From: Rhizaria sp. SCN 62-66
Lineage: Eukaryota
Assembly (NCBI GenBank): GCA_001724265.1
Contig: MEDY01000180.1
Location: 1 to 58,236, forward strand
Reading direction: 5' to 3'
DNA length: 58,236 nucleotides
Shown here: in pieces, positions 1 through 58,236 of the stretch
How positions within the stretch are numbered: position 1 is the first letter of the stretch
Layout of the letters: each line of letters begins with the position of its first letter
The notes under the pieces: model-generated
Told to the model about the DNA's origin: nothing
Databases searched by the model: none
The model's input: the letters and a program-made list of their open reading frames with translations, nothing else
Made by a program: the position numbers and the translations under genes

Positions 1-1930
1 CCCCCGCCGCTGACGCCCGCCGCCGCGGCCGCCGCCGCCGCCGTGGCCGCGACCGCCGCGGCGGCGATGACGGCCGCGGGCGCGGGCGGCGGGGCCGAGG
101 CGCCCGCGGGTGGAAGCAGCGGGGACGTGAGGAACACGCGCGGCGACGGCGGCAGCGTCGCAGCGATGCGCGCGTCGTCCTCCTCCTCGTCGTCCTCATC
201 TTCGTTCTCACTAGCGTTGCCGATGTTGTCGGGGCTCAGCGCGTCGGCGTCGGCGTTGCTCTGCTTCCGCGCTCTGCCCTGCTGCTCGTCGAGCTCCTTG
301 TTGTGCGCGTCGGCCGTCGACGCGTCGTTGGCCTCAAACCGCACCACCGCAGCCAGCGCGCGCGCCGCGGGGCCGCCCGCGAGCGCAGCGCCCGCCGCGG
401 CCGACAGCGGCAGCCGGAAGGGCCCCGTGAGGAAGCCGTCCCTCGCGCCGGCGCCGGCCCCGCCGCCGCCGCCGCCGAGCGCGCCCGCGGCGGCCCCGGT
501 GTTGGCCCCGGCGCTGGCGCCAGAGCCGGTGAGTGCGAGCGAACGCAGCAGCGCGGCGGCGACGGACACGGGCGCGGGCGCGTGGGCCGCGAGCGTGGCG
601 CTGGTGTTGCCGAACCACAGCCGGTCAGACGGGGACGGCGCAGGCGGGTCGACCAGCACCACGGGCACCGCCGGGGACGCGTCCGGGGGCGGGGGGAGCT
701 CGTAGCCCGTCTCGGGGTCGTATTGGCGCACCTGCGATGCGAGAACAACAAAGTATATACAGTGAGATAATATCGGTGAGATCTGCATTATTTGAGATGA
801 AACAATCAATCTAATATAAAAGTCAAAATTCAACATTATGGAAGAGATTTACTGTTGATATAAAAATATCTAGGGGCATCTCAGGGTATTTTTGTTCATT
901 GGTAGATGCGATTAGAACGTACGCGCTTGCGAGGCTTCTCGGGCGCCCAGGGCGGGGTGAAGGCGGCATTGCGGTCGAGAAAGGCCGGGAACGCGGCGTG
1001 CGAGGGCTGCGAGAGGTCATACAGACGCAAAATGTCGGCTTGCGGGACACCGGCCCACAACAGGCTATATAGTTGGCGCAGCAAGCAGAATGATATAAAA
1101 AATATTAGATAGAGAAGTGTAGGCGTCATTTGCGGGAGAGGATCAGGGTCCAGCAGAGCCAAACTTTCATGAAAGAGATATATAGAAAGAAAGATATACA
1201 ATATAAACAACACTCACAGGTGAGCGCGATAAATGGCTGTTTCTTAGACGTACCGCGAGTTGTGCGTGAGCGCCGCGGGTCGGAGGGTGGGAAACGACGC
1301 CGACAGCGACGACACCAGGTAGCGCACGGTCAAAAACGCGGTGCGGTCAACCGAGAGGAAGCGAAAGCCCATAGCGTCGACGATGTAGGGCAGGTGCGCG
1401 AGGTCGAGCGTGGGGAGGAAGTACCCCATGAGCAAGGAGAGGCGGTGGCGCAGGCCGGTGGAGCCCTCGCGCGCCAGCACGCGCGTCAGCGGGCCGCAAA
1501 AGGTGCGGAAGCTGTGGTAAAAGCGCCGCAGGATCGATTGCAGCACCGTGTTGTCGAAGATGTGATCTAGGTTGTCGTCGGGCGGCGGCGGCGGCGCGCG
1601 CGCGGACTTCGCGCTCGCACTGCCGCTGGCGGCCACGCTCTCTTTCGGCGGGTTCTTGAGCGCCATAGCGATGTAAAAGTCGGGCTCGGCAAGGTAAAAC
1701 ACAAAGCGGTGTTTTTCTGTGTATAGAGCCTCGGCGGGCACGCGCTTGGCAAAGGAGAGCGAGAAGGCGAGCAGCGCCTCTGAGATGCCCACATAGTCCT
1801 TCTGCAGGTTGATGTCGGCGTCGGGGTAAAAGGCCAGGATCTTCTCGCCCTCGGTGTCCTCATGGCCCAGCGACGGGTTGAAGACAAAGAAGCCGGCCAG
1901 GTGCGCCGCGAGCTTCTTTGCGGTTGACAT
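1..1930 (-). CDS. CCZ1: Vacuolar fusion protein CCZ1 homolog (Mon1-Ccz1 GEF subunit); 3' end runs off the window. Exons 1930-1254, 1064-923, 731-<1
   Basis: N-terminal longin-like FFVFNPSLGHEDTEGEKILAFYP...VGISEALLAFS...LYTEKHRFVFYLAEPDFYIAM. Spliced exon 2 reads RLLWAGVPQADILRLY, a CCZ1-type motif. Two GTACGT..AG introns (1253-1065, 922-732) keep the frame. Confidence 0.85.
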
Positions 1931-2370
1931 CGGCGAGCGGGGCGCGGCGGGAACGCGGCGGGAGGGAGACGAGCGTGGAGTGGGGGCGAGCGGCTTGGGA
2001 GAAACGCGCGGGACTGGTCGGGCTGAAGGGACAACTGTTGTAGAGACAACAACAAATTAAAGATGAGTCATTTTAGAGTCTTGAAGTCAATTGCATAAAG
2101 TAACAGTGCGGTTGACGTTGAGACCGTAGCGGTATTTGATCTGCAAGTTGGGTATCTTCGCGCACGTCATCGTCGTCGGCCTCTCGCTGTCGCCACTCGT
2201 GCTCCTTTGAGTTTGACAGTAAAAGTCAACAAACCAAGTTATAAAACACACAAATTAGGGTTTGCAGAGGTATAATTAAGAGATGTTATGTATCCATAAG
2301 CTTTAAACGTTTTAAAATGATTTACGTCGTATTAGATTTTGTTTCATTGAGATATGCTTCCGTTAGTACT

Positions 2371-5300
2371 TTACTTCTTCATGAACATTTTACGGAAATA
2401 ATCATTGTCCTTGGCAACAGTGCCCGTCTCCGCCGCCGCCTGCGCAGGGTCCTCGTCGCTCATGCCCTGCTGTCCGCCAGTCTGCGCTGCGCTCGCGCCA
2501 GCCGCAGCACGATTCTCAATCTTAACGCCAGTGGCAGGGACTGCGTCAGCGCCAGTGACAGTTGCAGTCGCCGTCGCGGTAGTCTTGGGCAGCGTTAAGG
2601 GCAACAGACGGGGACGCATGCTCAGCGCACCCGCGCCAGCGGTAGAAACCCGCGGGCCCGCGGCCGCACCGGTGACGCTGGACGGACGCAGCGCGAGAGC
2701 GCCAGTGTTGTTGGCGTTCATGCTCGAGGGACGCAGCGCCAGAGCGCCACTGGTAGCGGGGGCAGCGCTGGCGCTGGCACTAGAGGGACGCAGAGCCAGC
2801 GCGCCACTGCTCGCGGCAGCGCTCGCGGTCGCTTTGACAGGAGGGACGGCGTTGGCGTCGGCGCGAGTTTTATTGTTGTAGCGACCGCCCTTGTGGCCAT
2901 GAGCAGATGAGTGGCTGTGGGCGTCACCAGTGCCACTCTTGCCTGGGGTCGCCGCCGTCGCCGCCGTCGCAGTCGTCGTCGTCGTCGCGGCAGCAGCAGC
3001 AGCAGGCGTCACCTTGTTCTCAGCCACCTTGATGACCGCGCTCACAGTCACCCCTCCACTTTGCGCGTCTTCTCCGCCCTGCGCGCCGCCGCCCTCGCCG
3101 CCCACAGTCACCGAGAGCACCTTCTTGTTGAGCCGGGCCACGGCGGCGGTGCAGGCCTCGATGCTGGCGTACTGCACGTAGGCGAAGGGCTTCGGCAGGC
3201 CAGTGTCGCGCTCGCGGCCGAGGCGCACCGACGTGACGGCGCCCACGGTCCCGAACAGCGCGTGGAGGGACTTAAGTAAGGCCGCGTACGCAGCGTCAGC
3301 AGCGGGGGACGACGAGTGCGCAGGAGCAGCAACTGCACTCGCAGCGCCAGCGCTTGCGGGAGCAGAGCTGTTGTAGTCAGGAGGCAGGGAGAACGTGGGC
3401 AGGCGCGAGACGAAGACCGTGAGCTGCGCGGCAGTCGGCGCCCTGGCAGCAGGCGCAGCACCAGTCGCATTCGTGTGAGCAGAAGCAGGGGCAGAAGCAG
3501 GGGCAGGAGCAGGAGCTGCGGGAGTGATGCTGCTGTTGTCACCATCACTCATCACGGCTGCGCCAGACTCAGCGTCAACCGCACTCGCACTCTCGCTGGC
3601 GCTGGCACTGGACTCAGCGCGACTCCTATTGTTACCCTCAGTGCTGCTCTCCTCTGCAGTCGCCGGCACAGGCCCATCCCAGGTCACCGCGGCGGGATCC
3701 GCGAGTGCAACCTTGAGCCCGCGGCGGCCCATCACGAACCCGTCCATGGCGGTCACCGCGGCGGGCACGTCCTCGGCGCGCTCCAGCACAACCCAGCCGA
3801 CGCCGCGGCCGGGGGCCACGCGCGCGGACGCCACCGGCACGCCGCAGTTGCGCGCAAAGGCCGTTTTGAGCGCCGCGACCGAGGTCGAGTAGGGCAGGTT
3901 CAGCACAAAGAGCGTGCGCGGGGCCGCGGAGGTAGAAGCCGCGGCGGCGCGGCGCTGGCGGCGGGCCTGCTCCCGCGCCTTGCGGCCGGCGCCGGGGGCG
4001 GCGTCGGAGCCGTCATCGCTGTGTTCGCTGCCGTCGTCAGCATCGTCGTCCGCTTCGCGATGAGCTTGGTGTTTCACGGTCACGGAGGCCGTCGAGCGCG
4101 GCAGAGGCAGCGTGACTTCGCTGTCGTCAGCACTCTTCGCGTCAGCGCTAGTGCAAGCGTCGGTGTTGCTGCCGCTGCGGTGGTCGAGCGGCTTGCGGTC
4201 AGCGGCGAGCTCACGGTCGCTCGCACTCGGTTCATGCGGCCGCTTGCGCTGGTTCTGATTGCCTTGCCCAGTCGCCGCAGCCGCAGTCGTGACAGAAGAG
4301 GAGCTCTCGGCAGCGTTCGCGGTGCGAGACGCCTTGCTCCTGTCATCGCCAATGCTGTTGTAAGCATTCTTGCCCTGCTGCTGCGCTTTGCCCTTGCCGT
4401 CCTTGTCCTTTGCGCCACCCTTGTCGTTGCTGTTGTTGTTGCTGTTGTTGCTGTTGCTGCTGTTGCTGCTGTTGCGAACACCACCCTTGCCACGCTCCTG
4501 TTTCTGCTCCCGTTGCTGCTGCTTGCCCTTGCCCTGTCCGCGCTCCTGACCGTGGCCGTGAGCAGAGTGACCGTGAGCACTAGAGTGACCGTGGGCGCCG
4601 CTACCGCGCTGCCCGTGACCCTGCAACTGCAGTTGCGACTGGGTCAGCGTAAGCTTGCGCTGGTCGTACGCCTGCAGCTGCGCCCGCGCGCCCGCCGCAG
4701 CGACGGCCGCGGCAGCCGCGCGCCGGGCCCTGTGCGCCAGCTCAATCGCACCCGCCGCCCTCGCGCCGAGGCTGCTGCTGCGGGCGCAGAGCCCCGAGAG
4801 CGCACCGACCGCGGCGGCGACTAGAGGCCCGCCCATCGCGCCCGCGTTCACGCCCATGCTGCTCGCGCTCGCGCTTCCACTCGCACCGCCGCTCGCACCC
4901 GCAGCGGCGCTGGCACTGGCCGCAAGGGGGGCGGGGCACGCCCAGGGCAGGGCCACGGGAGGGAGCTGCGACAGAGCGGCGCGGCCGGCGGCGAAGCCTT
5001 GGAGAGCGGCGCGCGCGCGGGCCGCGGGTGGGGCGCTGGCGAGCGCGAGCGCGATGTCCGCGACCGAGGCTGGCGACACAACGACACCAGTCAGGGTTGC
5101 GGATGCAGCTGTTGCTGTGCTGGCAGGAGCGGAGGCGGACGCGGGGAGGAGCGCGAGGGCCGCGAGCGTGGGGGCCGCGAGCGCGAGACTCGTCTCCAGA
5201 CCGTCGCAGACCGTGGGGCCGGCGTGGTCGCTGAAGCCTGCGCTCAGAGCGGGGGCAGAAGCGGTGGTGTTGTTGACGGCGATACAGACGAGGGCGTTGG

Positions 5301-8300
5301 CGACGTCGACGAACACGTCGCTCTGCTCCAACTCCTGCTCCTGCTCTTGATGCAGCATCGCTTCACGGGCGGCTCGCGACGTCGGCGTAGGGTGTGGCCA
5401 ACGTGTGTACACACGGGCCACAGGGCACACCGCAATGCAAGCACTCGCGCCGTTGCTGCCGGTCGCCGACAAATGCGGCCTCCTGCCACGGGCTGTGGCG
5501 GCGCTGGCGAGCCTGTCGTGGAACCCCTCCCAGCGGCCGGCCTCCGCCGCCGCGGCCTCAGCGGCCTCGGACTCACCGCTGGCGACGGCGGCGCGGTCCT
5601 CCTCGGTCAGCGTGCGCAACCATGCCACTACAGCGCTGCCGCCGGGGTCCGCGGCGGCGTCGGGCTCCGGCAGCGGCTCCCCGGCCTCGGTCGCTGCGGC
5701 CTCGGCCTCAAGCCAGTCGCGGCAGAAGGCGTGGCGCGCGGCGACGGCGCCGAGGGCGGCGGCGACGGCCTCGGCGGCGGCGGCGGAGGCGGCGGCGGAG
5801 TCCGCGGCGTACTCGCGCGCCCACACCGCGCGGCGCAGCGCGCAGGCCTGGGCGGAGGCGAAGGCGCGGTGCAGCTCGCGCAGCAGCTGGTGCTGCCTCT
5901 GCGGAGTCGAGCCGTGGAGGCCGCCGTTGCGGCGGTCCACGAGCGCGCTCGCGATCGCAGTCAGGCCGCCGTCAGCGAGCGCGAGCGGGAGCGCGCCCGA
6001 GGCGACGAGCGGCAAGTGCGGCGCCGTGGCCGAAGCTGCGTCCGCGACAAGCAGGGCAGTCTCAGCAGCACTGAGAGACGCGGGAGATGAGGAAGGTAAG
6101 GAGCCTCGCTGTGCGGTGGCCGCGGAGGCGGGTGGCGCGTTGAAGTCGGGCCAGGACACGGCGGCGCAGTCCGCGAGGCGCGCGTGGGAGCCCGAGCGCT
6201 CGTGCGCGCGCGCGGCGGTGCGCGGCCGCAGCCACAGCGCTGCTAGCACGGGACTCGCGGCTAGGAGAGCGGCGGTCACAGGGGGGGCGGCAGCGCTGCT
6301 GCTGCTGCTGCTGCTGTGGCTGCTTGTGCTAGGGGCGTTGCTGCGGGTGTAAGTGCTCCAGTCGGGGTCTAAGGGGGGCAGCCAGGCCTGTCCGAGGCTG
6401 GGCGACGACCAGGGACCGGCGAGGCCGAGGCCGCAGTCGTTGCTGGCGTTGACCGGCCAAGCGACGGCAGACCCGCCGCCGCCGCCGAACGCGAGCAGAG
6501 GGGCAAAGCAGAGCGGCAGCAGGCGCAGCGCCGAGTCTGACAGCGCCGCCGCGGGCGCACGCGAGAGAAAGTGGCCCTGCGCGGCCTGCGCCCGCATCAA
6601 CGGACTGTGGGCCGCCATGGCGCGGGTCAGCAGCAGCACGACGCGCGCGCCGAGGCTCTCTGGCGTCACAACCTCGTCACCCGCGTTCGTGGGTGCGGCG
6701 CCAAGTTGCTGCTGCTGCTCGAAGGCGCCGAGATAAGGCCCCAGCGCGGCTACGACTTCGCCCTCGTCGAGCGCTGCAACTGCGGTAAGGGCGTGCAGCG
6801 CGACAAGGAACAGTAAAGCGTGATCGAGGCTGAAACGCACGCTGTTCACAGTCACTTCGGTCACACCACCAGCAGGGCCAGCACCAGCAACAGCAGTAGC
6901 AGCGACAGGAACAGAGTGAGCGACATCACTGGCAGCGCTGCCGTTCGCCACCGCGACCGCGTCAATGCCGGTGGCGGCGGCGCACGCTGCGCGCAGTGCC
7001 TCCAGTCCAACGAGCGCGCTCCCACATGCACCCGCGCCAGCCAGCGGCGCCGTCTGCGGCGTCGCGGACAGCGCGGTGTGCACGAGCGCCAGCACGGCGT
7101 CGCTGACGGCGCGCTTCACGGGGCGACCGATGCTGAGCGGCGAAAAGGACGTGGTGCCCGCGGCCACGGCAGACACGGCGGCCGCGAGTGCGGCAGCCGC
7201 CACGGCCGGGGCAGGGTGCAGCAGACAAGCCGCGACGGCGGCGTCGGTGACACTGCCGCCCACCGAGGCGAGACTGCCGCCCGCTGCGTCAGAGAGGCTG
7301 CCGTTTAAGGCCAGCACGCTGTTCACGGTCACCTCGGTGCGCGGCATAGACAAGGATCCACTCGCAGCCGGCGGCTTGCTCACGGTCACTTCGCTCACGG
7401 TCACTTTGCTCACAGTCAGCGCCGTGTGCAGCCACTGCGACGCGACCTCGGGACACGCCCAGTGTGCACCGCTGGCGCTACCGCTGTCGCTGCCGGTGTT
7501 GGCGGCCGCTGCGGCCCAGAGACGGGCCTCGGAGCTCCAGCGCGGCGAGTGACTGTGCGCAGGGCTTGTGGCGGCGGCGAGAGTGGCGAGGCGGGCACTC
7601 AGGCGCAGGCCGGAGCGGGGGCGGCGGCACGCGTCGGAGCAGGCACTAACACTTGACGTACTTAGACTGTGGGCATTAGCGTCGGTGACGGGGAAGAGGA
7701 ACAGGAGCGCGCGCGGCGTCGGCGGCAACAATGCAAGCACGTCACTGTCTTCCTCAGCCTCATTGGCAGCTGCTGTCGCACTGACCTTGCCATCATCCTC
7801 ATCGTCGTCGTCGCTGTCACTGGCTTCAGCCCCGTGAGCGTCATCGTCATCGTCGTCAGCCATCTGGCTCTTGCGCGCAGCAGCAGCAGCAGTCGCCGCC
7901 TCAGCGCTGCTCGCAGCCGCAGCGGCAGCGGCGGCCGCAGCAGCAGCGGCAGCGTCCGCGTCTGCCTCCGCCTCGACGGCCTCGGTGGCGGCCTCTGTCG
8001 CAGCGGTTTCGAGCCGCGCCCAGCGCCTAAGAGCCAGTCCCAGCTCGCTGCGCCGCTGCAGGACGCCGGCCTCCGCGCTCGCCACGGCGGAGCCGGCGGC
8101 GGCGAAGTCAGCAGCGTCGCTATCCTTATTCTTTTGATGATGCTGCTGCTGCTGCTGCTGTGTTTGCTGCAGATGCGCAAGTGCCTGCTCATGCTGCTGC
8201 TGCGCGCCCGCTAAATCAGCCGCCGCGACGGACACGGCGGCCTCCGCGCGGCCGCGCGCGCCGGCCAAGACAAGCGTCGCCGCGGCGGCGCGCTTCTCGC

Positions 8301-10401
8301 CCTCGCCAAATGTGGCGTTGAAGAGCGTGCGCCGCAGGTTGACATACTGCGAGAGCGCGCGCGCGTGGCCCGCCGCGCCGCCGCCCACGCTCAGCCGCGC
8401 CAGGCACGCGCGCAGCAAGTTTAGCCGCTGGGCGCGGAGCACAGCAAGGCGCGCGCGCGCGCGGCGGGATAACACAGCGGCGGGCGAGAGAGTCAACAGC
8501 GTCGTGCTTTGCGCTCCGAGCGGCAAAGAGCGGAGCAGCAGAGCGGCCTTGTTACTGTCACTAGCACTCGCGCTCGCACTGCTGCTGCTGCTGTCAACGG
8601 CTTCGGCGACCGCGGCGGTGTCTTCCTCGGCGGCGGACACGAGGGTCTCAAGCGTGCGGCGCTCATACAGCAGCCAGAGGTCCCAGAGAGCGCCAGCCGC
8701 TGCGGCACTGGCCGAGACAGTCGCGGAGTCGCCGTCCGCTGCCGCAGAGGAACTGCTGCTGCTGCTGGCGCCGCCAACGCTCGCGTTGCCGCCAGAGCCA
8801 AAGCCACAGGGAGGGAGAGACAGACAGAGGGAGGCGAGCACCGAGCGCAGCTGACCGGGGGAGAGGCCCAGCAAGGGCGGCGGAGCGCTGTCTGCGTCCA
8901 CAGTGGCGTTTTCACTCGCGATATCGGGGTATGCAGAGACTGCCGGAGACCATTCGTGGCACTGTTGTTGCTCGTCGCCGTCGCTGCCCGTGCTGCTGCT
9001 GGTGTTGTTGTTAGCGTGGTAATGGAAAGGAATGCCGAGCGACTGAGCCACGGCCGCCGCAGCCTCCAGGCCGGCGTTCGCCGCGCCGTGGCCACCATTC
9101 GCGCTTGCACTGCACGCGCGCGCCGCTGCAGCCACCTCAGCAGCCTCGTCCTCGGCCGCCTCGTCCTCGGCTGCCGCGAGCGCCGCGGCGGCGTCGTGGC
9201 GCGCCTCCCACGAGCGCCATGCCTCGGCGGTCACTGCGACTGGCACGGGCACGGGCACAGGCGCGGAGGCCGAATCAGAGTCAGCGTTGGCATTGGCATT
9301 GCGGCTGTCGTTAACGTCGTTGCTGCTGTTCTTGTGAGCACTGTTGTTCTTGGCATTTTTGCCCTTGCTGTCGGTGGCCTGGCTCGCGCTGCTGTTGGCG
9401 CTAGAGCTGGCGTTGTGGGGGCTCGGATGCAGCAACGCGTGCGCCATCGCGGTGTTAAACAGCCGGCGCGGCTTGACTTCGACCACGTGTTCCGCCTCAA
9501 ACGCGGCCCACGCGGCCGCCACGGCTACGTCGCCGGGCCACGCGCGGCGGGCGCGCGCGAACACGGCGCGCACGCGCGCGAAGGCGCCGGCCACGGCCGC
9601 GGGATCGCCCTGCGCAGTGACCGTGAGCAGCAGCGCTGAGAGCACGGCGGCCTCGTCGCGCGCCCAGTCCACGTAGCAGCGCGCGGGCAGCGCCGCGGCG
9701 AGTGCCGGGGACGAGGTGAGCGACAGGCGCAGCGCGCGCAGCAGCCAGCGGGCGCGACTCAGCGCGCGCGACGGCACCAGCGGCGGCGGCGCAGGGGCCG
9801 CAGTCGTAGTCTCAGCGTCAATGTCAGCGTCAGTTGCGCGGGCAGCACCTGCGGCTGCGGCTGACTCGGCCTCGGTCGCGGCGGCAACGGCGTCGGTGGC
9901 GGCAGACAGCAGCGCAGCCGCGGTGTCCACAGCGCTCTGACCATTATTATTATTGTTATTGTTGTTGTGATTGTTAACAGCTGAGCGGGACTGGGTGGGC
10001 AGCGGCAGCAGCGCGGCAACGGCGGCCAGCAGCGCGCGGTAGTGCCCGCGCGCGGCCGTCGCGAAGACCGCTGCGTCGCCCTGCTCGGCCTTGACGGGCG
10101 GCGCAGTCGGCGGCAGACCTGGGAGGCCGCTGATGAGGCGGGCGAGGGCCGTTGCGCCCGCGGAAGCCGCGCCCAGGGGCTGCAGCGCCGCTAGCGCTGC
10201 GCGCAGGGGTTCACTATTGCTGCTGTCGTCACCATCATCGCTGTCAGAGTCGGAGTCGGAGTCGGAGGGCGAACTGGAGTCGGAATCGCTGCCGCTGCTG
10301 CTGTTGCTGTCCGAGCTGCTGTGACTTCCGTGGACGGGGTCGAGGAGGATGGCGGCGTCATCCTCCATCGTGAAGCCGCCGTCGGCGGGCGTCGCGTCCA
10401 T
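2371..10401 (-). CDS. SART3: SART3/Prp24-like U4/U6 snRNP recycling factor, single exon, about 2676 aa, heavily expanded by low-complexity inserts
   Basis: Two C-terminal RRMs (TLFVLNLPY...GVGWVVL; TVFVSRLP...KPFAYVQY), terminal Lsm-interaction-like motif KDNDYFRKMFMKK, and HAT-like helical remnants (YVDWARDE, AWAAFEAE, LWDLWLLYE). First ATG is at 10401; stop is TAA. Confidence 0.8.
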   Translation of the reverse strand: MDATPADGGFTMEDDAAILLDPVHGSHSSSDSNSSSGSDSDSSSPSDSDSDSDSDDGDDSSNSEPLRAALAALQPLGAASAGATALARLISGLPGLPPTAPPVKAEQGDAAVFATAARGHYRALLAAVAALLPLPTQSRSAVNNHNNNNNNNNGQSAVDTAAALLSAATDAVAAATEAESAAAAGAARATDADIDAETTTAAPAPPPLVPSRALSRARWLLRALRLSLTSSPALAAALPARCYVDWARDEAAVLSALLLTVTAQGDPAAVAGAFARVRAVFARARRAWPGDVAVAAAWAAFEAEHVVEVKPRRLFNTAMAHALLHPSPHNASSSANSSASQATDSKGKNAKNNSAHKNSSNDVNDSRNANANADSDSASAPVPVPVPVAVTAEAWRSWEARHDAAAALAAAEDEAAEDEAAEVAAAARACSASANGGHGAANAGLEAAAAVAQSLGIPFHYHANNNTSSSTGSDGDEQQQCHEWSPAVSAYPDIASENATVDADSAPPPLLGLSPGQLRSVLASLCLSLPPCGFGSGGNASVGGASSSSSSSAAADGDSATVSASAAAAGALWDLWLLYERRTLETLVSAAEEDTAAVAEAVDSSSSSASASASDSNKAALLLRSLPLGAQSTTLLTLSPAAVLSRRARARLAVLRAQRLNLLRACLARLSVGGGAAGHARALSQYVNLRRTLFNATFGEGEKRAAAATLVLAGARGRAEAAVSVAAADLAGAQQQHEQALAHLQQTQQQQQQHHQKNKDSDAADFAAAGSAVASAEAGVLQRRSELGLALRRWARLETAATEAATEAVEAEADADAAAAAAAAAAAAAASSAEAATAAAAARKSQMADDDDDDAHGAEASDSDDDDEDDGKVSATAAANEAEEDSDVLALLPPTPRALLFLFPVTDANAHSLSTSSVSACSDACRRPRSGLRLSARLATLAAATSPAHSHSPRWSSEARLWAAAAANTGSDSGSASGAHWACPEVASQWLHTALTVSKVTVSEVTVSKPPAASGSLSMPRTEVTVNSVLALNGSLSDAAGGSLASVGGSVTDAAVAACLLHPAPAVAAAALAAAVSAVAAGTTSFSPLSIGRPVKRAVSDAVLALVHTALSATPQTAPLAGAGACGSALVGLEALRAACAAATGIDAVAVANGSAASDVAHSVPVAATAVAGAGPAGGVTEVTVNSVRFSLDHALLFLVALHALTAVAALDEGEVVAALGPYLGAFEQQQQLGAAPTNAGDEVVTPESLGARVVLLLTRAMAAHSPLMRAQAAQGHFLSRAPAAALSDSALRLLPLCFAPLLAFGGGGGSAVAWPVNASNDCGLGLAGPWSSPSLGQAWLPPLDPDWSTYTRSNAPSTSSHSSSSSSSAAAPPVTAALLAASPVLAALWLRPRTAARAHERSGSHARLADCAAVSWPDFNAPPASAATAQRGSLPSSSPASLSAAETALLVADAASATAPHLPLVASGALPLALADGGLTAIASALVDRRNGGLHGSTPQRQHQLLRELHRAFASAQACALRRAVWAREYAADSAAASAAAAEAVAAALGAVAARHAFCRDWLEAEAAATEAGEPLPEPDAAADPGGSAVVAWLRTLTEEDRAAVASGESEAAEAAAAEAGRWEGFHDRLASAATARGRRPHLSATGSNGASACIAVCPVARVYTRWPHPTPTSRAAREAMLHQEQEQELEQSDVFVDVANALVCIAVNNTTASAPALSAGFSDHAGPTVCDGLETSLALAAPTLAALALLPASASAPASTATAASATLTGVVVSPASVADIALALASAPPAARARAALQGFAAGRAALSQLPPVALPWACPAPLAASASAAAGASGGASGSASASSMGVNAGAMGGPLVAAAVGALSGLCARSSSLGARAAGAIELAHRARRAAAAAVAAAGARAQLQAYDQRKLTLTQSQLQLQGHGQRGSGAHGHSSAHGHSAHGHGQERGQGKGKQQQREQKQERGKGGVRNSSNSSNSNNSNNNSNDKGGAKDKDGKGKAQQQGKNAYNSIGDDRSKASRTANAAESSSSVTTAAAATGQGNQNQRKRPHEPSASDRELAADRKPLDHRSGSNTDACTSADAKSADDSEVTLPLPRSTASVTVKHQAHREADDDADDGSEHSDDGSDAAPGAGRKAREQARRQRRAAAASTSAAPRTLFVLNLPYSTSVAALKTAFARNCGVPVASARVAPGRGVGWVVLERAEDVPAAVTAMDGFVMGRRGLKVALADPAAVTWDGPVPATAEESSTEGNNRSRAESSASASESASAVDAESGAAVMSDGDNSSITPAAPAPAPASAPASAHTNATGAAPAARAPTAAQLTVFVSRLPTFSLPPDYNSSAPASAGAASAVAAPAHSSSPAADAAYAALLKSLHALFGTVGAVTSVRLGRERDTGLPKPFAYVQYASIEACTAAVARLNKKVLSVTVGGEGGGAQGGEDAQSGGVTVSAVIKVAENKVTPAAAAAATTTTTATAATAATPGKSGTGDAHSHSSAHGHKGGRYNNKTRADANAVPPVKATASAAASSGALALRPSSASASAAPATSGALALRPSSMNANNTGALALRPSSVTGAAAGPRVSTAGAGALSMRPRLLPLTLPKTTATATATVTGADAVPATGVKIENRAAAGASAAQTGGQQGMSDEDPAQAAAETGTVAKDNDYFRKMFMKK

Positions 10402-10933
10402 TGCGGAAGCGTGTGTGGCCGTGAGTACGAACCGAGGAGGAAGAGCTTGGGGACTGTTGCGAGGTGGGGCGGAACACGGCGCGCTCAACGGATCGAGCTG
10501 TCTGAGTGGTGTTATGAAAAGAAGAGATACAGAGAGTAGTCAAAGAGATCCATGCGTGTTATTTAAATGACAAATACAATGCAACTATTGAAAACAAATC
10601 AATCTAATTTGATTATGATTGACGATAGATGTAGTCTGGATTGAAGATATCCCGATCGCGGTCCTGAATGCCCAAGCTTTTCCACGACTTGTGGCCCATA
10701 TACTTTCAACACTAGAATCTCACATTTTCAATCGTCACTGCGACTGATAGCAATTTGATATGTTTTGCGCGTCTTAGATGTTTGTCATATCTTTCTTATA
10801 TCTTCATATCATTCGTTTGTGTCTCCGTATACTTCTCCCTCGACCCACAGCCCAGCTTTAAGCAACTCCAAGCAAGCTTCACTTTGCTTCCGGCAGACCG
10901 ACAGCAGCGGACACTGGCTCTTGCTCTCTCGCC

Positions 10934-13900
10934 ATGTCGGCCCCCCAGCGACAGCCGGCCGTGCCGCCCGGGTTATCTCCCCCCGCGACCGGCTTCGTGA
11001 CAATTCCGCTCTCTCTGTCGCCCACCACCCCCATCACCGCAAATACCGCATCCACGACTTCCGGAGCATCACGGGCAGCTACCGGGACCGCGTCGACAGT
11101 TCTCTCGTCGTCATCGTTGTTTGCATCCCCTCTTAACGCGTTGCAGGGCGGCGCTCAACTGGGCTCGATCTCAACAGCATCAGCCTCGGCTTCGACTCCG
11201 GCAGCGATCACCGGGGCCTCGGCGCTCGCACTGCTGCACCGGCGGCGCGCCAGCGCCTCGATCGCGGCCGCAGCCGCCGCATCCACAGCCGCGGCAGCTG
11301 CGACTGCAGCCACAGCAAGCAACGATAACGCGCGGGTTACCGCCATCGCTCCTGCCGCTACTGTGTTCGCGCCGGCTCCTATTGTACAGCAACAACTGCA
11401 GCAACCTCAAGATCAGCCCTTGCCTCAGCCGCAGCCGGCGAGTGCGGTCCCAACCCTGCAAGCAGACTCTCCGTCTTCATCGTCACAAGCCCCCAACAAT
11501 TACGACTACGCCAACGCCGACGCCGCTGCCGCCGACACTGACGTCGAGGCTGCCGCCGCCGAGGCCGCCGCTGCCGTCGCCGCGCCGCGCTCCTGGCAGT
11601 CCCTCCCCGCGGCGCTGGGACCGTCGGTGGCGGCCGCGTGGGCGCGCCTGCCGCGCCGCGCGCGCTGCTACGCGCACCATCTCCTGCAGGCCTCGTGGCA
11701 GGGCGCGCTGGCCGTGCCGCATCAGGTGTCGCCGGAGTCACCGCCGCTGCTGCGCGCTGTGCTGCTGGCCTTCGGGCGCGGCGACGCCGGTGCCGAGGAC
11801 TGCAAGAGCGTGCTGCTGCACCCACCGTACGCGAGGGGCAGTCTGTCGAAACAGAGTCACAACAGCGAGAGCTTCAGCAGCGTCAGTGACGGCAAAAGTG
11901 CAGCGAATAAGCAGGACGCTTTTGAGCCCGAGCAGAGTCCTGAGGAGGCTCTTGATACCATTCGTGACCATCTCGCAAAGCACCAACACGAGCTGCAGGA
12001 GCGTGACGTTAGCAGCCCAAATTCTTCTGGTGCAGTTGTTGACGAACTCACTGCAAACGCATACAGGATGTTCCCGACCCCTCGCGCCACGCTGGCGGTC
12101 GCACGCGTCGCCGTCGCCCATGGTCTTTACCCCAGTCTGTCTCACGCGCTCACGGCGCTGCTGACGCCCACGCCGCCGCGGTTTGTTGCAGCCTTTCTGC
12201 TGTTTGCGGCGACTGTGTGCGCCGGGCTGTCCAACCACTCTGCACACAGCGACGCAAAGGTTCTGCCACAGCTCCCACGGTACGTCTCGTAATATCTCTA
12301 TACTTGCAGAACGCAGAATCAATCCGAATGTTATTATTTGCTCACATGTTTATGGGATTTAATTGCATTATTTCCTGTTGATCTTTGGTTCTTTTCCTCT
12401 CTAGCGACGTGTTCGTCTCCCTGTGCTTCCGCCTGCCTGCGTGCCCGCCCCGGGACCCTGCGGCGGCCGAGCGCGCGCGCTGGCGCCGCCGTGCCGGGTT
12501 TTCTGATACTCACTCTCACACAGGCCGCGATCAGCCGTCGCTGTTGCCGTTGCCGTTGCCTTCACGGTCGCAGTCTCAGTCACAGGCCGCATCGGAGCAC
12601 GAGTCTGAGTCTGCCGCAGAGTCAGAGGCTGTGCTTGCCATGGCTTTTGACTGGGGAGTCAGCGCATCTTCTCATGATAACAACGCTGTAACCGGGTCTG
12701 TGGATGCTGCGCCCGCTGGCGTTGCGACTGCGACTCTGACTGCCACAGTCTCTGCTGCGTCAGCTGTGGGCGCTCAGTCACGCGCGCATTGGACGCGTCT
12801 GGCGCGTCTGCTGGCCAAGGTCATTGCCCCCGTTTACGACCAGCGTCCGGAGAAGCTGGCACTCGGTCCACCGGGTACGTATTTGCCTGCTTGATGTACA
12901 GTTGCAGTGAATATCGATATCGCGTTGTATCCACTCAGTTTTCGCATTATACCCCACTGATCTTTCCTTTCTCTTTGCTTTATCTCTTACGCACATGCAG
13001 ACCTTGGCGCCGTGAGCGGCTACTACTCGCCGTCAATCACTGAGAGCGACGTCGGCCGCGTCGGCGGCGCGCTGCACCAGAGTGGCATCACTGCATACAA
13101 CACGCGTCTCTTCGCGCAGTTCAAACCCAAACACAGCGACAACACGACGAGTGCGAGTCAGAACAAGCCCGCGCTCAAGCGGCAGCTGGTGCTGTCGATC
13201 TTCGCCGCGCTGCCGCGCGTGGGCCCGCTGCTCCCGCTGCCGCGGCCCGCGCCGCCGCTCTTTGGCGCCCCGCCGCGCCGCGCCCCGCCGCGCGCGCAGT
13301 TGCGGCTCGTCTACGAAGACCCCGCGCCCGGGGCGCTCGCGCGCGCCGCGCTGTGCCTCGCCGCGGCAGAGCGCTGGGCGCCCGCGCCCGCGCAACGGGC
13401 CTTTGTGGCGGCGCTGCAGCGGCATTTGCTCGTCGGTGACGGCGCGGAGCACGTCAAGGCGCAGCAGCTCTGGGTGTCGCGGCCGCCGCAGGACGGCGTC
13501 GACTGCAACCTCGGCTTCATGGAGTCGTATCGGTACGCCAAAACATGCACCTTGATACCTTGATATCTATTTTGAAAGTACATAGTATCCCATATATTTA
13601 TTTTATTTATCTCCATGAAAAGAAATTCATCTCACGTCACTCCTGTCTTTGTTCACTCCCTTTTACCTCCGCAGCGACTGCTACGGCGCGCGCGGTGAGT
13701 GGGAGGGCTTCGTCGCGCTGCCCTGTCCGCGCCGCGCCGCGCTGGCCCACGCCGCGCGCCGCCACTTCACGTTTCTCTCGCGCCGCGTGCCGTGCCCCAC
13801 CGGAGCCGCCCCGCTCGCCGCGCTGGACCCGCCGTTCGCGCCAGATGGAGCCACCGCGACCGCCGCAGCCGTGCCTGCGTCTCTGCCACAGTCTGCAGCT

Positions 13901-16900
13901 AACGACGATCGTGCAGCGCGTGCTGAAGCAACCAAACCCGACTCGAACGAGAACACTCTCTCTGCGTCGACTCTCAACAATGATGCAAGCTCTGACGTTG
14001 CCGCTGCCGCTGCCTCTGCCCTTCCAGCCGCGCCCTCATTGTTACTGGGCTTCGCCGGTTCCGCAGTGCCGCTCGGCGTGAATCTGCCTAACTACGCCTC
14101 CGTTCGCGACCGCGAGGGCCACCGCTCGCTGCCGTTCGCCAACGTTGCCGCGGAGACGCTGCTGGCGCGCGCGGCGCCGCTGCTGCCACCGGGACTCCGC
14201 GCCGCGGTCGAGGCCGGCGGCAGGGATGCCGCGGCGATGCTCGCGGCGCTCGCGGAGCACGTGGCGGCGCCCGTGGGCGTGCTCGTGATGCGCGACGACG
14301 ACGACGCCGACGGCAACAACACTGACGCGCAGCTGGCGCGGGAACGGGAGCGGAGGCGGCGTGCGCGCAAGAGCAGGGGCAAGAACGACAGGAAGTTGCG
14401 GTTGCGGCGCCAGAAGCGGCGACAGCAGCGGCAGGAGCGGCGGCTGCGACACGATGCGAGCGGCGTTAACAGCAGCAGCCTGAGTCGCACTCGCGGTCGC
14501 AGCGGCAGCAGCAGCACGAGCGCGAGTGAAGTAAGTGACTTCAACCACAGCGACGACAGCGACGCGGCCAGCGGCGGCGCCGGCAGCAAGAGCGACAGCC
14601 AGAGCGACGACGATGAGGACGAAGACAGCGCCACCGACAGCGGTACTGACGACGACGGTACCACGAGCACCGACACGACCACGGATGAAGACGCCGATGG
14701 CGATAGTGATGAGAGCAGCGAGGACGACGCAAGGACGGGCTCTAGCGCGGAGTCCGAGGCTGCAAGTGTGGGCTCCTTGCATCCTATCACGGGCTTGCCC
14801 TTGAGCTACAGCGGCTACCCCGCTGCTGTGCTGACCTCACGGAAAACCACTGCGATGAAAGCTGCAGCCAGTCGTCGCTCGAAATCTCGTTCAAGCAAGA
14901 GCAAGAGCAAGAGTAAGAGCGATAGCGCTCAGCCTACAACAGACGATACAACTGACGACGGGAGCGACGTCAGTGCTGCGCGTGTTGGCGCTGACGTCGA
15001 CGCTCTGCTGTCGCCGTCACCGCCGCAGTCGGAGCCCGATCTCGACACAGAGCCCGAGCCTGAGCTCATCAAGACGGCCCGCGTGACGCCCGCGTCTGCG
15101 TTCGGCCCCTCGTTTGCGACGCTGGAGACGACGCGGCAGTTGGCCACGGCGCTGTACCTGCTCTCGGATCCGCACGTGCTGCGCGTGTGCGGCTACGCGA
15201 CACCCGGGCAGCAGCGCGCCGCGCTGGCGGCGGCCTGGGCCGGCGTCGCCACTGAGGGGCTGCTGGGGCTCGCCAACTACCACCCCGACTTCGACGATCA
15301 GGGCCAAGACGATGGCGATGAGGACGCTGATGCTGACGCTGAGGACGACAACGACGATGACGGTGCGATCAAGCAGACGCCTGCGACTGCGAGCGGTGAC
15401 GCCAGTGACCGTGACAATGAGAGTCGCGCAGTGTCCACCAAAGCTCTGGCCCACGCTCTGTCGACGCCCGCTGCGTCTGGCTCATGGGCTCTTGCGCGGT
15501 CACAGGCCGCGTTTGCAGTTGCCAAGGCCATGATGGGGGCCGGACTGCTCTTTGTCGACGTGCGCTACAGTGACAGAGATGCGACTAGTGCCAATGCAGA
15601 GGCTGATGCAAGGAACAAGCAACACGGCTTGAGCACTAAGAACACGCTGAACCTTGCGACTGACACTGCCGGGAGCCACAATAGCATTGTCGGCGGCGCA
15701 AGCGCTAGCGCAGCGGAACTGGCCCTGTTCGCACCGCCTGAGGACCTCTCAAACTGGCGCATCCGCCCTCGCCCCTCCAATTCTGCGCGCGCGTGTGTGC
15801 GCGTGTGGGTCGACACAGAAGCGCTCTTCACGCTTGCATGCGGCACCGGCGCGCGCGTTGTCGGCGCCATTGCGTACCGTCTCCAGCTGCACCGCGCCTG
15901 CAACGAGCCCTTAGAGGGCTCCGGGTACTTGGACGACCTCACCGCGGTCCCCACAGCGCTGCTGCGTCTGAGGGCCGCGCTGCTGGGCCGGGCGCGCGCG
16001 CCGCTGCTCGTGGCGCAGCCACAGACTGTGCGCGTGTCGCTGCGGCAGCTAAGGGGCTACTTACACAATGACGACGCCTCGACTAGCTCTGATGCGATCG
16101 CGCAGTCGCCCACGAAGTCGCCCGCTCAGCTGCAGCCCCAGTCCCAGTCGCAGGCCCAGCTGTCGCTGCCGCTGCCGACGACGCTGGGCGGTGGGCTGGT
16201 CGTGCCGCGCTGGGACGCGCCTGCCCCGGAGCCGCTGGTGCTGCTGGCGTCAGTGCTCGACCGGCGCGTCGACATCGGTGCCCGGCGCAGCGCCGCGGTT
16301 GATTTGAGCGAGCCGGCGGCTGCGTACAAGAGCCTGAGTGTCACTCCAACGTTTCACGACAATGCGACTCATTCAAGCAAGGAGAGCACCAGTACAAAGG
16401 CGATAAATCGTGTTGGGGTCAGTAAGAGTTGTTTGCTCTTCATCCCCCCGCCCCCGCTGCCTGATCTGATGCAAACCGCAGCCACCAATTCCGCTCTCAC
16501 GTCAGCCGCACTGGCGCACGCGTCCACAAACAATGCAACCAACGGCGCTGTAGCGGCTGCTTTGAGCCGTTTGACTGGTCTGCGGGGCCCGGCGCCTGCA
16601 GTGGCCGCGGCGCGTTCCGCGGCGGCTGCGGCGGGCGCGCGCGCGCGTGCTCGTGCGCAGGGTCTGAGCCAGCAGCAGGCGACCGCGCTCGCGCTCGCTG
16701 CGGCCAACCAGACCCTAGCCGGCACCGACGCAGACGCTGCAACGGCTGCGAACGACGCATCTGTAGCGGGTGCTGCTGACGATCCTCGAGCTAACCTTGA
16801 GAGCGGACGACAAGGCAAGCGTTTCGGTAACAGGCGCGGCGCGCATCGTCGCCGTCCTGGCTACGGCGGCAGCGGAAGCGAGCCTGACGAGACGGAGGCT

Positions 16901-17473
16901 GCGACTTGGACCGAAGGCACCGAGGGCACCGAGGCTGAGACTGAGACGGAGGCGGTAGCAGGCACAGACGCACCTGAGACGGAACAACAACCTGAGCCGG
17001 AGTTTGACGAATCTGCACAACAGCAGCAGTTCGGCGACGGCGATCGATACGACGCTGACGACGAGGACGAGGACGAGGATAGCGGTGGTGATGACGATGA
17101 TGCTGCTGGCGACGAAGAAGACGAAGACAGCGACAGCGAGTACGTGCTCGTCACGTTCCCGTCAACGCACTGCGGTGTCATCGACGCGACAGTTTCACGT
17201 TACTGCTGGGACGCGCCCGTTCTCCCCGCGCCGCCTTCGTTCAGTCCTCGCGGGGCTCACGGTCACTTTATGGGTGCAATTGGCACGAGCATGAGCTACA
17301 ATGGCAATAAGTATCACGGCGCTAGTGATGATCACACTGACATCTCCAACGACGATGGCAGCATCAGCGGTGATGCTGAGCGGTCTAACTTTCGTTCATC
17401 TTCTGGTAACCCAGTGATGCACCTTGGCCTTGATGAGGACGAAGAGTGCCACGCCCACCCACTCTTATTTTAA
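10934..17473 (+). CDS. DPP3: Dipeptidyl-peptidase III (M49) family protein, probably catalytically inactive, about 2048 aa. Exons 10934-12279, 12405-12874, 13001-13532, 13675-17473
   Basis: DPP3-like blocks YAHHLLQASWQGALAVPHQVSPESP, SNHSAHSDAKVLPQLP, LGFMESYRDCYGARGEWEGFVA and FAGSAVPLGVNLPNYASVRDREGHRSLPFANV. Three GTACG..AG introns give a continuous frame; stop is TAA. Confidence 0.85.
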
Positions 17474-17840
17474 CCAACACTCAAGTCTGAGCTTGACACG
17501 ATGTTGTATATTTTCTTAAAAATTCGGATTATTTAGCAATCTATCATGGCAACCAATACACATATACACATTGTATTGCTAAAAACTATCGCATGCAAGA
17601 ATTAGCAATTACTCGTAGTCTCCAGTGGAAAATCTATTGTTTATTCTCATCATTGGATTCTGCAATTGCATTCGTCCGGGCCATATCAAAGAGTGGCCCA
17701 GCTGGCGTTGCGTTGACACTGAACAGAAAGGGATACAAAACAGATCCATGTGTACGCAAATACTTGCACTGGGTAAAATCTTCAACACTCTCAGAGCGTT
17801 TCACACAAACAGTCACATTTCTAGGTGTGTCACAACTGGT

Positions 17841-20407
17841 TCACACTCTCACCTCGGTGTTGGCGCTGCCCTTCTGCGCCGCGCCATGCGCGCTGCCACC
17901 GGGTGCCGCTGCGGCGATCGCTGCGACGACCTTGGCGAGCATGCCCTCGATCTTGCGCACGCTGAACTCGGCGAGAAACTTGGCTAGCCCGGCCGGTGTG
18001 ACCACGTTGCGCACGGTCTCGGTGCCGTCGCCATTCACGGTAACTCGCTGCCCCTCGCTGCCCACGGTCACCAAGGGCTGTCCGTCGGGCCCACCGGTGC
18101 TGCTGGAGGCGCTCGGGGACTGCGGTGGCGCGGAGGAGACGCGGGAGCGCGTGGTCGCGAGTACGACCGCTGCCTCGGGGTCGGGGCAAAAGCGCGACCA
18201 AATGTACGTGCAGGGCGTGGGGTACCCGTTGGCGGCCAGGAAGACGTTGATGTCGGCCTGCGTGAGGAATCCACGCCGCGCGGTGTCGAGCGTGGTGAAG
18301 ATCTGCAGCCCCAGGCGCCGCTTGCGGTCGCTGACGAAGTGCGTCTTGACCGTGATGTACGGCGGGAGATCGGTGTACACGGCCGTCGGGACCTTGGAGG
18401 TAAACTGCGTGAGCAATAGGGCGCGGATGTCCCCGCCAACGCCCGGCGCGGCCAGACCGGCGCCGACCGCGCTGTTGCCGCTGTTGTTGCTGCCACTGTT
18501 GTTGCTGCTCGCGGACTCTGGCGCCGAGAACAGCGGCGCAGGGTGGCCCGGCGTGGGCACTAAATCAGCCGCAGTGAGCGCGGGCACGGCGTCGCGCAGA
18601 CCAAGAGCTGTGCGGCGCTCGCGCTCGTCAGCCTCCTGGCGCTTGCGCGCGGCCGCCTCGCGCTGCTGGTGCTCCGCCTCGGTCTGGAATACGGCGGAAA
18701 AAAATCATTAAATTACACGTGGTTAAGACGTATATGTGAGTACTTTGAAGTAAAAATAGACATGTGAACTTAAATAAACAAATTGCATATATATATATAA
18801 ACAAAATACAACATAGTGTAAGAGATGTCCCCAATATGTCGTACCTGCGCACGCTTCTTGGCGGCCTCAGTCTCCTTGCGCCGGCGCTGCTGCTGGCGCT
18901 GCTCACGTTCCTGCCGCCTCTTCTTGGCCGCGGCCGAGACGGGCAGCCCCGCCAGCGCGGCAAGCGTGTCCTCTTCGTCCTCCTCCTCGTCGTCGCGGCT
19001 GTCACTGTTGCTGTCGCCGTCGTCGTTGGGGTCGCGGTGGTCCTTGGCGTTGATGATCATCTTGCCGCTCTTGCCGTAGTGGCCCTGGCCGTGCGCGCCG
19101 CCGGCCTCTGGGTCCGCGCCGTCGTTGTCGTCGTCGTCGGGCCCACCAGGGGTGACGTAGCCTTCCTCGCCAGGACGCGGCCTACCTTTAGCGCCGCGGT
19201 GGCCCGCCTTGTTGCTCCCCGCACCGCTGCTAGCCCCCGCGCTGCTAGCCCCCGCCGCACGGTCGCTGCCACTGTTAGCGGCCGCGGCAGCAACGGGGAC
19301 GGGCTCGGGAGGCGGGGACTTGGTGTACTCAAACGGCGTCCAGGGCCCCTTAGCGGGCAGCGCGCCGGTGGGGTGACCGTGGGTACCCTTAGACCTGTGG
19401 CCGCCGGCGCCGCCGACGACCGATTGAGTGCTGCCGAAGTTAGCATTCTCACCAGCAGCACCATTGTTATCCATAACATTGCTATTGTTGTTGTTGTTAC
19501 GGACGAAGGTGCTGCGGCCGCGGACGCCCAGCACAGACTCGCCGCCGCGTAAGTACTGCTGGTTGCTCGCACCTTGCGCGTTGTTGCTAGCGCACGCAGC
19601 CAAGTTCTTGACGCCGATAACGCCGGTGCTGTCGCCGCCGTTGCTGTTGAGATTGTTGTTATTGCTACCCAGCGTCCCCGTGCTATTCATCGCATTGCTA
19701 TTCGAGTTGTTATTGTGGTTGTTGTTCTGGTGGTGGGGGTGAGCGACGGAGGAGGTGGCGACGAAGCTCGGCGCAACCCTCGCCCCGCGCGGCTGACTGG
19801 CTGCCTCCACCGCGGCAGCCTTGGCCAGCGTGTCCGACGGGTCCGCCGCGCGCGCAGGCGGCGGGCGCGCCAGCACAAGCGGCACTGAAAGCGTCGACAC
19901 CCCCGACCACGTCACGGCGGCCTGCGCCGGGGACCGGCCGGGGCACGCGGGCGCAGTGAGCGCCGCGAGGTCCAGCGAGGCAGAAGCCACGGTGCGCGAG
20001 GGCGGCGCGCGGGCGTCGCCGTCGGCCCCGGCGGCGTCAGCGTCGGCGCGGGGCGCGCAGGGACCGCAGGGCGGGAGTAGCGGGAAGGACGTCAGAGGCA
20101 GGTCGAGCTCCTTGAGCGACAGGCGCAGCACGCGCATGTCAGGGGTGATGCGGAAGGAGAGTGCGTGCTGCCACGCAACCACGGGCCCCGCGTGGTGCTG
20201 CGGGGCCGACAGCGCGGCCGCGTCGTCGTCGGGCTCGAAGTCAACCGCGGCCGCCGCGGCGAGGGCGGGGGCTTCGACACCGACACTCTCGGTGATGGTC
20301 ACGTGTAGGATGCCCGACAGAAGCTCGGGGTCGGGGCCGGTGGCCGCGGCGGGCGGCGCGGCAGCGCGCTGGGTCGCGGGACGGCCGAGGGGGCGCGTGC
20401 CGAGCAT
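17841..20407 (-). CDS. C2-like domain plus EF-hand-like protein, about 801 aa. Exons 20407-18845, 18683-17841 (3' end may splice again at 17852)
   Basis: N-terminal GILHVTITES...VVAWQHALSFRITPDMRVLRLSLKE resembles a C2 domain; IFTTLDTARRGFLTQADI resembles an EF hand. Intron 18844-18684 (GTACGA..CAG) joins the ORFs in frame. Confidence 0.6.
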
Positions 20408-20910
20408 CGCGGAGATCGGACGGGCGCGCGGAAAAGGACTGGGTGGAGAGGAGTGGGGGGCGTGCGCCTGGGTGTCGGTTAAGAGAAGAAAAGGCTACGG
20501 GGGAGGTGCACATTCACATGGAGAAGTGAGAAAATATTAAAATATATGATCAAACTTGTAAAGTCATAGTACAAGCCAGCTTGTCTCAATGACGGAGTTT
20601 CGAGTGGATAATTGAGGTCAAAAGTTGAGTCAGACAAACGGTCTATGAAAAAACGGTCACCACCTTGGTCCAGATCCAGTTGACTCGACCGTCATATTGA
20701 GCAGCTCAATCTCGCTTCACTGACCGTCATCCCAATAACAGCGACGCTAACTCGACCAAATACCTATGTTCAATACTAACCTCATTTGAATTTTGTTCTG
20801 TGCTTCCCTGTGTGCTCTAGGCTGACCCCTCGTCAGTTCCCACTCGCGAAGCCCTCGGCCATCACCTCGCAACAACACCCAGCTCAGCCTACTGACCCTG
20901 ACCGGTGCTG

Positions 20911-21819
20911 ATGAGTGGGCTGTCCAAGGACGAGCGCTCCGAGCTCATCTCTTCCCTTAACGCCGTCGGCGGCCGCCTCAAGCTCAAGGGCGTCACCATT
21001 AAGGGCAACCGGTACGTTCCCGTGCAACTACTATCACCACTCTCAACCTTTGCTAGTTGTCGCACTCTACCACGATCTCACGTCTTCTTGTCTCGCAATC
21101 TTTGTTTTATGTCACGTCCCCAGCGTTAAGCGCACTGCCCCCGACCCGGAGCCGGCCCCCGTGGCAGCCGGCAACCGCCCCGCCGGCTCCTACAACGCCA
21201 ACAGCGGCGCCGGCGGCTACAGCGGCTACAACCCTCGCGCCGCGCACAACAACAACACCCGCGGCGGCGGCGGGCGCGGCGGCGACGACGGGCGCGAGCC
21301 TCCGCTGTCGGCGGCCCCGCTGTCGGCGGCAGAGCGCGAGGCCGCGGCGGCGCGCGCGGCGGCGCAGCGGGCGCTGGAGACAGCCCCGGCACTGCCCGTC
21401 AGTACGCTGCCTAAGACGAAGGCCGAGCGTGACTACGAGCGCGCGCAGGAGGAAAAGGTGCGCATATATTGCAACGCAATCGCTATATCTTTCCGAATTA
21501 CTTTCTTATTCACTTGCACATTAACGCTATCTATGCTATATCTTAGTTTTGTAACAATGGTAGCTCACTTGACATTTTTGCTTTCTTTGCTCCGATCCGT
21601 TTTTTTTTTCATCCCCCCATTCTTATGTTATCTCGACTCCGACCGTGACTGTGTCCTCTGATTGTAATCTCCGACTGCGATCTCTGACTGCGACTGCAGT
21701 CCCGCGAGGAGGCCGCCAAGCGCGCCCTCAAGTCCCACCGCGAGACGATCGAAGAGTTTAACACGGCGCTCGGCAAGCTCACCGAGCACAACCAGATGCC
21801 GCGCGTCGGCCCGGGCTAA
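20911..21819 (+). CDS. FAM32A: FAM32A (DUF1754) splicing-associated protein, 184 aa. Exons 20911-21011, 21124-21457, 21700-21819
   Basis: GGRLKLKG at the N terminus, KTKAERDYE, and C-terminal KSHRETIEEFNTALGKLTEHNQMPRVGPG, then TAA. Two canonical introns. Confidence 0.88.
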
Positions 21820-22280
21820 CGGACCTCGTGCCCCGGCGTGATCGGCGGCTGTCTCAACGGGTGGCGACGCGGTCTTAGCGGTGCTTAATGTAATGTCACA
21901 TTTAGCTGCGACTACAAGGGAGAAGATGCTCATGTAGAATGAAGTTACACTAGTATAATAAACAAATTATTTGAAAGTACGCGATTTACGAGTTTCAGCT
22001 CCATAGATGCTCATTTGCTTGAAATATCGTCACAACTATGCCGTGTTTTAAGACCCGTAACAGACGGCAGCATTTTGATGATGACCAATAGTGGCAGTGA
22101 GGTGGGGGGATCTGCGTGTCAGCGAAATGGGACTGAAGATACAGATCAACGTTGATCGTCAACGCAGACAATATAATGCCCACGTAATATTCTATGATTA
22201 TTAATTTTCAACCCCATTTTCTAATTTCTCACCACTAACCATCTTGTGGGTCTATTCTCTTCCTGTTTGCGCAGTGACCC

Positions 22281-23026
22281 ATGGCTGAGACAGCGTCCGA
22301 CAAGGACGAGCGTTCGTTCCTCACCAAGGTCTACGACACAACCATCCGCCCTCTCACCTCGATGTCCTTCCGCACCGTACGTCTATTATTCCAATGCGAA
22401 CAACGCATTTCACTTACACTCGTATTCTTGCACTCCATTCTCCCTCCCTGTCTCTCGACCCACCTTCTGCTTGATCTCACTCTCTATCCACTCTTCTTTC
22501 TCGCACATGTTACTCCTTCCGCGCTGCGCATCCACAACAGCTGACGACGCAGATTCTGAACCTGCTTCTGGTTGTGTGCACCGCGCTAATGATCTGGAAG
22601 GCCTTCATGGTCTACACCGGCTCCGAGTCCCCCGTCGTCGTCGTCCTCTCGGGCAGCATGGAGCCCACGTTCTACAAGGGCGACATCCTCTTCCTCAACC
22701 TGGGCACCGAGCCCTTCTCGATCGGCGAGACAGTCGTGTTCAAGATTCCCGGCCGCGAGATCCCGATCGTGCACCGCATCCTCGAGGTGCACGAGCGCGA
22801 AGACGGCCACCAGGACATCCTCACCAAGGGCGACAACAACGACGGCTTCGACCGGCCGCTCTACTCGGGGCAGACGTGGATCCGCAAGGACCAGATCCTG
22901 GGCCGCGCCAGGGGACTGCTGCCGCATGTCGGGCATCTTACGATCATTATGAGCGAGTTCCCCATCTTCAAATACGTACTGCTTGGGGTCATGGGGTTCT
23001 TTGTACTCACGGCTAAGGGAGAGTGA
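22281..23026 (+). CDS. SEC11: Signal peptidase complex catalytic subunit SEC11, 193 aa. Exons 22281-22376, 22541-23026
   Basis: TGSESPVVVVLSGSMEP, REIPIVHR, ILTKGDNN. Intron 22377-22540 (GTACGT..CAG); stop is TGA. Confidence 0.97.
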
Positions 23027-23372
23027 TCTCATAGCAAATGGCGTTTTTCTCGCTTTGTTTTCATATCCGCGAGGATGTTTTTGATATTAGGGCCAGGAGT
23101 GGTATATAGTCCATGTTCATACACTTTTATTGCTTAAATATACAATTTGTGCTGGAATATCGTCACTTTTGTTTCTCTGAATAACGTTTGTGGTGGAGGC
23201 GTTGTTCAAGTGGGCATCGAATTCTTTTTCATGTTGCAAGCGCGTGATCGACAAAACAAAACAGCACAATATCAGCACGTTCGACCCGTCAGCACGCTAT
23301 TATATGTATTCATAAATATATACCCCTCACACTAGATAACTTTCTCTTCATTCCGCCCCGCAGTCGCTGCGT

Positions 23373-26300
23373 ATGTTGTCGCGAATCTGGGGCATCTTGC
23401 GCGTCCCCGGCTCAGCGACCCCCGCGGCCGCCGCCCCCGCCAAGCCCGCTGCCGCGCTAGCCACAGCACGCGCCGCCGCTCGCGATGAAAACAGCCCCGA
23501 CTCGACCCCCGAGCTGCGTCTCGCCACGGCGCCGGCCAGCAACAAGGCTTCCGCGACCAATACTCCCCGCACTGGTGGCGGCTATACCGAGGTCGACTTT
23601 CTGGAGGACGACGTGCTTGCGCACTCTGCAGCAATAACGCAACATGCTACTATCTCAAGCGCAGCTAAAAGCAACACGGCTCGCAACGTGAGTAACGCTA
23701 ATGCTGCGAGTGCTAAGTTTGCTGCGCATGCGCGTGACTCAGACGAGAACACTCACCCTAACCAGAGCAACACGCCCCAGGGCACTGCACCAACGCTTGC
23801 GCTAACACCTGCGCCGACGCCGCACGCGGCCGACGCGTTGCAGCTGATCTACCCCGATACGCAGTGGGAGCGGTCTGCGCACCCCCGCACTCAGGCGCGC
23901 ACTGCCGCGGCCACTGCGGCTGCCGTGGCCGGCGCCGGCTCTCGTCTCAGCGCGAGCGGCCTCATGCCCCCGCCGCGCCCGCCGCCGCACGGCCACAGCC
24001 ACGGTCACGAGCGCAGCCGCAGCCGCAGCCGCAGTCCGAGTCGCAGCAATAGTGCGAGCCGTGGCCGTAGCACCAAGCGCAGCCGCAGTCGTGCGCCGTT
24101 GCTGCAGCCGTTGCTGCCAAACCACATGTACATGTACCACTCGCCGCTTCAGCGCACTCAACTCCAGCAACACCTTCAGCAACAGCAAGACGTAGCCACT
24201 GCGTCTGCGGAGGCTTCTGCAGCGCTGGCGCGAGGACTACAGGCACCGTCACAGCCGCAGCCTCAGGCTCAATGGCAATCGCTGTTGCAGGCGCAGTCTC
24301 TGCTGCAGCCGCAGCCCCAGTCTGAGTCGCAACTGCAGGTGCCGTATACGCCTGCTGCCTTCGCAACCGCTGTTCATGCGCCTGCAAGCACTCACACACT
24401 CACCAGCATCAGCCGCAGCACCGCCAATACTGCGATGGCGGCCGTGACGCCCGCGGTGCTGCAAGAGCGCGCTCTGGCCGCGACACGCGCCGCCACCGCC
24501 GCCGCAGCTGCCACTGCTGCAGCCGCCTCTGCGATGACGTCTGCAGCGGCGGCGTCGCGGTCCGCTGCGAGGTCATCTGCGTCAGTCGCCAAGAACGCCG
24601 CGTCAGTTGCTAAAAGCACAGCAAGCGTGGCCAAGACTGCTGCAACTGTAGTTGCGCGCGCGCCTGCAACTGCAACCGCAACAGCAGCAGCTGATGTTGT
24701 GGCTGCTTCCAGCTCACAGTCGAAAGCGCGTCCACAGTTGCAACCAGATGCTCTTGCAACGTCCGCTTCTGACGCCAACGCGCGCGCTGATGCTGACGAA
24801 CACAGTGACCATGTCCGTGCGCAGAAGCTGAGTGACGAGCAGCGCGGCCGTGAGCACGGTGACCGTGAGCACCACTTTGATAGTGACCGCGAGCAGCTCT
24901 CCCCGCCACAGTCCCTCGCACAGTCCCTCGCACAGTCCCTCGCACAGTCCCTCTCACAGTCACCATTCACAGTTGCAGCCCCGGTGTCGCCCTCGGTGAC
25001 TGCGCACGCGCCGTTCTCGCACTCTATAGTCGCGGCCGCTGCGACGCAGGCCGAGTACGAGTTCAAAGACCAGCCGTACCGCGCCCGCGAGCCGCTGTGG
25101 GAGCTGGCCGACGCCGCGCTCGCGCCGGCTAAGGGGATACTTAGACTCATCCGCAGCCGCGAGCAGAGGGCGCGGCTGCAACTGCAACAGCAGGGCGAAA
25201 GTCGTCAGGCTCGCAGGAGAAGTGCGAAGTCTAAGATGAGGGCGAGTGCAAAGGGCAAGAAGAACACGCTCACTAACAATAAGACTCAGTACATTAATGA
25301 TGATCATCATGATGACGAAGATGATGACGACAGCACTTCTATGCTCTTAGCCGCCGCCGCCGCCGCTGCCACAAGTGACACAGCCTACGGTGACTCCGAC
25401 ACTGCGCCAACAACAGCTGATGCGAGTGGGTTTGCTGAGTGCACCACGGCCACCGAGCCCGGCTGGGGCCTGGGGTTTCTGCTCACGGTCGCGGCCGAGG
25501 AGGGCGCGGTCGTGCCCGCCGCCGCGTGGGGGCTGCTCGCGCAGCTCCGGGAGGCGGGGGCTAAGGGGATACTTAGCGGGGATGAGGGGGTGCTTAGTGG
25601 CCATGTGAAGCAGGAGCAGGGGCTTGTGTCACTGATGGCTTCACAGTCGCAGTCGCCGTCAGAGCAGCAGCAACAGCAACAGCAACAGCTGCAGCTTGAG
25701 CAAGAGCAGGAGCAGTCAGCAAAGGCCGAAGCGGCTGCGGCAGATGCCCACACTGCAACGTCCACGGTCACTGTGGCCAGCCCAACGTCTAGTGCTGCTG
25801 CTGTTACCAATGCTGTTGCTGCTGCTGAGACTGGGACTGAGACTGATGTTGCTGCTGCTGTTGCCGCTCTGCACGTCGCTGCATCTCAGCCAGCGCCAGC
25901 GCCAGAGCCAGAGCCAGAGCTAGAGCCCGAGTCAGGCGCGGCCGCGCGGCGCAGCACTCGCCGCGCCAACATGGCAGCTGCTGCTGTTGCTGATACCGTT
26001 GATACTGCTGATACTGCAAGTGTAAGTGCCCGTGTCGGTGTAAGTAGTCGTGACAGTGTCGGTGTAAGTACTCGTGCGACGCGTAGCGCCAAGCGCGCTG
26101 CCTCCGAGCTCACGGCTACTTCTCTCAACGCAGCCACAACCGCAGCTCCCGCAAAGGCTAAGAGCGTGCTGCTGCACGAGCAGCAGCAGCAGCAGCAGGC
26201 GCAAAAGCAAGCGCAGCTACAAGACAGGACCAAGCGTGCGCGCCTGCGCAGTGCAGTGCGCGGTGCAATGCGCAGTGAGCTGCGTGCTCACAGTCAGGCT

Positions 26301-27488
26301 CAGGCCGGTCTTGCGATGGACAGTCGCAGTAAGACTGACAGCGACCGCGAGCAGGGGAGTGACCGTGAGCACATGCGTGACCGTGAGCAGAGTGACCGTG
26401 GGCAGGGTGACGGCGCTGCAGCAGCAGCAGCTGATGATGATGCTGCTAAAGACATCAGCAGCAACAACGACAACATTGTTGATGACAACAACGATGACAG
26501 CGTTGTTGAGCTGCCTTCATTGTCTCCGCCACTCTCGCCGCACTCCCAGTCAAGTGCCCGCTCTCGTGTCCAGTCACGGGTTTGGTCGCGCGTTCCGTCA
26601 CATGTTCCCTCGCAGTCCGAGTCGCAGTCTGACACGGACAGCAGCACTGAGAGTGACACTGATGGCGACAGCGACGACAATGACCGTGAAAGTGACCGTG
26701 GGAGTAACCGTGAGCAGCAGCCCGTGCCCGTGCCGTCCCCCACCACGGCGCATGCCCGTCTGAGTAGCGGTCAGAAGCAGAAGCAACAACAGCAACAGCA
26801 GCAGCAACAGCAGATGTTGCCTCTGGCAATGCGGCTCAGCAAGCTCCCCACTTCTCACAGCGGCCACGGTCACGGTCACGGTCAGGGTTACTTGGACACT
26901 CTGCGCGCTCTCTCGCAGTCAACCCACACACAGCAACAGCATCAGCAGCAGTCTGCTGATGCTGTTGCTGATGCTGCTGTTGGACTTGGCGTGTTCCAAG
27001 TCAAGGCGCCCCCTATGAGCGCAAGCGCGCGCTCTCTGCTCGTGGCCGCCGCAGCCCGGTGGGGCCCCCGCCCGGTCCATAGTAGCGGCAGCAGCAGCTC
27101 CAGCCACACCAGCAGCACTCACAGTTTCACCAGCAGCATCACGCACGCCGGAACGCATGCTGGAACACGCGGGGGTACCCAGCCGCAGCAACAGCAGGCG
27201 GGTGTCGGTGGCGGCATTGGCGCTGCGCGGTGGCGCAACGGCCGGTACGAGTACCTCCTCTGGGGCGTCCACAACACATCAAGCGCCACTGACAACAACG
27301 CAACAGCAGCAGCAACAGCAGCAGCAGCAACCTACAGTTGGGCGTGGGTGGCCGCGGGCCCGCGTGCCAGCGGCGATGTGGGACAGCAACCACACGCTGG
27401 GCAAACTGGGCCGGCAGTGACGGTGCAGGCTGCGGAGGCGTTCGGCCGCCTGGCGGGACTGCCAGTCGCCAAGTGGGCTGTGTGGTGA
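23373..27488 (+). CDS. Large low-complexity (Ala/Ser/Gln-rich) hypothetical protein, 1371 aa, with a possible degenerate chromo-like C terminus
   Basis: 4.1-kb uninterrupted ORF bounded by AT-rich spacers. C-terminal ARWRNGRYEYLLWG...YSWAW. Stop is TGA. Confidence 0.65.
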   Translation: MLSRIWGILRVPGSATPAAAAPAKPAAALATARAAARDENSPDSTPELRLATAPASNKASATNTPRTGGGYTEVDFLEDDVLAHSAAITQHATISSAAKSNTARNVSNANAASAKFAAHARDSDENTHPNQSNTPQGTAPTLALTPAPTPHAADALQLIYPDTQWERSAHPRTQARTAAATAAAVAGAGSRLSASGLMPPPRPPPHGHSHGHERSRSRSRSPSRSNSASRGRSTKRSRSRAPLLQPLLPNHMYMYHSPLQRTQLQQHLQQQQDVATASAEASAALARGLQAPSQPQPQAQWQSLLQAQSLLQPQPQSESQLQVPYTPAAFATAVHAPASTHTLTSISRSTANTAMAAVTPAVLQERALAATRAATAAAAATAAAASAMTSAAAASRSAARSSASVAKNAASVAKSTASVAKTAATVVARAPATATATAAADVVAASSSQSKARPQLQPDALATSASDANARADADEHSDHVRAQKLSDEQRGREHGDREHHFDSDREQLSPPQSLAQSLAQSLAQSLSQSPFTVAAPVSPSVTAHAPFSHSIVAAAATQAEYEFKDQPYRAREPLWELADAALAPAKGILRLIRSREQRARLQLQQQGESRQARRRSAKSKMRASAKGKKNTLTNNKTQYINDDHHDDEDDDDSTSMLLAAAAAAATSDTAYGDSDTAPTTADASGFAECTTATEPGWGLGFLLTVAAEEGAVVPAAAWGLLAQLREAGAKGILSGDEGVLSGHVKQEQGLVSLMASQSQSPSEQQQQQQQQLQLEQEQEQSAKAEAAAADAHTATSTVTVASPTSSAAAVTNAVAAAETGTETDVAAAVAALHVAASQPAPAPEPEPELEPESGAAARRSTRRANMAAAAVADTVDTADTASVSARVGVSSRDSVGVSTRATRSAKRAASELTATSLNAATTAAPAKAKSVLLHEQQQQQQAQKQAQLQDRTKRARLRSAVRGAMRSELRAHSQAQAGLAMDSRSKTDSDREQGSDREHMRDREQSDRGQGDGAAAAAADDDAAKDISSNNDNIVDDNNDDSVVELPSLSPPLSPHSQSSARSRVQSRVWSRVPSHVPSQSESQSDTDSSTESDTDGDSDDNDRESDRGSNREQQPVPVPSPTTAHARLSSGQKQKQQQQQQQQQQMLPLAMRLSKLPTSHSGHGHGHGQGYLDTLRALSQSTHTQQQHQQQSADAVADAAVGLGVFQVKAPPMSASARSLLVAAAARWGPRPVHSSGSSSSSHTSSTHSFTSSITHAGTHAGTRGGTQPQQQQAGVGGGIGAARWRNGRYEYLLWGVHNTSSATDNNATAAATAAAATYSWAWVAAGPRASGDVGQQPHAGQTGPAVTVQAAEAFGRLAGLPVAKWAVW
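24909..24956 (+). repeat. 12-bp coding tandem repeat CAGTCCCTCGCA x4 (QSLA repeats)
   Basis: Directly visible; the last unit has one substitution. Confidence 0.9.
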
Positions 27489-27690
27489 GCAAGGGGGAGC
27501 TGCAAGTCAGCGCGTAGAGTGGAAGGGGGAGCGTTTAAGAGGATTATAAAAACGGTGAAATGTAAATACACCAATACAAATGCCAATTGTAAAATAAAAA
27601 GCTTGTTTTATAGCGACTATATACCTTTTTGAGCGTGAAATGTGTTTCGAGCCGTTAGGTTGAAGTTAAGCCGCAGGGGGCCGAAAAACT

Positions 27691-27708
27691 CTCGCTCGCT
27701 CGCTCGCT
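27691..27708. repeat. (CTCG)n microsatellite about 90 bp upstream of the 27799 gene; a similar tract lies at about 51388-51411
   Basis: ctcgctcgctcgctcgct is directly visible. Confidence 0.8.
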
Positions 27709-27798
27709 GCCCTCGCTCGGTCAGTCAGGTGGCGGCGAGGATTAAAATGTTCTTCTGACGCCCTTACAAAGACAGTTCCTTTGCGAGTGTTGTTGCGT

Positions 27799-28935
27799 AT
27801 GTTTGTTCCGCGCGCAACTCATTTAACCAAGGCCGTGCGGTCGGGCGTGACGGTTGCCTCCGCGTCCGTCGCGCCTCTGCAGTCTTGCTTCTCTTCGTCT
27901 GCCGCGACTGCTGGCTCCGCCTCCCCTGCGGCCTCTGCGGCGTCTGACAATGTCTCCTACACGTACAAGCAGTACATTCGCCCCTACAAGCCCGTGGCGT
28001 CTCACATCCCCCCCAAGCACATGCCCGCTGAGTACACCGTGATGCCCGCGCCCGGTCCCGGCTATGTCGACTCTCAGGGCCCCACCGAGCTCGGCTCTGC
28101 CGAGGGCCAGCTCAAGCTCGACAACTTCGCCTTCGCTGAGCCTTACTACGCTCAGCGCGCCGCCATCGGCCCCTCTGTTGCGCTCCCCACCAAGGTCCAC
28201 TCTACTGCGCGCGACACGCTGTTCACATACTCTCAGCGCGTGTACAAGAAGTCGCTCCGCACGATGCGCTCCATGTACATCAAGCAGGCCAAGCACCGCG
28301 CGCGCCTCGTGCAGGGCATTGCGGACCGCGAGTTCGCGGTGATCCAGGCAAAGAAGGAGCAGTACCGCGCGTGGAAGCTCACCCGCCTCGAAGCCTCTCA
28401 CGAGCGCGAGGCCGAGAACATCCGCAAGCGTGCCGCTGAGCGCATGGCGCACCTCGCCCGCGGCGCCGCGGCCCGTGTCGCGTACGACGCCAAGGTGCTC
28501 GAGCAGCAGAGCAAGAAGATCGCCGTGCTGGCCGACGAGGCGCAGTACTGGGTCACGGACCCCATGGACATCAAGGCCGCGCTGTTCGACAACATCGCGA
28601 GCGTGCCCGTGGGCTGGTGGCCCGCCCCCAAGGTCGGCGCCGACTTGACCGCGCCCGGGTACCGTGCGTCGACCAACTACACGTCGGCGGACCTGGCGTA
28701 TCTGCGCGACGTGCGCGGCGTCAAGACGCCTGTCGTCAAGGGCGAGGAGCGCGGCGCCGACTCCGGTCTCGACATCAAGGACGGCGACAACCTGGACCAG
28801 TTCTTCACCACGACCGAGGACGAGCGCGCGTACTTCGATCACGTGCCGCACAAGTTCGCGACGATGCCCGCTGTCGCCGAGGGCGAGGACGACGCGCCCG
28901 AGGTGCTTCCCACCGCCACCAAGCGCTACAACTAA
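27799..28935 (+). CDS. Probable mitochondrial protein, possibly mitoribosomal mS26-like, 378 aa
   Basis: Arg/Ser/Ala-rich, acid-free N terminus (MFVPRATHLTKAVRSG...SCFSS) resembling a targeting peptide. Long charged helix from YKKSLRTMRSMY to LADEAQYWVT, similar in layout to mS26. Strong C/G-ending codon bias; stop is TAA. Confidence 0.5.
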   Translation: MFVPRATHLTKAVRSGVTVASASVAPLQSCFSSSAATAGSASPAASAASDNVSYTYKQYIRPYKPVASHIPPKHMPAEYTVMPAPGPGYVDSQGPTELGSAEGQLKLDNFAFAEPYYAQRAAIGPSVALPTKVHSTARDTLFTYSQRVYKKSLRTMRSMYIKQAKHRARLVQGIADREFAVIQAKKEQYRAWKLTRLEASHEREAENIRKRAAERMAHLARGAAARVAYDAKVLEQQSKKIAVLADEAQYWVTDPMDIKAALFDNIASVPVGWWPAPKVGADLTAPGYRASTNYTSADLAYLRDVRGVKTPVVKGEERGADSGLDIKDGDNLDQFFTTTEDERAYFDHVPHKFATMPAVAEGEDDAPEVLPTATKRYN

Positions 28936-29615
28936 GCACCGTCGCCGCATTAACGACAACTACTATAACTATAAGAAGCGCGGCGCACTGTCTCGGCAGT
29001 GTGTTGTGTGGCGGCGGGAGCATGGCGAGTGCGCGTGCGGCTGTGAGGCGAGTCGGCTGTTGCTGGGACTTTCTTGCTGCTGCTGCTGTTTTGTGTGTTG
29101 TGCTTTGTTGTGCTTTGTTTGTGTTTTGTTGTGAGCGGGGCGAGTGCGGGAGTTATTTATGGAAGCATGATGCTGTCTCAACAGTTAGCATGCCTACCCT
29201 TTTCAAGCACTCACTCTCTGGCACACTGGACACGCAGGCACGCGTATGAAGAAGCTGCACACACGAACAGCCACAGCAGTTGGTCCGCGGTCGCTACAGC
29301 GGCGACAATGGTGACTTGACTTAAGCTGAGAGGAACATATACTATTATATATAATAATACTAAACGATACGTATAGGGATCAAACATATCAAAGAAGTAA
29401 ATAAAACATTCTATTTTAATCAAAAACTAATCGTATCGCTGGAAAGGGCACCATCTTCACAGAATTATCCTATTTCTTTGTAATGATTGCCATGCCAACT
29501 TCGTCCGGTGACAGCGGCAACGGGCGGCTCGATCGAGGACTGGGACGGCGGTGTTGATGAGACACGGGGATGGGGTTTTTGTTTTCGTGCTCAACGTCGC
29601 CAGTGTCCGTTAACA

Positions 29616-32600
29616 ATGTCTTCGCAGGTACGTCCTTATACAAGCGTTAGTATATTTTACATTCTTAATTTTGGCTTTTGAAAAATACCCACGTATCCCT
29701 TCCTAGCCGCTATCTCCAGACCACAACCAAGCCTTCACGACCGTTGATCTCGATCCTCCGCTCCCCGTTCTCACCACGCTCTGACCCGACTTTCGTTCAT
29801 CTTGTTTCTATTCTGCACAGGAGGCTATCGACGCCTCGTACGAAGAGGACATTCGGCGCAACCCGTACTCGCTGAACAATTGGCGCTACTACCTCTCGTT
29901 CAAAGCCGAGGCCCCGCGCTCGGTGCGCTACGCCATCTACGACCGCGCACTCTCGCACCTCCCGCGCTCCTACAAGCTCTGGCACGCCTACCTCACCGCG
30001 CGCCTTGCCGACTGCGCCGGCCTGCCGCCCTCGGCGCCCGTTTACGCGGACGTGAACGAGCTGTTCGAGCGCGCACTGATCCACATGCACAAGATGCCCG
30101 TCATTTGGCGCATGTTCCTCGACTTCCAGCTGCTGCAGCCGGCACGTATCACCGCCACGCGCCGCAACTTTGACCGCGCCCTGCGCGCGCTGCCCGTCAC
30201 GCAGCACTTGGCCTGGGTGTGGCCCAGCTACCTTAAGTTCGCCGACCAGTGCGGCGTCCCCGAAACGGCCATGCGCATCTGGCGCCGCTACGTCCGGCTC
30301 GCACCCGCGCAGCGCGAGGCCTTCGTTGACACGCTGCTGGCCGCCGGGCAGACCGACGCCGCGGCCGCCGAGCTCGCTGCGCTGGTCAACGACGAGCGCT
30401 TTGTCTCGCAGCGCGGCAAGACGCGCCACGACCTGTGGACGGACCTGCTCAAGCTCATCGTGCCCCACGCGGCGGCCATCACGTCGCTCGACACCGACGC
30501 CGTGCTGCGCTCCGGCATCCGCCGCTACCCGCACGAGGTCGCGCGCCTGTGGACCGCGCTGGCGGAGGTTTACACGCGCCAGGGCCTCTTCGAGCGCGCG
30601 CGCAGTATCTACGCAGAAGCCCTGGAGGCGGTCAACACTGTGCGCGACCTGGCCATCGTGTTTGACGCCTACACGCAGCACGAGGAGGGCGTGATCGAGG
30701 GCAAGATGGCCGAGCTGGAGTCGCTTCAGACCGAGCTCGACGCCTCCGTCGCTGACGAGTCGAACAACAACAACAACAACAACAGCAGCGCCAACGGCAG
30801 TGGCAGTGCGTCGACCGAGAGCGTGAGCGCCCGCAAGGCCCGGTTCGCGGCCGCGCTCAGCGCGTGCGAGCAGGAGGTTGACCTGCGCATGATGCGCCTG
30901 GACAAGCTCATCGCCTCGCGCCCGCTGCTCGTCAACACCGTGCTGCTGCGCCAGAACCCGCATAACGTGCCCGAGTGGCTCAACCGCGTCAAGCTCTGCG
31001 GCGGCGACCCGGCGCGCACGGTCTCGACCTTCGCGCTCGCAGTCGCCACGGTCGACCCCGCGCTCGCCGACGGACAGGCGCAGATGCTCTGGGCGCGCTT
31101 CGCCGCCTTTTACCAGCGCCACAAGCAATGGGGCGACGCGCGGTCCGTGTACGTGCGCGCAGTCGCAGCGCCGTACCCCACCGCCGAGGCGCTCGCGTTC
31201 GTCTGGCTCAAGTGGGCCGAGATGGAGCTCGCCGCGGGCAAGCCCCGCCGCGCGCTCGCCGTGCTGCAGCGCGCCACCACCCCTCCGCGCGACTACCGCA
31301 GCGCCGGTAGCAGCAGCAGCAGCGCCGGCTCTGCGAGTTCGCAGGCCAGCGCGAGTGTGTACAAGAACACGCGTCTGTGGGCGTTCTTGGCGGACCTGCA
31401 GGAGTCGTTGGGCCCTCTCGACGCCGCGCGCGCTGTCTACGAGCGCATGATGCAGCTGCGCGTCATCACACCCGCGCTGCTGCTCAACTACGCCAAGCTG
31501 CTGGAGGAGCACAAGCACTACGAGGACGCCTTCCGCGCCTACGAGAAGGGCGCGGCGTTGTTTCCCTATCCGGCCGTCGCGCCCGTGTGGACCGCATACT
31601 TGCGCAAATTTGTCGACCGCTACGGCGGCGCCAAGTTGGAGCGCACGCGCGACCTCTTCGAGCAGGCGCTCGCAGCCGCCCCGCAAGAGTTTTGCAGGCC
31701 CATTTACCTGCTCTACGCTCAGTTCGAGGAGCGCGTCGGCACGCCGCGGTACGTTTTTGTTAAGATAGAGACTATACGCAATATTCTGAATATGGTATTG
31801 TTTTTTCTTGTAGAATCGTTATAATTTAGTGTTTTCATCCGTTTTTAAATCATGAATCCTCGTTTTGTAAACAACTGTGTAAATCTAACGTGACATTTCT
31901 TCCCACTTTCCTACTTTCCTAACTTTTTCTTCCCTCGCTTTGCCTTCCTCGCAGTGGCCTGATGAAGGTTCTCGCGCGCGCCTGCGCGGCTGTGCCCGCA
32001 GCGACGCGCCTCGAGATGTACCTTGTGTACCTGGTCAAGGCCAGCGAGGCCTACGGCGCGGTGCGCACCCGCGACATCTTCGACCAGGCGCTGCAGGCGC
32101 TGCCCGACAGCGCTGTCCCGCTCATCGGCGCGCGCTACGCTGCGCTGGAGCGCGCGCTGGGCGAGATTGACCGCGCGCGCGGCGTGTACAAGTATTGCGC
32201 GCAATATTGCGACCCCAAGACAGAGGAGCGTTTCTGGTCCACGTTCCATCGCTTCGAGCTCATGCACGGCAACCAGGACACGTTCAAGGATATGCTTAAG
32301 GCCAGGTACGCAGATGTCGCCGAATTTACCTGTAACTGTGATGTAACACGATGAGCGAGGTCGCTTTAGAATACGTTTGGTTTTTATTGTGTCTTTTTGT
32401 ATCATTCATTATTCATTTAAGTCTCTTTGCTGTATTTGTCACATATCTCACGTTCTCTACCACTTTTGCCATTTGTGCTTGCTTTTCAATGAAACTTTGC
32501 TACAGGCGCGCGGCCAAGGTGCACTTCGAGCAAGGCGCCCTGGTCAACGCGGCGTTGGCACAGGCCGCCAAGCTCAAGGAGGAGGCCCGCCGCAAGCAGC

Positions 32601-32935
32601 AACAGCAGCAGCAGCAGCAGGACCAGGACCAGGAGCAGCCGCACGACGACGCAGCGGACAGCAACAGCAACGCGGCGGGCGGCGGCGGCCGCGGGCTGAA
32701 GCGCGCCCACGACGCTGGCGCCGACGCTGAGGGGGGTGACCGTGAGCAGCTGGCCGATGAGGCCGCCGCCGCCGCCGCGAGCGCCGAGAACCCAGACGAG
32801 ATCGACCTTGACATGGGCTTCGACGATGATGACGCCGCCACGGGTAGCGGTGGGAACGGTGATGATGACGGGGAGATTGTGCAGATGGCGCCCCCCGCGA
32901 GTCTCTTTGGCGGCGTCACGGGCGGCAGCACTTGA
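29616..32935 (+). CDS. SYF1: Pre-mRNA splicing factor SYF1/XAB2, 906 aa. Exons 29616-29627, 29821-31748, 31955-32305, 32506-32935
   Basis: YEEDIRRNPYS, LPRSYKLW, FERALIHMHKMPVIW, FDRALRALPVTQH, LLRQNPHNVPEW, LGEIDRAR, HGNQDTFKDML, NPDEIDLD. Three GTACG..CAG introns; stop is TGA. Confidence 0.97.
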
Positions 32936-33964
32936 TCAGCGAACACGGCGCGCTTCCAGCCAGTAAAGTGAGCCAAGTTAGCAAATCTCAGACCTGATAG
33001 CTGGACTTGTAGACAGTGACTGTTGTCCGTGGTGATACTCTGTTTGTTCTTGGTCAAGCCTAACTCTTGTGTGTGAGAACATTTCTACTCTGCGGCAAAG
33101 ATTACACGCGTTAAACGAACAGCATTTATCAACAGAGTGGGAGGTCGCTGCATTTCATCCGTGTAATGGCATCCTCACGTTTAGCAATCACAATCACATG
33201 GTGTTTACGATCGAACAGCAGTGGCGTTCTGTTGTTGTTTATCTATAGTACTAGCTTTTCTATGTGAGAGTTTCTTCTATATTGTTTATATTCACAAGGG
33301 CCTGTGTTCCAAATACAGTCCATCATCTTATGACACTTCAGCTCATCGTTGACGATTTTGTGGTGACAGCGGCTGGTGTCCAGTTTGGACAAGTCGTGTT
33401 TTGACATCAACCTCCAGACACATCAAATGATCGTTGTTTGTCAATTTAGCAACGAATCTAGTGACAAACAACGCATTTGCCGTCTTTAATTTTACAATAT
33501 TTTATAAAGATGACATTCCAGCGTGAAATTATGGGACGCCGCGTTTGAGAGGTGCCTTGAGACGAAACAAGATCTAAACCGTGACAAATCGTGTGTTGTC
33601 AGCAGTATTTGTACAGTGTTGCATAAGAAATTGTCGCGCGCACTAAAATCAAATTTGTGTTATGTGCAAATATGTGTGCAACGTCGTACTGTCCCCCGCT
33701 ATCACCCTGCCACCGGGAAAATGCAACTCGATGAACAGGATGAATCACTTGGACTCGCAGTCTTGCAAGTAGTCTGACGGCTTTGTGTTGAAACGTTTCT
33801 GTGATTTGAGATGTCCAGCAGGTATCTGAGGTATCTATCTCACCTTTTACTTTACCGTCTTGTTTTTTTGATTGTTACTTTCCCCTTCGTTGTTTCACCG
33901 CAGATCAACGTTCTCATCGCCCGAAGCACCAATTTGCAGCTGACATTAGCCCGCCTGTGCGCGA

Positions 33965-36900
33965 ATGTCCAACTACAGCGACATTGACAGCGCCCGCGCT
34001 GTGGAGCAGGAGCTGGCGGCCGCTGCTGCGGTGTTTTGCGCGACGCGGACGACGTCCAACGCAACCATCACCACCAAACCCGACCACGACGCGGAGCTGG
34101 CTGCGTTTTACGCCGGCGCAAGCGTTGATTTCGCAGCCCTGCATGTGCCGCTGAAGTGGCCCGACTTGGCATCATTCAAGGGCAAGCCTGCGATAAATGA
34201 GCCGTTGATCCGCTTTCTCCCCGCGGCCAGTCCTGCGCCTTTGCTGCTGCCGCAGTACCACCGGTGGGATGACGACACCGGTGGCGTCGATGAAACTACG
34301 GACGGCGTCGTCTCCACCGCATCCTAGAGCTCCGAGAATGCAGTTAGTTCTATCGGTATGGCATCGACGGTGTTTAATCTGCCACGCAAACCGCGCAGCT
34401 CTGGGAGCCAGGCTCGCAGCGGTGCAAAAAGCAGTCCGTTCAAGTACAGCAACGACTCCCGCGGCTCGCTGCTCATTGCAGAGGCCCTGAGCGACATGTA
34501 CCTCAACGGCAAGCTCAGCGAGCACAAGGCCCGCGACGTAGTTGCAGAGCTCGCACGCGTGACACAGAACTTACCACCCTACATCGGGTCGTTCAACGGG
34601 GAGACAGGCCAGTTTGCGGTCAAGCAATCTGTCGCCGCATTCTCACGAGCGCCGGCGCCTGCACCAGCGCCTGCAGCAGCGTCAGCGCCAGAGCCCGCGG
34701 CAGCGTCAGAGCACGCGGCAGCGTTGCCGGCAGATGTGATCTATGGGAACAACGAGCTTTCACCAACAGACAATACCGACGCATTGCTGCAGTACACCGA
34801 ACCAGTCTTCCCTTTCCTCATCAAAGCCCACCGCCGCCTCACGCGCAACAGAGCACTTATTGCTCCCCAACCGGAGACAGGCGTATTTCTCGCAGAAATC
34901 TGCGACGCGAGAGCCTGGCCTTCGGTCGCAGCACTCAAGCAACTCGCGAACGTGTTTATTTCGCAGACCCCTCCACTCAATTCCAAAGAGCATCTCAGCG
35001 ATGTTGTGCTACTTGCGAACCAGCTCTACGAGTTGTTTCACCACGCCACGCGCACCGACACGAATGTCGGATTTGCGCTGCCCTGGCCCACCGGGCTTGC
35101 AGACCCGACGCTGGCCGCGCGCGCAGGTCCGCTGCTGCTGGCGCTGGCTGACGCGCGGTACCAGAACCGGCCCCAAATGCCCGCGACGGGGCCCTGGTCG
35201 GCGGTCAGGCAGCGGCAGATGTTTCTTATGAAGGCCGTGACCGCGTTGAACTTAGCTATCCACCCGATGTTGCGCTCGCTGTTCGCCGCCGACGTCGATT
35301 GGCGAAACGACTGCTCACCGGAATCTTTGGCGCTGCGTGCGGTTCAGCGGAGTGTGCCGAAGATCTTTGTCCAGGACGGGAGCCTTTTCACAATGGCGGA
35401 GCTTGAGCACATACTCGACTGCATGGCCGTGCTGTTGACAGTGGTCAACAGGTCCCGCCTGCCGCTGGTTATGGGGCGCTCGTACCCGGCCGTTGGTGGC
35501 GGCGGCGTGACATCATTCCATGAGTTGCGCTACCACTCGACCGTGCCGTCATTTCTTGCTAATTGTCTCAACCCACGCACACAGGACATGGCTGTGCAAG
35601 GCTCTGAGAGTCTGCGCAGTCAAATGCAGCTGCCGCTCCTGCCAGAGGGCGAACACGTGACGAAGTCGACTGTTGTGAGGGCGCTCGTGCGTTTATGGTA
35701 CCGCACGCGCGCGCTGCTTGTGACCGACCAGGCTGGTGTCGACGCTTGCTTCACACACTGGCATCTGCTACAGCGCGCTGTTGCTGCCAACCCAACGCTT
35801 TTAGAGATGTTTCCCACGGGTATATTGACGCCAACTGGCGTGGGAACAACGGTGCACACAATTCCAGCACTTATTGCACGTTTGCGCCTCTGTATTCCGT
35901 ACTATGCAGTTTCAGCCACTGCCCCTCTGTCTTGTAAGACGCTGCAAGAGGCTTTTACAACGATGGGCGCGTCGCAACAAGACGCGCTGCTGGTTGATTT
36001 GAGCGAGATGCTGCGATTGCTCGAGGATTTACCCTATTCTGTGTTTGAGTTCTCGCACTTTCTCACGCTCAAGAGCGCTCTGATGCCGTTCTATAACCAT
36101 CCGCAACATAAGTATCGTATTCGCCGGTTTATCGAGTTGTGTGGCAAATCGGCCGATGATATGCTCAATAGCGCGCTTTACGCGGTGTTATTTCACATAC
36201 TAAGCAAAAATCACAACGCATTTGGTAGCCCTAGTGAATACGTGACCGTGTATGCCGACTTGCGCAAAGACATCTTGCCTGCCGCATGCGCCTCGTTTGC
36301 GGCTGTCGACGCTATTGCCACGCTCGGAGCTGAGAACGAGTCGCAGTAGCAAATGAGCACCCGAGTCACTGCGGGCTTGGCGAAGCGGGATCCTAGAGCT
36401 CCTAACCAGGGCCTCTTGGTTGATTCCATATGGTATTTTTCTTTCGACTCGATTCCAGCGTCTTCACTAGCGTCCATAGACCTCGAGGCGCTCGACTGCG
36501 ATGACTTTTTCATCGGCCAGGTACTGCTCTCGACCATCTGGCGCTGCGACCCGTGGGGGCTGGCACGCATGTATAATAAGCCGACACCGATCAATTGGCG
36601 CCTATCCTACCTTGCTTTTAGCTTCGGGACTGTTCCATTCCTTCATAAAGATGATAAGTTGAGCACTAACGGGGTGGCCGGCGAACAGACCTTTGTGACG
36701 CCACTGTTTGGATGCTCTTTCGACCTCATCCCAGGTTTTTCATCGGCGGTGGAGACCTGGGCCTTCAGGTCCGGTGCCAGTGCCGCTGATTTTCGGACCA
36801 GGAAATTCTCGGTGATGAGCGCGCTGGCGCTTGTGGCACACCCGCTATTTAGCAATGCGCTCCTGCTCGAGGCAAAGTCCGTGGCGGATTTGTCGAGCCA

Positions 36901-38533
36901 TATCGGCGGGCTGTACTGCGAGATGATGGGCGTGCTGCACAAGAGCGTATACACAGGGGTGTTCAACGACGGCAAACTGCTGGACACATTCTTGGACACG
37001 GTTGGGCGGCTGCTCTCTGGGTGCAACCGCGTTGGCAAATTGCATCTGCGACATAACAACTTATCCGATGCGACTGGCGATGCATCGCCCCTCCGCCCGA
37101 ATGTGGGTTCGGTCCATCAGTCTTTGCGGTTCGTGCCAGGATTGCTTTGTGCGGGCTCAGCGGCCGAGAAGGACAGGACTGACGAGGCCATACTGGTGGG
37201 GCTGCCGCTGGATTTTTTTCCCGCTAATACGCGTGAAATGAGCGATATGTGCTTTATTTTACGCCTTCGACTCTGGTACCGGTTGCGCTTTGTTCCATGT
37301 CGCAGTGCACGCGAGATCGTCGTCCTTAGCCGGCTGCACGCGTCTTTGATGCGCAATGATGCTGAGTTAACCCATGCTCGCTTGCACAGCGGCGATGCTC
37401 TATCTGGTACCAAGAGTGCGACAGATACGGAGTCCATGGCGCAGGAGTTGGTGTCAAAACTCACAAGTTACCTCGTTTCTAGCGGCGCGCGAGATATTTA
37501 CCTGCTGCTGGATACCGTTCAAGGTGCGCTGTGGGCGATGGGGGCCACGCAGAGCGACTTGCCAGCTCGAGACGTCTGGTGGTTCCGCGAGCTGTTTCGC
37601 GCACTATCATATGATCTTGGGATCACATTCCCTCAGCAGACACTTCGAGAACTTTGCGAGTACGCCGCAAGCGAGGCCGTGCCAGTTTTCGAGCACACTG
37701 TCTCGGAGGTTTTCCGCGTGTCCACAGAGATGACTCTCGCTACTCGGGACACTGCGGGTGATGAACTTGATCCGACGCGCGACACGAACGTTATGGAGAT
37801 CGAGATGAATCCGTCAATGATGAAGGCCTTCTCAATTGCGCTGATGTGGCTCCACAGTTAGCGGTACGGCGACCCGCAGCGGGCGTCAGCTGCACTTACA
37901 GTGCAACGCCGACTTTTCCCGTTGGAGGCGAGCTCCAACACTGAAGCATGCAGTCGGAAGCAGCTGTACAGCTCCGTGGCCGACCGCCGCCGCGAGACCG
38001 ACACGTCGTTCCCCTGGCCGTTCCGCACGTGCGCCAAGGACATCCCGCGCGAGCGCGAGGCCTTGCGGCGCATCGCCAAAATGAACGCGCATCATGATCG
38101 TGATTTCGCGAAAAAGACAAGGATTCATGACTTGACGATCCAGGCTCAGACGCGGCTTCAGGTGGGTGGCTTTTGGAAGCAGCTCATCTCCCAACTCGAG
38201 CACAAAGGTCCGCTGCACGATGCGACGTTACGAGAGTTTGCTCGCCAAATGCAGCGCCCAAGTGCGAGTGGTGTGTGGCGGAGCAAGAGTGACCACGCAC
38301 TTTACCAGGGCTCGACACTCAAAGGGTTCAAGCATGGGCGCGGCGTGCAGCGCCACTCCGACGGCACAGTGGAGCGCGGCAGATGGGCTGGTGGAGTCAT
38401 GATGGGGGCTTTCGAGATTGAGAGACCCGGAGAACCGCTTGCGCGAGTTACGTACGCGACTGGCAAGGTGACGGGCGTGGTCACAGCGGTCGACGCAGGC
38501 GCCGTTGGGGCGTTATTGATGAGGTTCGTGTGA
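33965..38533 (+). CDS. Single 1522-codon reading frame with three in-frame TAG codons (34325, 36347, 37859): an unknown tandem-duplicated domain plus C-terminal MORN repeats
   Basis: The track ORFs 33965-34327, 34358-36349, 36353-37861 and 37901-38533 are all in one frame. The gaps (30, 3, 39 nt) are stop-free and each break is a TAG. C-terminal YQGSTLKGFKHGRGVQRHSDGTVERGRWAGG is MORN-like. Ends in TGA. Confidence 0.7.
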
Positions 38534-38972
38534 CGGCGTGTGTCTCTGTCCCCTCACGCATTCCTCGTCTGGCGGATTTTAAGTTATTTAGCCACAACAT
38601 GTCTTTTAAATGAATGTAGTTCTATATTTAGCCTATTTTATTGAATATAAATGCTTAAATAACCCGATTACATGTTGGGGTTGTCTATGAAAGCAAGTGT
38701 CTGTCACGCGTAGCGAGTGTAACAACCTTCTGTGAATGCTCTAGGATATCACACTAACACGAGTTTCTATCACAATTCTCAAGTAAAAAACATATAAAAT
38801 GACACGAATATTATAAAACAATCATTTATTCAATACACAATTAATTTGATATGCTAGCTAAGATTCATATGATAAACTTGGTTATATTGATACCCCCAAC
38901 GAATGACTGAAAGTCGCGGCGGCCGGTAATCCCCTCGGCACCGTCACCGTCACCGTTCCAGCCATCGTCAAC

Positions 38973-41020
38973 TCACTCGTCGTCGCTCATCTCATCGACC
39001 GGAAGCTGCTCGACCCTGAGCCAGAGATTGTCGCGCGCCACCCAGCGCAACGCGTCGTTGAGGCTGACGACGCCCAGCACGTTTCCGCGCTGCATCAGCC
39101 CGGGCTCGCAGTCGCCGACGGGCATGGCGCCGGGCAGCCCGCGCACGGCCCACACGTGGTGCAGCCGCTGCCACTTGAACAGCGCCAGCAGCTCGCCGAA
39201 CGGGATCGTGTCGGGCACGGCCCAGCCGCCCAGCGCGGAGGGCGCGAAGATGGACAGGTAGTCGCCCACCGTCAGCTCAAGGCGCTGATCCAGGTATTGG
39301 CGCACGGACACGCCGGGTCCGCCAGAGGCCGTGGGGCTCAGCACGGTCGGCGTCAGCGCGGAGGCGCCCGTCAGCGCCGCGGGCACGTGCGCGCTCAAGC
39401 CGCTGGCGCTGTTGCGGCTGCCGTTGCTGTCCCCCGCGGACGCGGTCGCCGTTGCGGTCACCGCGACGGCGGGCGCGGAGGACGAGAACGACATCTCGGC
39501 CGCAGACACGTTGCCGAAGTCGCCAACACTCGCCGCGCTGGCTTCCGCGTCCATGCCCGCGCCCACGGCGGCGCTGGCGCTGGTGACAAGGCTGCCCGCG
39601 CGCACCGCGCCCGCACTCTGCTTCACGGCGGCGGCGCTGGCGGCATAGTTAGCGTCGTCGGCGGCGTCCGCGGCAGCTTTGGCGGCGGCAGCCTTGGCCG
39701 TGACGGCGGCCGCGCTAGCGCCGAGCAGCGCGCCGACCGAGGCCAGCAGCTCGGCGCCGCTGGCCGTACTCTCTTCGCTCAACACACTCGGCGCGCCGGC
39801 GGCCGTAGAGGTCTTGGCGGCGACCGCCGCGGCAACACTGGCGTCGTGCTTGTGCGCGTTGCTGTTGCTGTTCGCGGTTGCAGCCGTGGCAGCGGCAGCA
39901 GCGGGCGCGGGCGCGGGCGCAGGGAGCGCGTCGATGGCGGTCTGCTTGAGCGCCGAGGCGTCGAGGTGGCCCGCGAGACGGCCCGTCTTGCGGTCGAACA
40001 CGGCCACGAGCATCGACGCGAAGTCGAACCCTTCCGTGGTGCTCACAGTGCCCGCGCTCGCGCCGGCACCGCTGCTGCTCGCGGAGCCGCCGGAGGGGCC
40101 GCTGGCGTTCTGGCCGCGGTAGCCCTCGATGGCGGCCGCGGCCTCGACCAGCGGGTCGTCCAGGTAGGCCACGTGCGAGGGCCGCGAGATGTGGGAGGAA
40201 AAGCAGTTGATCGGCAGCGCGGCGACGCGCAGAACGCGGGAGTAGACGTCGTTCTCGTCGTCGGCGGCGTCGGCGCTGGCGTCGCGGCTGTCGTCGCCGT
40301 TGTCAGAGTCCGAGTCTGAGTCGCTAGCCGCAGCCTTGCTGCCGGCGCCGCGGCGGCTGTGCGCGGACGCCAGCGTCGTCGTCGGGGCCGCGCTGTCGGC
40401 GCCGCCGCTGCTCTTGATGGTCCGCGCGTCGCTGATGAACTGGTGTAGGTGGGCGACCAGGTCGGACTCTGAGAAGACGCAGTAGAGAGCGTAGCTGCCT
40501 TCCGACTCGAACGCGACGGTGCGGTGGCAGCCAGGCGCAAGAATGGTGATGACGGCGTGCAGGGAGGAGGTGGAGAAGATGGGGATGTAGGGGTTGACCT
40601 GGGAGGCGTTGATGAAGTGCTCGACGCTGGTTTGGCACACCTCGGTGATGTCGCTGCTCGAGAGGTGGTTGCGCAGGAAGCGGACAACGTCGAGGCCGTC
40701 AACCAGGCCAAGGCAGTCGTCATCGTCGTCGAGAACGGGGAACGAGAGCACGTTGTGCTGGCGCAGCATCAGCACCACGTCGGCCATCGTGTTGGTGGCG
40801 CGGAGGAACTTGACCGGACTGGGGCGCTTCACGTCGTACACGCGCGTCGACAAAAGCATCTCCATGAACGGGTTCGGCACTATATCGGGCGTAAAAAAGC
40901 AACGGATCCAGGTGTAAGCTACGTGGACACTGGCGGTGCGTGGTGTAGAGTTGGACTTTGGGGTAGATTTGGAGCGAAAAAAGAGGACGTACCGCGGGCG
41001 AGTTCTGAGTCGGAGGACAT
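38973..41020 (-). CDS. CBS-domain protein (AMPK-gamma/Sds23-like), 644 aa. Exons 41020-40993, 40879-38973
   Basis: CBS motifs LRQHNVLSFPVLD...LGLVDGLDVV, GCHRTVAF...FSESDLV, RLHHVWAV...LGVVSLNDAL. Intron 40992-40880 (GTACGT..TAG); stop is TGA. Confidence 0.8.
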
Positions 41021-41376
41021 GTGGGAAAGTGCTGAGAGACCTGCGTGGATGCAGTCTTGCGACAATATGAATTTAAAGCTACAGAGAAAACTGTCGGCAA
41101 ACTACGGACAGCTTTGTCGCAGTGCTATTTGACGTCCAGGAACGCGAGATCAGAACGAAATGCGACTGCCACCACAAGAACCTTTCGCTCTTCTCCCACG
41201 CCTGTTCAATCACCGTTGACTTCTTCCCAATGCATACACCACTTACTTTGATCGTTAACGAGAAATTAACAAGTATTTATGGACCCAAAGCTGACGAATA
41301 TACACTTTCTCTTTTACAAAATTTGTGTAGTCTTCTCACTTGCTGTAGATATCTTCGTTCTAAGGAGCGCAGTGTG

Positions 41377-43866
41377 ATGTCACAATCTCTCCCTTCCGCT
41401 TCGTCGCCCGTCGCTGCACCTGCTGCAGCGCGCGCCCCCGCACCCGCGCTGCTGGGCGAGGACGTTTTGGCGATGCAGTTGGCCCACTTGGGCGTGCGCC
41501 ACGTCTTCGGCGTGGTCGGCATCCCTGTCGTGGGCTTCTCGCACGCGTGCCAGCGCGCCGGCATCAGCTTTTTCTCCTTCCGTAACGAGCAGTCAGCGAG
41601 CTACGCCGCCGCGACCTACGGCTACCTCACGGGCCGCCCCGGCGTGTGTCTATGCGTCTCTGGCCCCGGCGTTGTACACGCACTGGCCGGGCTCGCCAAC
41701 GCACAGGTCAACGCCTGGCCCATGCTCCTGCTGGGCGGCTCCCACCGGCTCAGCGACACGCACCGCGGCGCCTTCCAGGAGGCCCCCGCGACGCACGGTG
41801 CCATGGTTGCACCCTACGTCAAGTTTGCCGCGTGTCCTGTGGACCTGGAGCACGCCGCGTACTGCTTCACCAAGGCCCACGCGGCCGCGGTCGGCGGCAG
41901 GCCCGGACCTGTGTACATTGAGCTCAGCGAGACACTGCTCACGCTACCCGTTGCACACAACACGAACAGCTCCGACAATAGTAGCGCGACTCACAAGAGT
42001 ATTAACCACGATGTCAGCACTTTTGCGTTGGATAAGAGCGTGTATGACTCGTTTATTCTCCCTGCGCCATGGTCCCCCCGGCCCGTGCGCCTGCTCCCGG
42101 CGCCCGCCAACCCGGCCGCCGTGACCGCCGCGGCCGCCGCGCTCACCCGCGCGCGGCGCCCGCTGCTGTACCTGGGCAAGGGCGCCGCGGCCTCGGCCTC
42201 TGCCCCCGCGGCCGCTCTCGCGCTGTGTTCCAGGTTCGGCATTCCGTTCCTCGCCGCGCCCATGGCAAAGGGCGTGATCGATGACGACCACGCGCTGTGC
42301 GCGGGGGCCGCGCGCTCGCGGGCGCTGGCGCAGGCCGACGTCGTTGTGCTGGCGGGCGCGCGCGCGGGGTGGATGCTGCGCCACGGCAAGGGGCTCGCGG
42401 CCAAGGGCCCGCTCACGGTCATCCAGATCGATGTAAGTGGCGAGGAGGTCGGCTCAGTGGGGCTCGTCGCGCCGCAGCCCCGCTTTGGCACCGCTTCCGG
42501 ATCCGCTGCCGCCGTCAACGGCCCATGCGCTCTCAGCGACGCGATTGCGCTGCAGGGCGACGTGGGCCTGGTGCTGGGTCAGCTCGACCGCGAGCTCTCG
42601 AAGCCTCAGGACGCCGCCGTCACTGCGAGTGCTGCTGGCGTAAGCGCAGACCGTGAGCAGTGGGTGCGCGCGCTGCTAAAGCTGGCCGCCGCGTCCAAGG
42701 CCAAGCTCGACGCCAAGATTGCCCGCGACATTCTCGCCTCGACGCCAACAACACAACAGTCCCAGTCCCAGTCGCAGCCACTCGGTGCTGCACAGGCACG
42801 TCAGCCGCAGTCGCACTCGCCGCCCCCTGCGCTGGAGCGCGCTGCGCTGATGTCGTACCACGCGGCGCTCGGCACTCTGCAGCCGCTGATCCCGCCGACC
42901 GCGACGCTCGTCACCGAAGGCGCCAACACGATGGACAACGCGCGGCTTATCTTACCGTCGCACCGCCCGCGGCACCGGCTTGACGCGGGCGCCTTTGCCA
43001 CCATGGGGCCCTCGATCGGCGCCGTGCTCGCCGCGTTCGTCGCCCGCTCAGAGCCCGACACTGAGTCCGCTTCTGCGGTGCCGCTGGTGGTGGGCGTGTT
43101 CGGCGACTCGTCCTTCGGCTTTGCGGCCATGGACGTCGAGACGCTGGCGCGCTACCGTGTCCCCGCAGTGCTTTTCGTGATAAACAACAACGGCATCTAC
43201 AGCGGCAGCGACACCATCGCCAATGGGCTCGCTGAAGAGGCGCACGACGCGCGGGCCCAGCTTACGGTCACCACGTGCGCCAATAACAATAACAATCGCG
43301 ACCGTGACAGCGACTCTGCTGGCGGCTGTGACGGCCGCAGTGGGGTGGCGGGCTCCATCTCGCCCTACCATCCGCACAACAGCGCGGTCTCAGCCCTGCC
43401 TCACAGTCACTCTGCTCACGGTCACTCTGCTCACAGTCACTCTGCTCACAGTTGCAGCCCCTCTGCTTCCGGCCCCGGGGCACCCGTGGCGGCGTCGCTG
43501 CCAACCACGGCGCTGACGCCGCACCTGCGCTACGACGCACTGGCCGTTGCGCTGGGCGCGCATCCCACGCTGAGCTGCACCGTAACCACCCCCGCCGCGC
43601 TGGCTGCGGCCGCGCAGCGCGCGTTTGAGGCCGTCGCCGAGCACAATAACAGCATCAGCAACAGCAACAATGCGAGTGTGTTGCTGCCGGTGGTGATCAA
43701 CGTCATTATCACACCAGAGGGCGCCGGCGCGGCCAAGCTCAAGTCCACCGATGCCTTCTTTGGCGGCAGCGGTAAGGCGACTGCTACTGCTACTGCTGCT
43801 GCTGCTGCTGCTGCTGCTGAGAGTGTGGGCAACACCATCAAGACGACACTGACGGCGGCGCTGTAA
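41377..43866 (+). CDS. HACL1: 2-hydroxyacyl-CoA lyase / oxalyl-CoA decarboxylase family TPP enzyme, 829 aa
   Basis: VFGVVGIPV, FRNEQSASYAA, GVCLCVSGPGVVHALAGLANA, GRPGPVYIE, EGANTMD, HRLDAGAFATMG, and TPP motif GDSSFGF...VINNNGIY. Stop is TAA. Confidence 0.9.
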   Translation: MSQSLPSASSPVAAPAAARAPAPALLGEDVLAMQLAHLGVRHVFGVVGIPVVGFSHACQRAGISFFSFRNEQSASYAAATYGYLTGRPGVCLCVSGPGVVHALAGLANAQVNAWPMLLLGGSHRLSDTHRGAFQEAPATHGAMVAPYVKFAACPVDLEHAAYCFTKAHAAAVGGRPGPVYIELSETLLTLPVAHNTNSSDNSSATHKSINHDVSTFALDKSVYDSFILPAPWSPRPVRLLPAPANPAAVTAAAAALTRARRPLLYLGKGAAASASAPAAALALCSRFGIPFLAAPMAKGVIDDDHALCAGAARSRALAQADVVVLAGARAGWMLRHGKGLAAKGPLTVIQIDVSGEEVGSVGLVAPQPRFGTASGSAAAVNGPCALSDAIALQGDVGLVLGQLDRELSKPQDAAVTASAAGVSADREQWVRALLKLAAASKAKLDAKIARDILASTPTTQQSQSQSQPLGAAQARQPQSHSPPPALERAALMSYHAALGTLQPLIPPTATLVTEGANTMDNARLILPSHRPRHRLDAGAFATMGPSIGAVLAAFVARSEPDTESASAVPLVVGVFGDSSFGFAAMDVETLARYRVPAVLFVINNNGIYSGSDTIANGLAEEAHDARAQLTVTTCANNNNNRDRDSDSAGGCDGRSGVAGSISPYHPHNSAVSALPHSHSAHGHSAHSHSAHSCSPSASGPGAPVAASLPTTALTPHLRYDALAVALGAHPTLSCTVTTPAALAAAAQRAFEAVAEHNNSISNSNNASVLLPVVINVIITPEGAGAAKLKSTDAFFGGSGKATATATAAAAAAAAESVGNTIKTTLTAAL
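43400..43451 (+). repeat. 15-bp tandem repeat CTCACRGTCACTCTG x3.5 inside HACL1, a member of a dispersed repeat family
   Basis: Directly visible. The reverse complement (CAGAGTGACCGTGAG) recurs at about 4557-4592, 7379-7416, 24858-24871 and 26357-26400. Confidence 0.85.
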
Positions 43867-44511
43867 TGCACCGCTCTGAGTTTTGCATGTATTTATACAT
43901 GTACATGTACAGTACATGTATGGACATTGTATAGTGCAACTGACGATGACGAGTGGGTCGTTGAGAACTGCCTGGTTTGTGAGCGACATATCGCACTTTG
44001 GAATTTAAGAACTATATTTTCACGTACTAACACTTTTACAATATACAAAATCGATAATTATATTTGAAAACCCCCCATTTAGATTGTTTTACTGTTCCTT
44101 AATGTACTTTGCGCAATTCGTGGTGGCACTGACACATCGGCTGGACACTGTAGTTGCGGTAACAGTCAGACTCACGTGACTGGCGACCCGGCTTGCAAGA
44201 GGGTGATGGCGTCTCAATTCCCAGGTTTGGAAACATGGCTTTGCGGCGTCAACACACGTTAATATCAGATGGTGCCATTTTGCAAAGATACTTGGGTCAC
44301 AGTCATATTGAATTGTCGTGGTAATTATTCTCCGAGGCGGACTGAGTGCCCTTTTATGAATGCCGGAAAAGTGTCAAAACGACCCCATCATCTTATTGCC
44401 CCTTCCATTTTCCGCATTTTCCTCTTATACCCACGCTTATCCTCCTCAATTTGGTTTGTTTTTGACATCCACCAATATAACATCACAGGCTTCTGTTCCT
44501 GGAAGCATTCT

Positions 44512-47500
44512 ATGAAGCGACCTGTCCTTGTTCTGGCCGTACAGCGCGGCCAGAAACACGAGGTAGCCCGGTTGCTACGGCGTTCCGCAGCATCATCCTC
44601 CCCACCGACCTCACACTCCGCCACGGGCTCCTCTGGCGGGGTCACTGCGCCAGTCGTAAATGAGCCCGACCACGATGGCTTTACTCCACTAATGGAAGCT
44701 GCAGCGAACAATCACATATCAATTTTGACGTCATTACTCGAAGCCAAGGCGGACGTCACTCCGACAAATGCAATCGGTCGCAACTGCTTAATGGAGGCCG
44801 CCGCACGCGGGCATCCCGCCATCACACTTTGCCTCTGCCAAGCCAAGGCTGAGCTCGACCTCAGCAACACACGCCACCCGCTGCATCTCACGGCGCTGCA
44901 TGAGGCCGCCTCCCGCGGGCACTCGGGCGTCGTCTTCTGGCTTTGCGAGGCCCGCGCCGATGTCGACAAGCCCAACGCGTGGGGCGACACGCCGCTCATC
45001 ATGGCGGCCCACAACAACCGACTGGAGACGGTGCTCACGCTGCTGTGCCAGCGCGCGCGTCCGGACCTGCGCGGTGACGCCGGGCAGACAGCGCTGGAGG
45101 CGGCTGTGGCGCAGGGCCACTCGCGTGTCGCCGAGCTGCTGTCGCACCCGCTCGCGCGCGACGTGGCGCTGCTCAACAAGCTCTACGCCAGCACCAAGGC
45201 GGCGCAAAAGGACGTGCTGCAGGACGAGGTCAACTACGACGCCTCGGTGTCCTCGCGGCCCGTGCCCGTGCCCGCCGCGATGCCCCTGACGGCCTCGGCC
45301 GCGCTGGCCAACAGCACGGCTGCTCTCTCTGCCGCCTCGGACGCCGTGCTCAAGGCCGAGTACAAGCAGCTGCTCGCAGCCACAGACGCAGCCGAGCGCG
45401 CTATGATGCGCGCCGCCGCCGCGGGCGCGGGCGGCAACCCTTCGACGACGAACAGCAACAGCAACAACAGTAGCAGCAGTAGCGGCAGCGGCAGCGCCCG
45501 CATCAGCGCGCGCGGCCGCAGTAGCGCCGGCGACGACGACGACGGCGAGTGGCGCGAGGCCGTGTCTGCGCCGCTCGCCGTGGTGCGCGCGCTCGCGCTG
45601 CCGCAGCCTCTCACGGGGCCCGCGATTGGCCTCAAAAACACGGGCGGCGCCGCGGCAGGCGCGGGCGCGGGCAATGGTACGGGCGTCAGCAGCAACAAGA
45701 GCTCTCGCAGCGACGCCAGTAGCCCGCGCAGCAGCACCACGCTCACCAACAACATCCACAACCTTGCACACAGTAACGGTAACAACAACAGCAGCAGCAC
45801 AGCGGGTTCGGCGTACGCGGTGCGCAAGCAGCCGCTCAGCGCGCTGCCCTCATTCGGCGCGCTGCGTTGGGTGGCGACGGAGCCGCGCCGCACGGCCTGC
45901 GTCCCGCGCTCGGCCAAGGCGGCACACCTGGACTCGGTGCTGGCCGGCAAGGACGACGCTTTCCCTGTGCTCACTCTCACTGACGACGGCGCGTGGAGTT
46001 ACCTGGGCGACACGCTCTCGGGCGACCTCACCGGCACGTGGGAGGCGTGTCAGGTGCTTACGGTCGCGTCACTCGACGAGGCCGCGCGGGCCAGCGCCTC
46101 CGCTGCCTCCGCTGCCTCGGCCGCGGCGGCGCGGGCGGCGGTCGTCGCTCTGCAAAACCACGCAGCGGCGGCCGCGGCTGCTGCGGCGGCCGCGGCCGTC
46201 ACTGCGGCAATGGCCGCGGCCGCGGCGTCGGCCGAGGGCAACGCTGCTAGCGCCGCGGGCGTCTCTGGCGGCGGCAGCGGCGTCGGCGCGGTTTGGAGCA
46301 GCGCGACGCCGCCCGTGTCTGCGCGCTCGGTCCGCGGGCTCGCGCTGTCGACGGCGCTCAACGGCTCCGCGAGCGGCAACAACAGCAACAGCACGGCCGC
46401 GGGCGTGGCGTCCTTCTGGGACAGCCGCGGCGACGGCGCCGGCTCCGGCTCGGGCCCTGGCACCGGCACGGGCGCGACGCCGACCCCCGGGCCGCTCACG
46501 CGCCGCATCTCCGGCTCGGGCCCGCCGTCCAGCCCCAGCCGCGGCCACGGCGGCGTCGCGGCCGTGGCGCCCGGGTGGAGCGGTGTCCCGCTGTCGTCGG
46601 CGACGCCGCCCGCCGTGCTCGCAGACCGCCACGCGGACCGCCTCGCGGACCGCCACAGCGCCTCGGACCGCGCGGCCGAGCGCGGCGGCGGCAGCGGGAC
46701 GCCGCGCGCGCCCGGTACGCCGCGCGCGCCCGGCACACCGCGCAGCATCACTCCCCGCGGGCTCACCGCGCGCGGGCTCCTTCTCACCAGCAGCAACGGC
46801 AACACGGGCGCGGCCATGAGTGTGTCCGGCGGCACTGCGGCGACCGCGGCGGCGACGACTGCGGCGGCGCTCGGAGGGCTGGGGCTCGGCGCCGGCGTGG
46901 GCGCGCTTAACTTCGGCGCGCCCACGGTCACGGCCTGCCCCGGCGTTCTCGCCGCCTCCAGCGCATCTGGCGCCACTGCCGCCGGCGCTGCCGGTGCCAC
47001 TGGGGGCGGTGCCAGCGCGTCTGGCACGCCGGTTTGGGCGTTGCGGTCGCGCTCTCTGTCCATCTCGCTCGCCGACTCGTCCTCGGTCGTCGTCACGGGT
47101 CCGCTGTCGTCGTCATCGGCGTCGTCGTCGGCCTCGGCGGCGACGACGGCGGCAGTGACGACCAACGCCAGCAACGCTGGCTCCAGTGCCAGCCTCCTCG
47201 CCGCCACCGGCAGCGTGGGCGCAGACACGGGCCGCGCCGGGTCCGTGACGCCTACGGGCATGCCCGCGCACCTGCTCCTCACCGGCGGCGCCGGCAACAG
47301 CAACAACAATCACGCGGCCAACACCAGCAACAGCTCGCGCGACGTCTACTCCCCCAACGGCGGCAACGGCCACGGCTACCCTCATGGCCACAGCGTCGGT
47401 ACCGGCTCCGGCGCCGGCCGCGGCGCGTCCCCGGCGCACAGCCAGCTGCTCGCAGACGCCACCGCGGCCGCTGCGAACGCTGCCAACGCGGCGGCGACGG

Positions 47501-48288
47501 CGACGGCAGCCGCAGCCGCCGCGGCCGCTGCGGCCGCCGCGCTGCCGCCGCTGCGGCTGCCGTCGGTGTCTGAGCTGGGCCCGGCCGTGCTGCCGTACAG
47601 CTACCTGATCCGACTGACGACGACGCCGCCGCGCGGGCCCGATGGTGCGTTTCTGTTCCCGCAGCAGGTCGTGTCGTTCGTGCTGGGCCGGCAGATCCTG
47701 CTGGGCAAGCTCGTCATGGAGCTGCACGAGCACGCCGTGCCCTGGTGGCAGTTCGACTTTAGCACCACCGGCAATATCAGTAGTAATGCGAGTGCTTTTA
47801 TCAGCAATCTGAGTACGATTTCAGCGGGAGCGGGCGCGGGGGCGAGTGCGAGCGCGAGTGCCGGTGTGACCACGCCGACCGTCGCGGGCGCCGCCACACC
47901 CCTGTCTCTCACGGTGACTGCGCCTTCCCCGATTCCTCTTGCTACGAGCCCTAGTGGGACTGCCTCCACTGGCTCTGGCTCAAGCTCGGCCGGCAAAAGC
48001 GCAGGCGCTGCTCCCGTGGCGCTGCAGCTGCACCAGCACGTGGCTGCCGCCTCCGCCGCCGCGGCCGCCGCCGTTGCGCCAGGCACCCTTGTCGGAGGCA
48101 AGGCCGCCGCACAAGCATACACGCCGTCGCCGTCGCCAACGCACGCACACTCGGTGCCGCAGCCGTCCCGCACGCTGCCTCCGGCGGCGGCGGCGACGCA
48201 GCCGCAGCAGCCGCCGCAGCAGCAGCCGCAAACGCCGCCGCAGCAGCCGCAGACGCCGAGGCGGCGCAGTGGGCTTTATGTAATGTAA
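44512..48288 (+). CDS. Ankyrin-repeat protein with a long low-complexity C-terminal region, about 1258 aa (start codon uncertain)
   Basis: Ankyrin repeats GFTPLMEAA, GRNCLMEAA, LTALHEAA, GDTPLIMAA, GQTALEAA. Stop is TAA. Confidence 0.85.
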   Translation: MKRPVLVLAVQRGQKHEVARLLRRSAASSSPPTSHSATGSSGGVTAPVVNEPDHDGFTPLMEAAANNHISILTSLLEAKADVTPTNAIGRNCLMEAAARGHPAITLCLCQAKAELDLSNTRHPLHLTALHEAASRGHSGVVFWLCEARADVDKPNAWGDTPLIMAAHNNRLETVLTLLCQRARPDLRGDAGQTALEAAVAQGHSRVAELLSHPLARDVALLNKLYASTKAAQKDVLQDEVNYDASVSSRPVPVPAAMPLTASAALANSTAALSAASDAVLKAEYKQLLAATDAAERAMMRAAAAGAGGNPSTTNSNSNNSSSSSGSGSARISARGRSSAGDDDDGEWREAVSAPLAVVRALALPQPLTGPAIGLKNTGGAAAGAGAGNGTGVSSNKSSRSDASSPRSSTTLTNNIHNLAHSNGNNNSSSTAGSAYAVRKQPLSALPSFGALRWVATEPRRTACVPRSAKAAHLDSVLAGKDDAFPVLTLTDDGAWSYLGDTLSGDLTGTWEACQVLTVASLDEAARASASAASAASAAAARAAVVALQNHAAAAAAAAAAAAVTAAMAAAAASAEGNAASAAGVSGGGSGVGAVWSSATPPVSARSVRGLALSTALNGSASGNNSNSTAAGVASFWDSRGDGAGSGSGPGTGTGATPTPGPLTRRISGSGPPSSPSRGHGGVAAVAPGWSGVPLSSATPPAVLADRHADRLADRHSASDRAAERGGGSGTPRAPGTPRAPGTPRSITPRGLTARGLLLTSSNGNTGAAMSVSGGTAATAAATTAAALGGLGLGAGVGALNFGAPTVTACPGVLAASSASGATAAGAAGATGGGASASGTPVWALRSRSLSISLADSSSVVVTGPLSSSSASSSASAATTAAVTTNASNAGSSASLLAATGSVGADTGRAGSVTPTGMPAHLLLTGGAGNSNNNHAANTSNSSRDVYSPNGGNGHGYPHGHSVGTGSGAGRGASPAHSQLLADATAAAANAANAAATATAAAAAAAAAAAALPPLRLPSVSELGPAVLPYSYLIRLTTTPPRGPDGAFLFPQQVVSFVLGRQILLGKLVMELHEHAVPWWQFDFSTTGNISSNASAFISNLSTISAGAGAGASASASAGVTTPTVAGAATPLSLTVTAPSPIPLATSPSGTASTGSGSSSAGKSAGAAPVALQLHQHVAAASAAAAAAVAPGTLVGGKAAAQAYTPSPSPTHAHSVPQPSRTLPPAAAATQPQQPPQQQPQTPPQQPQTPRRRSGLYVM

Positions 48289-49814
48289 GTAGCAAGTACT
48301 TCATGTATAGCTCTCAAGTGTTTGTCTTCGTACCTTCTGAAGGTACACTTTGTATAGTACTCTGTGATTGCCCCCCCCCTTATCCCCATTGCTCATGTGT
48401 CAAAGTTCCTCGTCGAGGTTCCCAGTGTAACGTGATGAAATGTAACCAACGCGCGTTTCCGAATCATGTGTGTTTAGCACCACCGAAGTAAGTACTTTCG
48501 CCACAACCGTTTTTTAAGTTTTCGGCTTGTCGAAGTACTTTTGATTTCATATTGCTCTGTTTTGTTGCGACATTTTTGTTGCTGTGATTACACTGTCCCT
48601 CATTACACGGCACTTCGCTGTTCACTTGTTGACGTTGCCCCTAATTTGTTGCTGTTGTCGCGGAGCGTGTTTCGCCCTCTATTTGTTCTCGACGCCACTC
48701 TCTTTGCTGCCCCCTATCCCCTGTGTACTCATGTGTTCACTGAAGCAATCCATGTTTCTGTGTTACACGTGTGTGTTTGCGTTTGCATTTATATGTGTAT
48801 ATGTATCCCTCTTTTCCCCCCTCTTTTTGTCTTGTTTTTCCTTCGCTTGCTCTCCTCATTTGTCCCCGAAATCTTTATTATATCAAATTGCGTTGATTTT
48901 TTGTATGCGTTTTATTTTTTCGCTTAGTCCGTGCTTTCGTAACTTCATTATCTGTTTTAGTAAGTCATTCCACGACACACCGCTTTATTTGCTTGCTCGT
49001 GGCTATGTCGCCCTTCCCCTTTTCTGCCTGTTTCAGCTCTGTGTGTTCTTCGCACTCTGCCTGTGCCAACCCACGAGTCTGCGAACGTGCTAGTGACCTT
49101 TTTCGCGTTGCCTCTCGTCTTCATTCGTGGGCGTCGTGTTGCGTGTCTCGTTTGCTTTTCATGTTCTTTCTATCAATTCCCGTTGTTTCCACTTATGCGC
49201 TACGCTCTGTCTGCTCTCGCTTGCTGTTCATGCTGCGGTTTTTCTAGAGTGGCTATTGTCACGATTGATTCGTACAATCGCCATCTCTGAACATCACAAA
49301 GCATCTCATCATCCAAGCAGCTCCAAGCAGCGCCAAGTAACTTCAGCGCATCGCATCACGACCCCATGTTTCTGCACGACATCTCATCATTATGCCGTAG
49401 TCTTGTCCTGATCAGTTGCTCCTTTCAGCATGGTCAGTCTGCTTTGGTGCCTTGTGCGCGGCGACAAGATTGCAACTCTCATAACATCAAAAATCCCAAT
49501 AATAATCACCACATCTTTTAATGTATATTTCCGTTTAATACCTTGTTGTCATTCGATTCCACTCATGACAATAGCGTCACGCTCAGTATTTGGTCTTAAG
49601 AAGAAAGAACATTCGTCGCAGTCCCAAACAGCACATTCATCGCGAGCAGCACTGCGTCGCTCATCGCCAGGAGCAGCGTGTTATCTTTACTGTGTAGTTG
49701 GCTGTTGATGCCACATTACTGCTCTTGCATCATCTGCTAAAGCAAGTATGGCAGCGATGTTCGGTGTGCACAATCGAACCGCTGCATGGACTGTGTTCTT
49801 TTCATGTTAATTTA

Positions 49815-49844
49815 ACAGTTAAATCGTCGACAGTTAAATCGTCG
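49815..49844. repeat. Perfect 15-bp direct tandem duplication ACAGTTAAATCGTCG x2
   Basis: Directly visible in the non-coding region. Confidence 0.9.
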
Positions 49845-52161
49845 TGTTGTTTCACGTACACGATTTTCAATGTTTGCGGACGCTTGTGTTTTATGTGTTT
49901 ACGTTTAGTGATCATTAGTTATCTGTACCTTTGTTTTATCTCATTGAATTATTTTATCCATTGTTTTTATCCGGATCATATTCTAGCTACTCATTTGTTA
50001 TCTCTTTCGTGCGTTTTGTTTCGTTGCTGTTTCTGCCTGCACACTCTTTTTTTTCTGCAGTTCATCAACCCTTTGTATTGCTGACAAACTTGCTACATTA
50101 CCGTTAATAGCAAGCTTGTTTGCAAGGTCAGCTCGTTCAAGCCTATCACCGTTTTTCCGTCATCACCGTCATAGGCTGCTTTTTCACGTCCAGATCGCCA
50201 TTGACGCTGCTGTTGTTGTTTGCTAAACGCAGTGAATTCTCGCGAGCTGTATGTGTTTTAGACGTGGAGGTTTGCAGATGTTTCTTTTTTTAACATGTGT
50301 TTTTTTTGGTCATCCCCGCCCCTGTTCCTCTTGATGTCCTAATTCATCATCGCGCTCCCGCGGTGTTTGTATTGCCTTCACCATTGCCGTTGCCATAGTT
50401 ACTTGGTTACTGTCGCCCCCATCATTTCTGTCGTCTTCACCGACGTTTGCTCTGCGTGTTGTCATGTCTGCGCATTCACTCTTTCATTCTTTCATTCTCT
50501 CTTTCGTTCTCTTATGTTTGCATCCTGCCCTGTTCTGCTCCGCCGCGACGCTGCGTCATCGTGACCTTCAGCAGAGCTCGCGCGCCGATGTTCGAACCAG
50601 AACCTTTCACCCCTCCATTCTCGTCACTGTTCTGCTATGTTCTATTCTGCCCCACTCTGTGTTTCCCATTACGTTAGGTCTATCTTTCTCCCTGGTGATC
50701 AATCCTTTCTTATGTTGTTTCGGCCGTCGATCCTCTTACACACACACATCTCACCCGCGAGTATGTATAATTTCTAGCCTACTTTGCTTTCTGCACTCAA
50801 TTCCGCCTCCGCTCCGTCGGAGTGCCCCCCGAGTCGCATCCTATGTATGTCCACATCGTGTGTATCAGTACCAACGCCATTTATCTTTTCATTTTACCCG
50901 TTATCACTTAGTTTATTTTGGTTTATTTTTATCTACTAGCATGTTTTTGTCTTCTTGTTTCCGCGTTTGACGCCGCTGCCGTCGTCGTGATATTTTGACC
51001 ACACGTTCTATACGAGAACATCAACTCCTCGGCTTTATCCTCCTGTCTCAAAAGCAATTGCTTGCTTTGGTGGAGACATGAGTACTCTCGCATCATACCC
51101 GTGTGAGTCCTATTGCCAGGTACACACACACTTATTGTGTGCTAACAGAGTACCGCTGTGTGAAGTTGTAGTCATCGTATTTTACTTGGTCTTCTGACCA
51201 CGACTCTGTGCGCCGCATCGCAAAACACAAGACCTTATCCATAGCAACGACAATATCAAAATCAACAACACAAACAACATATGTATCTATTCCTTATCAA
51301 TATCCCTTTCGTCACCAGCCTCGTCATCACCTTCAGCATCACTTAACACATTACACTCAGCCACCTTTTCATGCACACACACACACACTCGCTCGCTCTC
51401 TCGCTCGCTCGTAACCAACCCAAGCAACCCTCGCCGCGTGCGCCCTCGTCCTTCGCTGCCACTCTCGCTGCGCTCCACGCGCGACGTCCGCTCTCGGTTG
51501 TGCACTGCTCTCGCCCCACTCTCTTTCATACCCACTTGCTTTGTCGCAATCATCGCGGCACTCATGGTATGGGAGGAGTTGGGGTCGGTCCGTGTCGTCG
51601 TTCGCGTTCGTAGCCGTGGGTCTCAACCTGAAGTGCAAAGCGGCTCGGGGCGCGCTGGCCGCAAGCCATGTAGCCGTGTCTTTGCTTTATTTACGTTTAT
51701 TTCAACGATCAGCAGTATTCTCCGTGTCAACGCCTTGTATGCTCTATATTGCGTTGCTTATGTCCACGATCTCTATCCTTTTTAAGGGTCTCGCCACAAA
51801 TTTTCATCTCCTGACAGTCGTGTTGAGAATACTACTATATGTTGTCGTAAAAGTAGATGTTTTAATCAAAGCCACACAATACACACCGCGCTTGCTCGCA
51901 CTATATGGTATTTTGCCTAAGAAAGCTGGCCTAAGAAAGCTGTTTCTCCAAACCAAGCGATCTCTCAGCATGGATAATGTACCTGAAGTACAAATATTCT
52001 TTTGCGAAAAGGACTAAGACATATACTTATAATAACTATGTATGCATTTGTTTTATACCATAAACCGTAACATTGTTCTTTTTCAAGCGCAGCCTTCAAT
52101 GCGTGCGTTTGCCTCATCTGGCTTGCTTTGCTGGCTGCATTGCCACGGGCGACAGACGCGC

Positions 52162-52810
52162 TTAGGCGTCCCTCTGAAAGGACTCCATGGCCGACAACAG
52201 GTCCTGCAGCCCCTCGCGGTGCACGGCGAACTTGTCGCGGACTGTGGGCAAGACGCGGAAGAGCTCCTCGATGTCGAAGAGGCCGAGGTTGACGATGCTG
52301 GCCGCCTCGAGCGGGTCCAGACTCGGCTGCAGAGGCATGCCGGAGGCCGCGAGGTGCTCGTTGTCGCGCGCGACGCGCTCCAAAAAGGTGTCGACAGCGC
52401 GGCGCACCTGGCGCGTGCTGTCGGCGTTGCGGAACATCTGGCAGGACGTCAGGTAGTTGCGCGTGGTGCGCTGCAACTCCCTGAGTAGAAAGCGAGGACA
52501 ACAAAATGCGGAAGTATAGGGGAGATATAAGAGATTGATGGCACCACGTAAAAAAATCGAATAGAACCAGTGACGCAGTATGCAAAGTCCGCCATGCAAA
52601 TGTTGTACGGATTCATAGTAGAGCAGTCCCGGGACAATGAGGAGGAGCAAGATGAAGTATTGATATGTGGATTGCTGTGACGTACTGGACGGGGTTGTCG
52701 TTGTAATTGGTATGCTCAGCACTGGCCTTCTCGAGGAGCTCGTTGGCCTCATCGTTCCAAATCCACTCAGCGTTCTTGTACTGGGGGCCGGGCACAGGGA
52801 GCGACGACAT
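52162..52810 (-). CDS. RPB4: RNA polymerase II subunit RPB4-like protein, 147 aa. Exons 52810-52686, 52480-52162
   Basis: YKNAEWIWNDEANELLE, TRNYLTSCQMFRN, LDPLEAASIVNL...IEELFRVLPTV...LQDLL follow the RPB4 layout. Intron 52685-52481 (GTACGT..CAG); stop is TAA. Confidence 0.75.
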
Positions 52811-53350
52811 ACGTACTGCCGAGGGATGCGCGCGAGACAGGGAAGCAGTCGAAGGGGAATAAGCAGGAGACGTATAGAGAAAGATGATGATCAATTTGAG
52901 AGAAATCAGAAAAATATAATATACCGAATTACAATTGAACCCTAAGGTAATCGCTTTGATATCGCCTATCGGTTCTACTGAGATGCGCTATCCATTTGAA
53001 GTTGCCCGTCTGTGCGTCGTGCGGCTGACCGGTGCCAACGGCTGGGGTTGATCTTCTGCTTTCACTACTCCATACAGGCTTGTATCATCGTCACATTCGA
53101 ATGCAACGGCGCATACGCGCTGTTACCGCTACCATGTTTTTATTATATAATTAGTTTTCGCGAGATATGTAAGCTCACCTCTTCTGCTTGCTCGCCCCCC
53201 CCACCCCTGCACCACTTGCAAGTCAGCAAGTAAACTTTCTCGCCTGCGTCTGACGAGCGCGCATCCATTTCACGAAGCCACAGTTCGCTATCACTAAACC
53301 ACTACGTTTTTGTTAAACGGTACCACCGCTGTCTTTTTGTAAGCTCTCAG

Positions 53351-55151
53351 ATGCAGACCGCCATGTTCCCGGACAATTCGTTCGGTGGTGAAATGGGCTC
53401 GATGGACGGGATGTCCGGCATGGGCGCCCCGCAACAGCAACAAGGTACGCGTGATTTCGCGGTGTAACACGCGACTATCACTGCTTATTTTTATTATACT
53501 ACCTCATCATTTCGCTGCGTCCTGCTCGTCTATTTGTCCTTTTATCATAGGCTGGGGCAGCCGCACCCACCCTGCTCCTCCTCAGCAAGCCCCCATGCAA
53601 CAGCAGCAGCAGCAGCCTCAGCAACAACAACAGCAGCAGCAGCCTTTGCAGCAGCAGTCGCAGGGCTTTGGCGGCGGCTTCTTCGGCGGCTCCTCCCCTG
53701 CCGCGAGCGCCGCCGCGTCCGTGCTGGGCGCAGGCATGAGCTTCATGACGTCCCAGCTCGTCGGCCCTGCGGGCAGCGCGGCCAGCGCCAACTCGGCCGC
53801 CGCGGCGGCTGCGGGGCCCAGCTCCGCGCACGACGCATTCGCCAAGGCTGCCGCACAGGCCGCGCTTGACTCGGGCTCGTCGTACGTGCGCCAGAACGTC
53901 AAGGGCTGGTTCTCCTGGCTATCGCTCGACTCGCTGCGGCCCTACTTCCACGTCTCTAACACCTACGTCGTCAACAAGATCGCGCTCGTGCTCTTCCCCT
54001 ATCCGCACCGCGACTGGCAGCGCAAACCGCAGGGCGCGTCTCTGTCCGTCGCGCTCGGCGGCGGCGGCGTTCTCGGCGCCCCTGAGACGCTGTCGCGGTC
54101 GCCGTCCCTGATTCAGCAGCAGCAGCAGCCCGGTAACGGCTTCGGCGGCTTCAGCGGCGGCGGCGGCGGTAACTCGATTGCGTCGACCCCCGGCGCGTCG
54201 CCGCCGCTGTTTGCGGCCGCCGCGCCCGCGCCGCCCTCGCGGCCAGTTCCGCCCCATGTGTTGGCCGCCGCCGACGGGATGCAGTTGCCACCGGACGACC
54301 TCAACGCGCCGGATCTCTACCTGCCGCTCATGGCCTTCGTCACCTACGTGCTGCTGCGGGGCTACATCGCGGGGCTCTCGGACCGCTTCCACCCCGAGCA
54401 CCTCAGCGCGCTGGCGTCCAGCACCTTCGCGATGCTCGCTGTGGAGCTCATCCTGCTGCGCCTGACCGTCTTCCTCGCAGGCTCCGCGCTGGCCGCGCCG
54501 AAACTGCTCGATTCGGTCGCCTATGCTGGCTACAAGTACATCGGCTTCATTGCCACGCTCGGCGCCGGCCTCGTCTTCGGCCGCGCGGGCTTCTGGACGC
54601 TGCTCGCGTTTACCTCGCTGTCGCAGGCCGTCTTCTCGATCCGCGTCGTCGCCGCCGCCACCGCGGCCGCCGCCGCCGCCGCCTCGCTGGGCGCGGCGGG
54701 TGGGACGCAGCACGAGACGGCGGCGGCCGCGTCGTGCCGCCGCACGTCGCTGCTGCTGCTGGGTGCGATGCAGGTTGTCATCGCGCTCTTCCTGCTGCGC
54801 GGCGCCATGCCCGACAGCCTCGCCGCGTCGCTCATGCCCCTCGGCGCCGGTAGTAGCACCGGCAGCGCCGGTGGTAGCGGCGGCGGCGGCGGCGCGGGTG
54901 TCGGGATGGGCGCGGGCGCGGTCGGGGCCGGCGGCGCGGCGGTGGGCAGCGGGAGGCGCGCGGGCAAGATGCCCAAGCTGCAGCGGCAGCCCGCGGTGGG
55001 GCCCGACGGCGACCGCGACGGCGACGGTGGTGAAGGGGTTGTGGCGGAGCGCGCTGCTGCGGGCGGCAAGAACCGGGCCAAGGGCGCGGCGCGGGGCGCG
55101 GTGGCTGAGGCCGAGGCTGACGATGAGTTTGAGGGTGATGACGACCAGTGA
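53351..55151 (+). CDS. YIF1: YIF1 ER-Golgi membrane protein, about 564 aa. Exons 53351-53444, 53551-55151
   Basis: LRPYFHVSNTYVVNKIALVLFPY, DLNAPDLYLPLMAFVTYVL, RFHPE, LLDSVAYAGYKY. Intron 53445-53550 (GTACGC..TAG); stop is TGA. Confidence 0.93.
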
Positions 55152-55985
55152 GTGGAGTGAACCCGTCGACGCTAAAGTCCACGTTACTCTGAGAGTGGGC
55201 CACGGCCGGTTGAAGCTGTTGAAGCCGCTAACGAATCGACGTCGTTCAGCGACAGCAACAGCGACGCGCTCAGGCGTGGTCTCCGATATGTGAAGAAAAA
55301 TCAAGCACATGTGCACGCGTCTCTAACGAGCACTGAGTGTGCAGGGCAAACATAGGCGAATACGTTTGTGGTTGGAATAGACTCTGTATGCATTGTATTA
55401 CGCATAATATGACACATGATCCTTGTTCCAAATCAGTCTATACATATTATTGTGCTTGTTTTCAAAACGAACATTGTTTTTGAATCGATCTGATATGTAT
55501 GACAGGAAACCTGGGAATCAGTTGCCATGGTCGCTGGGTCGCGGCTTACCTTAGTTGCCTCGGCTGGCAGCAGCCTCCCAGCAGAGTTTTTCTTTCTTTT
55601 TTAGATATTGAGTTGTGTTTTTGCCGTTTTATTAAACAATCAATTAGGAATACGACGAATATACCCAATAAGTTTGATTGCACACCATCGAACGTCATAA
55701 TTTATCACAATCTTGATCAGTTTCTAAGGCCATCCTCTCATCCTCCTCCTTGTTTCCTGGTTTGCCCGCTTCTTTTTGCTCTCTTGCGCTACCGGCACCG
55801 CCCACAATAGCCTCTCGCGCTTGCCTGCAGTTTTCATAGACAAATTAACCTACTTCTTTTGGTGCATTGGTCTCAGTCCGCTCCGCTTTCTCCTGCAAGC
55901 GACACATAAACATTAAAGCGCTGTCCTGCTCTTGCTCTCACCACTCAGTTTGTTGAAGGTCGGAGCGTTCCCCACAACACAGCAG

Positions 55986-58236
55986 ATGCTGAGACGCAGT
56001 CGATGGGGGGCATTGCGCCTCCTGTCTCTCATTGCTCTTGTGATGCTCATGGCATCTATGGTCTCTGCACAGTGGTACTACAGCACCACGAAGTCCTCCG
56101 TCCATATAGCCTACGAGACGGCGGGTCAAACCTGCATCGAACAACTACCGTCGTTGCACGGCAGGTGGTTGCACGTTCTACATGTACTATGGCAAAACTG
56201 AGGCATATGCGCTTGACTATGGCTGCGTCAACACGATTACTAACTCCTTTAACTACTGCGGCGAGTGGTCGCCACGAGGCCTCAACTGTTGGTGTGATGA
56301 TGCCTGTTGCTCTTATAACGACTGCTGCTGGGACAACGTGCGCAACTGCAAGGCGCCGCTCATTGACGGCGTACAGCCCACCCGTGCGCCGACAGGCCCC
56401 TTGAAGTCAACCATTCTCACGCTCACCGGCGACGGCTTCGCCTGCCGCGACAAGTCCACGACCCCGCAGGCGTACGTCACCATGCACAACATGCGCGGCG
56501 CGGCTCGCCCCGCGAACAACATCAGCCCCAACGCCTACGTTGTGCCCACCAGTACGATGATCGCGACGACGCAGCTGTACACCTCGTTCTACTTGCCCTA
56601 GGACTACGGCCCCAACTGGTACTTTATCCTGCGTAACTGCTACTTCGTGGTCGGTCCCGCGTCCGCAGACCTCTTCTCGTACAACGTGCCGTCGCTGGAG
56701 GGCCTCTCGCCGACGACGGGCGCGACCCGTGGTGGCAAGGCCGTACTCGTGCTTTCGACGATGCAGGGAACGAGCTTCGGCAACAGTGTACCACTCACGG
56801 CCGGTCTCACCGTCGCGCGCTATTACTGCACGCTCAGCAACGGCTCAACCGGCGTCTTCAGCACGGTGTACAACACCAATATGACAGTGACCAACCACAC
56901 GAAGCTGATCTTCTACCACCCGGCTGGTGAGGGCACGTGCAGTGTCTCGCTCGAAGTGAGCTCGCAGTCTGTGTCCGTGTCGCGCCTGTCGTTCGCCTAC
57001 CAGCCGCCGACGATCACGTCCGTGACCCCGTCAGTGTCGCTCACGCCTGGCACCTCGATCACCCTCAGGGGACAGAACTTCGGCGTCACGCCCAGCGTCA
57101 CCGTCGCCGACATCTCCTGTCCGGTTACGAGCAGCACCGTCGACGGCACGACCGAAGTCCTGGTCTGCACGCTGCCGCTGGGCTACCGCGTGTCGCAGCC
57201 CGTCGTTGTGGCCGCCGGCGGCCAGCGCAGTAACGTCGTCTACGTGTCGTACGCGGCGCCGGTCATCAGTATCGTCAGCCCGTCGACCGGCCCCACGGCC
57301 GGCAGTACCGCCGTGACGCTTACCGGCACCGGCTTCTACATCAGCGGCTCGATGATCTTCGGCGGCACGACGTACGCGTCGACAAACACGACGATGTTCA
57401 CGAGCTGGACGACGACCCAGATCGTGTTCAAGACGCCTGCCGGACAGGGCAAGAACGTGGCCATCTACCTCGTCGTCGGTGACCAGCTCTCGGCCACGCC
57501 CGGCGCCTTCAGCTACAACGCGCCCGTGATCGCGAACGCCACGCCCAAGCCCGGCGCGTCGGGCGCCACGCTCACGATTACGGGTACTGACTTCGGCACC
57601 AGTGGCTCCGTCGCCGTCTCCGGCCTCGACTGCGCCATTTTGACGCACGCCACGACCCAGATCACGTGCACCATCCCGACGGGCTACGGCAACAACAAGG
57701 CCATCCTCGTGACCATCAGCTCGCAGTCGTCCAACTCGTATGCGTGGAGCTACCCCGTGCCAGTGGTTTCGACAGTGAGCCCGCTCACCGGCGGCACCGA
57801 AGGCGGCTACAAGCTCACCATTGAGGGTCAGTACTTTGGCGACACGGGCAGCTTGCTCTTGGGCGCCATTGGCACGGCCACGTCGGGCATCAACTGCGTT
57901 AGTTCCTCCTGGACCGCCACGAAGATCATTTGCGAGCTCGCCTCTGGCAGCGGTCAGAACCTCTACGCCATCGTCTCCTCCGGTGGCCAGACCGGCGCCG
58001 CCCCCATGGGGTACCTCTTCTCGTACGGCGCGCCCACGGTTACTTCCGTGACGCCGCTGACGGGCTCCACGTCCGGTAGCACGCAGCTTATCATCACGGG
58101 CACCAACTACGGCTCCAGCACCGTCGCGCAGGCCGCAGGCGTCGTCACCATCCGGTACGACTCGCTCGCCGGCGGCGCCAACTGCACGCTGCAGTCGCGC
58201 GACCACACGCAGCTGCTGTGCTCGACCAGCATCGGT
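55986..58236 (+). CDS. Secreted/surface protein: signal peptide, somatomedin-B-like domain and multiple IPT/TIG repeats. Contains an in-frame TAG (56599) and a frame discontinuity near 56125-56165; runs off the window
   Basis: Signal peptide MLRRSRWGALRLLSLIALVMLMASMVSA. SMB-like CWCDDACCSYNDCCWD. Repeated P-x-I-x-x-V-x-P...ITLxGxNFG...CTLPxGxG...FSY units, open from 56602 to the window end. Confidence 0.8.

Follow-up and report, generated by a model that had tools for sequence, protein, structure and literature searches.

A continuous 1522-codon gene with three in-frame TAG codons points to UAG as a probable rare sense codon

The window, that is, the whole 58,236-nucleotide stretch of DNA analysed (GC 62%, no N), carries on its + strand a gene that the standard genetic code would divide into four pieces. 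Translation of the frame at 33965..38533 (+) revealed three internal stops, each of them TAG; under the standard code, the same frame yields ORFs of 120, 663, 502, and 210 aa, the third of which starts with GTG. The features of this gene are given below with reference to two related-organism database proteins, P0003 and P0002, together with the one other TAG found in frame within the window's genes.

33965..38533, + strand: protein-coding gene, intronless, 1522 codons plus a TGA terminator (translation, codon usage, related proteins)
33965..33967, + strand: start codon ATG; M1 pairs with M1 of P0003 (MSNYSDI.. and MPNFSDI.., respectively)
34325..34327, + strand: in-frame TAG 1, codon 121; P0003 is unbroken here, with P in the column; identity over ±10 residues 0.14
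35228..35524, + strand: second strongly conserved block, residues 422-520 (MKAVTALNLAIHPML...); 63 of 98 covered residues identical to P0002
35576..35710, + strand: weak internal repeat, copy A (..LP..RLWYRxR), from hhalign
36347..36349, + strand: in-frame TAG 2, codon 795; P0002 is unbroken here, with R in the column; local identity 0.19
37154..37288, + strand: weak internal repeat, copy B, from the same hhalign result as copy A
37859..37861, + strand: in-frame TAG 3, codon 1299; P0002 is unbroken here, with D in the column
37862..38080, + strand: best-conserved block, residues 1300-1372, without ATG; 50 of 73 residues identical to P0002
38303..38371, + strand: MORN-like repeat in the C-terminal tail; Pfam MORN (PF02493) E 0.3, 11.5 bits (cut-off 22.5)
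38531..38533, + strand: terminator TGA; the C-terminus ..GALLMRFV pairs with the last residues of P0002, ..GSLMMKFM
56599..56601, + strand: in-frame TAG of an IPT/TIG-domain gene, in a repeated ..LP-x-G-x-G.. motif

The frame 33965..38533 is a real coding sequence. Codon-usage log-odds in frame 0 were +48, +125, +92, and +26 for segments 1 to 4, respectively (compared with -54 to -262 in the other two frames), and they were also positive in the 40 codons before each TAG. The lowest-GC stretch within the gene (36027-36216, GC 0.44) is coding as well, given that the residues it encodes are kept in the relative. An in-frame TGA lies upstream of the start ATG (33941-33943), and the 440 nt downstream of the terminator TGA at 38531 have a GC of 0.39. 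Around the gene, the intergenic spacers are AT-rich and 440-1029 nt long, compared with linkers of 3-39 nt between the pieces. The gene has the lowest GC of 13 ORFs (0.58) and a low GC3 (0.67), and rare codons are enriched in it 2-3 times (TTG 35 and TAT 9 per 1523 codons). An earlier note on this DNA had fused the four apparent ORFs into one 1522-codon gene across three TAGs; translation of the frame and the continuity of the relatives at all three positions bore this out. Its observations that all three junctions preserve the frame, that every internal stop is TAG, and that the linkers measure 30, 3, and 39 nt were also confirmed.

P0003 (241 aa) aligned with residues 1-240, spanning TAG1, and P0002 (1364 aa) aligned unbroken from residue 422 through the last residue, spanning TAG2 and TAG3. 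Their identities to the gene product were 43% and 42%, respectively. Together they cover 1323 of the 1522 residues, 556 of which are identical; over the covered residues, segments 1 to 4 were 45%, 48%, 36%, and 42% identical, respectively. The relatives' proteins start and end where the gene does, they are collinear with it, and no frameshift was found. A comparison of orthologs at the TAG positions, as the earlier note had proposed, showed sense codons for P, R, and D in the unbroken relative, which correspond to no single amino acid. Moreover, the best-conserved part of the protein follows TAG3: a conserved RY.DP..AS comes immediately after this codon, residues 1300-1372 have the highest identity of all 1450 windows of that length (73 residues), and the first ATG is codon 1373, 73 codons downstream. 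With relatives continuous over all of the TAGs, these combined data strongly support the view that 33965..38533 is one gene encoding one protein. The suggestion that the TAGs mark module boundaries held loosely, in that the TAGs fall in poorly conserved stretches (7th, 16th, and 40th percentile of local identity); this bias toward variable positions is not significant when 0.07, 0.16, and 0.40 are combined by Fisher's method (p ∼0.09, hand calculation). As all four TAG sites of the window's genes are variable, an alignment test for one encoded amino acid has little power. An exhaustive HMMER search with residues 111-1310 returned four matches, namely the gene's own ORF3, the two related proteins, and a repeat protein at E 3.9e-4 that was dismissed as spurious. 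A full-length word-indexed homologue search among near-length proteins gave no match, two scans of bacterial/archaeal genome contigs turned up no DNA of relatives, and the four segments share no repeats at the DNA level.

Pfam offered no family for the fused protein; relaxing the E value to 10 added nothing beyond tail matches to MORN and GYF_2, both below threshold. The MORN tail of the earlier note thus fell below the Pfam cut-off, but it was borderline when a tail profile (A3) was compared with solved structures, with E 0.0012 for a radial spoke head 1 homolog and 0.0027 for MORN1. The tail therefore resembles MORN-repeat proteins such as these at borderline profile E values (0.0012-0.007); it differs from them in that the match is under the Pfam gathering score and spans ∼45 of the 1522 residues, and the remainder fits no family. 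Repeats A and B, which had also been proposed, were recovered weakly when hhalign compared the profiles of residues 422-794 and 796-1298 (E 0.0016, probability 16%), with a second collinear motif, MGAxQxD, at an equal spacing of ∼120 residues; BLASTP of the same segments was not significant (E 0.12). In public protein sets, two of these pieces appear as "proteins" in their own right. ORF2 alone has a letter-for-letter entry in a protein atlas, where its model is poor (pLDDT 0.35), its features all score <0.9 with HEAT/ARM-like leads, and its structural matches have TM ≤0.30. Judged by these sequence profiles, the protein appears to belong to no recognised family and to have a borderline MORN-like C-terminal tail; the language-model leads hint weakly at an α-helical repeat scaffold.

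The use of TAG was then considered across the window. Fifteen ORF ends were listed and 14 were counted, one being dropped because it lies inside an intron; 7 of these gene ends were TAA, 7 were TGA, and none was TAG. TAG is assumed normally to end 15-25% of genes, and under this share the chance of 0 in 14 is ∼0.02-0.10, a figure that is suggestive only, given that the share is assumed. Within 13 ORFs (12,517 codons), 4 in-frame TAGs were counted with 0 TAA and 0 TGA; only the TAG count is informative, because the ORFs were delimited by TAA/TGA. In this one 58-kb window, the in-frame TAGs occur in 2 of the 13 ORFs, and the other 11 (10,309 codons) have none. No tRNA gene was found in the window, no eRF1 gene was recognised among its genes, and no Rfam family reached its gathering score there.

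The fourth TAG lies in the IPT/TIG-domain gene. Among 56 homologous motifs, the residue at its site was A in 31, E in 7, P in 6, and S in 4. The same gene has a frame switch at ∼56140-56175, between its signal peptide and body, and for this reason its TAG is weak and not independent support for a sense UAG; the gene may itself be a pseudogene. A candidate intron in this gene (GTACGT..TAG, 56472-56601, 130 nt) was rejected, as its length is not divisible by three and its GC is 0.62; it would also delete a conserved TQL..LP motif.

The best explanation for these observations is probably that ribosomes here read UAG as a rare sense codon, so that one 1522-residue protein is made from an intronless gene; we give this reading a probability of about 0.6. 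We infer UAG decoding, and its extension to the whole genome, from one gene and from the absence of TAG among the 14 gene ends of the window. In such a code, the mRNA of 33965..38533 would carry three in-frame UAGs at which the ribosome inserts an amino acid, and translation would stop at the UGA at 38531. UAG would no longer be a terminator in this organism, leaving UAA and UGA to terminate, and it would serve as a very rare sense codon, confined largely to genes with weak codon bias and to sites free of constraint. The decoding tRNA would be one that pairs with UAG, either a dedicated one with a CUA anticodon or a near-cognate one. Published UAG reassignments provide precedents for Gln, Leu, Ser, and Glu. 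The UAG-sense code that the earlier note had raised thus stands as the best explanation, but the TAG columns (P, R, and D, and mostly A in the TIG motif) fit no one amino acid and yield no consistent meaning; also, the clustering of three TAGs in one gene is what would be expected of a dead gene.

Several other explanations would leave UAG with its ordinary meaning. Splicing might remove the TAGs through short in-frame introns ending in ..TAG. The sequences at the TAGs (CCTAG, CAGTAG, and GTTAG) would all allow a YAG acceptor, CTCTAG closes one real intron of the window, and a GTACGC at 37660 is 199-202 nt upstream of TAG3, within real intron sizes. However, all six introns seen in the window (6/6) start with GTACG[TC] and are AT-rich (125-206 nt, GC 0.34-0.46), and within the gene no GTACG precedes TAG1 or TAG2. 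The earlier note had described the short linkers as lacking the GTACG introns of other genes here. The pentamer does occur three times on the + strand inside the gene (37660, 37864, and 38452), but none of the three can start an intron, and the TAGs are not removable by splicing. From 37660 to TAG3, the length (199 or 202 nt) is not a multiple of three, GC is 0.55-0.56, and the span contains AASEAVPVFEH, which is conserved in P0002; a CACAG acceptor at 37858 would keep the TAG in frame. The positive frame 0 log-odds through the 40 codons before each TAG also argue against splicing, which we consider scarcely credible. A polycistron-like arrangement, in which four separate cistrons or genes each have their own stop, had been offered as an alternative on the grounds that an ATG follows TAG1 by 30 nt and TAG2 by 3 nt. 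With methionine at 2.5% of residues, two such ATGs are mildly unexpected. This arrangement was nevertheless rejected, because the 73 best-conserved codons after TAG3 have no ATG with which a fourth cistron could begin; moreover, the relative's proteins are fused over all three junctions, and the pieces are set 3-39 nt apart in one frame, whereas the neighbouring intergenic spacers are AT-rich and measure 440-1029 nt. It is also very doubtful that the TAGs stem from wrong base calls, misassembly, or a null allele. The frame switch of the IPT/TIG gene could be an assembly indel, but three independent substitutions in one gene, all to TAG and none in a homopolymer, would be a very unlikely product of error, and other long ORFs of the N-free window are intact (one has 2676 codons).

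If UAG is a normal stop, two accounts of the gene follow, programmed or leaky readthrough at three sites and recent decay. Readthrough would give nested products of 120, 794, 1298, and 1522 residues, and it agrees with the conservation of all four segments, from which it follows that the full-length product matters or did matter. UAG-CAA-UUA is a leaky readthrough context type, and the CAA AUG after TAG2 partly resembles it. However, the contexts of the four TAGs differ (the next bases are AGC, CAA, CGG, and GAC), and the 100 nt downstream of them fold no better than shuffles (z +0.25, +0.73, -1.14, and +1.18). Three readthrough events in succession at typical efficiency would leave hardly any product of full length, yet the part directly after TAG3 is the best conserved, and in the relative each of the three positions is a sense codon; we therefore regard readthrough as improbable. 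Under the other account, three chance TAG nonsense mutations would have made the gene a young unitary pseudogene that yields a 120-residue fragment or nothing. Several observations are consistent with this: three TAGs are clustered in one gene and absent from the 11 other ORFs, as premature stops are in a unitary pseudogene whose relative is intact; the relatives show no consistent residue in the TAG columns; the GC of the gene is the lowest of the 13 ORFs; and the frame switch in the other TAG-bearing gene would fit gene decay in this genome. Moreover, given the gene's codon content, TAG is the commonest one-step nonsense codon here (54%), and the chance that three of three would be TAG is therefore ∼0.15, which is less surprising than 1 in 27. 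What speaks against decay is that, over 4566 nt, there is no frameshift and no internal TAA or TGA, while both the start and the stop are intact and the gene is still collinear with the relative; in place of the mixture of lesions of a unitary pseudogene, the lesions are of one kind. Nonsense changes make up 3.2% of substitutions, and three nonsense events thus imply ∼90 substitutions plus several indels; the chance that all three lesions would be TAG substitutions is 0.4-3% (hand calculation, assuming an indel-to-substitution ratio of 0.03-0.1). The surrounding window is compact and gene-dense, and decay would leave the 0/14 TAG gene ends to chance. On balance, a pseudogene is possible but unlikely.

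Returning to the reading of UAG as a sense codon, one version of it would be an early codon capture, in which UAG has gone from gene ends, no longer terminates, and is re-entering coding sequence. We put this forward tentatively. UAG would then occur at ∼3 per 10,000 codons and be tolerated where a position is unconstrained and the gene has weak codon bias; a GC-rich eukaryote without the marks of a ciliate would thereby offer a natural intermediate on the way from stop to sense codon, and the division into four "ORFs" would be an artefact of annotating under the standard code. If UAG is sense, standard-code annotation of this genome splits genes, and a GC-rich, non-ciliate-looking eukaryote would join the few lineages known to have uncoupled UAG from UAA. 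The early phase of stop-codon reassignment has so far mostly been deduced and seldom observed, and a UAG this rare could reveal it; if the gene is a pseudogene instead, the finding is ordinary. Our literature search found no report of a GC-rich non-ciliate with rare UAG sense codons, which does not show that such a code is unpublished.

The ciliate genomes with reassigned UAG are AT-rich and have hundreds of internal UAGs, whereas the window has a GC of 62%. In phyllopharyngean ciliates and under NCBI table 15, independent reassignments of UAG, to Gln or Leu, have left UAA as the main terminator (PMC11687900); the window resembles these ciliates in that UAG would be reassigned while UAA is kept as a terminator. 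UAG-only reassignment, with UAA and UGA as stops, is described for Iotanema spirale (UAG=Gln) and the rhizarian exLh (UAG=Leu) in PMC5304391, which reports 384 UAGs in 71 exLh genes with 56 UAA and 15 UGA terminators, and UAG as ∼8% of the Gln codons of Iotanema. As in those two systems, the in-frame stops of the window are exclusively UAG and its genuine terminators are UAA or UGA (7 TAA, 7 TGA, and 0/14 TAG). In contrast, UAG in exLh and Iotanema is common and placed on conserved Leu or Gln positions, whereas the 12,517 ORF codons of the window include 4 TAGs, of which a single gene has 3, with no consistent aligned residue.

A further likeness is to the green alga Scotinosphaera, in which TAG=Ser and the stops are TAA and TGA, with TAG at conserved Ser positions of many genes including actin and GPI (PMC8271138); TAG alone is reassigned there, as it would be here, while TAA and TGA terminate. 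The source of the window is probably not a green alga, because its Syf1 is no closer to Syf1 of green algae and plants (43-46% identical) than to that of animals. The TPP enzyme also encoded in the window resembles 2-hydroxyacyl-CoA lyase and not acetolactate synthase, and it offers no clue to taxonomy. A protein-atlas search with Syf1 returned broad eukaryotic clusters only. In the Syf1 homologue search, the nearest matches had identities of 69%, 63%, and 57%, followed by ∼47% for Bigelowiella and 44-46% for plants and green algae.

Translation of the target gene (33965-38533, + strand) yielded 1522 codons, in which the only internal stops were three TAGs:

34325, + strand: TAG1, codon 121, internal stop
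36347, + strand: TAG2, codon 795, internal stop
37859, + strand: TAG3, codon 1299, internal stop
38531, + strand: TGA, terminator of the gene

Under the standard code, the gene is split into four same-frame ORFs of 120, 663, 502, and 210 aa, spaced by 30, 3, and 39 nt; the earlier note had joined four ORFs across three TAGs and given the same spacings. The fourth of these ORFs starts with GTG, and the earliest ATG downstream of TAG3 is codon 1373. A codon-usage log-odds score, with 11 further ORFs from the window as training set (10,371 codons), preferred frame 0 in all four segments delimited by the TAGs, and also in the 40 codons ahead of each TAG.

An exhaustive HMMER search using residues 111-1310 as the query matched four proteins. 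One, P0001, was the window's own third ORF (100% identical), and another, a repeat protein, was judged to be spurious; the remaining two, P0002 (1364 aa) and P0003 (241 aa), were both from a related organism. P0003 shared the starting methionine and aligned with residues 1-240, crossing TAG1 unbroken, and P0002 aligned from residue 422 through the final residue, crossing TAG2 and TAG3. Jointly they covered 1323 of the 1522 residues (556 identical), with identities over the covered residues of 45%, 48%, 36%, and 42% in segments 1, 2, 3, and 4, respectively. That the target is a single gene, as had been proposed, is therefore well supported. Moreover, the 73 residues immediately past TAG3 contained no methionine, yet 50 of the 73 were identical, ranking first among the 1450 windows of that length in the protein. 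Segment 4 is thus not its own cistron and must be reached, now or formerly, by translation through codon 1299, which rules out the polycistronic unit that had been offered as an alternative.

Public protein sets were found to carry prokaryote-style ORF calls of this eukaryotic genome. P0012 (window 29923-31824) is a GTG-started ORF running into a Syf1 intron, and P0001 (36353-37861) is the third ORF of the target gene; the second ORF has an exact counterpart in the protein atlas. Database "proteins" of this lineage are thus fragments, and P0002 and P0003 are probably likewise stop-bounded ORFs. If so, the relative's gene would have an interruption somewhere in the part corresponding to residues 241-421, a part that is open in the target gene.

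UAG is probably translated, the likeliest reason being that this organism has ceased to use it as a stop (probability about 0.6). Separate cistrons, removal of the TAGs by introns, and sequence errors that created the TAGs are, even taken together, the least probable explanations. Six introns were identified in the window, all starting with GTACG[TC] and ending with YAG, with lengths of 125-206 nt and a GC content of 0.34-0.46:

12280-12404: intron
12875-13000: intron
13533-13674: intron
29628-29820: intron
31749-31954: intron
32306-32505: intron

The 5' splice site was strikingly uniform across the six; such uniformity is typical of intron-poor eukaryotes. Consistent with the earlier note, no GTACG occurred on the + strand from the start codon to TAG1 or TAG2. 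A GTACGC at 37660 lies 199 nt ahead of a CACAG and 202 nt ahead of the end of TAG3. This candidate was rejected: neither 199 nor 202 is divisible by three, GC is 0.55-0.56, the stretch encodes AASEAVPVFEH (conserved in P0002), and use of the CACAG acceptor would leave TAG3 in frame. Conserved coding sequence was also what made up the stretch of lowest GC within the gene (36027-36216, GC 0.44).

That the target gene is a young pseudogene is unlikely, but it accords with several observations: the TAGs are concentrated in one gene, which has the lowest GC among 13 ORFs; in the columns of TAG1, TAG2, and TAG3, the relative has P, R, and D; and the TAGs weakly favour poorly conserved surroundings (percentiles 0.07, 0.16, and 0.40; combined p ~0.09, by hand). 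For the codons that this gene uses, 54% of one-step nonsense mutations would give TAG, and the chance of 1 in 27 previously attached to the junctions gives way to a probability of 0.15 for TAG in three of three under decay. However, nonsense accounts for 3.2% of all substitutions in the gene, so three nonsense hits should come with some 90 substitutions and, if the indel-to-substitution ratio is taken as 0.03-0.1, with several frameshifts; the chance that three disabling lesions were all TAG substitutions is about 0.4-3% (hand calculation). A sense UAG would agree with the weak codon bias of the gene, too, since rare codons (TTG, TAT) are enriched 2-3 times. Gene-specific readthrough is a good deal less probable than decay: the contexts of the four in-frame TAGs in the window (three in the target gene, one in an IPT/TIG gene) are dissimilar, and the 100 nt past each fold no better than shuffles (z +0.25, +0.73, -1.14, and +1.18).

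Those four TAGs were found among 13 ORFs (12,517 codons), the IPT/TIG one at 56599; the other 11 of these ORFs had none. Gene ends were TAA in 7/14, TGA in 7/14, and TAG in 0/14, with three of the 14 less certain; a fifteenth listed ORF end, the TAA at 12290, was excluded because it lies inside the intron starting at 12280. If TAG normally ends 15-25% of genes, as assumed here, the chance of 0/14 is 0.10-0.02. The IPT/TIG TAG falls within the domain's recurrent ..C-x-L-P-x-G-x-G.. motif between conserved flanks and is thus truly in coding sequence. However, this IPT/TIG and somatomedin-B-like gene (55986-56601) has a convincing signal peptide in the frame of ATG 55986, and its conserved Cys-rich body is shifted to the +1 frame beyond about 56150 (ATG 56182); the GC3 signal changes frame as well, at around 56140-56175, and a GTACG intron that would account for the switch is absent. 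Decay to a pseudogene or an assembly indel may lie behind the switch, and the gene's TAG therefore lends weak support to a sense UAG. An 8-nt direct repeat, GTTGCACG, occurs in it at 56152 and 56167.

According to published reports, UAG is the only reassigned stop, with UAA and UGA kept, in rhizarian exLh (Leu) and Iotanema spirale (Gln) (PMC5304391), Scotinosphaera (Ser) (PMC8271138), and several ciliates (PMC11687900). The window resembles these in having only UAG in frame and only UAA/UGA terminators; unlike in them, its UAG is less frequent by about two orders of magnitude and cannot be tied to any one amino acid. A literature search found no report matching this pattern, which does not show the code to be unpublished. 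The window's Syf1 was about 47% identical to Bigelowiella and 44-46% to plants, with closer relatives ranking ahead.

For the target protein, no Pfam family and no near-length homologue were found. The MORN tail of the earlier note was borderline, with radial spoke head 1 homolog and MORN1 matched by profile at E 0.0012-0.007 and the single MORN-like repeat falling under the Pfam cut-off. Of the two repeats placed in segments 2 and 3, the collinear, equally spaced motifs RLWYRxR and MGAxQxD are indeed common to both, but overall similarity was slight (hhalign E 0.0016, probability 16%; BLASTP E 0.12). Protein-atlas feature matches, all <0.9, may loosely point to alpha-helical repeat proteins.

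At 62% GC, the window is GC-rich; it represents a eukaryotic locus with long intron-poor genes and AT-richer spacers. Recognisable genes encode:

Syf1 splicing factor and a 2-hydroxyacyl-CoA lyase-like TPP enzyme
ankyrin, CBS, RRM, and IPT/TIG proteins
YIF1, a CCZ1-type longin domain, peptidase M49, and signal peptidase

Over ~5 kb (48300-53300), GC is lower (0.48) and the + strand is strongly pyrimidine-skewed (AT skew about -0.28, GC skew -0.13 to -0.22); neither a coding-like ORF nor repeats were found, and three ORFs tested there had no Pfam match. The 452-aa ORF 10934-12292 ends inside the intron with its 5' site at 12280; splicing apparently joins it, through exons at ~12405-12874 and ~13001-13532, with the DPP3-like peptidase M49 exons ending at 17473, and 10934-17473 would then be one long multi-exon gene, not two. 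The ORFs 17593-18711 (+) and 18770-20407 (-) converge, their ends just 58 nt apart, and since GC is 0.25 over the final 60 nt of the latter, its true end may be elsewhere. T/G-rich words (TGTT/TTTG type) at 29080-29140, ~150 nt past the TAA that closes gene 27799-28935, are a possible 3'-end signal. Finally, the TPP enzyme (41230-43866; 878 aa) has 2-hydroxyacyl-CoA lyase and oxalyl-CoA decarboxylase as its nearest structures (E 5e-93) and, being ~300 residues longer than those chains, must contain insertions or extensions.

Follow-up and report, generated by a model that had tools for sequence, protein, structure and literature searches.

Gene content and introns of the window

The window, that is, the whole stretch of 58,236 nucleotides that was analyzed (Rhizaria sp. 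SCN 62-66, GCA_001724265.1, MEDY01000180.1:1-58236), is nuclear DNA whose source is an uncultured eukaryote of wastewater and bioreactor metagenomes, with a high GC content and few introns. It encodes the splicing factor Syf1, YIF1, a TPP enzyme, an M49 peptidase, an RRM protein, and ankyrin and CBS proteins; the genes are long, with few introns. The GC content ranges from 48 to 75% across the window (2-kb steps), and we take the sequence to be unlike ciliate macronuclear DNA. Neither tRNA genes nor Rfam families were found in the window. Near-identical sequence was found in bioreactor, wastewater, and activated-sludge metagenome runs from 8 studies, and in the four runs that were compared, contigs of 1 to 2 kb had 0 differences from the window. 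A metagenome scan returned a single locus, L001, which is an independent metagenome contig. When Syf1 and a piece of the orphan gene described below were used to scan genome contigs, no match was obtained, and scans of viral contigs gave none either. An Atlas search with Syf1 yielded no taxon, and the GTACGT donors led to no usable taxonomic clue in the literature searched.

Introns were placed by Pfam continuity and composition, which yielded seven examples. These inferred introns have a strict GTACG donor and a YAG acceptor (TAG included), lengths of 106 to 206 nt, and a GC content of 0.34 to 0.48. This donor type accounts for the GTAC donors mentioned in the earlier note.

12280-12404, 12875-13000, 13533-13674, and 21012-21123: introns, AT-rich, GTACG...YAG
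31749-31954, 32306-32505, and 53445-53550: introns (continued), AT-rich, GTACG...YAG

Positions 48300 to 53300 form a stretch of approximately 5 kb with a low GC content (0.48 to 0.56), a pyrimidine-rich + strand, and strongly negative GC and AT skews, in which 0 of the 13 open reading frames tested had a Pfam match.

A giant TIG-repeat gene with an in-frame TAG

The 3' end of the window harbors the beginning of a gene for a protein with IPT/TIG repeats, whose features are as follows.

55986..56135, + strand: initial 50 codons of the TIG gene, including the start codon and signal peptide (translation; frame of 55986)
56135..56136, + strand: junction lacking 17 nt; in the window, the signal peptide and the remainder of the gene are in different frames as a result
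56136..56598, + strand: coding sequence before the TAG (frame of 56110), with the Cys-rich module and the first three quarters of TIG-1
about 56254-56355, + strand: Somatomedin-B/PSI-like Cys-rich module (Somatomedin_B 20.8 bits, below the cutoff)
from about 56359 to about 56682, + strand: TIG-1 (homologue alignment and model strands)
56599..56601, + strand: in-frame TAG in a TIG-1 loop; the second allele reads GAA
56602..58236, + strand: rest of TIG-1 and further TIG repeats; the open reading frame runs off the window

An earlier note on this DNA had claimed that a TAG lies in frame at 56599 to 56601 and that the frame then stays open for more than 1.6 kb. Both claims are borne out by the sequence, which reads locally FYLP-TAG-DYGPNWYF in the frame of 56110, a frame that is open over 163 codons ahead of the TAG and over the 545 that follow it to the window end. 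The note had also proposed looking at the gene beyond the window for further stops. In a search of 1.84 billion representative proteins, there was one close match, P0003 (4,564 amino acids, E = 2e-64), which starts at a GTG 15 codons past the TAG, is identical to the window in 529 of 529 shared residues, and carries the frame on for 4,564 codons with 0 stops. A second protein, P0056, differs from P0003 at 1 of 4,564 residues, and the two come from two contigs of about 104 kb. The N-terminal piece of the TIG protein had no match among proteins of 163 to 522 amino acids, and an exact look-up of three N-terminal variants of the open reading frame found none of them in the protein collection.

Taking the N-terminus from L001, the gene has a length of approximately 4,790 codons (210 + 1 + 15 + 4,564). 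To judge from its sequence, the product would be a secreted, membrane-anchored giant protein of some 4,790 residues. In the predicted layout, the signal peptide is followed by a small Cys-rich module, numerous TIG repeats, numerous ephrin-receptor-like Cys repeats, and a C-terminus of the TRP-like multi-pass type. Pfam finds 16 TIG stretches and 23 ephrin-receptor-like stretches in P0003, and a TRP-type multi-pass region below threshold (22.9 bits versus a cutoff of 28.5). In the window part, PF01833 (IPT/TIG) is found above its curated cutoff in 5 stretches (E = 1.1e-45, 153.9 bits).

In the window, the start codon and signal peptide do not share the frame of the TIG repeats because 17 nt are missing at 56135/56136. 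These 17 nt are present in the three other sequences that cover the site (L001 and the contigs of runs X3 and X4), and with them the ATG at 55986 and the signal peptide of L001 read straight into the TIG frame. The gap may be a fault of the assembly or, alternatively, a null lesion that this haplotype carries separately, in which case it is a real frameshift allele. It sits 460 nt upstream of the TAG, and the window copy therefore holds two lesions.

The TAG itself recurs. L001 carries it, with the ATG and signal peptide in frame and without the deletion, and is identical to the window in 1,744 of 1,744 aligned bases. A contig of run X7 (56371-56604, 0 differences from the window) has the TAG as well, as does part of the X4 depth. 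Run X7 is labeled RNA-Seq, but it was judged to be probably DNA and also covers the gene-poor low-GC stretch, so its TAG contig was not counted as RNA evidence. Overall, a genuine, exonic, and unspliced TAG stands at 56599, and it recurs across independent assemblies.

The codon would be gone before translation if it were spliced out, with the TAG as an intron acceptor. Two features lend this some plausibility: the TAG is preceded by 12 nt rich in pyrimidines, as in real acceptors, and there is a perfect GTACGT at 56472, 130 nt upstream, a typical intron length for this genome. Nevertheless, that distance leaves a remainder of 1 on division by 3 (GC 0.62), the donor at 56552 lies at 50 nt with a remainder of 2 (GC 0.56), and the donor at 56577 is only 25 nt away. 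Moreover, the stretch before the TAG has a GC content of 0.62 to 0.63, compared with 0.34 to 0.48 in the introns of this genome, and it encodes TIG strands that align with homologues. A contig of the polyA-RNA run X8 is colinear with the window over 56500-56853, spanning the TAG, with zero gaps. The earlier note had held that the nearest GTAC donors would shift the frame if the TAG were an acceptor, and the lengths bear this out, while the composition and the RNA contig also speak against splicing; the TAG was accordingly rejected as an acceptor. A splice from the GTACGT at 56472 combined with the 17-nt deletion would remove 147 nt (130 + 17), a multiple of 3. This candidate was also rejected, since the intervening frame contains stops (e.g., the TGA at 56199); for the same reason, the 147-nt match and the intron mimicry at 56472-56601 are a coincidence.

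We next considered where the TAG falls in the protein. That it lies within a TIG domain, as the earlier note had it, is supported by the homologue alignment and the predicted structure but less so by Pfam, which sees TIG-1 only below threshold (17.3 to 18.5 bits on TIG-1 alone versus a cutoff of 20.9; profile positions 1 to 53 of 84). Five homologues with the same N-terminal layout, a Cys-rich module and then TIG, align across the site. Opposite the TAG stands position 2 of their P-x-G-x-G turn, which is P in three of them, T in one, and A in one. In an AlphaFold2 model of 56230-56994 built on a 24-row alignment (mean pLDDT 72.9), the TAG codon corresponds to residue 124 and lies in the loop that connects strands 117 to 121 and 130 to 135 of a sandwich spanning residues 44 to 151. 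The pLDDT blocks around the codon are 81 to 91, and two confident strands follow it. According to this model, an Ig-like beta-sandwich would span the TAG position, and a stop there would cost TIG-1 its last two strands and the protein all that follows.

The best Foldseek matches of the 56230-56994 model are the PSI-IPT regions of MET (6gcu, 5lsp, and 7mo7) and plexins (E = 2e-7 to 3e-5, probability 1.0), with which the protein also shares its Pfam TIG repeats. The TM-scores are low (about 0.3) because domain orientation differs. Unlike MET and plexins, the protein lacks Sema and kinase domains; in their place, its TIG and ephrin-receptor-like repeats number in the tens, and its C-terminus is TRP-like and multi-pass.

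The sister-repeat motifs that the earlier note had listed as carrying an ordinary residue at this position are present in P0003. The equivalent residue in 18 matches to the motif, which include a few that are not true TIG turns, is A in 8, T in 3, S in 3, and L, E, N, and C in 1 each. Since the TAG site is thus a variable loop residue, the position does not reveal the encoded amino acid.

The codon is also polymorphic. At 56599, contigs of three runs read GAA (Glu), with 6.53 of 6.53 depth in X3, 4.2 of 10.3 in X4, and 3.6 of 3.6 in the RNA run X8; relative to the window, GAA arises via T56599G plus G56601A. Up to 56514, the X3 contig (56038-56957) matches L001 exactly; beyond that point, there are differences at 14 positions, and the contig therefore represents an allele of the same locus. 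The presence of GAA in the polyA-RNA contig shows that this allele is transcribed. Run X8 shows GAA alone at a depth of 3.6, and as contigs drop rare variants, it is silent on the expression of the TAG allele; the same run has zero cover at 37800-38466 and 55809-56475. The earlier note had considered that another codon at this site would speak against its reading, and this came true in part, with GAA in the contigs of X3, X4, and X8, and TAG in L001, X7, and part of X4.

The TAG codon aside, the listed differences that separate the window from the GAA allele comprise 11 synonymous and 5 nonsynonymous codons, giving a pN/pS of about 0.16 over 56500-57796 among those differences. If half of the divergence were neutral, 5 or fewer nonsynonymous differences among those listed would have P = 0.0007. 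The relaxed constraint of a pseudogene is not seen in this ratio (about 0.16, among the differences listed). Overall, the gene around the TAG is intact and under purifying selection.

Terminators, codon counts, and an orphan gene with three TAGs

In the window, 0 of 12 gene terminators are TAG, 5 are TAA, and 7 are TGA. In the terminator test, TAG was taken to make up 20 to 30% of stops, for which the chance of 0 of 12 is P = 0.014 to 0.069, in what is a small sample. Four further candidates were dropped as terminators: the TAA at 31822 (Syf1) and the TAA at 12290, which are intronic, and also the TAA at 18770 and the TGA at 21659. In-frame stops within 13,905 exon codons amount to 4 TAGs, in 2 genes, and 0 TAA or TGA, a usage of about 0.3 TAG per 1,000 codons, or 4 TAGs in about 14 genes. 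The four TAGs have no downstream context common to them, and none stands at a conserved alignment column, the orphan gene having no homologues. Three of the four are in that single gene (P = 0.005 if spread evenly).

33965..38533, + strand: orphan gene of 1,522 codons, ending in TGA, with three exonic in-frame TAGs
34325..34327, + strand: orphan-gene TAG 1
36347..36349, + strand: orphan-gene TAG 2
37859..37861, + strand: orphan-gene TAG 3; window sequence matched without differences by contigs of X3 (37800-38803) and X7 (37800-38063)

Across its 1,522 codons, the orphan gene contains 0 TAA, 0 TGA, and 0 frameshifts, and the four segments delimited by the TAGs have a GC1/GC2/GC3 pattern in common. 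The surroundings of the TAGs have a GC content of 0.53 to 0.65 and no upstream GTAYG-type donor in frame. Three looser GTG-type donors are in frame and would give introns of 654 to 675 nt with a GC content of 0.53 to 0.57. In the protein collection, fragments of the gene cut exactly at the TAGs are found on 4 to 7 contigs from several sources. Homologues were found neither among proteins of 839 to 2,673 amino acids nor among shorter proteins, where the only matches were its own fragments, and no Pfam family was found in it. An Atlas search with its largest fragment returned nothing above 0.85, and the Atlas model of that fragment has a pLDDT of 0.35. The GC3 of the gene, 0.67, is the second lowest of the exons measured, next to 0.65 for the gene at 23340-27485. 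TAG accounts for 54% of the single-step nonsense paths in this gene, and the chance of all three being TAG is P of approximately 0.16. The orphan gene could be a young pseudogene.

Decoding of UAG and comparison with known codes

Because three other exonic in-frame TAGs are present in the window and 0 of 12 terminators are TAG, the best reading of the TAG at 56599 is as a sense codon. We consider it probable that UAG is decoded as an amino acid, most likely Gln or Glu, and that UAA and UGA remain stops. This is the direction in which the earlier note had pointed when it took the TAG as independent support for UAG as sense, but the polymorphic codon and the 17-nt deletion make that support weaker than it had appeared. 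The TAG at 56599 would then be a normal sense codon, though an infrequent one, located in the loop that separates the last TIG-1 strands. By analogy with known UAG reassignments (PMC5304391, PMC11687900), it would be read by a tRNA with the anticodon CUA, and eRF1 would no longer recognize UAG. As to the amino acid, Gln, the commonest precedent, and Glu, the residue of the other allele, are about equally likely by inference. If UAG is glutamate, the TAG and GAA alleles are synonymous. The full statement, UAG as glutamate with UAA and UGA as dedicated stops in a GC-rich, non-ciliate, uncultured wastewater eukaryote, is offered as a tentative possibility.

Since the codon is polymorphic and the GAA allele is transcribed, a segregating nonsense allele is a live rival, although we regard it as unlikely. 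Under the standard code, the TAG would be a premature stop defining a segregating null allele of a dispensable gene for a giant surface protein, GAA would be the working allele, and the neighboring orphan gene would be a young unitary pseudogene. The pair GAA/TAG does resemble a recent GAG-to-TAG nonsense allele, and it is the GAA form that the polyA-RNA contig holds. The window copy has the 17-nt deletion as a second disabling lesion, yet L001 has the TAG without it, and the 4,564 downstream codons are intact. The earlier note had named mixed disabling mutations in the rest of the gene as a sign of a pseudogene; such a lesion does exist in the window copy as the 17-nt frameshift, but neither in L001 nor in the 4,564 lesion-free codons downstream. 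For a null allele, the TAG form is also widespread (the window, L001, the two 104-kb contigs, X7, and X4), and the low pN/pS, with its P of 0.0007 among the differences listed, argues against relaxed constraint. The concentration of three of the four TAGs in one orphan gene with a GC3 of 0.67 and no homologues fits a decaying gene, and TAG is the likeliest nonsense outcome in this composition (a share of 0.54). That gene would nevertheless have acquired three nonsense codons with 0 frameshifts and 0 TAA or TGA in 1,522 codons. The standard code requires, all together, that a young pseudogene has gained three nonsense codons and no indel, that a null allele of an otherwise intact 14-kb gene is widespread, and that TAG is absent from 12 terminators by chance.

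Ambiguous or leaky decoding appears very improbable. UAG would then be a stop in some contexts and be read through efficiently here, giving short and full-length products, and a natural suppressor or near-cognate tRNA would be the agent. The rarity of the codon, 4 in 13,905, is what would be expected if read-through were costly, and context-dependent stop/sense codes are on record (PMC5304391). However, no gene in the window ends in TAG, the four TAGs lack a common downstream context, and three serial read-throughs in one gene would yield very little full-length product unless each was efficient. Lastly, removal or change of the TAG before translation, by splicing or RNA editing, or its origin as an assembly or sequencing artefact, has scarcely any probability left and is already largely refuted by the donor lengths, the composition, the TIG strands, the colinear RNA contig, and the independent assemblies.

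If UAG is indeed sense, the case would be a further member of the UAG-only reassignments, with very low TAG usage. Reassignment of UAG alone, uncoupled from UAA, is described in PMC5304391 and PMC11687900 for only a handful of eukaryotic lineages. UAG-only nuclear codes are described in PMC5304391 for Iotanema spirale, in which UAG is Gln, and for Rhizaria sp. exLh, in which UAG is Leu and 384 in-frame UAGs occur in 71 genes. As in these two, only UAG is found in frame here, UAA and UGA are the sole terminators, and the organism is not a ciliate (PMC5304391). Usage differs widely from that of exLh, with 4 UAGs in about 14 genes here compared with 384 in 71 there (PMC5304391). Phyllopharyngean ciliates, described in PMC11687900 with UAG as Leu or Gln and UAA as the preferred stop, are alike in that UAG alone is reassigned and in that their codes were found by mining metagenome-derived genomes. 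In contrast to these ciliates (PMC11687900), the window has a GC content of 48 to 75%, GTACG-type spliceosomal introns, and both TAA and TGA as stops.

Two further systems are relevant to glutamate. In Blastocrithidia nonstop, UAR is Glu, UAA also serves as a stop, and UGA is changed too (PMC12153298), and in a ciliate, UAA and UAG are described as specifying two different amino acids (PMC10553269). The codes with UAG as Glu are like the present case in that the second allele here encodes Glu (GAA), and unlike it in that UAA and/or UGA are also reassigned there, while TAA (5) and TGA (7) terminate genes here (PMC12153298, PMC10553269). In the literature searched, we found no description of UAG as Glu with UAA and UGA both dedicated stops, and no paper tying a wastewater eukaryote to UAG reassignment.

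UAG-only reassignments bear on how eRF1 tells UAG from UAA. If true, the present case would add an independent data point, apparently at an early or low-usage stage, in a GC-rich, intron-bearing protist. Because this protist recurs in wastewater reactors, material for proteomics and for recovery of the tRNA and eRF1 is obtainable. There is also a practical side: gene callers that use the standard or a bacterial code split TAG-bearing genes, and the protein collection holds the fragments as separate proteins.

Finally, run X4 contains a third variant of the Cys-rich N-terminal module (56187-56381), more diverged than the others, with at least 19 differences in 14 codons, 8 of them nonsynonymous, together with a 1-base variant of the 17-nt segment. 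On this comparison of sequences, the N-terminus of the giant surface protein looks hypervariable.
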